Assembly: GCA_944372485.1 (NCBI GenBank)
Contig: CALVZI010000009.1
Coordinates: 1 to 45,923 of the forward strand
Reading direction: 5' to 3'
From: an uncultured Bacilli bacterium
GTDB lineage: Bacteria; Bacillota_I; Bacilli_A; RF39; UBA660
Length of the DNA: 45,923 nt
Position 1 is the stretch's first letter. Every line of letters begins with the position of its first letter. Below the pieces are notes generated by a model. That model had not been told where the DNA came from. It searched no databases and saw nothing but the letters and a program-made list of their open reading frames with translations. Positions 1 to 45,923 of this stretch are shown in pieces. The position numbers were made by a program, and so were the translations under genes.

Positions 1-50
1 CAAATTAATGTTTCTGATTTTAGTCTTTGAATTTTTTCTTCAACTCTCAT
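1..50 (-). CDS. 5' end of an unidentified gene running off the left edge (partial)
   Basis: Reverse strand reads GGAAGGTGA-N4-ATG then MRVEEKIQRLKSETLI, open to the window edge; only 16 codons visible. Confidence 0.3.
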   Translation of the reverse strand, partial: MRVEEKIQRLKSETLI

Positions 51-190
51 AACTTCACCTTCCCAATTAAATTGTATCAAATCTTGTAGAATTTAACTAT
101 TTAATTTTATTATAAGAGTTCTCATAATAATAACAACTATTCTTGAATTAATTATAACATAAATTTTTGATAAGATTATTATTTTGAATT

Positions 191-219
191 TTAAACATTG
201 TATTATTTTATGATATAAT
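191..219 (+). promoter_or_regulatory. candidate sigma-A promoter of the C39-like peptidase gene
   Basis: TTAAAC (191-196), 17 nt, TATAAT (214-219) preceded by TG at 211-212 (extended -10); 45 nt upstream of ATG 264. Confidence 0.4.
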
Positions 220-263
220 TTGTTTAATAGAAATAACTAAATTTTATTGAAAGGAAAAATTAA

Positions 264-857
264 ATGGATAAAAATGTTAAACCATATAAACAAAAAGGTG
301 ATACTTGTGCAATTGTTTGTATGTTAATGGTTTTAGAGTATTATAAAAAAATAGAAAAAATAAATTGGTATGAAGAAAGAAGATTATATAGAATCTATGG
401 TTCAAAATATATGAATGGGACTCCTTTTTCAGCAATTGCATATCATATGTCAAAGAATGGATTAACTACAACTATATATCACGAAGATAATAATTTATTC
501 AATAATAATAAGAATATAATGGATAAGAATCTTTTTGATTTAGCTATGAATGAATACAAAGAATATTTGACTTATGCAAAAAAAGAAGGTACAAGAATAT
601 TAAACGGTATTAAAATTGATGTAAATATTTTGAAAGAAGAATTGAAAAAGGGTAGTTTAATAATATTAGCTGGAAGCATAAAAAATATTTATCATGCAAT
701 ATTACTTACAGGATATGATAAAGATAGTTTTAAAGTTTGTGATCCTTTATATAAAACTAAACAAACAAGAACTTATGATGAAATAGAACAATTTATGAAT
801 ACTGATATTGGAAAGTGGCTTATTGCTATAAATAAAAAATACTTAAAAGATAAATAA
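264..857 (+). CDS. stand-alone C39-like papain-fold cysteine peptidase; no signal peptide, no transporter domain
   Basis: QKGDTCAIVCMLMVLEYY resembles the C39 catalytic Cys block (compare NEKDCGVCSLAMIIKYYGG of the ABC exporter at 33026). Downstream YHAILLTGYD...CDP supplies candidate His/Asp. RBS AAAGGAAAA. Confidence 0.55.
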   Translation: MDKNVKPYKQKGDTCAIVCMLMVLEYYKKIEKINWYEERRLYRIYGSKYMNGTPFSAIAYHMSKNGLTTTIYHEDNNLFNNNKNIMDKNLFDLAMNEYKEYLTYAKKEGTRILNGIKIDVNILKEELKKGSLIILAGSIKNIYHAILLTGYDKDSFKVCDPLYKTKQTRTYDEIEQFMNTDIGKWLIAINKKYLKDK

Positions 858-974
858 GTATTTTTTGTTAATTATTTAAAAAATTTTTAATTATTATATA
901 AAAGTTAATATGCTTATTAATTATTATATGTCTAGTATACTAATAGATAGGGGATATTTATTTAAATCATAATT

Positions 975-1703
975 TTATTTAATTAATTTTTTAATTCTAT
1001 TTTTAGTTTTTATAATACATTCATCAATAGTTGTATTATTATGGTTTAATAATTCTTCATAAAATATATTATTATCTTCTTTTAAATAAACTTTTTTTTC
1101 AGTAGAAATAATTCGTTTATTATTTTCAAATTCATTCATCTTATCTTTTGAAATATATTGTAAATGATTAATAGAAAGAAATGGAATTATATATAAACCG
1201 TTAATTTCTTCATCATAAGATTCATCATATCCAATGAATATATATATTGGCTTATTTAATAATTGTTGATTTGTTTCAGCAATATATGAATTAATTATAT
1301 GTATATTTTCGTATCTTATACAGTTTATTAATTGTCGTAATGTTAGTTCATATTTTAAAGAACTTATATTTATTTCTAAATAGTCTAATAAAATTTTTTC
1401 ATATAGTTCATCGTAATATTTTAAAAAGTTCAAATAAGTAGAATCTATATTAAAAGAAATAATAACATCATCACGTTTCATATTTTTTATTAAATTTTTT
1501 TCTGTTATTGTATTAAAAATGTTTTTCTTTATTTTATTTAGTCTTTTTTCAATTTTATTTTGATTTCTATAAATTTGTAATAATTTTTCTTCATTAATTT
1601 TATTTATATTAAGTAAAGTGGTAGTATATTTAAGATAGCTTAACTGTAATTTTTTTATTTTTTTTAATTCACTGATTAATTCATTTAAGACCATAATATT
1701 CAC
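975..1703 (-). CDS. hypothetical protein (242 aa), no recognisable motif
   Basis: Uninterrupted ORF with strong RBS (AAGGAG-N8-ATG on the reverse strand); Lys/Asn/Ile-rich with a helical-looking N-terminus. Confidence 0.6.
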   Translation of the reverse strand: MNIMVLNELISELKKIKKLQLSYLKYTTTLLNINKINEEKLLQIYRNQNKIEKRLNKIKKNIFNTITEKNLIKNMKRDDVIISFNIDSTYLNFLKYYDELYEKILLDYLEINISSLKYELTLRQLINCIRYENIHIINSYIAETNQQLLNKPIYIFIGYDESYDEEINGLYIIPFLSINHLQYISKDKMNEFENNKRIISTEKKVYLKEDNNIFYEELLNHNNTTIDECIIKTKNRIKKLIK

Positions 1704-1789
1704 TCCTTATCTATTTTTATTTTATTATTATTTATTTAATAAGTAAAATATATATTTGTTATGTTAATTATAAATATTAGTTATTATAA

Positions 1790-1821
1790 AAAACAACTTA
1801 TTAATTTATTTAAGTTGTTTT
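1790..1821 (-). terminator. rho-independent terminator at the natural end of the HD gene frame
   Basis: Perfect 11-bp stem AAAACAACTTA / TAAGTTGTTTT (1790-1800 / 1811-1821) with a 10-nt loop; U-rich on the minus-strand RNA (GUUGUUUUUUAUAAU) and also T-rich on the plus side. Confidence 0.55.
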
Positions 1822-1984
1822 ATTTTTTTTTTATTTTATTTTTTATTACATAATTAGATACTGCTTTAAAATTATCATCATATGGGTAAGTTCTTTGACC
1901 AAATTTTAACCACATAGTTGACCATGACTCACCATCTTCAAGTAATTCTTTTACAATAGGGTTATTTAAAGTATTATTTCCATT

Positions 1985-2455
1985 TTAATTATTTAAGTCA
2001 ACACAATTTTCTTCATCATATAATTTACACTGAAGATCACATTCTAATTTGTCACATTGATAAGCAAATAATGCTTCTTTAGTTTTTCTTTCATCAAATT
2101 CTAAAAATAATTGTTCAATATGTTTACCATCTAATAAATTATTTAATATTTTATGAACTGCTTCATGTTCAATTTTTTCTTTTTCAGTTTTAGATATTTC
2201 AAATTGCGTTAAATCACCAATAACTGCTTCACCAAGTTCGTGAATAGCTAACATATAAATAACTTTTTTTATGTCAATATCATATTCATATTCTGAATAC
2301 ATAGCAATCGCAAGCATTTGAACTCCAAATATGTGTTCAGCAACACTTTCAATTCTTTCTTTTTTTACATTCCAGTTTTTCCAACCAGTTCTAATAACAT
2401 TTTTAAGTTTATTACATACTAAATAAAATTCTATAACATTTTGTTCTTTAGACAT
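1985..2455 (-). CDS. HD-domain phosphohydrolase, YfbR/HDDC2 (HD_3)-like 5'-deoxynucleotidase; apparently truncated by an in-frame TAA (see finding)
   Basis: RTGW...ESVAEHIFGVQMLA...LAIHELGEAVIGDLT carries the H...HD...D metal-binding pattern of this family. The frame continues open for 54 more codons after the stop, down to 1820. Confidence 0.8.
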   Translation of the reverse strand: MSKEQNVIEFYLVCNKLKNVIRTGWKNWNVKKERIESVAEHIFGVQMLAIAMYSEYEYDIDIKKVIYMLAIHELGEAVIGDLTQFEISKTEKEKIEHEAVHKILNNLLDGKHIEQLFLEFDERKTKEALFAYQCDKLECDLQCKLYDEENCVDLNN

Positions 2456-2492
2456 AAAATGGCCACGTTTCTTTTGTTTATAATAATAAATA

Positions 2493-3395
2493 TTATTTTA
2501 AAATTTTATTTTCTTCTAGTTGTATTTTCAATTCATAATCATTATAAATATTTTCTATAATATTTTGTAAGATATTATTACGATTATTATTGTTTTTTGA
2601 TAAATCTAGTTTAAATAGATTTACAGCATTTTCAAAATTGTTACAATTAACATTGTGTATTAAATTATTAATGATATCTTTTTGTTGGCTATATGGCAAA
2701 GTAGAGAAGTTTGTTGAATAAATTTGAGCAAGCATATAACCAGAATCAATTGCTTTTTCATTAAAATTTCTATAATTATTAATACTATAAATAGAGTTTA
2801 TTCTTTTAAAGAAAGTAGATATTCTACGATTTAATATATCTTCTTGTAATATTTTTTTATCAATGTTATATTTTAATAATTGTTCATCAGTTAAATTAAG
2901 TAAATAGGAATCTAATAAACGTTCCATTGATTGAGCACAAGTTTCAGTTAAAACTCTTCTTGTTTCTAAATTATTATTTTTAGAGTCAAAAAGATGAGTA
3001 AACTCATGAGAAATTGTGTATAAATCACGTAAGTCACCATATTTGGTTAATTCAAGTTTTCTAGTGTCAGCATTTGCTTTAGGATTATCTCCAAATGTAA
3101 TATTATTTTGATCATGCATACGCATTTTAAAATAATTTGTGAAATCTACATTTATTTCATTAAAAAAATTTGTTGCAATCTCGATAGTATCATTAAAGTT
3201 TAGTTTGGTTTTTAAAGGGTACATTTCTTTTTTAGAAATATATTCTTGAGTTATATTATTTACGTTAATATTATTATTTAATTCGTTATAAAAGTTACTA
3301 ATAATAGCAGAGAAGTTATTAGCCAAAGAAAGATCATCATAATAAAATTCTAATATATCATCTCTTTTTTTATTTATAATATCATTATTATTCAT
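2493..3395 (-). CDS. small HExxH zinc metallopeptidase, M3 (oligoendopeptidase F)-like catalytic core only
   Basis: TISHEFTHLFD followed about 20 aa later by LTETCAQSMERLL, resembling the M3 HExxH...aEvAStfnE arrangement; 300 aa, no signal peptide. Confidence 0.55.
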   Translation of the reverse strand: MNNNDIINKKRDDILEFYYDDLSLANNFSAIISNFYNELNNNINVNNITQEYISKKEMYPLKTKLNFNDTIEIATNFFNEINVDFTNYFKMRMHDQNNITFGDNPKANADTRKLELTKYGDLRDLYTISHEFTHLFDSKNNNLETRRVLTETCAQSMERLLDSYLLNLTDEQLLKYNIDKKILQEDILNRRISTFFKRINSIYSINNYRNFNEKAIDSGYMLAQIYSTNFSTLPYSQQKDIINNLIHNVNCNNFENAVNLFKLDLSKNNNNRNNILQNIIENIYNDYELKIQLEENKILK

Positions 3396-3440
3396 TGAAC
3401 ATCATCCTTTTTTTAATTATATAATAAAATCATTTTTTTA

Positions 3441-3468
3441 ACAATAAAAAACTTACAAAAGTAAGCTT
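3441..3468 (-). terminator. rho-independent terminator of the 272-aa HD gene
   Basis: Minus-strand RNA AAGCUUAC-UUUU-GUAAGUUU followed by UUUUAUUGUU; the hairpin abuts the stop codon at 3467. Confidence 0.5.
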
Positions 3469-4276
3469 ATTTATTTAAAGTTAATTGTTTTTGTTTATCT
3501 ATATAATCAATTATTTTTTGCTTAATCTCTTCTATAGATAAAACTGTATCTAATTTTATATATACTGCATATATTAATTCATCAAAAGTCATGTATTCAT
3601 TATATTTTTTTATTTCATTGAAAATAAACATTAAATTTTCTTCTGAAGTATTAATTTCATTTATTTCAATAAATTTTTGTTTAAATAAATCTTTATTTTT
3701 AACTAATTTAGTACATTCATTAATAAAATTCTCAAAGTCTTTATCTTTAAAATATACTTTTTTTATAGCATATCCATTTTTACTGTATTTTTTATTAATA
3801 TGATTTCTTGCATCTTCAATTATTTCATCTAATGTATCATTTGGATTATTTGCAAGTCGATATGTAAAAGTTCTTTTTATTGTTTTATTTAAACTCATAC
3901 TACGATCAGCAGTTGAAACAATTTTTCCATATATACTTCTAGGTTCAGTTTTTAAACTAGCACGATGATCAGCAACGGCTTCTTTCATTATAATTATTTC
4001 ATCATCAGTAAAGAATATTTTTAAATTTTTATCCTGTTCTAATATTTCAGATGATATTTTTTCATGATTTTTGGCGTCAATATAATGTCCTATATCGTGA
4101 TAACTAGCAATGGTATAGACCATATTATAATTAATATTTGGGACTTCTTTTGCAAACATTAAACTTCTATTAATAACATATTTAATATGTTCTAAATTAT
4201 GTCCAGTATCATTTTTTTGATATGATGTAAAAATATTTTGTTCAATATATTTTTTTAATTCGTTATTAATGTTCAT
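3467..4276 (-). CDS. HD-domain metal-dependent phosphohydrolase (YpgQ/YedJ-like) with C-terminal extension
   Basis: HNLEHIKYV...ASYHDIGHYID...ADHRAS...STADRS is an HD superfamily motif set. ATG at 4276 (MNINNELKKY) is better spaced from GGATGTGA than the GTG at 4285. Confidence 0.75.
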   Translation of the reverse strand: MNINNELKKYIEQNIFTSYQKNDTGHNLEHIKYVINRSLMFAKEVPNINYNMVYTIASYHDIGHYIDAKNHEKISSEILEQDKNLKIFFTDDEIIIMKEAVADHRASLKTEPRSIYGKIVSTADRSMSLNKTIKRTFTYRLANNPNDTLDEIIEDARNHINKKYSKNGYAIKKVYFKDKDFENFINECTKLVKNKDLFKQKFIEINEINTSEENLMFIFNEIKKYNEYMTFDELIYAVYIKLDTVLSIEEIKQKIIDYIDKQKQLTLNK

Positions 4277-4305
4277 ATAAATCACATCCTTTCTAAAATA
4301 TTATA

Positions 4306-4340
4306 CTACAAATTAATGAAAAAAATCGTAGTAATATACG
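4306..4340 (-). terminator. rho-independent terminator of the 145-aa gene
   Basis: Stem AATCGT / ACGATT (4314-4319 / 4328-4333) followed on the minus-strand RNA by UUUUUUC. Confidence 0.45.
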
Positions 4341-4348
4341 ATTCTTTT

Positions 4349-4786
4349 TTATAGGAATTTTTTTAATTTTTCAACTGCATCTTCTTGCATAGAAACATAT
4401 TCATCCATTAATTTATTAACTTCTGGATCAGTATGTTTATGATTTAATAATTTTCTTCCTTCAATAATTCCCATGTTTGTTCCTTGTAATAAAATTTCAG
4501 CAATTTTAGATGAACTTTTATCAGTAATAGTTTTCATTCCAATACCATACCATGTTAGAGCTTTATTTAATGCATTAGTTTCATGTGGTTCATTGTTACT
4601 GTATTCTGGATACAATTCAGATATTCTTTTTGTTATATTATTATATTTTTCATATTGTTCATTTAATACTTGTTTTAAATTATCATCTTCAACTTTATCT
4701 AATACAAAATGAATTGCATCTTTTCCCATACAAGCTCCTTTATTAAGTTCATCTAATACATTAATTTCATTTTCTTGTTCGTTCAT
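4349..4786 (-). CDS. small cytoplasmic helical protein, possibly a ferritin-like four-helix bundle (DUF-type)
   Basis: 145-aa ORF with its own terminator and helical heptad-like composition. Family assignment is a guess from overall pattern only. Confidence 0.45.
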   Translation of the reverse strand: MNEQENEINVLDELNKGACMGKDAIHFVLDKVEDDNLKQVLNEQYEKYNNITKRISELYPEYSNNEPHETNALNKALTWYGIGMKTITDKSSSKIAEILLQGTNMGIIEGRKLLNHKHTDPEVNKLMDEYVSMQEDAVEKLKKFL

Positions 4787-4828
4787 TTAATCACCTAATA
4801 TCATAATGGTTAATTATTAAAAAAATAT

Positions 4829-4855
4829 ACAAAAAAACAAGTTATTTACTTGTTT
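4829..4855 (-). terminator. rho-independent terminator of the lipoprotein gene
   Basis: Stem AACAAGT / ACTTGTT (4836-4842 / 4848-4854) overlapping the stop codon; the minus-strand RNA is followed by UUUUUUUG. Confidence 0.55.
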
Positions 4856-5237
4856 CATTAGCGTTCTTATATATTTCTAATAGAGTAGAAAGGTTTGCTC
4901 CATCTTTCTTGTTATCTTCACTAGTTGCGATTAATTGACTACTATATTTATAATATTCATCAACATTATTTTTGCTAAAATCTTCTAAACTAAAAGTTTC
5001 TTTAATAATTTCTAAAGTTTTACTATAATCTTTTTTTATTTTATTAAAAGCTTTTTCGTTATCTTTAAAAATTGGATCATCATTTACATTTGAACATATT
5101 GCATATTCATCTTTAAATTCAATTTCTTTATTAGCCATTTCTTTATTATAACTTCCCATACATTTATTGTTAGGTACAACACCACATCCTGCACACATTA
5201 ATAATCCAATAATGGAAATAATTATTATTTTTTTCAT
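4842..5237 (-). CDS. lipoprotein of unknown function
   Basis: MKKIIIISIIGLLMCAGC is a signal peptide plus lipobox-like AGC. RBS AAAGAGG lies 9 nt before ATG 5237 (the track ORF starts at TTG 5246). Confidence 0.65.
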   Translation of the reverse strand: MKKIIIISIIGLLMCAGCGVVPNNKCMGSYNKEMANKEIEFKDEYAICSNVNDDPIFKDNEKAFNKIKKDYSKTLEIIKETFSLEDFSKNNVDEYYKYSSQLIATSEDNKKDGANLSTLLEIYKNANETSK

Positions 5238-5284
5238 AATAATCAACCTCTTTCTATAACATGTTTATTATATCATGTAAAAGG

Positions 5285-5312
5285 TTAAAAGTATATATTT
5301 TTATGTTATAAT
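5285..5312 (+). promoter_or_regulatory. candidate promoter of the large membrane protein gene
   Basis: TTAAAA (5285-5290), 16 nt, TATAAT (5307-5312) with TG at 5304-5305 (extended -10). Confidence 0.4.
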
Positions 5313-5332
5313 GTTTAAAGAAGGTGATTTTT

Positions 5333-7147
5333 TTGAAAAATTTAAGAAGTGTTATTATTGCAATAATTATTGTTTTTTCTTGTTTTTTTGATCAATTAGG
5401 TTTATATAATGATAATTTTAATATAAGAAATCCATTTACTATTGATTTATTTATATTAGGATTATTAGCTGTTATAACAATATACTTTTTAAACAAAATA
5501 AAATTAAAAGAAATCCATATTTTACAAAAAATACTAGCCTTATTATTTGGTATATTTATGGTTTTAGGTGATAGTTTTCACAAATTAAATTCATGGAATA
5601 TGTTATTTGATAGTTATTTATTAATTTTAATTACAATAATTAGAGTAATAGGTTATAGTTTCATTTTTATTATGATTTTTAATTATTTAAATAAATGGTT
5701 AAATAAAAGTGAAAAAATAAAAAAATGTAAATCTAAATTTTGTTTATATTTTGATAATCATCCTATAAAATGTTCTTTTATAGTTTTAATATTAGCTTGG
5801 TTAATTTATATGGTTGCATTTTATCCAATTATTTTATCACCAGATCCAAGTTATCAAATACTTCAATTCTTTAATATTCCAACAAAATATATTACATACG
5901 CGATTCCATTATCAAATGAAGTTAATTTAACTAATCATCATCCTGTTTTACATACGATGTTATTGGGTGGATTCTTAAAATTAGGAAGATTATTTGATAG
6001 TGATAATTTAGGCTTGTTTTTCTATAGTTTATTTCAAACATTTGTATTAATGAGTTCTTTAATTGCAACTATATATGTATTAAAAAAAGAGAATGTAAAT
6101 GTAAAAATTCGTTTAATATTACTTTGTTTTTATGCGTTTGTACCAATGTTTCCATTTTATGCAATGTCAGGTGTAAAAGACGTTCTTTATACTAGTTTTA
6201 TAATTTTTTATGGAATATTTATATATTTAATTGTTAAAAATAAAGATTTAAACAAAAAAGGTTTATTATTGTTTTTAATTAATATTATTTTAGTTGCACT
6301 CTTTAGAAATAATGGGGTATATGTAGTTTGTTTATCACTTCCATTTGTAATAATATTTAACAAAAAATATCGTAAAAGTTTATTATTAATTTTAATTATT
6401 TTTATAAGTTTTTATATTTCATTTGATAAAGTATTACTTCCAAGTTTAAAAATAACTAGTGGAAGTATTAGAGAAGTTTTATCTATTCCATTTCAACAGA
6501 CAGCTAGGCTTGCAAAAGAAAGTCCAGAATCTTTTACTAAAGAAGAAAAAGAAGTTGTTGATGGTATTCTTAATTTCGATACTTTAGCTAAACGTTATGA
6601 TCCTGAAAAATCAGATGATGTAAAAAATAAGTATGATCCAACTACAACAAATGAAGAGTTAAAAGAATATTTTAAAGTATGGTTTAGTGGATTATTAAAA
6701 CATCCAGAAGTTTATGTGGAAGCAACTATGAATAATGTTTATGGATATTTTTATCCAGGACATACTAGATGGTATATTTATGGTAAGTATTATTCTTTAA
6801 TAAATGATGAAGGAGTAGTTGATTATCACTATAATTCATTAAGTGGTCTTAGAAATGTTTTATTTGCAGTTGGAAAACATTTTCCATATGTACCGCTAAT
6901 TGGTTTAGTTTCAAATATTGGCTTTTATGGTTTAGTATTGTTAACTTTATTAGTTTATATAATTATTAAAAAGAAATATGAATATATATTTGTTATATTA
7001 CCATCATTAATAAGCTTATTAATTTGTATTGCATCTCCAGTAAATTCTTATTTTAGATATGCAATGCCATATATATTCTTTATACCATTTGTACTTTGTT
7101 TATTTATTAATGAAGTTAAATATAATAAGAAGAATACAAATAATTAA
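5333..7147 (+). CDS. large polytopic membrane protein, GT-C-like / DUF6020-like; candidate cell-envelope glycopolymer glycosyltransferase
   Basis: About 600 aa with more than 10 hydrophobic segments and one large hydrophilic loop (about residues 380-470). RBS GAAGGTGA lies 5 nt before TTG 5333 (the track ORF starts at GTG 5324). Sits beside teichoic-acid genes. Confidence 0.55.
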   Translation: MKNLRSVIIAIIIVFSCFFDQLGLYNDNFNIRNPFTIDLFILGLLAVITIYFLNKIKLKEIHILQKILALLFGIFMVLGDSFHKLNSWNMLFDSYLLILITIIRVIGYSFIFIMIFNYLNKWLNKSEKIKKCKSKFCLYFDNHPIKCSFIVLILAWLIYMVAFYPIILSPDPSYQILQFFNIPTKYITYAIPLSNEVNLTNHHPVLHTMLLGGFLKLGRLFDSDNLGLFFYSLFQTFVLMSSLIATIYVLKKENVNVKIRLILLCFYAFVPMFPFYAMSGVKDVLYTSFIIFYGIFIYLIVKNKDLNKKGLLLFLINIILVALFRNNGVYVVCLSLPFVIIFNKKYRKSLLLILIIFISFYISFDKVLLPSLKITSGSIREVLSIPFQQTARLAKESPESFTKEEKEVVDGILNFDTLAKRYDPEKSDDVKNKYDPTTTNEELKEYFKVWFSGLLKHPEVYVEATMNNVYGYFYPGHTRWYIYGKYYSLINDEGVVDYHYNSLSGLRNVLFAVGKHFPYVPLIGLVSNIGFYGLVLLTLLVYIIIKKKYEYIFVILPSLISLLICIASPVNSYFRYAMPYIFFIPFVLCLFINEVKYNKKNTNN

Positions 7148-7211
7148 ATTTGTGTTCTTTTTTTTTATTTCTAACATAATATGTATTGTACTAAAAAGAA
7201 AGGATGAATTT

Positions 7212-7472
7212 ATGGAAACATTAAAAGTTAGATCAAAATCTAATCCAAATTCTGTTGCAGGCGCACTTGCCAATGTATTTCGTGAGAAGGGTGAAGTAGA
7301 AATTCAAGCAGTAGGAGCTGGAGCTTTGAATCAAGCGATTAAAGCAATTGCAATTGCACGAGGATTTGTCGCACCATCAGGTAAAAATTTAGTATGCATT
7401 CCAGCATTTACAGATATTGTAATTGATGGGGAAGAAAGAACTGCTATTAAATTAATTGTAGAAGCTAAATAG
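7212..7472 (+). CDS. spoVS: stage V sporulation protein S (SpoVS family, 86 aa)
   Basis: METLKVRSKSNPNSVAGALANVFREKGEVEIQAVGAGALNQAIKAIAIARGF... is the characteristic SpoVS sequence. RBS AAAGGA precedes ATG 7212. The upstream part of the track ORF (7059-7211) overlaps the previous gene. Confidence 0.9.
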   Translation: METLKVRSKSNPNSVAGALANVFREKGEVEIQAVGAGALNQAIKAIAIARGFVAPSGKNLVCIPAFTDIVIDGEERTAIKLIVEAK

Positions 7473-7485
7473 CTTCTTTTTTTTT
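7461..7485 (+). terminator. rho-independent terminator of spoVS
   Basis: GAAGCT-AAAT-AGCTTC followed by T9; overlaps the TAG stop. Confidence 0.6.
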
Positions 7486-7520
7486 GTAAACTTTTGCCAT
7501 TTAATAAAAAAGCCTTCCAA

Positions 7521-7534
7521 AGAACATTTGTTCG
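7521..7534 (+). promoter_or_regulatory. LexA operator (Cheo/SOS box)
   Basis: AGAACATTTGTTCG matches the Gram-positive consensus CGAAC-N4-GTTCG at 9 of 10 defined positions; lies 8 nt upstream of TATAAT 7543-7548. Confidence 0.7.
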
Positions 7535-7558
7535 TGTTAAAATATAATTGGTGATTTG

Positions 7559-8815
7559 ATGAAACGTTTTTATTTGTGTATTGATTTAAAAACTTTTTAT
7601 GCTTCTGTTGAATGTGTTGAAAGAGGACTTGATCCTTTTAAAGTTGATTTAATAGTTGCAGATGCAAAAAAAGGTAATGGTGCAATTTGTCTTGCTATTT
7701 CACCTAAAATGAAAGCTAGAGGAATAAGAAATAGATGTCGGGTTTGGGAGATACCAAAATATGTTCACCCAATAATTGCTAAACCACGAATGAAAAAATA
7801 TATTGAATACTCAGCTAAAATTTATAGTGTTTATTTAAAATATGTTTCTAAAGAAGATATTCATCCATATTCTATTGATGAAATGTTTTTAGATGTTACT
7901 AATTATTTAAAACTTTATAAAAAAAATCCAATTGAGCTTGCTAAAACAATTATCGACGATGTATATAAAACAACAGGTATTACAGCTACTGCAGGTATAG
8001 GTACAAATCTTTATTTAACTAAAATTGCGTTAGATATAACAGCAAAACATTCCAAAACTAATATTGGTTATTTAGATGAAGAAAAATATAAAAAAAAGTT
8101 ATGGCACCACACACCAATTACTGATTTTTGGAGAATTAATATTGGAACAGAAAACAGACTTCATAAACTTCATTTGAAAGATATGTATGATGTGGCTCAT
8201 TGTGATCAAAAAATATTATATAAAGAGTTTGGTAAGAATGCAAAATTTTTAATTGATCATGCTTGGGGGATTGAACCGTGTACAATTGCTGATATTAAAT
8301 CTTATAAGCCAAAACATAATTCTTTTTCTAATAGTCAAATATTATTTAAAGATTATAATTTTGAACAAACTCGTATTGTATTATCTGAAATGATTGATAA
8401 TATGGTTTTAAGATTAGTTGAAAAAAAATTATATACATCATATATAGGTATTTATATAGGTTATTCTAAAAATGTTATTAAACCATTAAAATTTTCTTTT
8501 AAATTAGAAGAAGCTACATCTAGTTATAAATTTATTTTAAATAAAGTTCTTGAAGAATATGATTATCGTATTAATGAACAATTTTTAATAAGAAGAATTG
8601 GTATTACTTTTGGAAATGTCTCTAAAAAGAAATATGAACAAATTAATTTATTTAATTCATTTGAATTAGAAAAAGAAGAAAATAAATTAGAAGAAACAGT
8701 TATAAAAATTAAAAATAAATTTGGTAAAAATTCAATACTTCGAGCTACTAGTTATTTAAGTGATGCGACAGGAAGAGAGCGTAATAAATTAATAGGAGGT
8801 CATAATGCAGAATAA
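7559..8815 (+). CDS. Y-family (translesion) DNA polymerase, UvrX/YqjW/UmuC-like
   Basis: CIDLKTFYASVECVERGLDP and YSIDEMFLDVT are the catalytic Asp / Asp-Glu blocks of Y-family polymerases; SOS box upstream; YolD-like gene overlapping downstream. Confidence 0.85.
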   Translation: MKRFYLCIDLKTFYASVECVERGLDPFKVDLIVADAKKGNGAICLAISPKMKARGIRNRCRVWEIPKYVHPIIAKPRMKKYIEYSAKIYSVYLKYVSKEDIHPYSIDEMFLDVTNYLKLYKKNPIELAKTIIDDVYKTTGITATAGIGTNLYLTKIALDITAKHSKTNIGYLDEEKYKKKLWHHTPITDFWRINIGTENRLHKLHLKDMYDVAHCDQKILYKEFGKNAKFLIDHAWGIEPCTIADIKSYKPKHNSFSNSQILFKDYNFEQTRIVLSEMIDNMVLRLVEKKLYTSYIGIYIGYSKNVIKPLKFSFKLEEATSSYKFILNKVLEEYDYRINEQFLIRRIGITFGNVSKKKYEQINLFNSFELEKEENKLEETVIKIKNKFGKNSILRATSYLSDATGRERNKLIGGHNAE

Positions 8816-9116
8816 TATTGATAGAGCAGTACAATTTATGCCGTTTGATGCTTTAAAGGGGTTTAGGGAAGCTTTAGAGCAAGTTGAAAAATTTACGGAA
8901 GATAAAAAAGAATTTTGTGATGATTATTTTGATAATTTAAATATAAAAATAAATAGTTTAAAAATAGGTGAAAAAGTTTTAATAAAACATTACTATGAAT
9001 TAGAATATGTGGAAACAATTAGTGTTATAAAAAGAATAGATAAAGTTTATAAAAAAATATATTTAGTAAATTCAATTATTGAATTTGATGATATTATTGA
9101 AATAAAAAAAGTATAA
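8805..9116 (+). CDS. YolD-like protein (proposed UmuD-analogous partner of Y-family polymerases)
   Basis: RAVQFMPFDALKGFREAL is the YolD family N-terminal block. RBS AGGAGG. Overlaps the polymerase gene by 11 nt. Confidence 0.7.
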   Translation: MQNNIDRAVQFMPFDALKGFREALEQVEKFTEDKKEFCDDYFDNLNIKINSLKIGEKVLIKHYYELEYVETISVIKRIDKVYKKIYLVNSIIEFDDIIEIKKV

Positions 9117-9133
9117 CTTTATAAATTATACTT
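9109..9133. terminator. bidirectional hairpin between convergent genes
   Basis: AAGTATAA (9109-9116) / TTATACTT (9126-9133) flanked by A-run and T-run; overlaps both stop regions. Confidence 0.45.
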
Positions 9134-10204
9134 TTAATTATCATTAAATAATTTATTTATATTTGTATTGTCAACATTTTTTATTAATTTATGTATTGAG
9201 GAACAAAATTTAATTCTAACAAATTCAATTATACTTGAAAATAAATAAACTAATAATATAATAATAAATAAAGCAAAAAATATTGTTGGAAATTTATAAT
9301 TTAAAATTTCTCTTATACTATTTGTATATATCGGATATATGTTTGGATTAGAATGAATTAAATATACTGCAAAAATCTCTGGAACTAATACTTTTGTAAT
9401 TTTTTCAATATAAATATTTAATCTAATTTTTGTAAATAAAAGAAGTAAATTGATTGCCGAGAAAACAATTAATGGGCTGGTATAGCTAACAGCAAAGTAT
9501 TCATAAATGTTATATTTTTTACAAAAAAACCAAATAGTAAAAGTGATTGCAATACTTAATAAGTAATTTAGGAAACAAATTTTCTTTTTTATGTATAAAT
9601 TAAGTTGAAGTTTATTTAATATTGCTCCAATGCTGTACATAACAATTCCCCATAATACACTGTAACCTCTATTTGTATAAAATATATCAATTTCTTTTTT
9701 ATAAGCAATAGGGGACATGATAATAAAAGGAATTATTGAAAAAAATAATAATAAGATAATCAAAAATGCTTTATTAAATTTTTCAGTTGAATTGTTAATT
9801 AATTTGTTGATGAAAGGTGTAAAAAAGAATAAGACAAAGTAGCATGTGAAAAACCAATATATATTTGAAGTAACTGGTGTTAGTGTTTTTAATATATTTA
9901 TTGCATCAAAATTATTAGTTAAAATTTGTTTTCCTACTTCAAAAAAAAGTAAGTAAAAGAAAACTTGAAACCATAATAATAAAATTCTAGATAACTTAAA
10001 TTTGGAATTTATCCCGAAATATCCACTTATTAGAAAAAATATATCAACTGCTCCGTAACATGCAATTTCTATAAACCATGAAATATTGAAAATTATTCCC
10101 TTTGTTTCAGATAACATTCCACTACGTGACAAACTATGTAATGTTACAATCATAATCATTGAAATTATTCTTAATAAATCAACATTAAATTCTCTTTTTT
10201 TCAT
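9134..10204 (-). CDS. acyltransferase family 3 membrane protein (O-acyltransferase of surface glycopolymers)
   Basis: N-terminal REFNVDLLRIISMIMIVTLHS block and about 10 TM segments. RBS GAGGAG lies 8 nt before ATG 10204 (the track ORF starts 20 codons earlier). Confidence 0.75.
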   Translation of the reverse strand: MKKREFNVDLLRIISMIMIVTLHSLSRSGMLSETKGIIFNISWFIEIACYGAVDIFFLISGYFGINSKFKLSRILLLWFQVFFYLLFFEVGKQILTNNFDAINILKTLTPVTSNIYWFFTCYFVLFFFTPFINKLINNSTEKFNKAFLIILLLFFSIIPFIIMSPIAYKKEIDIFYTNRGYSVLWGIVMYSIGAILNKLQLNLYIKKKICFLNYLLSIAITFTIWFFCKKYNIYEYFAVSYTSPLIVFSAINLLLLFTKIRLNIYIEKITKVLVPEIFAVYLIHSNPNIYPIYTNSIREILNYKFPTIFFALFIIILLVYLFSSIIEFVRIKFCSSIHKLIKNVDNTNINKLFNDN

Positions 10205-10356
10205 GCATATAACTCCTCGCAATCTATTTACAAGTATTTTAACATAAGAAAAAAATGTATTCAATAGATATTTTAAATGTAATAAAATATTATATTTATT
10301 TTATAATAATAAATTTTAATTTTTCAAATAAATTATGTATAAATTTGTTATATTCA

Positions 10357-10385
10357 TTGCAAATATTGTCATATTTTAGTATAAT
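10357..10385 (+). promoter_or_regulatory. sigma-A promoter of the teichoic-acid gene cluster
   Basis: TTGCAA (10357-10362), 17 nt, TATAAT (10380-10385); 25 nt upstream of ATG 10411. Confidence 0.6.
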
Positions 10386-10410
10386 TAACTTGTCGTAGGA
10401 AGTGGTTTAA

Positions 10411-11526
10411 ATGTATAAATATTTAGTTAGATTTAATGTGTTTATATTAAATTGTATATATATTATTTTTAAAATGCTTCCAACTAACCGTAATAAAATA
10501 TTTTTTTTAAGTAGACAATCTAATAAACCATCAATAGATTTTCGAAAATTAATGGGTAATTTAAATGAAAATTATGATGTTAAAATGGTTGTTATGACTA
10601 AAAGAGTTGAAAAAAATTTAAAAGATGTTCTAACTAAAAATGTTTTAATATCTTTTAGACAAATGTATCATTTGGCTACTAGTAAAGTTTGTATTGTTGA
10701 TGGTTATAATATTACAGTTAGTGTTTTGAAGCATAAAAAAAGTTTAAAAATATTTCAAATTTGGCATTCATTGGGAGCAATAAAAAAATTTGGTTACCAA
10801 TCTTTAGTAACTGAAAAACAAAAAGTTATAGCTAAAGAAATGTCTATGCATAAAAATTATGATTATATTTTATCAGCTTCACAAGAAACCACAAATTATT
10901 TACAAAAATCTTTTAGTTATAAAAAAGATAAATTTATTATAGGAACTTTACCACGTGTTGATTATTTAAAAGAACATAGTCAAATTAATAAAAATAAGAT
11001 TTATCAAAAATATCCAAATTTTAAAAATAAGAAAATAGTTTTATATGCTCCAACTTTTAGACCAAATAATAATTATAAAATTAAAGAGGTTATAGAAAAA
11101 TTTAATAATAAAGATTATATACTAATATTAAAACTGCATCCTAATATAAAAGAGAAATATCAAAGTAATAACAATGTTTATTTATGTAATGAGTTTTCAA
11201 CACTACAACTTCTTAGTGTAGCTAATTATGTAATTACAGATTATTCTGGTCTATCATTAGAAGCTAGTGTTTTAAATAAGCAAATATATATATTTGCTTA
11301 TGATTATGATAATTATAAAAAAAATCCTGGAATAAATATTGATTTAAAAAAAGAATTTAAAAAATACTTTTTTACTGATATAGATGATTTATATAATTCA
11401 ATAGGGAATAGATATAATAAAAAAATTATAAGTGATTATTGTAATAAATATATTGAAATACAAAAAGATGTAACTAATAAATTAGTGGATGAAATCGTAG
11501 TAAGGGGTTTTGAATATGAAGACTAA
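10411..11526 (+). CDS. CDP-glycerol glycerophosphotransferase family protein (TagB/TagF-like, short form)
   Basis: QIWHSLGAIKKFG, LYAPTFRPN and ITDYSGLSLEA match the TagB/TagF catalytic domain blocks. Confidence 0.8.
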   Translation: MYKYLVRFNVFILNCIYIIFKMLPTNRNKIFFLSRQSNKPSIDFRKLMGNLNENYDVKMVVMTKRVEKNLKDVLTKNVLISFRQMYHLATSKVCIVDGYNITVSVLKHKKSLKIFQIWHSLGAIKKFGYQSLVTEKQKVIAKEMSMHKNYDYILSASQETTNYLQKSFSYKKDKFIIGTLPRVDYLKEHSQINKNKIYQKYPNFKNKKIVLYAPTFRPNNNYKIKEVIEKFNNKDYILILKLHPNIKEKYQSNNNVYLCNEFSTLQLLSVANYVITDYSGLSLEASVLNKQIYIFAYDYDNYKKNPGINIDLKKEFKKYFFTDIDDLYNSIGNRYNKKIISDYCNKYIEIQKDVTNKLVDEIVVRGFEYED

Positions 11527-12757
11527 AATAATTAGCTATTTAAAAAAACATCCTCAATTACGTTTAATTGCTCGATTTGGATTGTTACAATATAGGAAAA
11601 TAAAATATTTATTATCAGGAATTGGTTTAAAAGTAGATTCAAATTTAATTGTTTTTGAATGTTATATGGGAAGAAAATATACGTGTAATCCTAAAGCTTT
11701 ATATTTAGAACTTTTAAATAATAAAAAATATTCTAATTATAAATTTGTTTGGGCTTTTAAAGAACCTAAAAATTTTAAATTTTTAAAGAATAAACGTACT
11801 AAAATAATTAAATATGGTAGTAAAGAATATAAAAAAATATATCATCAAGCGAAATATTTTATTACTAATTCAAGATTACCAGAATGGATTATAAAAAAGA
11901 ATAGTCAAATATATATTCAAACATGGCATGGAACACCATTAAAAAAATTGGGGTTTGATATTGAAGTAGATGGTAATAATGCAATGAATTCTAAAAGAGA
12001 AATTCAAAATAAGTATTTACAAGATTCTAGTAGATATGATTATATGCTTTCACCATCTAGTTTTTGTACAGAAAAATTTACAAGTGCATTTAAATTAACA
12101 AATAAAACTAAAATAATTGAAAAAGGTTATCCAAGAAATGATCAATTATTTAAGTATACAAAAGAAGAAATAAAAGAGATAAAAAATAAATTAAATATAC
12201 CTAATAATAAAAAAATTATATTATATGCCCCAACTTGGAGAGATAATGAACATATATCAGGATTAGGATATACACAACATATTGAATTAAATTTTGATGT
12301 ATTAAAAGAAAAACTAAGTAAAGAATTTGTAATATTATTTAGAAGTCATTATTTTATTGCGAATAAATTTGATTTTTCTAAATATAAAAATTTTATTTAT
12401 AATGTAAGTGATTACGATGAAATAAATGATTTATATATTATTAGTGATTTACTTATTACAGATTATTCAAGTGTTTTCTTTGATTATGCTAATCTAAAAA
12501 GACCAATTATTTTTTATATGTATGATTATAATAATTATAAAAATAAATTACGTGATTTTTATATTAATTTGGATGAACTTCCTGGACCAATAATAAAAGA
12601 AAAAAATGAGTTAAAGTTGTGTGATACAGTTATCGATATAGAAAAGAATGTAAACAAATATAGTGAGAAATATGAAAAGTTTAATAAAAAATTTAATTAT
12701 TTAGATAATAAGGATTGTAGTAAAGAAGTACTTAAGGAGTGTATAGGCTGTGAATAA
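11510..12757 (+). CDS. CDP-glycerol glycerophosphotransferase family protein (TagF-like), paralog 1
   Basis: QTWHGTPLKKLGFDI, LYAPTWRDN, ITDYSSVFFDYANLKRPIIFYMYD; overlaps the upstream gene by 17 nt. Confidence 0.85.
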   Translation: MNMKTKIISYLKKHPQLRLIARFGLLQYRKIKYLLSGIGLKVDSNLIVFECYMGRKYTCNPKALYLELLNNKKYSNYKFVWAFKEPKNFKFLKNKRTKIIKYGSKEYKKIYHQAKYFITNSRLPEWIIKKNSQIYIQTWHGTPLKKLGFDIEVDGNNAMNSKREIQNKYLQDSSRYDYMLSPSSFCTEKFTSAFKLTNKTKIIEKGYPRNDQLFKYTKEEIKEIKNKLNIPNNKKIILYAPTWRDNEHISGLGYTQHIELNFDVLKEKLSKEFVILFRSHYFIANKFDFSKYKNFIYNVSDYDEINDLYIISDLLITDYSSVFFDYANLKRPIIFYMYDYNNYKNKLRDFYINLDELPGPIIKEKNELKLCDTVIDIEKNVNKYSEKYEKFNKKFNYLDNKDCSKEVLKECIGCE

Positions 12758-14063
12758 TACAAGATTAGAAATAAAAAGAACTAAGAGAAAATTGAAAAGA
12801 TTGCGAAGAAGATATCGTCATCAAATTATTAAGGCAATTCTTTTAAAATTAATTGGTAAAAATTATAAATTAAAAAGAAAATATGATCAAGCTTTATTAA
12901 ATAGAAGAAAAAGAATTTATATGAAAAAGTATTATAACCTTCCAGTTAATGAGAAAATGATTGTTTTTGATGCTTTTATGGGAAGGAAATTTGTTGATAG
13001 TCCTAAAGCTATATATGAATACATGTTAAGAGATCCTAAGTTTGCTGATTATACTTTTGTTTGGGCATTTAAACATCCAAATAAAAAGAGATATTATTTT
13101 AACAATAATCGAACTATTATCATTAAATATAATTCAGCAACTTATTTTGAGTATTGTGCGCAAGCAAAATATTGGATTACTAATTCTCGTATACCAGAAT
13201 ATTTAATAAAAAAGGATGAACAAGTTTTTATTCAATGTTGGCATGGAACACCATTAAAAAAATTAGGATTTGACATTGAAGTTAAAGGTGGAAATGAAAA
13301 TACCGATAATGAGTTATTAAGACAAAAATATAATAATGATGCAATGAGATATGATTATATGATTTCTCCATCTAAATATTGTTCTGAAAAGTTTATTTCA
13401 GCATTTAATTTGAAAGATTTAGGAAAAGAGGATATAATTATTGAAGAAGGATATCCAAGAAATGATTATTTAATTAATTACAAAGAAAATGATATAGAAG
13501 AAATTAAAATAAACTTAAATATACCACGAGATAAAAAAGTTATTTTATATGCACCAACTTGGAGAGATAATCAACATACAATTGGTGTTGGTTATACATA
13601 TGAACTAGGTGTTGATTTTGATAATTTAAAAGAATCTTTATCATATGAATATGTAATTTTATTTAGAGCTCATTATTTTGTGGCTAATCAATTTGATTTT
13701 GAAAAATATAATGGATTTGTTTATAATGTTTCTGAATATGAAGATATAAATGATTTATATATTATTTCTGATATGTTAATTACGGATTATTCTAGTGTAT
13801 TCTTTGATTATGCTAATTTAAAAAGACCAATTTTATTTTATATGTATGATTTAGAAGAATATAAAAATAATTTAAGAGATTTTTATATTGATTTAGATGA
13901 ACTTCCTGGTCCAATAATTGAAGAAGAAAATGAATTAATTAAAACAATCAAAAAAAATAAATTTGTTTATGATAAAAAATATAAAAAATTTAACGCTAAA
14001 TTTAATTATTTAGATGATGGTGAAGCTACAAAAAGAGTGATTGAAAAAATTTTTGAACAGTAA
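12750..14063 (+). CDS. CDP-glycerol glycerophosphotransferase family protein (TagF-like), paralog 2, with Arg/Lys-rich N-terminal extension
   Basis: Same blocks as paralog 1 (QCWHGTPLKKLGFDI, LYAPTWRDN, ITDYSSVFFDYANLKRPILFYMYD). GTG start overlaps the upstream stop by 8 nt. Confidence 0.85.
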   Translation: MNNTRLEIKRTKRKLKRLRRRYRHQIIKAILLKLIGKNYKLKRKYDQALLNRRKRIYMKKYYNLPVNEKMIVFDAFMGRKFVDSPKAIYEYMLRDPKFADYTFVWAFKHPNKKRYYFNNNRTIIIKYNSATYFEYCAQAKYWITNSRIPEYLIKKDEQVFIQCWHGTPLKKLGFDIEVKGGNENTDNELLRQKYNNDAMRYDYMISPSKYCSEKFISAFNLKDLGKEDIIIEEGYPRNDYLINYKENDIEEIKINLNIPRDKKVILYAPTWRDNQHTIGVGYTYELGVDFDNLKESLSYEYVILFRAHYFVANQFDFEKYNGFVYNVSEYEDINDLYIISDMLITDYSSVFFDYANLKRPILFYMYDLEEYKNNLRDFYIDLDELPGPIIEEENELIKTIKKNKFVYDKKYKKFNAKFNYLDDGEATKRVIEKIFEQ

Positions 14064-14119
14064 TTAAAAAGTATTATAACTAATTTATTTGCAAATTTTA
14101 ACTTAAGGAGTGTTATAGC

Positions 14120-16549
14120 ATGAAAAAGAAAAAAAAGAAAATTAGCTATTTAGAGAAAAATTCTGTATATAGAGCTAGAATAAAATATACACAATATTTT
14201 GAAAATTTAAAAATAAATAAAAATGTAATTTTATTTGAATCATTTAATGGATTAAATTTTAGTGGAGCTCCATATTATATATTTTTAGAAATATATAACA
14301 ATTCACAATATGATGGCTTTGAGAAAGTAATTGTAATTAATAAAAAAAATGAAAAAAATTTGCTAAATTTTTTAGAAATTAATAATATTGATAAAGTAAA
14401 AATAGTAATTAGAAATAGTGATGAATATTGTAAATTACTAGCAACTGCAAAATATTTGATTAATAATGTTACCTTTCCAGATTATTTTATACGAAAGAAT
14501 GAACAAATTTATTGGAATACTTGGCATGGGACACCATTAAAAGCATTAGGAAGAAGTATAAAAAATAATCCTGCAATTATTGGTAATGTTCAAAGAAATT
14601 TTATTCACGCTACCCATTTATCATATTCTAATGAATTTACTTTTGATAATGTAAGAAAAGATTATATGATTGAACAATTATTTAGAGGAGAGTACTTATT
14701 AGGAGGCTACCCAGCTAATGATATATTTTTTGATAAAAAACATGAAAAAGCAACAAAAGAAAAGATTGGTTTGAAAGGTAAAAAGATTGTGGTTTATATG
14801 CCTACATGGCGTGATAAAGAGCCTAAAAAAAAGCACAATAAACAAATGTTTTATATAATGCATGCTCTTTATAATTTCGATAAAAATTTAGATGATGATA
14901 CTGTGGTTTTAGTTAAATTACATCATTTAGGTAATAAAAAAATTAACTTTAATGATTTTGATAAAATAAAAGCTTTCCCAAAAGAATTTGAAACCTATGA
15001 AATTTTGAATATTGCGGATATATTAATTACTGATTATTCAAGTGTTATGTTTGATTTTTTAAATAAAAATAAGCCAATTTTATTATATACATTTGATAAA
15101 GAAGAGTATATGAGTGGTCGTAGTATGTATTTTGATATTGAAAAATTGCCCTTTTTTCAAACTAATGATATTTATAAATTGTGTGATGAAATAAATAATT
15201 GTGATTTTAATGTTAATTATGAAAAAGTAAAAAGAAATTTTTGCCAATATGACCGAAAGAATTCATCAAAAAAATTGTGTGAATATGTTTTTCAAAATAA
15301 AAAATGTTCTTCAGTAAATGTAATACCGGCTAAGAATTTTTATAATGATAAAAAAAATATATTAATTTTTTGTGGAACATTATTAAAAAATGGTATTACA
15401 ACTGCTTTAAAATCATTAATTGCTAATCTGGATGTAAACAAATACAATTACTATCTTTGTTTTACTCAAAAAGCGGGTGAAAGAGATATAGATTTTGTAA
15501 ATAGTTTAGATAGCGATATAAAGTATATACCTATTAGAGGAGCAAAAAATCTATTATTTTTAGAATCATTAGCACAACGCTTATATTTTAAATATAATGT
15601 TAAAAATAGAATTTTATTAAAATATATAGATAATATATTTGAAAGAGAATCACACCGCCTAATTTTAAACAATAAATTTGATGTAGCAATTCATTTTTCT
15701 GGGTACGAACGCGATATGATATATTTATTGCACCACTCGTCAAAAAAATGTATTATTAACACTCATTCTAATATGTTAATGGAAAGTAAGATGCGCTCTA
15801 ATATTCATACTCCTTCAATTGAGTATGCTTATAAGGAATATGACAAAATTACAATAGTACGTGATACTATGAAAGAAGAAATAAGTAATCATATAAAATG
15901 GGTTGATATAAATAAAATAAAAACTTTACATAACTTAAATGATATAGAAGGAATTAAGAAAAAGTCAAAATTACCTATAAGTTTTGATTCTGATACAGAA
16001 TGTAATTATTCTATGGAAGAATTAGAAAACATTTTGAATAGTAACTCTATTAAGTTTATTAATATTGCAAGATTTTCAGTTGAAAAAGGATTAGATAGAT
16101 TAATTGAAGCTTTTCAAATGTTTAATAAAGATAATCCTAATAGTTATTTAATTATTATAGGTGGGCATGGAGCTCTTTATAAAAAAACATTAGAGAAAGC
16201 AAATGAATTAAATAATGTAGTTATTATAAAGTCACTACGTAATCCAATGAATATTCTTAGTAAGTGTGATTTATTTGTCTTATCATCTTTATATGAAGGA
16301 TTACCAATGACAATAATGGAAGCATTGATTTTGAAAAAGCCAGTAATTAGCACTGATATTCCAAGTATTCGTAGCTTTTTCTCTGAAGGATATGGGTACT
16401 TAGTTGAAAATTCTACAAAAGGATTATATAATGGAATGATTGATTTTAAAAATAATAAATTAAAAGAATTAAAAAAATTTAATGCTGAAGAATTTAATAA
16501 GGTGGCATTAAAAGAATTCTATGATGTCGTAGAAAATGGTGATGTATGA
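14120..16549 (+). CDS. fusion protein: N-terminal TagF-like glycerophosphotransferase plus C-terminal GT4-type glycosyltransferase
   Basis: N-half has NTWHGTPLKALG, VYMPTWRDK, ITDYSSVMFDF. C-half has GGHGALYKK...SSLYEGLPMTIMEALILKKPVISTD (GT4 E-x7-E region). Confidence 0.8.
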   Translation: MKKKKKKISYLEKNSVYRARIKYTQYFENLKINKNVILFESFNGLNFSGAPYYIFLEIYNNSQYDGFEKVIVINKKNEKNLLNFLEINNIDKVKIVIRNSDEYCKLLATAKYLINNVTFPDYFIRKNEQIYWNTWHGTPLKALGRSIKNNPAIIGNVQRNFIHATHLSYSNEFTFDNVRKDYMIEQLFRGEYLLGGYPANDIFFDKKHEKATKEKIGLKGKKIVVYMPTWRDKEPKKKHNKQMFYIMHALYNFDKNLDDDTVVLVKLHHLGNKKINFNDFDKIKAFPKEFETYEILNIADILITDYSSVMFDFLNKNKPILLYTFDKEEYMSGRSMYFDIEKLPFFQTNDIYKLCDEINNCDFNVNYEKVKRNFCQYDRKNSSKKLCEYVFQNKKCSSVNVIPAKNFYNDKKNILIFCGTLLKNGITTALKSLIANLDVNKYNYYLCFTQKAGERDIDFVNSLDSDIKYIPIRGAKNLLFLESLAQRLYFKYNVKNRILLKYIDNIFERESHRLILNNKFDVAIHFSGYERDMIYLLHHSSKKCIINTHSNMLMESKMRSNIHTPSIEYAYKEYDKITIVRDTMKEEISNHIKWVDINKIKTLHNLNDIEGIKKKSKLPISFDSDTECNYSMEELENILNSNSIKFINIARFSVEKGLDRLIEAFQMFNKDNPNSYLIIIGGHGALYKKTLEKANELNNVVIIKSLRNPMNILSKCDLFVLSSLYEGLPMTIMEALILKKPVISTDIPSIRSFFSEGYGYLVENSTKGLYNGMIDFKNNKLKELKKFNAEEFNKVALKEFYDVVENGDV

Positions 16550-17328
16550 ACAGATTTTTTGGAAATGTAAAAAAATATTATAAATATGCAGTTTATTCTG
16601 CAAAAGCGGAACTTAAAAGTGAAGTTGCTAATTCATACTTAAACTGGGTTTGGTGGCTACTAGACCCAATTTGTTTTATGTTAATATATACTTTTATTGT
16701 TGAAATAGTATTTAAAACAAGAGAACCACATTTTCCTGTCTTTGTTTTTATTGGACTTACAACTTGGAATTTCTTTAAACAAATGTTGAGTGGTAGTGTA
16801 AAATTAGTAAGTAGTAATCGGTCTATTGTTACTAAAGTTTATATACCAAAATACATATTGTTATTATCAAAATCTTTTAAATATTTATTTAAAATGATGA
16901 TTTCATTCTCACTAGTTATTGTTTTAATGTTGATTTTTAATGTTCCATTTACTATTCAAATATTATGGTTTATACCAATATTAATAGTTTTATATGTAGT
17001 TAGCTTTGGGCTAGGTTCCATTTTAATACATTTTGGTATTTATGTTGAAGATTTATATAATGTTGTAAATATTGTTTTAAAACTTATGTTTTATTTATCG
17101 GGTATATTTTATAATATTAGAACAAGGGTACCAGCGCCTTACAATGGAATTCTACTTAGAGTAAATCCGGCTGCCTTTATTATGGATGAGTTTAGAAAAA
17201 TATTAATAGATGGGAAAATGCCAAGTTTAGTTGGTTTGTCATTTTGGTTTGTTGTTGGTATAATATTAACTATGATTGGTGTTAAAATTATTCATAAATA
17301 TGAGAATAGTTATGCAAAGGTGATATAA
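16546..17328 (+). CDS. tagG: teichoic-acid/polysaccharide ABC-2 exporter permease
   Basis: 260 aa with 6 TM segments and ABC-2 type topology. ATGA overlap with the upstream gene; immediately precedes the TagH-like ATPase. Confidence 0.8.
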   Translation: MNRFFGNVKKYYKYAVYSAKAELKSEVANSYLNWVWWLLDPICFMLIYTFIVEIVFKTREPHFPVFVFIGLTTWNFFKQMLSGSVKLVSSNRSIVTKVYIPKYILLLSKSFKYLFKMMISFSLVIVLMLIFNVPFTIQILWFIPILIVLYVVSFGLGSILIHFGIYVEDLYNVVNIVLKLMFYLSGIFYNIRTRVPAPYNGILLRVNPAAFIMDEFRKILIDGKMPSLVGLSFWFVVGIILTMIGVKIIHKYENSYAKVI

Positions 17329-18083
17329 TGAAAGAGAAAAAGAATGAAATATCAATTTCAGTTAAAAATTTACATATTAGTTATAAGGGATTAAAAAAAT
17401 TTTCTATAAAGAAATCATTATTACATCGTAAAACTTCAAAGTTAGAAACTTTTGAGGCCATTAAAGGAATTTCTTTTGATGTTCCTAAAGGTAAAATAGT
17501 TGGTATTATAGGTAAGAATGGTAGTGGTAAAAGTACATTACTTCGTGCAATTGCTGGTATTTTTTCACCTGATAAAGGTACTATTGATTTACATGGAAAT
17601 TCAGTTTCTCTATTATCAATTGGAGTTGGATTCCAAAATCGTTTAACTGGATATGAAAATATTTATTTGGCTGGAATGTTATTAGGTTTTACTGAAGAAG
17701 AAATAAAATTAAAAGAAAAAGAAATAATTAAATTTGCAGATCTTGGTGATTTTATTTATAAACCGGTTAAGACATATTCTTCTGGAATGTATTCTAAATT
17801 AGCTTTTGCAATTACAGCTATTTTAGAAACGGATATTATGCTTATTGATGAAGTTTTATCTGTTGGTGATGCTGCTTTTAAAATTAAAAGTTATAATAAA
17901 ATGAAAGAGTTAATAATGGATGAAAATAGAACTGTAGTAATTGTTTCCCATGTTTCTGCAACTTTAAAAGAGTTATGTGATGAAGTTATTTGGATGCATG
18001 AAGGTAAAATAAAAAAACAAGGTAAACCAGATGAAATATTAGATGAATATAATAAATTCATGAAAAGTAAAGTTAAAAGTTAA
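17328..18083 (+). CDS. tagH: teichoic-acid/polysaccharide exporter ATP-binding protein
   Basis: Walker A GKNGSGKST, signature YSSGMYSKLAF, Walker B MLIDEVLSVGD; the start overlaps the tagG stop. Confidence 0.85.
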   Translation: MKEKKNEISISVKNLHISYKGLKKFSIKKSLLHRKTSKLETFEAIKGISFDVPKGKIVGIIGKNGSGKSTLLRAIAGIFSPDKGTIDLHGNSVSLLSIGVGFQNRLTGYENIYLAGMLLGFTEEEIKLKEKEIIKFADLGDFIYKPVKTYSSGMYSKLAFAITAILETDIMLIDEVLSVGDAAFKIKSYNKMKELIMDENRTVVIVSHVSATLKELCDEVIWMHEGKIKKQGKPDEILDEYNKFMKSKVKS

Positions 18084-18085
18084 TA

Positions 18086-18112
18086 AGAGGACTTCATGAA
18101 GTTCTTTTTTTA
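18086..18112 (+). terminator. rho-independent terminator after tagH
   Basis: AGAGGACTT-CATG-AAGTTCTTT (9 bp including 2 G-U pairs) running into T8. Confidence 0.5.
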
Positions 18113-18127
18113 ACAAAAATTTTTTTC

Positions 18128-18156
18128 TTGAATTTATATCTATCTTCTAGTATAAT
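18128..18156 (+). promoter_or_regulatory. sigma-A promoter of the second acyltransferase gene
   Basis: TTGAAT (18128-18133), 17 nt, TATAAT (18151-18156); the A of ATG 18163 lies 7 nt after the -10. Confidence 0.6.
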
Positions 18157-18162
18157 TATAAT

Positions 18163-19194
18163 ATGAGAAGTGTGGTAAGATATATGAAAGAACCTGGAGT
18201 GAAAAGAGAATATCTTTTTGATAATTTAAAATTTATTTTAATTACGTTAGTAGTAGTTGGTCATATAATGACATCTTTAAGAAGTATTTATGTTGGAAAA
18301 TTTCTTTATCTATTCATATACTTTTTTCACATGCCAGCTATGATTTTTATTTCTGGATATTTTTCTAAAAAATCTATTGTTGATGGAAAGTTAGTAAAAA
18401 ATAAAATATTTAATTATTTATTAATATATGCTATATTTCAGTTTATACTTATGATTATTGGTGAAGGTGGTTTTAGTATATATTGTGCTAAGTTAGGTTT
18501 ATGGTATTTACAATTATTAATTGCTTATCAATTAATTATGCCTGTGATTACTAGAGTTAAACCTAAATATTTAATGGTTATATCTATTTTATTATGTTTA
18601 TTAGTTGGGTTTGATGATTATGCTAAACATACCGCATCTCTTTCACGAATTCTTGTTTTTTTGCCAATATATTTAACTGGTTATTACTTAAATAAAGATC
18701 ATATAAATAAAATGCGAGAAAATCAAATATTTAAAATAATAGCTTTATTATTATTTGTTGGCTTAGGATTTTTTATTGTTAAATTTATGACTAATTTTGA
18801 TTTTAAATATGACATGCTTTATGGCAAAGATTCATATGATTCAATGGGAGTATCAAATCTTTTAGGTGTATTTATAAGAAGTAGTTGGTTATTTATTAGT
18901 ATTTTACTAATTCTTGGTTTAATTACTTTAGTACCAAGTAAAAAAACATTTTATTCAAAATTTGGTAGTAGAACTTTACAAGTTTATTTACTACATTTAA
19001 TATTAATTATTTTGTTAAGACAAAACAATATTTTTAAGATGTTATTAGAATATAATGATTTTTATGTTATAATAGGTTCAGTTATTGGTGGAATACTCAT
19101 AACATTTATATTATCTTTAAAAGTTTTTTCTTATCCTTTTGATTTTTTAATGAATCTTAAATTTAATAAACTTTTAATTGATAAAGATAGTTAG
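18163..19194 (+). CDS. acyltransferase family 3 membrane protein
   Basis: REYLFDNLKFILITLVVVGH N-terminal block plus multiple TM segments. Start is either ATG 18163 (leaderless) or ATG 18184. Confidence 0.75.
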   Translation: MRSVVRYMKEPGVKREYLFDNLKFILITLVVVGHIMTSLRSIYVGKFLYLFIYFFHMPAMIFISGYFSKKSIVDGKLVKNKIFNYLLIYAIFQFILMIIGEGGFSIYCAKLGLWYLQLLIAYQLIMPVITRVKPKYLMVISILLCLLVGFDDYAKHTASLSRILVFLPIYLTGYYLNKDHINKMRENQIFKIIALLLFVGLGFFIVKFMTNFDFKYDMLYGKDSYDSMGVSNLLGVFIRSSWLFISILLILGLITLVPSKKTFYSKFGSRTLQVYLLHLILIILLRQNNIFKMLLEYNDFYVIIGSVIGGILITFILSLKVFSYPFDFLMNLKFNKLLIDKDS

Positions 19195-19200
19195 GGAAGT

Positions 19201-20634
19201 GTGATTGTGAAAAAAAAGAAACAAAAGAAAAATTTAATTTTTAAAATAATTGCTGGGATATATTCAGCCCTTTTTATTGTATTTATGGGAGTATTATTAT
19301 ATTTAAATATAGTTCCTGATAAATACATGTTACCACTATCTATTGTAACAATTTTGATTTCTATTTTATTAGTATTTTTAATAATAAAGAAGAATATTAA
19401 AACTAAAATAAAATGGATTTGTGTTGTATTTATGTGTTTACTTTCTATTATTTATGGAATAGGAACATATTATATGTATACAACAATAAATTTTTTGGGT
19501 AAGTTAGATAATGTAACTAAACAAGTTGAAAAATATTATGTGGTTGTTAATAATGAATCTGATTTTAAAGATGAGAATGATTTAAAAAATGAAGAAATTA
19601 CAGTTTTAAATAAAAAGAATGATTTAGATAATGAAGCTTTAGATAAATTAAAAAAAGAATTATCTGTTACTTATAATGAAGTAGAAAATTTAAATGATAT
19701 TGAATCTTCATTAAAAGATAATGAACCTATATTTGTAAGTAGTTCACTTTATAATATATTATGTGAAAGTATGTATGAGATAGATGAATATAGTGAAATT
19801 CTTTATACAATTGAAGTTAGTAAGAAAGTAAGTAAAATTGAAAATAAAAAAGATGTTACTAATGAAGCATTTAATATTTATATAAGTGGGGCTGATAGTT
19901 CAGGAACTATTAATAGTATGGCTCGTAGTGATGTAAATATGTTAGTTACTATTAATCCTAAAACACATAAAATATTACTTACTTCAATTCCTCGTGATTA
20001 TTATGTTACACTTCATTCTTTTGGAGCTAAAGATAAATTAACACATGCAGGAATTTATGGAATAAATGAAAGTGTTTCAACTGTTGAAGATTTACTTGGC
20101 GTTGAAATAAATTATTATGCTCATGTTAATTTTACGACATTAATTAATATTGTTGATGTTATTGGTGGAATTGATGTATACTCTGATTATACATTTACAA
20201 CTCATGGTATGGGAGTAAAATATACTTTCTATGCTGGTAACAATACTTTAAATGGACAGAAAGCTTTAGCATTCGCTCGTGAACGTAAATCATTTGTTGA
20301 TGGAGATAAACAAAGAGTTAAAAATCAACAAAAAGTATTAAGTGCAATTTTAAATAAAGTTGCTAACAGTACAACAATTTTAACTAATTATTCTGATTTA
20401 TTAAATGCTGTTGGAAGTAGTTTCCAAACTAATATGTCACAAAGTGAGATTACTGCATTAGTAAAAAAACAACTTAATGATATGCCTAGTTGGACTATAG
20501 AAAATATTAGTTTAGATGGTAGTGGAAGTAATAATGTTACATATACATATGGAAATCAATTATTATATGTAATGGTTCCAGATGGAGATTCTGTATATGC
20601 TGCTCAAACCAAAATTAAAGAGGTTATGAATTAA
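19201..20634 (+). CDS. LytR-CpsA-Psr (LCP) family glycopolymer-peptidoglycan ligase
   Basis: N-terminal TM anchors, then ARSDVNMLVTINP...SIPRDYYV...KLTHA...ALAFARERK LCP domain blocks; GTG start. Confidence 0.85.
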   Translation: MIVKKKKQKKNLIFKIIAGIYSALFIVFMGVLLYLNIVPDKYMLPLSIVTILISILLVFLIIKKNIKTKIKWICVVFMCLLSIIYGIGTYYMYTTINFLGKLDNVTKQVEKYYVVVNNESDFKDENDLKNEEITVLNKKNDLDNEALDKLKKELSVTYNEVENLNDIESSLKDNEPIFVSSSLYNILCESMYEIDEYSEILYTIEVSKKVSKIENKKDVTNEAFNIYISGADSSGTINSMARSDVNMLVTINPKTHKILLTSIPRDYYVTLHSFGAKDKLTHAGIYGINESVSTVEDLLGVEINYYAHVNFTTLINIVDVIGGIDVYSDYTFTTHGMGVKYTFYAGNNTLNGQKALAFARERKSFVDGDKQRVKNQQKVLSAILNKVANSTTILTNYSDLLNAVGSSFQTNMSQSEITALVKKQLNDMPSWTIENISLDGSGSNNVTYTYGNQLLYVMVPDGDSVYAAQTKIKEVMN

Positions 20635-20663
20635 TTGTAGAGTATTTTCTACAATTTTTTTTT
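20635..20663 (+). terminator. rho-independent terminator after the LCP gene
   Basis: TTGTAGA-GTATTT-TCTACAA followed by T9. Confidence 0.6.
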
Positions 20664-20668
20664 AAGTG

Positions 20669-20697
20669 TTTACTTTTTTTGTATAAAATGATACAAT
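20669..20697 (+). promoter_or_regulatory. promoter of the arc operon with embedded palindrome
   Basis: TTTACT (20669-20674), 17 nt, TACAAT (20692-20697) with TG at 20689-20690. The palindrome TGTAT-N6-ATACA (20680-20695) overlaps the spacer and -10. Confidence 0.5.
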
Positions 20698-20745
20698 ACT
20701 GATAATAGGGATACCTATAGAAGAGTAAAAAGGAAGGATGAAAAA

Positions 20746-21978
20746 ATGATTCATGTAACAAGTGAAATAAAACCACTTAAAAAAGTTTTATTACATCGTC
20801 CTGGGAAAGAGTTACTTAATTTAACTCCAGATACACTAGAACGATTATTATTTGATGATATTCCTTATTTACCTGATGCTATTAAGGAACATGATGAATT
20901 TGCTTCAATATTGAGACAACAAGGAATTGAAGTTGTTTATCTTGAAGATTTAATGGCTGAAGTAATTGGTATATCAGATGAAATTAAAACAAAATTCCTA
21001 CGTCAATTTATTTATGAAGCAGGAATTCGTACACCAAAATATAAAAATTTGGTATTTGAATATTTATACAATATTAAAGATAATAAAAAATTAGTGTTAA
21101 AAACAATGGAAGGTATTCAAATTGGTGAATTAGATCGTGCTAAAAGAGAAATTGAAAAATCTTTAGTAGACTTAGTTAGTGAAGAATCTAAGTTTATTGC
21201 TGATCCAATGCCAAACTTATATTTTACACGTGACCCATTCGCAAGTGTTGGTCATGGTATAGCTTTAAATAAAATGTATTCTGTAACACGTAATCGTGAA
21301 ACAATTTACGCTGAATATATTTTTGAATATCATCCAGATTATGCTGGTGTAGATAAATACTATGATCGTTATTTACCACATCATATTGAAGGTGGGGATG
21401 TTCTTAATTTAAATGAACATGTTTTAGCAGTTGGATATTCACAACGTACAACAGCTGAAGCAATCGATCAATTAGCTAAAAATTTATTTAAAGATCCAGA
21501 ATGTAAAATAGATACCGTTTTAGCTTTTAATATTCCAAATTCACGTGCATTTATGCATCTTGATACTGTATTTACACAAATAGATGTAGATAAATTTACA
21601 TATCATCCAGGAATTATGGAAACACTTCAAGTATTTGAAATTACTGAAGGTGATATTCCAGAAAGTGATGAAGATTTAAATGTAAAAGAAATTAATGATT
21701 CACTAGAAAATATTTTAGAAACTTATCTAGGATATCCAGTTACACTTATTCCATGTGCTGGTGGAGATAAAGTAAGTGCTGAACGTGAACAATGGAATGA
21801 TGGTTCTAATACCCTTTGTATTGCTCCTGGAGTAGTAGTAGTATACAATCGTAATAATATTACTAATGAAGTATTACGTAAACATGGTATTAAAGTACTA
21901 GAAATGAATAGTGCTGAATTATCACGTGGTCGTGGTGGTCCAAGATGTATGAGTATGCCACTAGAAAGGGCCGATTAA
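20746..21978 (+). CDS. arcA: arginine deiminase
   Basis: 410 aa; [26 protein letters not shown] and the C-terminal catalytic [10 protein letters not shown] block. Confidence 0.95.
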
Positions 21979-21979
21979 T

Positions 21980-22969
21980 ATGAATTTAGCAGGTAGAGAT
22001 TTTTTAAAACTATTAGATTATTCGAAAGAAGAAATTTTATATTTAATAGAACTTTCTAATATATTTAAACAAAAGAAAAAAAACGGAGAGCCACATAATT
22101 ACTTACGTGGTAAAAATGTAGCTTTATTATTTGAAAAAGATTCAACAAGAACTCGTTGTGCATTTGAAGTTGCTGCTTATGATTTAGGTATGCATGTAAC
22201 TTATTTAGGACCTACAGGAAGTCAAATGGGTAAAAAAGAAAGTATTGCTGACACAGCTCGTGTTTTAGCTAGAATGTATGATGGTATTGAATATCGTGGT
22301 TTTAGTCAAGATATTGTTGAGGATTTAGCAAAATTTGCTGATGTACCAGTATGGAATGGACTTACTAATGAATTTCACCCAACACAAATGTTAGCTGATA
22401 TGCTTACAGTTAAAGAAAATTTTGGAACTCTTAAAAATTTAAACTTAGTATTTATGGGAGATGCTCGTAATAATGTTGGTAATTCATTAATGGTAGTATG
22501 TTCAAAATTAGGAGTTAATTTTACTTGTTGTGCACCAAAAGAATTATTTCCAAATAATGAATTAGTTGAACAATGCAAAGTGTTTGCTAATGAAAATGGA
22601 AGTACAATAACTTTAACAGAAAATGTGGAAGAAGGAGTTAAAGGAGCTCATGTAATTTATACTGATGTTTGGGTTTCAATGGGTGAAGATTCATCTATTT
22701 GGGAACAAAGAATTAATCAGTTAAAACCATATCAAGTAAATAAACATGCAATGGAACTTGCTGATCCAAAAGCTATTTTCTTACATTGTTTACCATCTTT
22801 CCATGATACAAATACAAAAATAGGAAAGGAGATACAAGAACAGTTTGGTTTAGAAGAAATGGAAGTAACTAACGAAGTGTTTGAATCAAATCAATCTAAA
22901 GTATTTGATCAAGCTGAGAATAGACTTCATACAATAAAAGCTGTTATGTATGCAACGTTAAAGAAATGA
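21980..22969 (+). CDS. arcB: ornithine carbamoyltransferase (catabolic)
   Basis: [32 protein letters not shown] motifs; located between arcA and arcC. Confidence 0.95.
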
Positions 22970-23922
22970 AAAAGAGGATTGTGATCGCGTTAGGGGGAAA
23001 CGCATTAGGAAAAACCCCAGAAGAACAATTAAAATTAGTTAAAAAAACAGCTAAAAGTATCATTGAACTTGCTATGGATGGCTTTGAAATTGTTGTAACA
23101 CATGGTAATGGGCCACAAGTTGGAATGATTAATTTAGCTATGGAAAATTCATATGAAGATGGTGATACACCAGCAATGCCTTTTGCTGAGTGTGGTGCAA
23201 TGAGTCAAGGTTATATTGGATATCACTTGCAACAAGCTATTCAAAGAGAAATTTTAAAACATAATTTAAGAAGAAGTTGTATAACTTTAATTACTCAAGT
23301 ATTAGTTGATAAAAATGATCCAGCATTTAAAGATCCAACAAAACCAATTGGAGACTTTTATACCAAAGCTCAGGCTTTAAAAATAACTAAAGAAAAAGGT
23401 TATGTAATGAAAGAAGATGCTGGACGTGGATATCGTCGTGTTGTTGCTTCTCCAAGACCTTTAAAAATAATTGAAGCAGGAGTAATTAGAGATTTACTTG
23501 AAGAACGTAATATTGTTGTTGCTGCTGGTGGAGGTGGAATTCCTGTTGTAAGAAAATGGAATTCACTACGTGGTATTGATGCTGTAATTGATAAAGATTT
23601 AACAAGTGCATGTTTAGCTGTTGATTTAAAAGCAGATATTTTCTTAATTTTAACAGCAGTTGATAAAGTATATTTAAATTATGGTAAATCAAGTCAAAAA
23701 GGTATTGATATAATGACTGTTAAAGAAGCTAAACAATATATTGAAGATAAACAATTTAGTAAAGGTAGTATGCTACCAAAAGTAGAAGCTTGTATGGAAT
23801 TTGTTAAACATCGTCGTACTGGACAAGCAATAATTACTTCTCTTGACCATGCCTTAGAAGCTCTTATGGGAAAAACAGGAACTGTTATAACTAGAAAGGG
23901 TGATGTATATGGCAAAAAGTAA
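22966..23922 (+). CDS. arcC: carbamate kinase
   Basis: [10 protein letters not shown]...[11 protein letters not shown]...AAGGGGIPV are the carbamate kinase family blocks; ATGA-type overlap with arcB. Confidence 0.95.
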
Positions 23923-25360
23923 GAGAAAAAAGCATGAGTTTTTAACAGCGTTCTCAATTATATTTATTTTAATATTTGGTTTAGGACTATTATCACATCT
24001 ACTTCCAAAAGCTGAGTTTGTAGGAGATGTAATAGTAAATGGTAGTGGTGTAGTAGGAGCATCTTTATCAGATATCTTACTTTCACCAATACTTGGTTTT
24101 GAAAATGCTATTGATGTATGTATATTTGTTCTTGTTTTAGGAGGTTTCTTAAAAGTTGTTGCTAATACGCAAGCTCTTGAAACAGGAATTAAAGTTTTAG
24201 TAAAAAAATTAAAAGGTAAAGAACTAGTATTAATTCCAATTTTAATGTTCTTATTCTCAATTGGTGGAACAACTTATGGAATGTTAGAAGAAACAGTTGG
24301 TTTCTATGCACTTTTATCTGCAACTATGGTAATGGCTGGAATGGATACTTTAGTTGCTTCAGCAATCGTTTTACTTGGAGCTGGTAGTGGTGTTTTAGGA
24401 TCTACTATTAATCCATTTGCGGTTGGTGTGGCAGTTAGTGCCTTACCAGAAGGATTAGTTGCTAATCAAGCATTAATTATTGGAATTGGAAGTTTACTTT
24501 GGTTAACTACATATCTTATTTCAACTTTATTTGTATTAAGTTATGCAAGAAAAGTTATAAAAAGAAAAGGTTCAACTTTCTTAAGCTTACGTGAAAGACG
24601 TAATATGGCTGCTGAATATGGAAAGAAAGATAACAAAGAAATTGCTAATGCTAAATTAAGTGGTAGTCAAAAAATCACTTTATGCTTATTCGCATTAACA
24701 TTTGTAGTTATGATTATTGGATTTATTCCATGGGAAGAATTTGGTATTTCAATCTTTACTTCATGGACAGCATGGTTAACAGGTGCACCTATTGGAAGTT
24801 GGTATTTCTATGATGCTGCTTTATGGTTCTTGTTAATGGCTATTATTATTGGTATATTAAATAAAGATGGAGAAAAGAAGTTTGTAGATTTATTCATCGA
24901 TGGTGCAGATGACATGGTTGGAGTAATATTAATTATTGCAATTGCTCGTGGAGCATCAGTATTAATGCAAAGTACATATTTAGATAATTATATTATCTAT
25001 AATGCTGCTGAATTACTACGAAATGTTCCAATTCAAATATTTACACCATTAAATTACATTTTACATGTAATATTATCAGTATTAGTTCCATCTAGTTCAG
25101 GACTTGCAACACTTTCAACTCCTATTATAGCTCCACTTGCTAGTGAGTTAGGATATAATGTTGAAAGCACTATAATGACAATGGTTGCTGCAAATGGTCT
25201 TGTTAACTTATTTACACCTACTTGTGGTGCAATTATGGGTGGACTTGCTTTAGCCAAGGTAGAATATCCAACATGGATACGTTGGGCCTTAAAAGTAATT
25301 ATTACAATTGCCATTGTAAATATTGTAATTCTTACATTTGCTACTTTAGTATTATCATAA
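23909..25360 (+). CDS. arcD: YfcC / C4-dicarboxylate-anaerobic-carrier family membrane protein, likely arginine-ornithine exchanger of the arc operon (ArcD of streptococcal type)
   Basis: About 480 aa polytopic protein, last gene of the arc operon, overlaps arcC. RBS GAAAGGGTG precedes ATG 23909 (the track ORF starts at GTG 23900). Confidence 0.6.
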   Translation: MAKSKRKKHEFLTAFSIIFILIFGLGLLSHLLPKAEFVGDVIVNGSGVVGASLSDILLSPILGFENAIDVCIFVLVLGGFLKVVANTQALETGIKVLVKKLKGKELVLIPILMFLFSIGGTTYGMLEETVGFYALLSATMVMAGMDTLVASAIVLLGAGSGVLGSTINPFAVGVAVSALPEGLVANQALIIGIGSLLWLTTYLISTLFVLSYARKVIKRKGSTFLSLRERRNMAAEYGKKDNKEIANAKLSGSQKITLCLFALTFVVMIIGFIPWEEFGISIFTSWTAWLTGAPIGSWYFYDAALWFLLMAIIIGILNKDGEKKFVDLFIDGADDMVGVILIIAIARGASVLMQSTYLDNYIIYNAAELLRNVPIQIFTPLNYILHVILSVLVPSSSGLATLSTPIIAPLASELGYNVESTIMTMVAANGLVNLFTPTCGAIMGGLALAKVEYPTWIRWALKVIITIAIVNIVILTFATLVLS

Positions 25361-25386
25361 AAGAGTTTTTTACTCTTTTTTATTTT
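25359..25386 (+). terminator. rho-independent terminator of the arc operon
   Basis: AAAAGAGT-TTTTT-ACTCTTTT followed by a T-rich tract. Confidence 0.6.
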
Positions 25387-25433
25387 GTAATTTTAAAAAA
25401 AAGTGATATAATATTTAAACATGAGGGGATATA

Positions 25434-25886
25434 ATGAAGTTTAATTTAAATTTTTTTACAATGGAAAGCTTTGACTTTTGGAATACTAATCATTTAAAAG
25501 CTTTAGAAAAAATAAAAAAAGATAATCAAATTAATAAATATTTTACTAATTTAAATTTAGTTTTTTTTGAAGTAAATGAAGATTCTAAACTTCAAGGAAA
25601 TTATTTAGTATATTTAGGCAAAGTTAATATTGGTTTTATTAGATTGATTGAAAATGGCAATTGTTTAGAAATACAATATGGAATATTTGAAGAATTTAGA
25701 AGAAGAAAATTAAGTATTGCATTATTGAATGCAGTTATTGATGAATTGAAAAAATATGATATTGATAAATTGGTTCTTTATATAAAAGATGACAATATTC
25801 CAAGTATTAAATGTGCTAATAAATTTGGTTTTGAAATTGAAAAAGAAAATATTGATGAAAAAGTTTATTCAAAAAAATTAAGGTGA
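25434..25886 (+). CDS. GNAT family N-acetyltransferase
   Basis: 150 aa; IGFIRL...FEEFRRRKLSIALLNAVIDELKK...NIPSIKCANKFGFE fits the GNAT motif A (R-x-x-G/K-x-A/S) and C-terminal beta-strand pattern. Confidence 0.65.
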   Translation: MKFNLNFFTMESFDFWNTNHLKALEKIKKDNQINKYFTNLNLVFFEVNEDSKLQGNYLVYLGKVNIGFIRLIENGNCLEIQYGIFEEFRRRKLSIALLNAVIDELKKYDIDKLVLYIKDDNIPSIKCANKFGFEIEKENIDEKVYSKKLR

Positions 25887-25890
25887 TAAA

Positions 25891-26325
25891 ATGGATGAAA
25901 AATTAAAACGCAGTATTATTTTGGATCATTATCAAAATCCCCGTCATCGAGGTTTAATAGATGATAAAAATTATTTAACCTCTAACACTAATAATGATAG
26001 TTGTATTGATGAAATTAATTTGATGGCCAAGATTGATGATAATAAAATCAGTGATATTAGATTTGATGGTGAAGCTTGTGCAATATGTACTAGTTCTACC
26101 TCAATTATGATTGAAACTTTAATTGGTAAATCTAAAGAAGAAGCAAAGAAAATTGTTTCAAATTTTGAGAATATGATTGATGAAAAAGAATATGACGAAG
26201 AATTATTAGAACAAGCAATTGTTTATAATGATATTTATAAACAAGCAAATCGTAAAAAATGTGCCTTACTGCCATGGTGGGGAATGAAAAAGATATTAGA
26301 AAAGGATGATGTTAATGAAAAATAA
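25891..26325 (+). CDS. sufU: SUF-type Fe-S cluster scaffold/sulfur acceptor SufU (IscU/NifU-like)
   Basis: ILDHYQNPRHRG...NDSCIDEINL...FDGEACAICTSSTSIM...RKKCALLPW shows the three conserved Cys and the SufU N-terminal block. Confidence 0.85.
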   Translation: MDEKLKRSIILDHYQNPRHRGLIDDKNYLTSNTNNDSCIDEINLMAKIDDNKISDIRFDGEACAICTSSTSIMIETLIGKSKEEAKKIVSNFENMIDEKEYDEELLEQAIVYNDIYKQANRKKCALLPWWGMKKILEKDDVNEK

Positions 26326-27232
26326 ATATTATAGAGAATTAAAAGGAAAATATGGGAAGTCTGTTTATGATATGTTTAAACATTTTGTTTCAGTAAAAAT
26401 TTTTGTTAATGAAGGTAAGGAATACAGCTATGATAAAACAATTATAGCCTATCCACATTATAAACTGGATTTTACTAAAGAAAATTTAGAAACATTAGAG
26501 ATGATTGATATTATATCTGGTGAAAAATATTCTTTAAAATCAGATGTTAGCGTTGGAGAAAAGTGTTTTACACTAGATCATATTAGTAAAATAGATGAAG
26601 ATTTATTTAATAGAGAATATCAAAAAAATGAAGAGGGACGTTCAACTATTACTTACGATGTTACAAATTTTGATAAAACTATTATGCAAATGAAAAATTT
26701 TATTTTAACTACACATGGAACTTCTAGATTGGAAGAATTTAAACGTTTAGAATTTACACCTGAAGAAATAGAACTAAAAGAGAAGAAAAGATATATATTA
26801 GAAAACGATTCGACTCTTTCATCTATAAACATTGCTAACACATGTTATGTTTCAAGAACTGATAAACCACTTTCAGGTAGTATGCGTAAAAGTAAAATAA
26901 AATTTCTTTTATCTAAAACTAATGTTCCAATATTGATTAGAGATGATAAGGCAATTGACTTATTGGATGGAGAGACAGAATATGATATTTTACAGTATAC
27001 TGTTACTGGTAAAAGATTTTCAAAAAAAATTGAACTAATTGATGACCAATATAATCAAATATATCAAGATTTATTAAAAGGTAACATTAAAGAGTATATT
27101 GATGGTTACGCCAATATTAATAGATTAGGTTATGATAGTGTATTTAATTTTAGTATTGATGAATTAAAAACAATTACTGATAATGCAAAAAAAATATTAG
27201 CAAAAGAAAAACAAAAAAAATTAGTAAAATAA
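26315..27232 (+). CDS. hypothetical protein (about 305 aa) between sufU and sufB
   Basis: Long ORF overlapping the sufU 3' end. RBS AAGGA precedes ATG 26315 (the track ORF starts at 26306). No motif recognised. Confidence 0.6.
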   Translation: MKNKYYRELKGKYGKSVYDMFKHFVSVKIFVNEGKEYSYDKTIIAYPHYKLDFTKENLETLEMIDIISGEKYSLKSDVSVGEKCFTLDHISKIDEDLFNREYQKNEEGRSTITYDVTNFDKTIMQMKNFILTTHGTSRLEEFKRLEFTPEEIELKEKKRYILENDSTLSSINIANTCYVSRTDKPLSGSMRKSKIKFLLSKTNVPILIRDDKAIDLLDGETEYDILQYTVTGKRFSKKIELIDDQYNQIYQDLLKGNIKEYIDGYANINRLGYDSVFNFSIDELKTITDNAKKILAKEKQKKLVK

Positions 27233-27262
27233 AGAAGATTTTGAAAATCTTCTTTTTCTTTT
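27232..27262 (+). terminator. rho-independent terminator between the unknown ORF and sufB
   Basis: AAGAAGATTTT-G-AAAATCTTCTT palindrome followed by TTTCTTTTTT. Confidence 0.6.
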
Positions 27263-27298
27263 TTCTTTTTTTTATTATAATATATAAGTGGTGATGTT

Positions 27299-28612
27299 AT
27301 GAAAACATTAGATGTAGGAATAAATGAAGATGTTGTTAGAGAAATATCTCATTTAAAAAAAGAGCCTAGTTGGATGACTGAATTTAGAGTTAAAGCTTAT
27401 AAAAAATTTTCTAAGTTAAGTAATCCTAATTTTGGCCCAGAACTTAAAATAAATTTTGATGAAATTCATTATTATAAAAAAGTAAGTGATGTAAAAAATA
27501 AATGGGAAGATGTTCCTAAAGATATTAAAGATACTTTTGATAAAATAGGAATTCCTGAGGCTGAACAAAAATATTTAGCTGGTGTAGGTGCTCAATATGA
27601 AAGTGAAGTTGTGTATCACAATATGATAAAAGAATTAGAAGACAAAAATATTATTTTTTGTGATACTGATACAGCTTTAAAAAAATATCCAGAACTTTTT
27701 AAAGAATATTTTAACAATTTAGTAAAATATAATGAAAATAAATATACAGCTTTAAATGGGGCAGTATGGAGTGGAGGAACTTTTATTTATGTTCCACCTC
27801 ATACTAAGTTAGATCGACCATTACAAAGTTATTTTCGTATTAATACACGAAATATGGGACAGTTTGAAAGAACAATTATAATTGTTGATGAGGGTAGTGA
27901 TCTTCATTATATGGAAGGTTGTACAGCTCCAACTTATACAACAGATTCACTTCATGCGGCAGTCGTAGAGATATATGTAAAAAAAGGTGCAAGATGCCGT
28001 TATACGACAATCCAAAACTGGTCTAATAACGTTTATAATCTAGTAACCAAAAGAGCAATTGTTGAAGAAGATGGATTAATGGAATGGATTGATGGTAATA
28101 TTGGTTCTAAAGTTAATATGAAATATCCTTGTTGTATATTAAATGGAAAACGAGCTCAAGGGAATTGTGTTTCTATTGCTGTTGCCACTGATAATCAAAT
28201 TCAAGATGCTGGAGCTAAAATGATTCATCTAGCTCCATATACAAAAAGTAGTATTATAAGTAAATCAATTGCTAGTAATGGGGGAAATGCAACTTATCGT
28301 GGGCTTGTAAAAATTTCTAAAAATGCAAAAAATTCCCAAAGTACAATAAAATGTGATACAATAATATTAGATAAGGATTCTAAAAGTGATACAATCCCTG
28401 TTAATATAGTAAATAATAAAACGTCTTCTATTAATCATGAAGCGACTGTATCAAAAATTAGTAAAGATAAATTATTTTATTTAATGAGTCGGGGACTAGA
28501 TATCGAAAAAGCTAAAGAGTTACTTATTATGGGATTCTTAGATCGTTTTAGAGAAGAATTACCAATGGAATATGCGGTTGAATTAAATGCATTATTAAAA
28601 AATTATTTTTAA
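27299..28612 (+). CDS. sufB: Fe-S cluster assembly protein SufB
   Basis: [24 protein letters not shown]...[10 protein letters not shown]...TIQNWS...VTKRA...[18 protein letters not shown]...YRGLVKI...HEATVSKI...LFYLMSRG is collinear with SufB. Confidence 0.9.
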
Positions 28613-28623
28613 GGGGTGATTAT

Positions 28624-28941
28624 ATGAAGAAAAAAATGTTATGTAGTGCTTTAATTTGTGTATTGTTTGTTTGTGGATGTGGAAAAGGAAAGACTGCTGA
28701 AGAAAAAGTAATGGAAGAATATGCAAAAGATTATTATAAAAATTATATGCAAGATTATGTAATTGGTACAAATAGTGTTGAAATAACTATTGAAATGCTA
28801 GAAAATGCTAAAAAGAATGCTGATGCTGATTATGATTTAGATAAATTAAAAGATTGTAAGTCAACTTCAAAAGTAACATTTAACTTAAAAGGTGATAAAA
28901 ACGAAATTGCAAGTACAACTTTTGATTTAAATTGCGAATAG
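28624..28941 (+). CDS. small lipoprotein of unknown function
   Basis: MKKKMLCSALICVLFVCGCGKG is a signal peptide with lipobox-like VCGC; RBS AAGGGGTGA. Confidence 0.6.
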   Translation: MKKKMLCSALICVLFVCGCGKGKTAEEKVMEEYAKDYYKNYMQDYVIGTNSVEITIEMLENAKKNADADYDLDKLKDCKSTSKVTFNLKGDKNEIASTTFDLNCE

Positions 28942-28964
28942 ACAAACTTTACAAATTAGTTAAA

Positions 28965-28998
28965 AAAGAAATACAAAAATTTAGTATTTCTTTTTTTT
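28965..28998 (+). terminator. rho-independent terminator after the lipoprotein gene
   Basis: AGAAATAC (28967-28974) / GTATTTCT (28984-28991), 9-nt loop, followed by T8. Confidence 0.55.
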
Positions 28999-29097
28999 AT
29001 TTAACTTTTTTGATTAATTAAACTAACAAATTTTTAAAATTTATCATTTGCTATTATTAAAAAATTATTTTATATTCATTTTGAAAGGAGGTTTATA

Positions 29098-29427
29098 ATG
29101 AATCAATCAGTTGTAGTAGGTAGATTAGTTCGTGATCCAGAATTAAAGACAACTGACAATGGTAATTCAGTAACATCTGTAACTTTAGCTGTTCCAAGAA
29201 ATTATAAAAATATTGATGGTGAATATGAATCAGATTTTATTTCTTGTGTTTTATGGAAAGGTATTGCTGAAAATACTGTTGCTTATTGTAAAAAAGGAGA
29301 TTTAATTGCGGTTAAAGGTCGTATTCAATCACGTATTTATGAAGATAATGAAGAACAAAAAAAATATGTAATGGAAGTAATTGCTGAAAAAGTTAGTTTT
29401 CTATCAAGTAAGAAAAAAGAAGATTAA
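29098..29427 (+). CDS. ssb: single-stranded DNA-binding protein, short form lacking the acidic C-terminal tail (SsbB-like)
   Basis: MNQSVVVGRLVRDPELKTTDNGNSVTSVTLAV...W is the OB-fold SSB signature. The 109-aa protein ends SSKKKED, not D-D-D-I/L-P-F. Not in the rpsF-ssb-rpsR context. Confidence 0.85.
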   Translation: MNQSVVVGRLVRDPELKTTDNGNSVTSVTLAVPRNYKNIDGEYESDFISCVLWKGIAENTVAYCKKGDLIAVKGRIQSRIYEDNEEQKKYVMEVIAEKVSFLSSKKKED

Positions 29428-29621
29428 TTGTTATAATCTTCATAAAATAGGTCATCAGGTTTTAAATTAAATAAAGCACTTATTTTGATTGCTACATCAT
29501 AATAAAGTTTGCGTTGTTTCTTTTCAATTTGCCAATAGTGAGTTTTACTGATATTTAAAATCTTTGCCATATCACCACAACTCATATTAGCTTTTGAACG
29601 TATTTGTTTTAATTTAGACAT
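29424..29621 (-). CDS. small XRE-family helix-turn-helix regulator (65 aa, Cro-like)
   Basis: MSCGDMAKILNISKTHYWQIEKKQRKL is an HTH_XRE pattern; convergent 4-nt overlap with the ssb stop. Confidence 0.75.
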   Translation of the reverse strand: MSKLKQIRSKANMSCGDMAKILNISKTHYWQIEKKQRKLYYDVAIKISALFNLKPDDLFYEDYNN

Positions 29622-29650
29622 CTGATCACCTTCTTTAATATTATTATATA

Positions 29651-29698
29651 TTAACTAAAAGTAAATTTCAAGTCTAAAAATTAATTAAAAGTTAATTT
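29651..29698. promoter_or_regulatory. pair of direct repeats (candidate operators) in the divergent XRE promoter region
   Basis: TTAACTAAAAGTAAATTT (29651-29668) and TTAATTAAAAGTTAATTT (29681-29698); 16/18 identical, 30-bp period. Confidence 0.4.
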
Positions 29699-29761
29699 TG
29701 TAAACTTTAAAACGATTATTGTTATAATATTAACAGATAGATAACGGAGGTGTGATATATT

Positions 29762-30118
29762 GTGTTAATAGGTCAACGAATAAAAGAGGCGCGATTAAAA
29801 AAAGGGTATACACAAAGTGATTTGGGCAATTTACTTAATGTATCAAAAGTTTCAGTTTGTGGTTATGAAAGAGGTACACGAACACCAACCCTTGATATAT
29901 TTAATAAATTAACAGAAGTTTTAGATATTACACCAGATTATGCTTTAGGTAATGACGTTGGTGTTGTATATGAGGATGAAGCAAAATATACAACTAAGTT
30001 ATCTAAAGATGATATTAAAATAATAAATGAATTAAAGAAAAGTCCTAAATTATATAATAAATTTTGTGAAGATCCAAAAAGAATTATTGATGTTATAAAT
30101 CGTAAAATAAATTTATAA
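29762..30118 (+). CDS. XRE-family helix-turn-helix regulator (118 aa, cI-like)
   Basis: IGQRIKEARLKKGYTQSDLGNLLNVSKVSVCGYERGTRTPTLD is a canonical HTH_XRE; GTG start after RBS GGAGGTG. Confidence 0.8.
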   Translation: MLIGQRIKEARLKKGYTQSDLGNLLNVSKVSVCGYERGTRTPTLDIFNKLTEVLDITPDYALGNDVGVVYEDEAKYTTKLSKDDIKIINELKKSPKLYNKFCEDPKRIIDVINRKINL

Positions 30119-30123
30119 ATAAT

Positions 30124-30151
30124 AAGAATAGGTAACACTATTCTTGTTTTT
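30124..30151 (+). terminator. rho-independent terminator
   Basis: AAGAATAG-GTAACA-CTATTCTT followed by GTTTTT. Confidence 0.55.
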
Positions 30152-30184
30152 ATGATATACTTATTATAAGAATAGGGGAATAAT

Positions 30185-31459
30185 ATGAATATAGTAGATA
30201 TTATTAATAAAAAAAGAAAAAAAATTAGTTTAACTAAAGAAGAAATTGAATATGTTATAACTAATTATGTTTCTGAAAACATAACAGATTATCAAATGAG
30301 TGCACTACTTATGGCAATAACTATTAATGGTATGAGTGATGAGGAAACAATATATTTAACAGATGCTATGTTAAATAGTGGAGATAAGATTGATTTAACG
30401 TCTATTTCTGGAATTAAGTTAGATAAGCATTCAACTGGTGGTGTTGGTGATAAAACGACATTGATACTTGCTCCTATTGTTGCTGCAACAGGCTTAAATA
30501 TGGCTAAAATGAGTGGACGTGGTTTAGGGTTTACTGGTGGAACAATTGATAAATTAGAAGCTATTCCTGGTTTAAAAACTGATATGTCATTAAATGATTT
30601 TAAGAAACAAGTTGAAGAAATTCATGTAGCTATTGCTAGTGGTTCTAAAAAGTTAGTTCCAGCTGATAAAAAAATGTATGCATTACGCGATGTTACGGCA
30701 ACTGTTGAATCAATTCCTTTGATTGCTTCAAGTATTATGAGTAAGAAATTAGCTAGCGGAGCAGATGTTTTAGTAATTGATGTAAAAGTTGGTAATGGGG
30801 CTTTAATGAAAAATAAAGAGGATGCTAAAAAACTTGCTAATTTAATGATAAAAATTGGTAAGAACTACAATAAAAAAGTAGTTTGTATTTTAACTAATAT
30901 GTTTGAGCCACTTGGAGAAGCTATTGGAAATTCTTTAGAAGTAGAGGAAAGTATAAATGTTCTACAAGGAAAAGGACCTAAAGATATTACAAGTCTTGTA
31001 ATCTTTTTAGCAATTCAAATGGTTAAAATAGGTAAAGATATTACAATAGAAGAAGCTACCAAAGAAGTTCGTAATGTTTTAGTTACAGGAAAAGCTTTAA
31101 ATAAATTTTATGAAGTAATTAAATATCAACATGGAAATATTAAAGAAATGGTTATTTCAGATAAAGTAATTTCTATAAAAGCTAATAAGACAGGATTTAT
31201 AACTGAAATAAATACAGAAGCAATTGGTGAATTATCACGTAAGCTTGGAGCTGGACGTTATCAAAAAGAAGATGTAATTGATTCTAAGGTAGGTCTTAAA
31301 ATACTAAAAAAAGTAGGAGACTTCGTAATTAATGATGAAGAATTAGTTAAAGTATATTTAGGAGAAAAAGATATTAATATTAATGAAATATTAGATTGTT
31401 TTACTATAAATGAACATTATCACAAACCTAATCCATTAATAATAGAAACAATTGTTTAA
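30185..31459 (+). CDS. pdp: pyrimidine-nucleoside (thymidine) phosphorylase
   Basis: DYQMSALLMAI..., DKHSTGGVGDKT, MSGRGLGFTGGTIDKLE and LRDVTATVESIPLIASSIMSKK are the family blocks. Confidence 0.9.
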   Translation: MNIVDIINKKRKKISLTKEEIEYVITNYVSENITDYQMSALLMAITINGMSDEETIYLTDAMLNSGDKIDLTSISGIKLDKHSTGGVGDKTTLILAPIVAATGLNMAKMSGRGLGFTGGTIDKLEAIPGLKTDMSLNDFKKQVEEIHVAIASGSKKLVPADKKMYALRDVTATVESIPLIASSIMSKKLASGADVLVIDVKVGNGALMKNKEDAKKLANLMIKIGKNYNKKVVCILTNMFEPLGEAIGNSLEVEESINVLQGKGPKDITSLVIFLAIQMVKIGKDITIEEATKEVRNVLVTGKALNKFYEVIKYQHGNIKEMVISDKVISIKANKTGFITEINTEAIGELSRKLGAGRYQKEDVIDSKVGLKILKKVGDFVINDEELVKVYLGEKDININEILDCFTINEHYHKPNPLIIETIV

Positions 31460-31539
31460 CGTCAAATATTGTCAAATAAAATCTATTTACTTGATAATAA
31501 ATATTTTATAGTATATTATAATAATAGGGAGTGATATTT

Positions 31540-31746
31540 ATGATATATCCATCAATTGATAAAATGTTAACACAAATTGGTTCTAAATATTTATTAGTTA
31601 ATATAATTTCTAAAAGAGCCAAAGAAATGGAAGTAACAAAACATTATCAATTAAAAGAAGAAGAGTATGTATCAAAGAAAAATATTGGTCGTGCTCTTGA
31701 GGAATTATCTAAAAATTTAATCCACATAAAAGAGAATAATGATTAA
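31540..31746 (+). CDS. rpoZ: DNA-directed RNA polymerase subunit omega
   Basis: MIYPSIDKMLTQIGSKYLLVNIISKRAKEM is the RpoZ N-terminal signature. RBS GGGAGTGA lies 4-5 nt before ATG 31540. Confidence 0.8.
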   Translation: MIYPSIDKMLTQIGSKYLLVNIISKRAKEMEVTKHYQLKEEEYVSKKNIGRALEELSKNLIHIKENND

Positions 31747-31805
31747 TTATTCTTTTTTTGTACACTTATTAGATTTATTTACATATATTAAAATAGGTGA
31801 TTAAC

Positions 31806-32171
31806 ATGAATACAAAAGAAAAATTTAAACTTTTTGTAAAATCACATCCTAGTTTATTAAAGTATGTAAAAAATGAACAAATGACTTGGCAAAAATTTTA
31901 TGAATTATATGATATGTATGGTGAAGATGAAAATATTTGGAAAGAATACTTAACAACCACAACACAACAAGTAAATGAAACTAAAAAAAGTAATGTATCT
32001 TCGTTAGGTGAACTCATGGGATTTGTTAAAAATATTGACTTAGATAGTGTTGAAAATGGAATAAATAGTTTACAAAGAGTACTAGGTGTTTTACAAGATT
32101 TTGGAACTAATAAAGCAACAACAGAAAATAGTTATAAGCCTAGACCCCTTTATAAACATTTTGAAGATTAA
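31806..32171 (+). CDS. YlbD-like protein
   Basis: FKLFVKSHPSLLKYVKNEQMTWQKFYELYDMYGEDENIWKEY resembles Bacillus YlbD; synteny with ylbE-like and rsmD. Confidence 0.6.
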   Translation: MNTKEKFKLFVKSHPSLLKYVKNEQMTWQKFYELYDMYGEDENIWKEYLTTTTQQVNETKKSNVSSLGELMGFVKNIDLDSVENGINSLQRVLGVLQDFGTNKATTENSYKPRPLYKHFED

Positions 32172-32392
32172 TGATATTAGATGTTCAATTTAAAATAAAA
32201 AACAATCCCTATTATCAAAGATATATTCGTGAAAATTCTTATTGGTATAAAATATTAAATAGAGAACCTAATCGTTTTAAAGAGTTTGAAGAACAAGCTA
32301 AAGAAAGGTATGGATTACGTCCTGCTGATAAACTAAATCGTATGTTAGAAACAGTTGAAATGTTACAAACAATTATGTCATCTTTTAAATAA
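32171..32392 (+). CDS. YlbE-like protein
   Basis: QRYIRENSYWYKILNREPNRFKEFE resembles Bacillus YlbE (L-R-E-x-P-Y-W-Y-R-x-L-S-R-x-P); ATGA-type junction with the upstream gene. Confidence 0.6.
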   Translation: MILDVQFKIKNNPYYQRYIRENSYWYKILNREPNRFKEFEEQAKERYGLRPADKLNRMLETVEMLQTIMSSFK

Positions 32393-32421
32393 TTGTGGTA
32401 AAATATTACTTAGGTGATATA

Positions 32422-32958
32422 ATGCGTATTATTAGTGGTAAATATAAAGGAAGAAATATTTTAGGATATAATATTATTGGTACTAGACCAACAATGGATC
32501 GTGTACGTGAATCTTTATTCGCAATGATTCAAAACAAAGTAAAAAATTCAGTTTGTTTAGATCTATTTGCTGGAAGTGGTTCATTAGGATTTGAAGCTTT
32601 AAGTAATGGAGCTTTAAAATGTTATTTTGTTGATAAAAATATTAAAGTAATTAACACTTTAAAAAAGAATTATAATAATTCAAAAATAGAAGAAGAATGT
32701 TATTTTATAAATAATGATTATTTAAAAGCTTTACAACAATTTAAAAGACAAGGAATAAAATTTGATATTATTTTCTTAGATCCACCATATGATGATAATT
32801 TAATTACTCCAACGTTAAAATCTATTTATGAATTAGATTTACTATCAGATGAGGGCATTATTATTTGTGAATATGAAAAAGAAAAGATTGAGTTTAACTA
32901 TGAAGTTATAAAAGAAAAAAAATATGGTGATAAATACATAACTATTTTAAAAAAATAG
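32422..32958 (+). CDS. rsmD: 16S rRNA (guanine966-N2)-methyltransferase RsmD
   Basis: MRIISGKYKGR...RPTMDRVRESLF...LDLFAGSGSLGFEALSNGA...IFLDPPY. RBS TAGGTGA precedes ATG 32422. Confidence 0.85.
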   Translation: MRIISGKYKGRNILGYNIIGTRPTMDRVRESLFAMIQNKVKNSVCLDLFAGSGSLGFEALSNGALKCYFVDKNIKVINTLKKNYNNSKIEEECYFINNDYLKALQQFKRQGIKFDIIFLDPPYDDNLITPTLKSIYELDLLSDEGIIICEYEKEKIEFNYEVIKEKKYGDKYITILKK

Positions 32959-33025
32959 TTTTTTTTTGATAAAAAAAAGGAAATAGAAAAGTTTTAGAGT
33001 ATATAACTAATGAGGGGGTGAAAAA

Positions 33026-35107
33026 GTGTTTAAACATTTTCCTTTTATAAAACAATTAAATGAAAAAGATTGTGGTGTATGCTCATTAGCTATGATAATA
33101 AAATATTATGGTGGTAATTATACTTTAAATGAACTTAGAAAATTAACTAATACTAATAATCATGGCACAACAGCTTATCATTTAATTGAAGCAAGTAAAA
33201 GAATTGGTTTTACTGCAAAAGGAATAAAATGTAAATTTGATGATTTAAATAAAGATAACTTTGTACTACCATGTATTGCTCATTTAAAATATGAAAGTAG
33301 TGGTCATTATATCGTTATATATAAAGTCGATTTTAAAAAAAAGACAATTGTTATAGCTGATCCAGCTAGTAAAATTAAAACAATAATTTTTGATGATTTT
33401 ATAAAAGATTGGAATGAAGTATTAATATTCTTATATCCTATAACAAAACTTGAAATACATAAAAATACGCCAATATATAAAATTATATTTAGTTTATTTA
33501 AACAAAATAAAAAATTATTAATAAATATAATTATATTATCATTATTAATAACACTGTCAAACATTATCACTTCCTTCTATTTAAAGACAATTGTTGAATC
33601 ATTAAAGCAATATTATTTTTTACAAAACTTAATATTAATTTCTCTGTTTTTTGGAACTTTTTATGTATTTAAAAATATAACTTTATATTATCGAAATATT
33701 GTTATTATTTATTTAAATCAAAAAATAGACTTAACATTAGTAATAGATGTTATTAAACACTTAATTCATCTTCCTTATCTTTATTATCACAACCATACTA
33801 CTGGTGATGTTATTCAAAGAATCAGTGATGCAATGACAATAAAAAATTCTTTTACTAATATTTTAATTTTTATTACAACTGATTTAATATTATTTTTATC
33901 TTCTTTATTATTAATAATTTTTATTAATGAAAAATTAACTTTAATACTACTAATTTATATTTTTATTTATTTTTGTTTATATTTATTATTTAAAAATATT
34001 ATTGTAACAACACTAAATAATTGTAAACAAGAAGAAGCACATCTAAACACTTCACTAACAGAATCTTTAATTGGTATTAATAGTATTAAAGGATTACACT
34101 TAGAAACTAATTTTGATAATAAGTTAGAAACTAATTTAATTAATTATTCATTAAAACAAAAAGGATTAGGGAAGATATTAAATTTAAGAAGTTTAATTTA
34201 TAATTTATTAAAAGATATAAACTTTATAATATTTATAAGTTTTATTATGTATTTAATAGTTCAAAAAGAATTAAGTACAAATAGTATCCTCATTATTCAA
34301 AGTTTGTTATTTAATATAATGAATAGTTTAGATAGTTTTACTAATTTAGATGTTGAACTTAGTAATTTAAAATTATCTTTACAAAGATTAATTGATTTAC
34401 AAGAAGAGAAATTAAAAGATGGTGTAATTAATAAATTATATTTAAAAGAGATTAATATTAAGAAATTATCTTATAGTAATGATAAGAATGTTCAAGTATT
34501 AAAAGATATAACGCTAAATATTAAGAAAGGAGAAAAGATAGTACTTGTTGGAACAAGTGGTAGTGGAAAGAGTACACTTTTAAAACTATGTTCTAATTTT
34601 TATATTAGTAAGCGGGATAAAATATTTTTTAATGATTTTGATTACTTAGATTATAGTGATAAAGCACGTAAAAAAAATATTACGTATTTATCTCAAGATG
34701 AATATTTATTTACGGGAACGATACTAAATAATATAATTATGAATCGAAGTTATGATGAATTAATATTAAAAAAAGTAATAAAAATATGTAAAATAGATTT
34801 AATTGTAAAAGATAAGAATTTGGGACTTAATACTTTAATTGAAGAAGGTGGAGTAAATTTATCAGGAGGAGAAAAGAATAGAATAATACTTGCCCGGTAT
34901 CTTTTAAAAGCGACAAATTATATTTTTATAGATGAAGGATTAAGTCAAATAGATATAAATATGGAAAGACAAATATTAAAAGATATGTTTAAGTATTTTA
35001 GGGATAAGACATTTGTAATAGTATCACATCGCTTAGATAATTTAGATTTATTTGATCGAATGATTAAATTAAAAGAAGGACAAGTTATTTTAGATGTATC
35101 AAAATAG
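33026..35107 (+). CDS. bacteriocin/double-glycine peptide ABC exporter with N-terminal C39 peptidase domain (ComA/LagD/LcnC type)
   Basis: C39 domain has QLNEKDCGVCSLAMIIKYYGG (catalytic Cys), SGHYIVIYK (His) and IADP (Asp). Six TM segments. Walker A GTSGSGKST, signature LSGGEKNRIILAR, Walker B IFIDEGLSQID, H-loop VSHR. GTG start after GAGGGGGTG. Confidence 0.9.
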   Translation: MFKHFPFIKQLNEKDCGVCSLAMIIKYYGGNYTLNELRKLTNTNNHGTTAYHLIEASKRIGFTAKGIKCKFDDLNKDNFVLPCIAHLKYESSGHYIVIYKVDFKKKTIVIADPASKIKTIIFDDFIKDWNEVLIFLYPITKLEIHKNTPIYKIIFSLFKQNKKLLINIIILSLLITLSNIITSFYLKTIVESLKQYYFLQNLILISLFFGTFYVFKNITLYYRNIVIIYLNQKIDLTLVIDVIKHLIHLPYLYYHNHTTGDVIQRISDAMTIKNSFTNILIFITTDLILFLSSLLLIIFINEKLTLILLIYIFIYFCLYLLFKNIIVTTLNNCKQEEAHLNTSLTESLIGINSIKGLHLETNFDNKLETNLINYSLKQKGLGKILNLRSLIYNLLKDINFIIFISFIMYLIVQKELSTNSILIIQSLLFNIMNSLDSFTNLDVELSNLKLSLQRLIDLQEEKLKDGVINKLYLKEINIKKLSYSNDKNVQVLKDITLNIKKGEKIVLVGTSGSGKSTLLKLCSNFYISKRDKIFFNDFDYLDYSDKARKKNITYLSQDEYLFTGTILNNIIMNRSYDELILKKVIKICKIDLIVKDKNLGLNTLIEEGGVNLSGGEKNRIILARYLLKATNYIFIDEGLSQIDINMERQILKDMFKYFRDKTFVIVSHRLDNLDLFDRMIKLKEGQVILDVSK

Positions 35108-35546
35108 AACTTATATAATAAATCAAAAATTACCTAAAATGATTTATTTTATTATTTTTATATCACTCTTTACTTTAATATTTGTTTTAATTTTTATTAT
35201 TATTCCTATAAAAAGAATAATTTCATTCGATGGTTTTGTTGTGTTAGAAGATAATAGATATTATATTAAAATATATGTTGGTGATGAAGATCTAAAAAAG
35301 ATTAATTGCCATAATGTTATAGTAGATGAAAAAAAGACAAAGTTAGATTATTTTACTATTAAAGAAGCTTATAAAGTAGATAATAGTTTAGAAATTTATC
35401 ACGAAGTTTTTTTAAAAATTGAAATTCCAAAAGAAAAAAGAGTTGAAAATTATAAACTTGAAGTAATGTTTATTCAACCAAAAACGACATACTTAAAAGA
35501 AATAATTAATTATGTGAAACGGGGGTTATATGAAGGAATTAACTAA
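35094..35546 (+). CDS. single-pass membrane accessory protein of the exporter (miniature HlyD-like?)
   Basis: Overlaps the exporter stop by 14 nt. N-terminal TM IYFIIFISLFTLIFVLIFIIIPI then about 110 external residues. The ends resemble HlyD beta-domain blocks, but the assignment is tentative. Confidence 0.6.
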   Translation: MYQNRTYIINQKLPKMIYFIIFISLFTLIFVLIFIIIPIKRIISFDGFVVLEDNRYYIKIYVGDEDLKKINCHNVIVDEKKTKLDYFTIKEAYKVDNSLEIYHEVFLKIEIPKEKRVENYKLEVMFIQPKTTYLKEIINYVKRGLYEGIN

Positions 35547-35670
35547 AAATGAATTATTAGATATCGAAGGTGGTTCTCTTAGTCTAGGAGCTTGTTTAGC
35601 TATTGGGGCTGGAATAGTATTTCTACTTGGAGTTATAGATGGCTTGGTTAGGCCTTTGGAATGCAGGTAA
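35530..35670 (+). CDS. double-glycine-leader peptide 1 (bacteriocin precursor candidate, 46 aa; not in the ORF track)
   Basis: MKELTKNELLDIEGG / SLSLGACLAIGAGIVFLLGVIDGLVRPLECR. The leader fits L-12 E-8 L-7 I-4 G-2 G-1. RBS ACGGGGG. Overlaps the accessory gene end by 17 nt. Confidence 0.75.
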   Translation: MKELTKNELLDIEGGSLSLGACLAIGAGIVFLLGVIDGLVRPLECR

Positions 35671-35673
35671 GAT

Positions 35674-35841
35674 ATGAAAGTATTAAAAGATGAAGAACTA
35701 TTTAATATTGTAGGTGGCTCTATAAGTGCCAGTATGATAAATTATTTAGTAAGAGGAATAGAAGCTATTTTTGAATTAGGGCAAAGTTTTGGAACAGCCA
35801 TCAGAAGAGCTAAAGAAAATAAAATATGTCCCTTAGAATAA
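35674..35841 (+). CDS. double-glycine-leader peptide 2 (bacteriocin precursor candidate, 55 aa; not in the ORF track)
   Basis: MKVLKDEELFNIVGG / SISASMINYLVRGIEAIFELGQSFGTAIRRAKENKICPLE. Same leader pattern. RBS AGGTAAG. Starts 3 nt after the peptide 1 stop. Confidence 0.75.
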   Translation: MKVLKDEELFNIVGGSISASMINYLVRGIEAIFELGQSFGTAIRRAKENKICPLE

Positions 35842-35963
35842 AAAATTATATTATAAAAATATTAATATTTATAATAACATTATCACTACTAGGATATGTT
35901 ATAAATTTCATTTTTAATATTGGAGTAATATTAGGAACTTATCTTCGTTATATAATGAATTAA
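35826..35963 (+). CDS. 45-aa hydrophobic peptide, candidate bacteriocin immunity protein (not in the ORF track)
   Basis: MSLRIKNYIIKILIFIITLSLLGYVINFIFNIGVILGTYLRYIMN. Overlaps peptide gene 2 by 16 nt and ends at the operon terminator; weak RBS. Confidence 0.4.
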   Translation: MSLRIKNYIIKILIFIITLSLLGYVINFIFNIGVILGTYLRYIMN

Positions 35964-35986
35964 AGCAATTTTTATTGCTTTTTTTC
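35962..35986 (+). terminator. rho-independent terminator of the bacteriocin operon
   Basis: AAAGCAAT-TTTT-ATTGCTTT followed by a T-run. Confidence 0.65.
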
Positions 35987-35994
35987 TTTACAAC

Positions 35995-36008
35995 CGAAAC
36001 TTTGTTCG
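35995..36008 (+). promoter_or_regulatory. LexA operator (Cheo/SOS box) of dinB
   Basis: CGAAACTTTGTTCG matches CGAAC-N4-GTTCG at 9 of 10 defined positions and abuts TATAAT 36010-36015. Confidence 0.65.
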
Positions 36009-36032
36009 TTATAATATATATAAGGTGGTTAG

Positions 36033-37238
36033 ATGAAACGAATTGTAATGCACATAGATGTTAATAATGCTTTCTTGTCATGGACTGCAATTGATTTACT
36101 TAATCATGGTAGTAAGTATGATATTAGAAATAGTTATGCAGTAATTGGTGGTGATGAAGAAGCTAGAAGGGGAATTGTTCTTGCTAAATCAATGCCAGCT
36201 AAAAAAATGGGCGTAGTAACAGCTGAAACTCTTTATAGTGCACGAAAAAAATGTCCTTCTTTAAGAGTTTATCCGCCAAACTATAAATGGTATCAATATA
36301 TGTCTAATAGTTTATTTGAACTGTTAAAAGAATATACCCCTGATATTGAAATAGTTTCTATTGATGAATGTTATTTAGAATATACTAATGTTATGAAATT
36401 GTATGGTGATCCAATTGAATTTGCTAAAAAGATTCAAAAAGAAATTAATGATACTTTAAAATTTACGGTAAACATTGGTATTGCAGAAAATAAGCTTTGT
36501 GCAAAAATGGCTTCAGATTTTTTAAAACCAAATAAAATACATACTTTATTTAGTAATGAAATAAAAGAAAAAATGTGGCCACTACCAATAAATAAGCTTT
36601 TTGGTATTGGTAAACAAACCAGTAAAAAATTAATTGCTATAAATATAAAAACAATTGCTGATTTAGCTAATGCTGATCCAAATTTTTTATATAAATATTT
36701 TAAAAATCAAACTTCTAGAATGATTGAAATTGCTAATGGAATAGATAATGGTCTAGTTGATTCAAGCGTCAGTGCACCTAAAGGAATAAGTAATTCAACA
36801 ACATTATCGCATGATGTTGTAAATCGTGAAGAATTAGAAAAAATAATAAGTGCAATAGTAGATAATGTTAGTTTAGCTCTTAGAAAAGAAAAAAAGTATG
36901 CAAATGTAGTAGGGGTTATGTTAAAAGATAATTTTTTTAAAACTTTTTCACATCAAAAAAAATTAAAAAATGCAACAGATATAACTATTGAAATTAAAAA
37001 AACTGCTTTAGAATTATTTAGAGAAATGTATCATGGTGAAGCAATTCGTTTAGTTGGTGTAAGATTGGATCAATTAACAGATACTACTATGCATCAAGTT
37101 TCTCTTTTTGAAAATATACAAGAAAGAGATGAAAATAAAAAATTGGATACAACAATTGATACATTAAAAAAACGATTTGGTAATGATATTATAAAAAATG
37201 GTATTCAAAAAGAAAGAAATATTAAAAGAAAATATTAA
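36033..37238 (+). CDS. dinB: DNA polymerase IV (Y-family, DinB-type)
   Basis: HIDVNNAFLSW, VSIDECYLEYT (Asp-Glu), IGIAENKLCAKMASD, LFGIGKQTSKKL (HhH), little-finger C-terminus; SOS box upstream. Confidence 0.85.
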   Translation: MKRIVMHIDVNNAFLSWTAIDLLNHGSKYDIRNSYAVIGGDEEARRGIVLAKSMPAKKMGVVTAETLYSARKKCPSLRVYPPNYKWYQYMSNSLFELLKEYTPDIEIVSIDECYLEYTNVMKLYGDPIEFAKKIQKEINDTLKFTVNIGIAENKLCAKMASDFLKPNKIHTLFSNEIKEKMWPLPINKLFGIGKQTSKKLIAINIKTIADLANADPNFLYKYFKNQTSRMIEIANGIDNGLVDSSVSAPKGISNSTTLSHDVVNREELEKIISAIVDNVSLALRKEKKYANVVGVMLKDNFFKTFSHQKKLKNATDITIEIKKTALELFREMYHGEAIRLVGVRLDQLTDTTMHQVSLFENIQERDENKKLDTTIDTLKKRFGNDIIKNGIQKERNIKRKY

Positions 37239-37272
37239 AATATGGTATAATATTAAAAAAGGTAAGGATGGT

Positions 37273-37746
37273 ATGAAAAAGAATAGTGTGAAAAATAAGA
37301 ATAAAAAAAATGACAAACTTGAAAAAATTAAAAATAATAAGACAATAATTGTAGTTGCAATTATTTTATTAGTAGTATTAGGTAGTGTAATTTACTATTT
37401 TACAAAAGATTTTACAAAAGAAATTACTTTAGATAACTATTTTGAATTACGTAATAAAGAATCGAATAGTTATATATTTATTTATGATGAGACAACAACA
37501 TCTGAAGAAATGTTAGAATTAGTAGAGAATGTAGCTAAAAAAGAACGTATAATGGTAAAAATTTTAGATTTTTCAAATATTAATAAAGCTGATACAGAAA
37601 AGTTTGCAAAGGCTGATGATTATACAAAAGCAGGGGTAATTATTCCAATGATTATGGATTTAGAAAATGGAAAAATTGATCGTTATGTTGCTGGTCATAT
37701 TAATGAAGAAGAATTAATAAAATTTATGGACATCAAGGAGAAGTAA
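37273..37746 (+). CDS. membrane-anchored protein, possibly a thioredoxin-like fold without CxxC
   Basis: Basic N-terminus, TM IIVVAIILLVVLGSVIYYF, then a pattern SYIFIYDETT...GVIIPMIMDLENGKI reminiscent of thioredoxin strands, but with no Cys pair. RBS AAGGATGG precedes ATG 37273. Confidence 0.45.
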   Translation: MKKNSVKNKNKKNDKLEKIKNNKTIIVVAIILLVVLGSVIYYFTKDFTKEITLDNYFELRNKESNSYIFIYDETTTSEEMLELVENVAKKERIMVKILDFSNINKADTEKFAKADDYTKAGVIIPMIMDLENGKIDRYVAGHINEEELIKFMDIKEK

Positions 37747-37747
37747 A

Positions 37748-39910
37748 ATGAATCAAAATATTATTTTAGAAATAAGTAAAAATTTAAATATAAAAGAAAA
37801 ACAAGTTGAAACAACATTAAAATTATTAGAAGAAGGGAATACAATCCCTTTTATTGCGCGTTATCGTAAAGAAGCGACAGGTAATTTAAATGAAGAACAA
37901 ATCAGAGAAATTAATGAAGTTTATATTTATCAAGTAAATTTATTAAAAAGAAAAGAAGATGTAATTAGATTAATTGATGAAAAAGGTTTAATGACTGATG
38001 AATTAAAAGCTAAGATTATGGCATCTAGTAAATTAGTTGAAGTAGAGGATTTATATAGACCATATAAAGAAAAGAAAAAAACAAAAGTTACGGAGGCTAT
38101 TGCTTTAGGATTAGAGCCACTTGCTAAAAAAATCATGTCATGTCCTACTAATGGTAATATTGATTTACTTGTTAAACCATATTTAAATGATAAAGTAAAA
38201 ACTAAAGAAGAAGCTTTAACTGGAGCTAAATATATTATTGCTGAATATATAAGTGATAATGCTTTTTATCGTAAATGGATAAGAAGACATACTTATTTTA
38301 ATAGTAATGTGGAATCAAAAAAGAAGAAAAGTGCTGTTGATGAACTTAAAACATATGAAATGTATTATGATTATGTAGAACCTTTAAAAACGATTAAATC
38401 ATATCGTATTCTTGCGATTAATCGTGGGGAAAAGGAAAAAGTTTTAACTGTATCACTTAAGTTAGATGAACAAGAAGTCATTAATTTCTTAGAAGAAAAA
38501 GTAATTAAGAATAAAGAATCTTTTACTAAAGAATATATTGTAGATGCAATTAAAGATAGTTATAAACGTTTAATTAAACCTAGTATTGAAAGAGAATTAC
38601 GTGCCGAAGCTACAGAAAAAGCAGAAGAGGTTGCTATTGCTAATTTTGGACTAAATTTAGAAAAACTATTAATGCAACCACCAATGAAAGATAAAGTAGT
38701 ATTAGGCTTTGATCCAGCGTATCGTACAGGTTGTAAATTAGCGGTTATTGATGAAACGGGAAAACCAGAAAAAATAACAGTTATTTATCCACATGAACCT
38801 AAGAATCAATATGAAGAAAGTAAAAAAGAATTATTAAGATTAATTGATGAATATAAAATAGATATTATAGCTATTGGAAATGGTACTGCATCACGTGAAA
38901 GTGAAGCTTTAGTTGCTGATGTAATAAATAGTTGTAAAACAAGAAAAGTTGAATATATCATTGTAAATGAAGCCGGTGCTAGTGTGTATTCAGCCTCTAA
39001 ATTAGCAATTTCTGAATTTCCAGATTTACATGTTGAAGAACGTAGTGCTATAAGTATTGGAAGAAGATTACAAGATCCATTATCAGAACTTGTTAAAATT
39101 GATCCACAAAGTATTGGAGTAGGACTATATCAACATGACGTTTCTAATAAAAGATTAACTGAGTCTTTAGACTTTGTTGTTAGTAAATCTGTAAACCAAG
39201 TAGGTGTTAATATTAATACTGCTAGTGCATCACTTTTAAAATATGTTTCTGGTTTAACTAAAAAGAATATTGATAAAATATTAGAATATCGTAATAAATT
39301 TGGGAAAATAACTAATCGTGAAGAAATAAAAAAGAAAAAGATTTTAAGTGATAAAACTTATACGCAAGCAATTGGTTTCTTGCGAATACCAGATGCTGTT
39401 AATATTTTAGATAGAACAGGTATTCACCCTGAAAGTTATGATATTACTAATAATTTATTAAAAGCTTTAGATAGTAATTTAGCTATGATTGGAACAAAAG
39501 AATTAAATGAAAAATTAGAAAATTTAGATATAAATAAATATGTAGATATTTTAAAAACTGATTATTATACATTAGAAGATATTGTTAAAACATTATTAAA
39601 ACCAAATCGCGATCCACGTGATGATATGCCAAAACCATTACTAAAAAAAGATATTTTAAAACTTGAAGATTTAAAAGTAGGGATGAAGCTACAAGGAACA
39701 GTTAGAAATGTTGTTGATTTTGGAGCATTTATTGATATTGGTATTAAAAATGATGGCTTAGTTCATATATCTAAAATAACTGATAAATATATAAAACATC
39801 CAAAAGAAGTATTAAATGTAGGTGATATTGTTGATTGTTATGTTGATGAAATTAACTTAGAAAAGAAAAAAGTTTCATTATCTTTGCTAGAACCAAAAGG
39901 ACAAAATTGA
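37748..39910 (+). CDS. tex: Tex-like transcription accessory protein (YqgF/HhH/S1 domains)
   Basis: IPFIARYRKEATG, GFDPAYRTGCKLAVID (YqgF-like), GVGLYQHDV, VNINTAS (HhH), C-terminal S1 domain GTVRNVVDFGAFIDIG...GLVHISK. Confidence 0.9.
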   Translation: MNQNIILEISKNLNIKEKQVETTLKLLEEGNTIPFIARYRKEATGNLNEEQIREINEVYIYQVNLLKRKEDVIRLIDEKGLMTDELKAKIMASSKLVEVEDLYRPYKEKKKTKVTEAIALGLEPLAKKIMSCPTNGNIDLLVKPYLNDKVKTKEEALTGAKYIIAEYISDNAFYRKWIRRHTYFNSNVESKKKKSAVDELKTYEMYYDYVEPLKTIKSYRILAINRGEKEKVLTVSLKLDEQEVINFLEEKVIKNKESFTKEYIVDAIKDSYKRLIKPSIERELRAEATEKAEEVAIANFGLNLEKLLMQPPMKDKVVLGFDPAYRTGCKLAVIDETGKPEKITVIYPHEPKNQYEESKKELLRLIDEYKIDIIAIGNGTASRESEALVADVINSCKTRKVEYIIVNEAGASVYSASKLAISEFPDLHVEERSAISIGRRLQDPLSELVKIDPQSIGVGLYQHDVSNKRLTESLDFVVSKSVNQVGVNINTASASLLKYVSGLTKKNIDKILEYRNKFGKITNREEIKKKKILSDKTYTQAIGFLRIPDAVNILDRTGIHPESYDITNNLLKALDSNLAMIGTKELNEKLENLDINKYVDILKTDYYTLEDIVKTLLKPNRDPRDDMPKPLLKKDILKLEDLKVGMKLQGTVRNVVDFGAFIDIGIKNDGLVHISKITDKYIKHPKEVLNVGDIVDCYVDEINLEKKKVSLSLLEPKGQN

Positions 39911-40093
39911 TTGTTCTTTTTCTTTCATATTTTTTTCATTAAATTATCACAACTGTGAAGTATACTTAATATGTAGAAAGGAAAGGTGATGTCAAGAGTC
40001 AACTTAAAAGTACAACAAGATGTAATAAAAGAATATAAATATATATAAACACTCCTACATAAAAAGAAAGGAAGATCTCATATGCCTTCAAAA

Positions 40094-40131
40094 GGAAATC
40101 CTAGTACTACGGTATGGGATTCCTTTTTTTT
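40094..40131 (+). terminator. plus-strand rho-independent terminator 185 nt downstream of tex
   Basis: GGAAATCC(TA) ... (TA)TGGGATTCC stem with one bulge, followed by T8 (40124-40131). Confidence 0.55.
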
Positions 40132-40142
40132 GTAATTTTTTG

Positions 40143-40171
40143 TAAAAAAAAAACAAATGCATTAAGCATTT
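40143..40171 (-). terminator. rho-independent terminator of rpmB
   Basis: CAAATGC-ATTAA-GCATTTG (40153-40171) overlaps the stop codon; the minus-strand RNA is followed by U10. Confidence 0.65.
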
Positions 40172-40338
40172 GCACGTTTTTTCATAGTTCTAATTTCTCT
40201 TGCACTAAGTCTAACGATAGAACCATCTTCTAATTTAACATTTTGTAAGTTTAATCCTTGTTTTTTACGAGTAGCATTTAATGCATGAGATCTATTATTT
40301 CCAAATAATGGTTTTCTTCCTGTAGCTTTTTTTGCCAT
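40162..40338 (-). CDS. rpmB: 50S ribosomal protein L28 (58 aa; not in the ORF track)
   Basis: Reverse strand MAKKATGRKPLFGNNRSHALNATRKKQGLNLQNVKLEDGSIVRLSAREIRTMKKRANA is the L28 signature G-N-x-x-S-H-A-x-N-x-T-x-R. RBS AAGGAGGG. Confidence 0.9.
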   Translation of the reverse strand: MAKKATGRKPLFGNNRSHALNATRKKQGLNLQNVKLEDGSIVRLSAREIRTMKKRANA

Positions 40339-40403
40339 AATAACCCTCCTTCTAAAGTTTCCACGCCTTTTAACTTTACCATAAAATCGTTAATAAGTCA
40401 ATA

Positions 40404-41270
40404 TTAATCATATAATTCGTTCTTTAATAGCTCAATATTTTCATTCATAATAGAAATATAATCACTTTTTGCAGTTCTTTCTTCTTCGCTTAAATTATAT
40501 AAATTGTGAATTGATAATAACTCAACTCCATAAGTATCAACTATATCTTGAACTGTCTGATTAACTTCTTCATTTTGATCAGTAAATATATAATTAATTT
40601 CACCATTTTCAATTAAATTTTTAACATCATAAATAGTCTTTTCAGTTAAATTATCATTTTCTTCAAGAGAAATAACTGTAATATTATATTTTTCTAAAAA
40701 TTTGAATAGATCATTTGAAACTACAATAGTTGGATTGTTACTACTTTCACTTAATAATTTTAGTTTAGCATCTATATTAGAAATATCAATTTTCAAACTA
40801 TCATAATTTTCTTTTATATTGTTTTTTAAATAATGATTACTAATATATTCTAATAATCCATTTTTAATATTTTGTGAAAGCATTAAGAAATTTGATGGAT
40901 CAAGCCATAATTCTTCAATATTATTAGTATATTCCATTGTTAAAGTTGAATCAATAATCTTCATATTTTTATTATTTTTAAGCATTGGAGCAACATATTC
41001 TTTTTCCTCACTTAATCCATTAAATATAAATAAACTAGCTTTACTATAATCTTTTATTTGTTTATCTGTTAATTTATACTTAGTAGGATCAGAACCATCT
41101 GGATATATACTATAAATTGTACTGTGTTCACCATATAAACGATTTGTAATATATTCAAATGGGTAAACAGTTGTATATATTGTAATATCTTCCAAATTAT
41201 CTCTTTTTAAACAACCACTAACATTTAGTGAAATTAAACATAAAAAACATATAACAAAAATTTTTTTCAT
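40404..41270 (-). CDS. ZnuA/PsaA/TroA-fold (cluster A-I) substrate-binding lipoprotein with substituted metal-ligand positions; orphan
   Basis: [20 protein letters not shown] lipobox. Blocks [17 protein letters not shown] and [15 protein letters not shown] are collinear with the G-x-DPH-x-YEP, DPH-x-WLdp-N and t-s-H/E-x-AF-x-Y blocks of the family. ATGA overlap with the yidD stop supports ATG 41270. Confidence 0.6.
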
Positions 41271-41491
41271 TTCCATTCTCCTTTTTTTGGTACGGGATCA
41301 TAACCACTAGGCCCCCATGGATTACATTTTAATATTCTTTTAATTCCCAAAAACATTCCTTTTAAAACTCCATGAATTTCAATTGCTTCAATCATATAAT
41401 TTGAGCAAGTTGGTGTGAAGCGACATGCTAAATGCCATGGACCAGGTATTTTTTGGTAAAATTTTATAATACTTATAAACATTTTCTTCAT
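41267..41491 (-). CDS. yidD: membrane protein insertion efficiency factor YidD
   Basis: IKFYQK...[19 protein letters not shown]...G..L...[15 protein letters not shown] is the YidD signature. Confidence 0.9.
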
Positions 41492-41592
41492 ATAATCACA
41501 TTAATATTATACTAGAATATCGCTTTAATGTAAATGGCAGTTTTAAACTTTTATAAAGTGTGGTAAAATATATATGGCAAAGGAGGTGAAAC

Positions 41593-42258
41593 ATGGAAGA
41601 ATTATTAAAAAAGTTGAAAATTAACACAACTAATTATAAATTATATGAACAAGCTTTAACTCATACTTCTTATGCAAATGAGAATAGAGTAGAAAGTTAT
41701 GAACGTTTAGAGTATTTAGGAGATGCTGTATTAGAACTTATTATGAGTGAATATTTGTATAAAAATACTAATGAAGTTGAAGGTGTTATGACAAAGCTTC
41801 GCTCACATTATGTATGTGAAAATGCTTTGTATGAGTATTCACTTAGACTAGGTTATAATAATTATTTAAGATTAGGACATGGCGAAGAAGAAAGTGGCGG
41901 TAAATTTCGTAAGACAATTGTTGCCGATATTTTTGAATCTATGTTAGGAGCTATGTATTTAGATCAAGGAATAGATTTCGTACAAAATTTTATGAAAGAA
42001 AATATTATTCCAATTATTGAAAATGAAACATTAGACTTTTTTGACGATTATAAATCTAAATTACAAGAATTAGTTCAAACAGATAAAAAAAGTTTAGAAT
42101 ACGAATTAGTAGATGAAGAAGGACCAGCTCACGATAAGAAATTTACTGTTGTTGTAAAAATTAATGATGTTGTGTATGGTAAAGGTAGTGCACATAGTAA
42201 AAAAGAAGCTGAACAAGTTGCAGCCCGTGATGCAATTAATAGAAGTGTAGGGGATTAA
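41593..42258 (+). CDS. rnc: ribonuclease III
   Basis: ALTHTSYANE...ERLEYLGDAVLELIMSEYLY (signature), ADIFESMLGAMYLD, C-terminal dsRBD KSKLQELVQ...GPAHDKKF...GSAHSKKEAEQVAA. Confidence 0.95.
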   Translation: MEELLKKLKINTTNYKLYEQALTHTSYANENRVESYERLEYLGDAVLELIMSEYLYKNTNEVEGVMTKLRSHYVCENALYEYSLRLGYNNYLRLGHGEEESGGKFRKTIVADIFESMLGAMYLDQGIDFVQNFMKENIIPIIENETLDFFDDYKSKLQELVQTDKKSLEYELVDEEGPAHDKKFTVVVKINDVVYGKGSAHSKKEAEQVAARDAINRSVGD

Positions 42259-42259
42259 C

Positions 42260-43384
42260 ATGAATATAAAAGAAATATTTTTAAATGAAATTGTTCCAAA
42301 TGCACATAAAGGAAGAATTAAAATTATTCAAAATAATCCTTATTTAGGAGAAGAAGAATTCTTCTATAATATTAAATATTGTTCTAACTTAGATAATAGT
42401 AAAGATATTGATAATCAAGTACCATATTTAAAAGTTAATAATAGTAATTTGTTTTTTAAACTTCTAGAAGATTATGTTTATTTGACTCTTGAAAAATATG
42501 AAAAACCAAGTGATATTACAAATGATGAATATATTAAAAAAATATTAGCGTTAGCTTTTAACAATGCTACTTATAATGATTTTTTATATCCAGAAGAATA
42601 TTTAAAAACACGAATTAACTTTTTAAAAGAAAATTATGAAGATAGTGAAAAAAATTTATGTTCAAATGTTAAATTATTAAATAATTCTTCAATTTACTAT
42701 AGAATAACTAAACAATCTTTAATGTTAGAAACACCATATAAATGTCAATTTAGAATAAGTGATGAAAACAATAATTATTTTTCACCATCTATTTCCTTTG
42801 GAATAAGTGATGAATGTTGTTATATTTATGCATTACAAAATCATAAAAGTGAAACTAACAACTATTTTGAATCAATTAATCAAATAATAAAGGAAAATTT
42901 AAAAAATGATTATATTATAAATAAAGAAAATTTATCCCCTTATTTTAAGAAAAGTATGCGTAATGTTTCTCCAAATTTTATTTTTTTCTTATATCTATTT
43001 ATTTTAAAATTAAAACAAATGGGAGTTGAAAAAATAAAAATAATTCCATTTTTGCCAGTTAGGTATTATGGAAAAGAAAAGTCTAATGAATTTAAGGCAA
43101 ATGTTTTAGGAAAGAATGAAGAAGAAAAAAAAGATATTTTAATGAAATTAAATAATGAACAAAAGAAAATACAATTAAACTTAACAAATAAATTTGTTAA
43201 TAATATTCAAAAGTTAGAATGTTTAACGGAAATGGTAGATTGTGATTTTGAAGAAATGTTATATGTTGGTGGTTGGGCTAATTTAAAAATAAAAGATAAT
43301 ACATTTATTTTGAGTCCTTTATTAAAAGAATTAAATGAAATTAGTTTAGTACAAGAAAAAAACTTGTCAAATTTAGGAAAATAA
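42260..43384 (+). CDS. hypothetical protein (374 aa) translationally coupled to rnc
   Basis: ATG lies 1 nt after the rnc stop with RBS AGGGGA inside the rnc 3' end. No motif recognised; one hydrophobic stretch FIFFLYLFILKL. Confidence 0.6.
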   Translation: MNIKEIFLNEIVPNAHKGRIKIIQNNPYLGEEEFFYNIKYCSNLDNSKDIDNQVPYLKVNNSNLFFKLLEDYVYLTLEKYEKPSDITNDEYIKKILALAFNNATYNDFLYPEEYLKTRINFLKENYEDSEKNLCSNVKLLNNSSIYYRITKQSLMLETPYKCQFRISDENNNYFSPSISFGISDECCYIYALQNHKSETNNYFESINQIIKENLKNDYIINKENLSPYFKKSMRNVSPNFIFFLYLFILKLKQMGVEKIKIIPFLPVRYYGKEKSNEFKANVLGKNEEEKKDILMKLNNEQKKIQLNLTNKFVNNIQKLECLTEMVDCDFEEMLYVGGWANLKIKDNTFILSPLLKELNEISLVQEKNLSNLGK

Positions 43385-43414
43385 AGTAAAATATAAAAGC
43401 GAAAGGAAGATAAT

Positions 43415-44131
43415 ATGGGAAGAGCATATGAAGTAAGAAAAGCTAGTATTCAAAAAACTGGAGCAGCTAAATCAAAATTATATTCAATGTATGCAAGAGA
43501 AATATATCAAGCTGCTAAAACTGGTGGTGTTGAACTTGAAAGTAATGCTAGTTTAAAAAGATTAGTAGAAAGAGCAAAAAAAGAACAAGTTCCAAGTGAT
43601 ATTATTAAAAGAGCAATTGATAAAGTAAATAATGGTGCTGATGAAAGCTATGTAGAAGCACGTTATGAATTATTTGGACCAGCTGGTTCAACTGTAATTG
43701 TTGATTGCTTAACTGATAATGTAAATCGTAGTGTAAGTAGTATTAGAGCAGTTTTAAATAAGTGTCATGTTAAAATGGGAGCTATTGGAAGTGTTGCTTA
43801 TCAATATGATCATTTATGTATAGTTGGTTTTAAAGGGTTAAGTGAAGAAGAAGCTTTAGAACAAATGATTATGGCTGATATTGATATTGATGATGTTGAA
43901 ACAAATAATGGACTTACTGTTATTTATGGTAATCCAAAAGATTTATTTGATATTAAAAATGCTATTAGTAATGTTTTACCAAATGTAGAATTTGAAATGG
44001 ATGAAATTACAATGATTCCAAAAGACACAATTACACTTACTGGTGAAGATTTAGAAGTATTTAAGAAGTTAGTAACTATGCTAGAAGATGTTGAAGATGT
44101 ACAACATGTATATCACAATGTTAACTTATAG
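43415..44131 (+). CDS. yebC: YebC/PmpR family DNA-binding transcriptional regulator
   Basis: MGRAYEVRKASIQKTGAAKSKLYS...IKRAIDK...YELFGPAGSTVIVDCLTDN.NR are the family blocks. Confidence 0.9.
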   Translation: MGRAYEVRKASIQKTGAAKSKLYSMYAREIYQAAKTGGVELESNASLKRLVERAKKEQVPSDIIKRAIDKVNNGADESYVEARYELFGPAGSTVIVDCLTDNVNRSVSSIRAVLNKCHVKMGAIGSVAYQYDHLCIVGFKGLSEEEALEQMIMADIDIDDVETNNGLTVIYGNPKDLFDIKNAISNVLPNVEFEMDEITMIPKDTITLTGEDLEVFKKLVTMLEDVEDVQHVYHNVNL

Positions 44132-44194
44132 AAGTTATAACTTCTTTTTGTTTACAAATTGAAAATAAATGTTATAATTATATTAGGTGATGCT

Positions 44195-44596
44195 ATGGAA
44201 CGTGGTTTTACACTTGTTGAACTTTTAGCTGTAATAGTTGTAATTGCTTTAATTAGTATAATTGCTTTTCCGTCAGTTTTAAATCAATTTACTAAATCAA
44301 AAGGATCAATGAATAATACAGCAAAAGAAACTTATATTAATGCAACAGAATTATATTTAGATAATAATGTAAATTTACAACAATATGTTGTTGATACAAA
44401 AATATGTGTTTCATTTGATGTTTTAGTTGATAATGGTAATTTAAAAGAACCAATTAAAAATTTAGAAACAGGTCGTAATATGGATCTTGCTACAAATGGG
44501 GTTCAAGTAACTTATCATGCTGATACTAAAGTTATTAATGAAGGTGTTGTTGGAGGATTAACTAGTTTAGATTGTGATGTAAAAATTACAAACTAA
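44195..44596 (+). CDS. type IV pilin / ComGC-like pseudopilin with prepilin N-terminal cleavage-methylation motif; orphan
   Basis: MERG/FTLVELLAVIVVIALISIIAFPS shows G-1, F+1, E+5 and a hydrophobic helix. Two Cys lie in the C-terminal half. RBS AGGTGA precedes ATG 44195. Confidence 0.75.
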   Translation: MERGFTLVELLAVIVVIALISIIAFPSVLNQFTKSKGSMNNTAKETYINATELYLDNNVNLQQYVVDTKICVSFDVLVDNGNLKEPIKNLETGRNMDLATNGVQVTYHADTKVINEGVVGGLTSLDCDVKITN

Positions 44597-44622
44597 AAAA
44601 GGAGAACTAAGTCTCCTTTTTT
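44597..44622 (+). terminator. rho-independent terminator of the pilin-like gene
   Basis: AAAAGGAGA-ACTAAG-TCTCCTTTT followed by TT. Confidence 0.65.
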
Positions 44623-44628
44623 GTATTG

Positions 44629-44825
44629 TTCTCTCAACATTATGGTTGATAGACATTTAGGGCAATCAGTAACCAAATATAATTTGAGAGAGATGTTTTA
44701 AAGTTTTTTTAACAATATCAATTGTAAGAGGTACAAAGGTTTTAACAATATAACCATAATTAATATTATAAATCAAGAAAACAAAATAATATTCGTTACT
44801 ATATCTATCAACCATGATAATTATA
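44629..44825. repeat. repeat-rich non-coding spacer (inverted and direct repeats, nested hairpin)
   Basis: ATGGTTGATAGA (44642-44653) and its perfect reverse complement TCTATCAACCAT (44804-44815). AACCATRAT motif three times (44639-44647 inverted, 44752-44760, 44810-44818). TTTAACAATAT twice (44708-44718, 44741-44751). TCTCTCAA / TTGAGAGA stem (44630-44637 / 44684-44691). Confidence 0.5.
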
Positions 44826-44882
44826 TCATATTTTTTGTTGTTGATATAATTTTAGCACAAAATTTGTCAAAATAACTACAAT

Positions 44883-44923
44883 ATGCACCTAGTGTGTGTT
44901 ATAATGTATGTAATGCACTTAGT
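44883..44923 (+). promoter_or_regulatory. promoter of the XRE paralog bracketed by direct repeats (candidate operators)
   Basis: ATGCACCTAGT (44883-44893) and ATGCACTTAGT (44913-44923), 30 bp apart, flank TGtTATAAT (44897-44905). Confidence 0.5.
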
Positions 44924-44945
44924 TAAAAAAAAGGAGTTGAAAAAA

Positions 44946-45155
44946 ATGTATTTGAAACTAAAAAATTTACGTTTAGAACATAAATATACAACTGCATTTA
45001 TGGCAGATGCTTTAGGAATAAGTAAACCATTTTATAGTCAAATAGAATCTGGTAAACGTAGATTGTCATATGATATGGCTATTAGAATATCAAAAGTATT
45101 TAAAACTAAACCTGATGCTATTTTTTATGAAGATCATTTAAATAATAAAAAGTAA
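44946..45155 (+). CDS. small XRE-family helix-turn-helix regulator (69 aa), paralog of the 29424-29621 gene
   Basis: TTAFMADALGISKPFYSQIESGKRRL is an HTH. The C-terminus FKTKPDAIFYEDH parallels FNLKPDDLFYEDY of the other copy. RBS AAGGAG lies 10 nt before ATG 44946 (the track ORF starts at 44883). Confidence 0.75.
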   Translation: MYLKLKNLRLEHKYTTAFMADALGISKPFYSQIESGKRRLSYDMAIRISKVFKTKPDAIFYEDHLNNKK

Positions 45156-45171
45156 AGATTTAGTTATAAAA

Positions 45172-45198
45172 ATGAGAAAAATTAATTTCTCGTTTTTT
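45172..45198 (+). terminator. rho-independent terminator
   Basis: GAGAAA-AATTAA-TTTCTC followed by GTTTTTT. Confidence 0.55.
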
Positions 45199-45212
45199 AA
45201 TTATAAAAAACA

Positions 45213-45221
45213 TGTTATAAT
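45213..45221 (+). promoter_or_regulatory. extended -10 element upstream of pyk
   Basis: TGtTATAAT, 18 nt before ATG 45240; no convincing -35. Confidence 0.35.
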
Positions 45222-45239
45222 ATAATAAGGTGGGATATA

Positions 45240-45923
45240 TGAATAAAACAAAAATAATTGCGACAATAGGTCCAGCAACAGATACAAAAGAAAAATTAAA
45301 AAATATAATTATGAGTGGGGTTGATGTTATTAGAATTAATATGAGTCATGCTAACCACGCATATTGTAAAAAAATAATTGAAGATATAAAGGCTATTAAT
45401 GATGAATTAAAAATATATATACCAATTATGTTAGATCTAGCTGGCCCTGAAATAAGAATATTAAAATTAAAAGATAATGAAGTGGAACTAAAAGAAGGTA
45501 CTTTAGTAAAAATATATGCTGATGGAAGATTAGGTAATGCAAATGAATTATCAGTTAATAAAGAAGAATTAATTACTAATGTAAAATATAATGCTATTTT
45601 AAAATTAGATGATGGTAAAATAACTTTGCAAGTAATAAACAAAATGGATAATTATATTGAATGTAAAGTTTTAATTGGGGGTATAATAAAAAGTGAAAAA
45701 GCTATAAATGTACCTGGTTGCAATTTGAATTTACCCTTCTTGAGTGAAAAAGATAAATCTGATGTTTTATTTGCAAGTAAAAATAATGTTGATTTTCTAG
45801 CTCTATCTTTTGTTCGTGATGAAGAAGATATTTTAGAAGTAACTGATTTATTAATTGAAAAGAAAAATAATCATACAAGTATAATTTCTAAAATTAAATA
45901 TGAAAATGCAGCCCTACAACAAC
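45240..45923 (+). CDS. pyk: pyruvate kinase, N-terminal 228 codons (partial, runs off the right edge; not in the ORF track)
   Basis: MNKTKIIATIGPATDTKEKLKNIIMSGVDVIRINMSHANH...LDLAGPEIR...INVPG are the pyruvate kinase N-terminal blocks. RBS AAGGTGGG. Frame is open to the window end. Confidence 0.9.

Follow-up and report, generated by a model that had tools for sequence, protein, structure and literature searches.

What kind of partner does a peptide exporter have when the gene directly behind it encodes a protein of only 150 aa? The question is raised by a locus in the window (the whole 45,923-nt stretch of DNA analysed here, from an uncultured Bacilli bacterium), where the original prediction expected a HlyD-type accessory protein of ~450 aa beside an ABC exporter and proposed that the small protein in its place is either a pared-down adaptor lacking the coiled coil or a new accessory factor of unrelated origin. 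The expectation stands in so far as large partners are common and is too strong if they are taken to be obligatory, since Gram-positive peptidase-containing ABC exporters (PCATs) function either by themselves or with a single accessory protein (PMC7018657). The model of the canonical ~450-aa accessory (TIGR01000) has no match in the window's own genome and scores above its cut-off in none of the 201 genomes of the order. Canonical HlyD accessories sought across the class and phylum as a comparison profile were likewise not found, and clostridial mini-HlyD proteins were used as the comparison set in their place.

The exporter operon and the reality of the 150-aa gene

The genes concerned are as follows.

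33026-35107, forward strand: C39 peptidase-containing ABC exporter (PCAT), 693 aa (Pfam Peptidase_C39 1.2e-35, ABC_membrane 9.6e-26, ABC_tran 6.4e-22)
35094-35546, forward strand: 150-aa exporter partner with a single membrane pass, candidate minimal adaptor (ORF with ATG start; family alignment A1; AlphaFold model)
35530-35670, forward strand: 46-aa GG-leader peptide A, likely cargo (match to TIGR03949, the class IIb lactobin A/cerein 7B family, with E 2.4e-5 and 24 bits, cut-off 21.5)
35674-35841, forward strand: 55-aa GG-leader peptide B, likely cargo (leader MKVLKDEELFNIVGG; weak bacteriocin_sig and ComC matches)
35826-35963, forward strand: 45-aa hydrophobic ORF at the usual immunity-gene position (ORF list)

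The exporter is the sole C39 match in the 1.18-Mb genome and is found in 195 of the 201 genomes of the order; its matches to the NCBIfam models TIGR01193 (1.9e-113) and NF045998 (Mbov_0121 family; 4.7e-76) are both under cut-off. Of 48 related loci, at least 31 have a conserved counterpart of peptide A, and counterparts of peptide B are also conserved at related loci. Scanning this AT-rich DNA for promoters and terminators gave 35 sites, against 37.5 expected, and zero terminators.

The ORF at 35094-35546 overlaps the exporter stop (35107) by 14 nt, as originally predicted, and its 3' end overlaps the start of peptide A (35530) by 17 nt. The start at 35094 is supported by the N-terminal 15 residues, which can be aligned with those of homologues. 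Relatives comprise 20 proteins of nearly the same sequence, a single protein at 60% identity, and a family of 53 clusters at 50% identity (all ~135-160 aa), with length and architecture common to all. This conservation rules out a chance reading frame and marks the gene as genuine. Comparison with a relative at 95% identity shows 7 synonymous and 8 non-synonymous differences among 151 codons, small counts that are compatible with mild purifying selection. The protein itself, which has a single cysteine, has no Pfam or NCBIfam match.

Distribution of the family and linkage to the exporter

Matches to the family profile occur in 92 of the 201 genomes and 53 of the 99 genera of this reduced-genome order, and divergent copies occupy the same slot in 6 further profile-negative genomes (per-sequence P 4e-10 to 2e-7). 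A word-indexed profile search contributed almost no additional members, and a related-locus search with the 150-aa protein alone returned the same species only (uncultured Bacilli bacterium MAG). The exporter gene (its NBD end) lies directly upstream in 28 of 29 family loci from other genomes of the order, the 29th carrying an exporter fragment only. Roughly 10 of 19 sampled profile-negative genomes retain the exporter and peptides and are missing the 150-aa gene, and remnants of 37-41 aa are present at two related loci (L047 and L054). Since several related genera that have both exporter and peptides lack the gene, it is evolutionarily dispensable and cannot be essential for export.

Outside the order, a related family occurs in Mycoplasma. 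The family consensus matches NF045999 (MAG1140_fam) along the entire length at E 8.6e-4, its 19.5 bits lying below the cut-off of 35. Weak matches to this model are given by 21 of 55 family members (best member E 2.1e-4), while the window protein has no NF045999 match. Aligned with hhalign over the full length, A1 and the Mycoplasma MAG1140 alignment give a probability of 95.4 and E 1.9e-8, and the ectodomain alone scores 26.9, where column shuffles have a mean of 8.8 (sd 1.7, maximum 14.2). Sequence comparison places the family as a remote sister of the MAG1140 family, with which it shares a small size (125-150 aa), a single transmembrane (TM) helix and a gene directly behind a peptidase-domain ABC exporter (the window exporter matches NF045998). 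All five Mycoplasma genomes examined have the sister-family gene 2-6 nt behind the end of the NF045998 exporter gene. The two families differ in genetic code, the Mycoplasma genes containing in-frame TGA read as Trp (code 4) whereas the hosts of the window family use the standard code. Mycoplasma lack a cell wall; the hosts of the window family are walled (murE present). The families also differ in what follows: two GG-leader peptide genes come after the window pair, whereas inspection by eye of ~1.3 kb downstream of the MAG1140-type gene showed ybeY-, cdd- and era-like genes and no GG-leader peptide gene, so that the constant partner is the exporter. Across these two deep lineages the only neighbour that stays constant is the exporter gene, translationally coupled to the 150-aa gene. 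Homologues adjoin C39-ABC genes, as the original prediction had asked to be surveyed, in 28 of 29 loci and in all five Mycoplasma genomes, and homologues standing apart from such exporters did not turn up among these loci. A literature search for MAG1140/Mbov_0121, RF39 bacteriocins or Mycoplasma double-glycine peptides returned no functional study.

Predicted structure

The AlphaFold model of the 150-aa protein (pLDDT 85.4) shows a TM helix followed by a small beta-barrel, which includes a single short helix, and then a helix at the C-terminus.

35136-35201, forward strand: transmembrane helix, residues 15-36, after a 14-residue basic N-terminal tail (DSSP helix in the model, pLDDT 83-96; hydrophobic run in the translation)
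35217-35474, forward strand: extracytoplasmic small beta-barrel, residues 42-127 (secondary structure of the AlphaFold model)
35490-35540, forward strand: C-terminal helix, residues 133-149, behind a conserved KTT motif (AlphaFold model)

The topology originally proposed, with a short N-terminus, one TM helix and about 110 external residues, agrees with this model, the hydrophobic stretch IYFIIFISLFTLIFVLIFIIIPI spanning residues 17-39 and being followed by ~110 residues. The barrel is built from strands 42-52 and 55-63, helix 64-70, and strands 74-77, 80-83, 86-94, 101-108 and 121-127. The claim that there is no room for a coiled-coil hairpin is borne out, as the model contains none and the only helices of the ectodomain are the 7-residue and the C-terminal one. 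The lipoyl (barrel-sandwich) domain that would follow the first barrel strand is also absent from the model, in which strand 42-52 leads directly into 55-63. A TM helix with a small barrel is thus the predicted fold. In the family alignment the conserved motifs are a G after the TM helix, a nearly invariant N119, and KTT. Two traits of the membrane-fusion protein (MFP) family, an N-terminal membrane anchor and a gene adjoining that of the partner transporter, are found in the 150-aa protein.

Possible relationship to HlyD and other membrane-fusion proteins

The family consensus has HlyD_3 (PF13437) as its top Pfam match (E 0.005-0.012; 17-18 bits, below the 22.2-bit cut-off), with residues 54-116 aligned to profile positions 30-97 of 106. 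Neither the window protein nor the consensus reaches the curated threshold of an HlyD/MFP family model (HlyD_3, TIGR01000, TIGR01843), and a profile search of PDB sequences found nothing significant (best, the RND pump CmeB, E 0.44). A HlyD_3 scan of the genomes of the order left the accessory genes undetected. Further links come through the clostridial mini-HlyDs, 172-aa proteins encoded behind C39-ABC genes that match TIGR01843 (1.3e-17) and TIGR01000 (6e-10) and carry PF26002 (Beta-barrel_AprE). Aligned by hhalign, A1 and these proteins are collinear over 124 columns (P 4e-4, probability 30-35%; reversed controls P ~0.2). The ectodomain alone scores 25.7 against a shuffled mean of 11.4 (sd 2.1, maximum 18.1), a score reached by 0 of 100 column shuffles. 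This alignment recovers, still under curated family thresholds, the original observation that the strand after the TM helix and the C-terminal block resemble HlyD; the C-terminal helix aligns with the ykTSYFnYIL C-terminus of the mini-HlyDs.

Foldseek with the 150-aa model retrieves MexA, EmrA, BesA, Spr0693 and CusB (probability 0.7-0.9, TMq 0.27-0.35, E 0.1-0.4), and a sequence-verified mini-HlyD used as a control retrieves the same MFP targets (TMq 0.32-0.41, E 1e-3 to 1e-1) and, in addition, HlyD from the HlyB/D complex 7sgr. Model and control have their secondary-structure elements in the same order. The structural search suggested with the original prediction thus gave, for a predicted small beta-barrel ectodomain, MFP targets shared with the control. 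Taken together, these comparisons are consistent with a link between the family and the HlyD/MFP beta-barrel, at a level under family thresholds.

The clostridial mini-HlyDs (172 aa, with PF26002 as their only Pfam domain; e.g., WP_010890759.1 from the C. acetobutylicum megaplasmid) are alike in having a TM helix, one barrel, a C-terminal helix and no coiled coil, and in standing directly behind a C39-ABC gene, but differ in their significant matches to HlyD models (TIGR01843 1.3e-17, none for the window family) and in having one more beta-hairpin and an extended cytoplasmic tail. LcnD/ComB/BlpB-type accessories (TIGR01000, ~450 aa) and type I HlyD are similarly membrane-anchored and encoded beside a PCAT, with an alignable post-TM strand and C-terminal barrel blocks, whereas the window protein is one third the length, has no lipoyl domain or coiled-coil hairpin and no TIGR01000 match. 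PedC/BrcD proteins (~175 aa, thioredoxin-like disulfide isomerases), which are also small accessories of class II bacteriocin exporters (e.g., in the L. sakei plasmid locus L056), were considered and rejected. The PedC family has the thioredoxin fold, and the L. sakei example has a CPHC motif, whereas the window protein has no CxxC motif, a single cysteine, an all-beta ectodomain of the wrong fold, and no NCBIfam match.

Alternative explanations and proposed role

The 150-aa protein probably serves the exporter as its own membrane partner, with the architecture of the part of HlyD/MFP proteins nearest the transporter but lacking the lipoyl domain and coiled-coil hairpin. The original two-way reading is supported, and neither of the results named beforehand as contrary to it was seen. 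The second option, a genuine exporter accessory that is a lineage-specific single-pass protein unrelated to HlyD/MFPs, with a barrel similar by convergence or as a generic fold, is somewhat unlikely. It draws on the fact that every sequence link to HlyD is under threshold, and on Foldseek E-values of 0.06-0.4 (all > 0.05), at which generic barrels (Sen1/SETX, Upf1-like) score as well as the MFPs. Moreover, HlyD_3 gives a match of similar strength (E 0.0026) to an unrelated protein of a relative, TasA/camelysin-like by eye, so that weak HlyD_3 matches may be spurious in these AT-rich genomes. PF26002, judged from precomputed annotations outside the local Pfam search, is not recorded for any of the family members listed. 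Nevertheless, three independent weak signals lead to the same family named a priori (the top match to HlyD_3, the hhalign match to mini-HlyDs at z ~7 over shuffles, and the PDB targets shared with the control), the aligned segments keep one order all the way from TM helix to C-terminal helix, and the gene slot behind the exporter equals that of bona fide mini-HlyDs.

It is improbable that the protein instead confers self-protection (immunity) against the two exported peptides and has no role in transport. Class II immunity proteins are often small TM proteins, and the 150-aa protein is likewise small and membrane-bound, belongs to a bacteriocin-like operon and has a gene that overlaps the first peptide gene. 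However, the Mycoplasma sister family stands behind an exporter with no GG-leader gene seen directly downstream by eye, about ten related genomes have both peptides and lack the 150-aa gene, a different small TM ORF fills the usual immunity slot at the end of the operon, and the predicted fold appears similar to transporter adaptors. That the gene is a functionless, decaying remnant of a full-length HlyD gene is very hard to credit, for although 37-41 aa remnants exist in two relatives and the gene is lost in several genera, its length and architecture are kept over 53 clusters, at least 53 genera and Mycoplasma, the family has conserved motifs of its own, and the fold is predicted with confidence.

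As a membrane partner of the exporter, the 150-aa protein would descend from, or be very distantly related to, the MFP beta-barrel. Its TM helix may pack on the membrane domain of the exporter, with the barrel resting on the outer face in the way seen for the resolved portion of HlyD on HlyB, and in this position it could stabilise the exporter or aid release of the two hydrophobic GG-leader peptides. Given the related genera that manage with exporter and peptides alone, it would improve export rather than be indispensable to it.

Wider context

What accessory proteins do for the peptide exporters of Gram-positive bacteria is poorly understood, and no structure of a PCAT with its accessory from a single-membrane bacterium is known to have been solved. 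A natural, conserved version reduced to an anchor and one barrel would mark the part needed to work with the exporter, and the small size of the 150-aa protein makes it a convenient subject for co-folding, cryo-EM and secretion assays. The family is out of reach of every Pfam and NCBIfam model, so that hundreds of uncultured gut genomes list its genes as hypothetical proteins. A bolder and rather doubtful extension is that the window family, MAG1140 and the clostridial mini-HlyDs together represent a minimal functional MFP core (a TM helix and one barrel) sufficient for a PCAT in single-membrane bacteria, and that the operon serves a lineage-wide, quasi-housekeeping peptide export rather than being an ordinary bacteriocin locus. 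The peptide pair of the operon is strongly conserved and single-cysteine. The 45-aa hydrophobic ORF that follows has no family match in Pfam or NCBIfam, and similar ORFs with a G.Y.G..LRY-like motif are found at some related loci (L037, L038, L049 and L053).

The candidate accessory gene and its operon

The small gene belongs to a row of ORFs that begins with a complete exporter and ends with a short hydrophobic ORF:

33026..35107, + strand: complete peptidase-containing ABC exporter (Peptidase_C39 1.2e-35, ABC_membrane 9.6e-26, ABC_tran 6.4e-22, TIGR01193 1.9e-113)
35094..35546, + strand: 150-aa ORF with an ATG start (from the ORF listing)
35530..35670: gene for GG-leader (double-glycine-leader) peptide A, the first of two peptide genes (TIGR03949 match)
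35674..35841: gene for GG-leader peptide B, the second peptide gene
35826..35963: 45-aa hydrophobic ORF, last in the row

The exporter and the 150-aa ORF share 14 nt, the overlap with the exporter stop reported in the original prediction, whose description was right in every checkable detail. A further 17 nt are shared by the 150-aa ORF and the gene for peptide A, whose product matches TIGR03949 (class IIb lactobin A/cerein 7B) at 24 bits, over the 21.5-bit cut-off. The 150-aa protein has no significant match in Pfam or NCBIfam. The cassette (window 32959-36032) has an rsmD-like methyltransferase gene on one side and dinB on the other, whereas in most relatives (loci L035-L054) the operon lies directly upstream of rpsU (ribosomal protein S21) and GatB/YqeY-like genes, assigned by eye; these differing flanks indicate that the whole cassette moved in the window's lineage.

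Family, distribution and loss

A word-indexed search recovered 20 proteins with 94-100% identity and one with 60%, each 150 aa long, and phmmer run exhaustively against 1.8 billion cluster representatives recovered 53 clusters at E up to 0.001, all of 132-162 aa and aligning end to end. The family alignment (A1) carries a signature consisting of a short N-terminal tail, one TM helix and a Gly a few residues beyond it; in the middle, 'YY.K.Y' with an acidic turn after it, 'Y.I..IS..Y' and 'Y.EV.L'; and, towards the C-terminus, a nearly invariant Asn (N119) and 'KTT' ahead of an amphipathic stretch. None of the curated models reaches this family. Membrane-anchored proteins that partner peptide-cleaving ABC exporters are already known, and two neighbouring mini families are already in databases (NF045999 and proteins with PF26002 only), for neither of which a functional study was found in the literature.

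Of 201 genomes sampled from the order (0.6-1.6 Mb), 92 match the A1 profile, representing 53 of 99 genera, and 195 encode a C39 domain, in most cases only once. The canonical large accessory protein (TIGR01000) exceeds its cut-off in none of the 201 and is absent from the window's genome, and just 4 of the 201 encode any HlyD_3 protein. The linkage of homologs to C39-ABC genes, raised in the original prediction, held when surveyed: the exporter nucleotide-binding domain ends directly upstream of the small gene in 28 of the 29 top-scoring family loci outside the window's genome, and the remaining locus (L014) shows only an exporter fragment. The region downstream of the exporter was also inspected in 19 genomes without an A1 profile match. 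In six of these the slot holds a single-TM protein of 133-161 aa that is divergent and matches the A1 HMM (per-sequence P 4e-10 to 2e-7), two contain remnants of 37-41 aa, one further genome is not clear-cut, and in approximately ten the peptide genes follow the exporter with nothing in between. The gene is widespread and, where present, always tied to the exporter, and repeated losses have left the exporter and peptides in place. The short ORFs in the accessory slot of two loci (L047 2110-2223, 37 aa; L054 2186-2311, 41 aa) keep only the family's N-terminal tail and TM helix, with weak A1 HMM matches, and look like decay intermediates.

Relation to HlyD proteins

On the Clostridium acetobutylicum megaplasmid, a C39 peptidase-containing ABC exporter (PCAT) unrelated to that of the window is followed by a gene for a 172-aa 'hypothetical protein'. 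WP_010890759.1 (172 aa; L057 6203-6721, plasmid NC_015686) matches the HlyD C-terminal barrel (TIGR01843 1.3e-17, TIGR01000 6.1e-10); it is a coil-less HlyD barrel protein, which its 'hypothetical protein' annotation understates. In all 35 of its relatives PF26002 (Beta-barrel_AprE) is the sole Pfam domain, and in C. puniceum the gene is again found directly behind a C39-ABC gene. These clostridial cases show that a PCAT can have a coil-less 'mini-HlyD' partner and that such proteins can be identified from sequence.

The link of the 150-aa family to the mini-HlyDs is only weak, though consistent. Among Pfam models the A1 consensus scores best against HlyD_3, where residues 54-116 fall on profile positions 30-97 (E 0.012 at full length and 0.0052 with the ectodomain); its 17-18 bits lie below the cut-off of 22.2. 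Two individual members also match HlyD_3. Since an HlyD_3 match of similar strength (E 0.0026) occurs on an unrelated 173-aa protein of a relative, TasA/camelysin-like by eye, the Pfam match alone proves nothing. hhalign matches A1 to the mini-HlyD profile collinearly along 124 columns that span the TM helix through the C-terminal helix (P 4e-4), and pairs 'IS..Y..D.N..Y' with 'vSdDV.vD..SgkkYY' and 'KTT' with 'ykTSYF', thereby reproducing the resemblance of the post-TM segment and C-terminus to HlyD blocks that had been noted by eye. The ectodomain alone scores 25.7, a value reached by 0/100 column shuffles (mean 11.4, sd 2.1, max 18.1), and reversed controls give P ~0.2.

In some relatives a gene for a secreted TasA/camelysin-like protein adjoins an rpsU-like gene beside the operon (L063 1393-1914, - strand, the one that yields the spurious match; L046 2419-4330, together with a SipW-like signal peptidase gene; all by eye).

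Predicted structure

The AlphaFold2 model built on A1 (mean pLDDT 85.4) comprises helices at 15-36 (the TM helix), 64-70 (short) and 133-149 and strands at 42-52, 55-63, 74-77, 80-83, 86-94, 101-108 and 121-127, with no coiled coil or second domain. Foldseek returned no PDB match with an E of 0.001 or lower; its high-probability matches include five different membrane-fusion proteins (MFPs), namely MexA 6ta5_D (probability 0.87), EmrA 4tko, BesA 4kkt (0.87), Spr0693 5xu0 (0.82) and CusB 3ow7 (0.80), with TMq 0.27-0.35 across 82-98 columns, and Sen1/SETX helicase barrels rank beside them. As a positive control, a sequence-verified mini-HlyD was modelled (pLDDT 80.9), giving the same element order plus one extra hairpin. 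The control retrieves BesA, Spr0693, MacA, 7sgr_C, EmrA, ZneB, AcrA and MexA at E 1e-3 to 1e-1, so even a true member scores modestly; its list also holds Upf1, HerA and FNR barrels, and 7sgr_C (HlyD of the HlyB/D complex, a 166-residue chain) aligns across 158 columns. The 150-aa model retrieves targets of the kind that the control finds, with similar TM-scores and E-values about 100-fold weaker. We take this to mean that both belong to one fold class, with homology probable, not proven. An unrelated accessory protein with a convergent barrel is a less likely reading, in favour of which every link to HlyD falls below threshold.

A sister family in Mycoplasma

The A1 consensus matches NCBIfam NF045999 ('MAG1140 family protein') across its full length (E 8.6e-4), and 21 of 55 A1 members give weak matches (best 2.1e-4). 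Within a single Mycoplasma-type family, 45 of 68 genomes carry NF045999; the genes contain in-frame TGA codons and the products are 125-150-aa single-TM proteins. As in the window, the small single-TM protein is encoded directly behind a peptidase-domain ABC transporter: in 5/5 genomes checked an exporter of NF045998 ('Mbov_0121 family peptidase domain-containing ABC transporter'; 672-726 bits, over the cut-off) ends 2-6 nt ahead of its start, and the window's exporter resembles NF045998 at 4.7e-76. Profile-profile comparison of A1 with a 30-member Mycoplasma alignment gives a probability of 95.4% (E 1.9e-8); without the TM helix the score is 26.9, reached by 0/100 column shuffles (mean 8.8, sd 1.7, max 14.2), and reversed profiles give P 0.2-0.27. 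The Mycoplasma pair occupies a fixed place upstream of YbeY-, cytidine deaminase- and Era-like genes (L066-L095, by eye).

By eye, no GG-leader peptide gene was seen directly downstream of the Mycoplasma MAG1140 gene, so that the cargo is not obvious from the locus and the exporter is the one neighbour common to both lineages, which favours a partner in transport over a protein for immunity. An immunity role is improbable, since besides this Mycoplasma context there are genomes that keep the peptides without the accessory gene, and a separate small TM ORF stands at the operon end. A decaying remnant and a chance ORF are ruled out by conservation.

Proposed mechanism

We read the HlyD chain of 7SGR as the TM helix plus membrane-proximal barrel of HlyD; if so, the small proteins keep exactly the transporter-contacting part of an MFP. 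The 150-aa protein would bind the PCAT through its TM helix, with the barrel sitting over the exporter's outer face, where it may make the assembly more stable or ease the exit of very hydrophobic cargo; a duct-forming hairpin would be unnecessary without an outer membrane. The window's genome (1.18 Mb, 98 contigs, 91% complete) encodes MurE, indicating that the organism is walled. The repeated evolutionary loss of the gene suggests a helpful rather than essential protein, which fits the published view that PCATs of Gram-positive bacteria operate either unaided or together with a single accessory protein (PMC7018657).

Other observations

Contig C84 of the window's 1.18-Mb genome holds two full-length murE-like genes in tandem (1495-4246, - strand), which score 470 and 463 bits against TIGR01085. 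In the downstream parts of L042, L044, L047, L051 and L052, YqfC- and YqfD-like ORFs (sporulation-associated; by eye) follow the rpsU- and yqeY-like genes. Throughout the order, both GG-leader peptides show unusual conservation (window 35530-35841; L003-L054): peptide A ends in ...F[LI]IGVIDG[YF].RPLKC[NR], peptide B has the pattern ...IN......LG[RQ]S.G.A.RR....C..., and each has one Cys near the C-terminus. Near-universal, slowly evolving 'bacteriocins' are atypical in reduced genomes, and these peptides may have a non-antagonistic role.

Follow-up and report, generated by a model that had tools for sequence, protein, structure and literature searches.

The operon at positions 33026–35963 of the 45,923-nucleotide DNA stretch analysed here (the window) is a candidate five-gene class IIb-type two-peptide bacteriocin system, a reading to which we assign a probability of roughly 0.7 on the basis of its sequence. 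A sequence-only reading had already proposed a two-peptide bacteriocin of this class at the locus, and the hallmarks that can be tested in silico (GG leaders, a C39 exporter, a pair of GxxxG motifs and a downstream single-TM ORF) were all found and support this proposal. The operon comprises the following features:

33012–33018, plus strand: Shine-Dalgarno sequence GAGGGGG of the exporter gene, read from the sequence; GTG start at 33026
33026–35107, plus strand: PCAT (peptidase-containing ABC transporter), 693 aa, with C39 peptidase, transmembrane domain and ATPase, assigned by Pfam and by alignment to PCAT1
35094–35546, plus strand: accessory protein, 150 aa, with an N-terminal TM helix, a beta-rich domain and a C-terminal helix
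35521–35525, plus strand: Shine-Dalgarno sequence GGGGG of the alpha gene, read from the sequence and invariant in the alignment of relatives
35530–35670, plus strand: alpha precursor, 46 aa, with leader MKELTKNELLDIEGG and mature peptide SLSLGACLAIGAGIVFLLGVIDGLVRPLECR (31 aa, 3124.75 Da monoisotopic)
35674–35841, plus strand: beta precursor, 55 aa, with leader MKVLKDEELFNIVGG and mature peptide SISASMINYLVRGIEAIFELGQSFGTAIRRAKENKICPLE (40 aa, 4424.34 Da monoisotopic)
35826–35963, plus strand: ORF3, 45 aa, hydrophobic, a candidate immunity protein; conserved and overlapping the end of beta
35962–35989, plus strand: intrinsic terminator AAAGCAAU-UUUU-AUUGCUUU followed by a U-run, from RNA folding; end of the operon

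The gene order is thus C39-ABC exporter, 150-aa accessory gene, alpha, beta, ORF3 and terminator. Both small ORFs of the sequence-only reading, alpha and beta, were recovered with the coordinates and translations it had given, and the C39-ABC gene that it had placed 2.5 kb upstream starts at 33026. Its geometry was also reproduced: the accessory gene overlaps the alpha gene by 17 nt, and beta starts 3 nt past the alpha stop codon in the same frame. At its other end, the accessory gene shares 14 nt with the exporter gene. Alpha and beta, on the same strand, 3 nt apart and followed by one terminator, agree with the gene pair of class IIb systems (PMC2850506). ORF3 and the terminator were absent from the earlier account. 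The terminator folds with −10.7 kcal/mol (z = −4.87), a stability reached in none of 200 shuffled sequences, and it is kept in the alignment of relatives; a simple scan had overlooked it because its stem contains only two G-C pairs.

Upstream, the operon is flanked by pdp, rpoZ, ylbD, ylbE and rsmD, and downstream by dinB, an ORF without family match (37198–37746) and tex. No RNA family was detected in the window using Rfam, and a promoter consensus scan, which found 50 sites compared to 49.9 expected, gave no information in DNA as AT-rich as this. The GC content at the locus is without anomaly. With this, and with no tblastn match of beta in plasmid or phage collections, an origin from a mobile element was rejected. 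Genetic code 4, in which TGA would be read as Trp and alpha and beta would be fused in alleles with a TGA-ended alpha, was discarded as well, since TGA terminates four genes of the window including tex.

In order to locate leaders of the double-glycine type, all six frames of the whole 45.9-kb window were scanned with the pattern [LIVMF]x3[ED][LIVMF]x2[LIVMF]xGG. Only two occurrences were found, both at the alpha and beta ORFs, compared to a mean of 0.075 in 200 shuffles. Each leader has 15 residues, within the 15–30 residues of class IIb double-glycine leaders (PMC2850506), and the consensus positions read earlier (L-12, E-8, L-7, I-4, G-2, G-1) hold for both. Against the NCBIfam leader model TIGR01847, beta scores 15.1 bits, just below the cut-off of 15.7. 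The predicted properties of the mature peptides were likewise borne out by calculation: alpha (31 aa) is very hydrophobic (GRAVY 1.44), about neutral and resembles a plain TM helix, and beta (40 aa) is amphipathic (hydrophobic moment 0.5–0.6) with a charge of +0.5. The AF2 model of beta shows a leader helix (6–13) and a single long helix (19–47). Both peptides carry the GxxxG motif expected of class IIb members (PMC2850506), GVIDG in alpha and GQSFG in beta, as the sequence-only reading had observed.

The exporter matches the Pfam domains Peptidase_C39 (1.2e-35), ABC_membrane (9.6e-26) and ABC_tran (6.4e-22), and aligns over its full length to PCAT1 of Clostridium thermocellum (4RY2, 1.2e-87) and to ComA of Streptococcus (8HF4). 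It shares with these transporters the three-domain architecture of an N-terminal C39 domain with catalytic Cys, a six-helix TMD and an NBD; its Q10, C16, the His of GHY and the Asp of ADP line up with their catalytic residues, although the identity is only about 30–40%, as estimated by eye from the printed alignment. At the sequence level, these domains and residues agree with the C39-bearing transporter of class IIb systems (PMC2850506). The best NCBIfam model, TIGR01193, is matched with 1.9e-113 and 380 bits, which is under the curated cut-off of 524 bits, and the exporter is therefore a divergent PCAT member. Within the group it evolves fast, with 29–43% identity between species. By analogy to known PCATs, it presumably cleaves the leaders behind GG and exports both peptides.

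The accessory protein belongs to no Pfam or NCBIfam family, but among 72 related loci, 49 encode a homologue of 123–155 aa at the corresponding place. Its AF2 model has a pLDDT of 69 and gave no Foldseek match below E = 0.1 in the PDB. Among the weak fold matches (E > 0.1), the adaptor-protein beta-barrels ZneB, AcrA, MexA and EmrA appear between generic small barrels, and we consider a HlyD-like origin unproven for this reason. The beta-rich domain probably lies outside the membrane. Accessory proteins of known systems are of HlyD type with roughly 450 aa; the protein encoded here is three times shorter and shows no detectable homology to them.

Based on profile searches, the relationship of the two peptides to known bacteriocins differs. 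Alpha passes the NCBIfam model TIGR03949 (class IIb, lactobin A/cerein 7B) with 24.0 bits (E 2.4e-5; curated cut-off 21.5), and 40 of 55 alpha sequences match this model at E ≤ 0.01. Like alpha, the members of that family are glycine-rich, hydrophobic and GG-led; the match covers only the leader and the first 21 mature residues, and the C-terminal block FxxG(V/L)xDGxxRPLxC of the alpha family lies outside it. Beta, in contrast, does not match TIGR03949 at E ≤ 1, nor any curated bacteriocin model of Pfam or NCBIfam beyond the leader. The model NF038034 (lactococcin G-beta/enterocin 1071B; cut-off 37 bits) is reached by neither peptide (alpha 13.1, beta 12.7 bits), and the beta profile found only spurious weak matches among PDB sequences (TetQ, ARX1) and no solved class IIb peptide. 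That beta is without curated model beyond its leader and without a solved class IIb structure recognisable by sequence speaks against the bacteriocin reading. The earlier statement that the mature peptides correspond to no named bacteriocin was upheld; however, profile and motif searches revealed that the sequences are not unique and belong to a large conserved family.

The beta profile retrieved 313 clusters at E ≤ 1e-3, all of them peptides of about 50–57 aa with a GG leader. The alpha motif alone was found in 242 species-level genomes, all assemblies of uncultured gut Bacilli/“Tenericutes”, which puts the carriers at 240 or more uncultured gut bacterial species. Among the retrieved loci, the carriers are known solely as metagenome assemblies. 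When alpha, beta and the accessory protein were searched by word index, close relatives alone had come up; the resulting interpretation as orphan peptides was overturned by the exhaustive profile search. Frame disruption in relatives had been named as evidence that would count against the two genes, and most related contigs carry alpha and beta uninterrupted. Among the papers searched, we found none containing the family motifs or tying RF39-type bacteria to such a locus, and no experimental study of the gene set; IIBacFinder predictions may include the peptides.

In all 152 related loci, alpha and beta are adjacent and in the same order. The C39-ABC gene lies directly upstream in 69/69 loci found by the beta motif, with alpha immediately upstream of beta in 68 of them; among the 79 loci found by the alpha motif, beta follows in all and ORF3 after beta in 70. 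Across 128 distinct alpha–beta pairs, both glycines of the beta GxxxG are invariant, and in alpha (G34xxxG38) G34 is present in 126 and G38 in all 128. An invariant GxxxG and one invariant Cys per peptide, together with the constant order and adjacency, are what marks two peptides that function jointly (PMC2850506). Further invariant positions (128/128) are D37, P42 and C45 of alpha and the C-terminal Cys of beta. Exactly one Cys is found in 115/128 mature alpha and 122/128 mature beta peptides; the alpha of the window has a second one. The C-terminal cysteines could form an alpha–beta disulfide or act as essential free thiols. Mutual information between alpha, beta and ORF3 exceeded that of permuted pairings, yet it is confounded by shared descent and was rejected as evidence of contact. 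Judging from dN/dS between the window and the related locus L026 (alpha 0.13, beta 0.08, exporter 0.34), alpha and beta are under strong purifying selection.

The third gene of interest, ORF3, starts with an ATG inside the Ile-Cys codons of beta and encodes a basic N-terminus, one TM helix and a beta-like GxxxG[ST]xxR motif. A gene of this family comes next after beta at 89 of the 128 distinct loci; about one third are without recognisable ORF3. The two Gly and the Arg of the motif are invariant in an alignment of 32 sequences, and across the 89 distinct ORF3 sequences both Gly are kept in all and the Arg in 87. A comparison of the C-terminal half of ORF3 with the beta family yielded an hhalign probability of 94% (E 1.4e-7), and on the beta side, too, only the C-terminal half takes part in the homology; no homology to alpha or to known immunity proteins was detected. 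ORF3 therefore resembles a membrane-anchored decoy immunity protein. No other gene of the operon evolves as fast, and allelic replacement of ORF3 is seen within the species, which fits the expectation for an immunity determinant. In its position, size and single TM helix, ORF3 corresponds to the 42–55-aa single-TM immunity proteins encoded directly downstream of peptide genes, namely CbnZ (42 aa), BrcI (53 aa) and AbpIM (55 aa) (PMC6957408). ORF3 is thus a candidate for the self-protection (immunity) gene.

Compared to the class IIb systems lactococcin G, plantaricin EF and JK, carnobacteriocin XY and ABP-118/salivaricin P, the operon shares adjacent GG-leader genes in one operon, a dedicated C39-ABC exporter, an accessory gene, one GxxxG per peptide and a helical beta peptide (PMC2850506), as well as the small membrane protein gene directly downstream, as in the case of CbnZ, BrcI and AbpIM (PMC6957408). 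In contrast to these systems, its peptides are nearly uncharged, the accessory protein (only 150 aa) is without a HlyD-type signature, many species carry the locus at a fixed chromosomal position, and beta has no sequence likeness to their peptides beyond the leader. Furthermore, the best-studied class IIb peptides contain no cysteines (PMC10100652), whereas each peptide of the family described here has one invariant Cys. Closer in this respect is gallocin A of Streptococcus gallolyticus (GllA1/GllA2/GIP), a Cys-containing, weakly charged system. The immunity peptide encoded by its third gene is predicted to imitate the toxin peptides, and immunity by structural mimicry and competition has been proposed (PMC10100652). 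The operon is similar in its weak charge, in having cysteines and in its third-gene immunity candidate resembling a toxin; here, the likeness is seen at the level of sequence profiles and for the C-terminal half of beta only. The gallocin A peptides have two Cys each and form helical hairpins stapled by an intramolecular disulfide (PMC10100652). Beta, by contrast, is predicted as one long helix, and the single invariant Cys per peptide likewise places the family outside this hairpin subclass.

Combining these features, we propose the following mechanism. Alpha and beta are encoded as precursors with 15-residue double-glycine leaders, and the upstream ABC transporter bears an intact C39 cysteine peptidase, both points being legible in the genes themselves. 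From PCAT biology, the transporter would cut behind Gly-Gly and export the 31-aa hydrophobic alpha and the 40-aa amphipathic, helical beta, with the 150-aa single-pass membrane protein aiding export or possibly contributing to immunity. In analogy to lactococcin G and the plantaricins, GVIDG of alpha and GQSFG of beta may pack into a membrane-spanning helix pair, which would permeabilise related bacteria, probably via a membrane-protein receptor. ORF3 would act as the immunity protein: its one TM helix, probably oriented N-in/C-out, would display a copy of the GxxxG[ST]xIR...C half of beta and probably compete with beta for alpha or the receptor in the membrane of the producer.

Bacteriocin loci are usually variable accessory islands, and the peptides of classical class IIb systems carry a positive charge. 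The constant site of the locus in the chromosome, immediately downstream of rsmD (ylbD-ylbE-rsmD) in 30 of 69 species, therefore counts against the bacteriocin reading, as do the almost uncharged alpha and beta of the window, peptides that are better conserved than the exporter, the short accessory protein without HlyD homology, and the lack of ORF3 in about one third of loci. It is conceivable, albeit unlikely, that the exported peptides instead serve the producer in a lineage-wide housekeeping role, either as a membrane or envelope component or as a kin-recognition device with alpha, beta and ORF3 in its own membrane. The fixed position in species whose RsmD proteins share only 50–60% identity, the presence of the locus in 242 or more species-level genomes that belong to one uncultured group, the stronger constraint on the peptides than on the exporter, the TM-helix character of mature alpha and the motif common to ORF3 and beta would all agree with such a role. 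However, the locus is dispensable in nature, as indicated by a nonsense mutation in the exporter of the species-representative assembly and another in alpha of a different contig, and both ORF3 and the accessory protein are missing from about a third of loci. To our knowledge, peptides with GG leaders have no housekeeping role. Moreover, the whole architecture is that of bacteriocin operons (PMC2850506).

Some related loci (L071, L100, L101) encode a third GG-leader peptide, and multi-bacteriocin loci with several such peptides are common. Both points would be compatible with alpha and beta being one-peptide class IId bacteriocins that act independently, or with activity of just one of them, the two sharing the exporter and forming no obligate pair. 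Given that alpha and beta are adjacent in the same order in 152/152 loci and that each carries an invariant GxxxG and one invariant Cys, we regard this as improbable. A role of either or both peptides in quorum sensing, as pheromones like ComC, BlpC or PlnA, is highly improbable: PCATs also export pheromones and Pfam ComC matches weakly through the leader (11.7 and 14.8 bits), but these scores lie below the 20.4-bit cut-off, mature alpha (31 aa, GRAVY 1.44) is far too hydrophobic for a diffusible signal, the lack of a histidine kinase or response regulator among the annotated genes from 30185 to 39910 (where the ORFs at 35094–35546 and 37198–37746 have no family) argues against signalling, and the invariant GxxxG motifs with the downstream single-TM ORF point to membrane action.

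Returning to the two-peptide bacteriocin reading, a more far-reaching version of it, which we consider doubtful, would see the family as an undescribed, vertically inherited two-peptide subclass across at least 240 RF39/“Tenericutes”-type gut Bacilli species. Here, the C-terminal cysteines would join alpha and beta covalently after export, and the producer would be protected by a membrane-anchored protein, paralogous to the C-terminal half of beta, which sequesters either alpha or the receptor.

For the low-GC gut Bacilli carrying this locus, we found no account of how such bacteria compete. The locus offers a direct experimental handle, as it is conserved, compact and chemically simple, with unmodified peptides of 31 and 40 aa that can be synthesised. 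If the bacteriocin reading holds, synthetic alpha and beta could serve as narrow-spectrum agents or as tools for selective enrichment and culturing. Since beta and ORF3 matched no Pfam or NCBIfam model, annotation by both libraries would leave both families unnamed; with a profile of either family, its members could be named in hundreds of genomes. Under the same condition, the homology between ORF3 and beta would provide a sequence-based test of immunity by mimicry, so far proposed from structure models of gallocin A only, and the single invariant Cys per peptide poses a clear biochemical question. If true, a covalent alpha–beta heterodimer would be the first disulfide-linked two-peptide bacteriocin, and a system fixed in the chromosome for so long could be one of the main factors deciding how strains compete within a prevalent uncultured lineage of the human gut.

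The two short reading frames proposed by the sequence-only reading at 35530-35670 (alpha) and 35674-35841 (beta) are both present, start with ATG and translate exactly as stated. Equally correct were the 17-nt overlap of alpha with the preceding 150-aa gene, the 3-nt gap between alpha and beta, which lie in one reading frame, and the position of the C39-ABC gene, which starts 2.5 kb upstream. For the double-glycine (GG) leaders ascribed to both peptides, the six-frame translation of the entire 45.9-kb window was scanned with the pattern [LIVMF]x3[ED][LIVMF]x2[LIVMF]xGG, which occurs exactly twice, at these two ORFs (mean of 200 shuffles, 0.075). The computed properties agree with a very hydrophobic mature alpha (31 aa, GRAVY 1.44, charge around zero) and an amphipathic mature beta (40 aa, hydrophobic moment 0.5-0.6, charge +0.5). 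Beta is predicted to form a short leader helix and then a single long helix (residues 19-47) with the GxxxG motif and an RR pair, followed by a flexible tail carrying the cysteine. As far as sequence analysis reaches, the two-peptide bacteriocin interpretation is supported, and the following genes probably form a class IIb-type operon.

Features of the operon; dN/dS values compare the window with the closely related L026 (DinB and RsmD 94% identical).
33026-35107: exporter, 693 aa, with Peptidase_C39, ABC_membrane and ABC_tran domains; dN/dS 0.34
35094-35546: accessory gene, 150 aa, predicted N-terminal TM helix (one), beta-rich domain and C-terminal helix (AF2, pLDDT 69); dN/dS 0.43
35530-35670: alpha, 46-aa precursor, ATG start; dN/dS 0.13
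35674-35841: beta, 55-aa precursor, ATG start; dN/dS 0.08
35826-35963: ORF3, 45-aa hydrophobic protein, overlooked in the sequence-only reading; dN/dS 0.70
35962-35989: terminator ending the operon, 8-bp hairpin and U-run, -10.7 kcal/mol, z = -4.87

The exporter is intact. The transporters PCAT1 (4RY2, E 1.2e-87) and ComA, both of solved structure, can be aligned to it from end to end, and in this alignment three positions of its peptidase are in register: the cysteine of QxxxxDCG, the histidine, and the aspartate of ADP. Family and fold searches gave no assignment for the accessory protein, which is missing from about 30% of related loci (including L024). The ATG of ORF3 sits within Ile-Cys codons close to the end of beta, and a TTTACA-17-TATAAT promoter for dinB comes after the terminator. 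Upstream lie ylbD, ylbE and rsmD (31797-32958); no kinase or response regulator was found among the neighbouring genes having a family assignment. At 0.21-0.22, the locus does not differ in GC content from its surroundings in this very AT-rich uncultured “Bacilli” assembly. Beta starts with GTG in some alleles, and a read-through fusion of TGA-ended alpha alleles to beta was ruled out, since the host uses the standard code, with TGA ending four window genes, tex among them.

Elsewhere in the window, a wall teichoic acid cluster (10411-16549 and 19201-20634) contains four TagF-like CDP-glycerol glycerophosphotransferase genes in a row, one of which carries a GT1 glycosyltransferase fusion, together with a LytR-CpsA-Psr (LCP) gene. 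Because teichoic acid and LCP genes are present, the ‘Tenericutes-like’ host is a walled Gram-positive. An arginine deiminase pathway block (20746-25360) comprises arginine deiminase, ornithine carbamoyltransferase, a 318-aa ORF and a DcuC-type carrier. Three kb upstream of the operon, and with no obvious link to it, lies a divergent pair of small ORFs, encoding 65 aa that appear HTH-like by eye (29424-29621, minus strand) and a 118-aa Xre-type helix-turn-helix protein (HTH_3; 29762-30118, plus strand). Downstream, an ORF at 37198-37746 encodes 182 aa, begins with a TM helix, has no Pfam match and shares 41 nt with the end of dinB; its counterparts in close relatives are called at 137, 154 and 167 aa.

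Many metagenomic contigs from this species and its neighbours carry the locus. Frame disruption or absence in relatives, named in the sequence-only reading as grounds for rejecting the genes, is not the rule: both ORFs are intact in most related contigs. Alpha and beta are under purifying selection and better conserved than the exporter. An alternative allele occurs on the same-species contigs L001 (2781-4804) and L002, with DNA identities of 99% for alpha, 95% for beta and only 70% for ORF3; here, a 583-aa MsbA-like ABC half-transporter without C39 domain, which could add an immunity or export function, is inserted between ORF3 and dinB. Two nonsense alleles, perhaps from non-producers or else due to sequencing errors, affect the exporter of the species-representative assembly CALVVE01 (L009/L017:3022-5103, TGT to TGA at codon 333) and alpha on one contig (L013:2322-2456, TGC to TGA, with loss of the invariant cysteine).

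Neither peptide had been recognised as a named bacteriocin in the sequence-only reading, and the 10 beta clusters looked up bear no informative names in their sources; however, the peptides are not orphans but belong to a large family. While word-index searches returned near-identical relatives only, a beta profile matched 313 clusters among 1.84 billion representatives at E<=1e-3 (36 at E<=1e-10), all of them GG-leader peptides of about 50-57 aa, with the family consensus xISxxxINAxxRGIxxxxxLGRSLGSAIRRxxxGxxCPx. Scanning one genome per GTDB species for the beta motif GRSLGSAI yielded 69 loci, mostly in uncultured gut Bacilli, Tenericutes, Mollicutes or Erysipelotrichaceae assemblies, but also in Ca. 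Fimihabitans, Ca. Faecisoma and Coprobacillus sp. CAG:605; other labels on a handful of records, e.g. Muribaculaceae, presumably reflect mislabelled bins. A C39-ABC gene lies directly upstream in all 69 loci, and an alpha-type gene immediately 5′ of beta in 68 (about 850 nt upstream in the remaining one, L043). Conversely, the alpha motif DGxxRPLKCN alone was found in 242 species-level genomes; a beta-family gene follows alpha in 79/79 fetched loci (HMM, 54-100 bits) and an ORF3-family gene follows beta in 70/79. At the sequence level, alpha-beta pairing is obligate. Across 128 distinct pairs, Asp37-Gly38, Pro42 and Cys45 of alpha are invariant (Phe31, Gly34 and Arg41 nearly so), as are both GxxxG glycines and the C-terminal cysteine of beta (Arg45 nearly so), and exactly one cysteine is present in 115 alpha and 122 beta sequences.

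Among curated models, NCBIfam TIGR03949 (class IIb lactobin A/cerein 7B) gives window alpha 24.0 bits, above its cut-off of 21.5. This model matches 40/55 alpha sequences at E<=0.01, the match to alpha being confined to the leader and the beginning of the mature sequence. Beta matched curated models weakly, through its leader, and had no match among solved structures by sequence or in plasmid and phage collections. Our literature search did not find the family motifs or such a locus in these bacteria; the peptides may be listed in the supplements of a study from 2025 that mined gut data for class II bacteriocins (PMC12648112).

Proteins of the ORF3 type are 47-62 aa long. Their basic N-terminal end and single TM helix are followed by an invariant GxxxG[ST]xxR block, often trailed by ...G..C, and in most loci their start codon lies 12-22 nt ahead of the beta stop. 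Profile-profile comparison revealed homology between the C-terminal halves of ORF3 and mature beta (hhalign probability 94%, E 1.4e-7, 29 columns) and none between ORF3 and alpha (probability 0.2%). ORF3 is also the fastest-evolving gene of the operon, with 51% identity between the window and L026 versus 85-87% for the peptides. Proven class IIb immunity proteins include small single-TM proteins encoded directly 3′ of the peptide genes, namely CbnZ (42 aa, N-in/C-out), BrcI (53 aa) and AbpIM (55 aa)(PMC6957408), which ORF3 resembles in size, in its single TM helix and in its position behind both peptide genes. For gallocin A, immunity via resemblance to the toxin peptides was proposed from structure models (PMC10100652). 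Based on the beta homology, the fast evolution and these precedents, we therefore read ORF3 as a putative immunity protein, presumably a membrane-anchored decoy of beta. In some loci (L100:5157-5294, L101:2930-3067, L071:3402-3524), beta is followed by another, third peptide that has a GG leader as well, for example MSNEELMSVNGG/RLNITISYSYNSVMGYLYTLGRRIGTYFNRLFH, in which the motif GRRIGT is similar to beta and ORF3. Such peptides point to interconversion of ORF3 and beta-like peptides through leader gain or loss.

Some features are at odds with a textbook bacteriocin locus. In 30/69 species, the locus lies directly downstream of ylbD-ylbE-rsmD even though RsmD is only 50-60% identical, which implies that the locus has long been inherited vertically without changing its site; the 3′ neighbour varies (dinB in the window, rpsU or others elsewhere). 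This fixed position, the stronger conservation of the peptides than of the exporter and their near lack of charge leave room for a less favoured view, namely that the peptides are exported for a role in the producer itself, whereas the nonsense codons in the exporter and in alpha, unless they are sequencing errors, indicate that the system is dispensable in nature.

Under the favoured bacteriocin interpretation, knowledge of peptidase-containing ABC transporters and class IIb systems suggests that the precursors would be cleaved behind GG during export, that alpha and beta would pack helix to helix via GxxxG, and that related bacteria would be permeabilised at the membrane (PMC2850506), with ORF3 conferring immunity. 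In contrast to gallocin A, an intramolecular bridge is impossible for the single invariant cysteines of alpha and beta, and either a disulfide between the two peptides or an essential free thiol suggests itself instead; a class IIb pair with an intermolecular disulfide was not found in the literature searched. Four points would make the system more than another class IIb member: neither Pfam nor NCBIfam contains the beta and ORF3 families, the accessory protein does not resemble known ones, a single cysteine is invariant in either peptide, and the immunity candidate is a beta paralogue. While the kind of system is familiar, the family spans at least 240 uncultured species, and this breadth, together with its conservation and chemical simplicity, recommends it for experiments.
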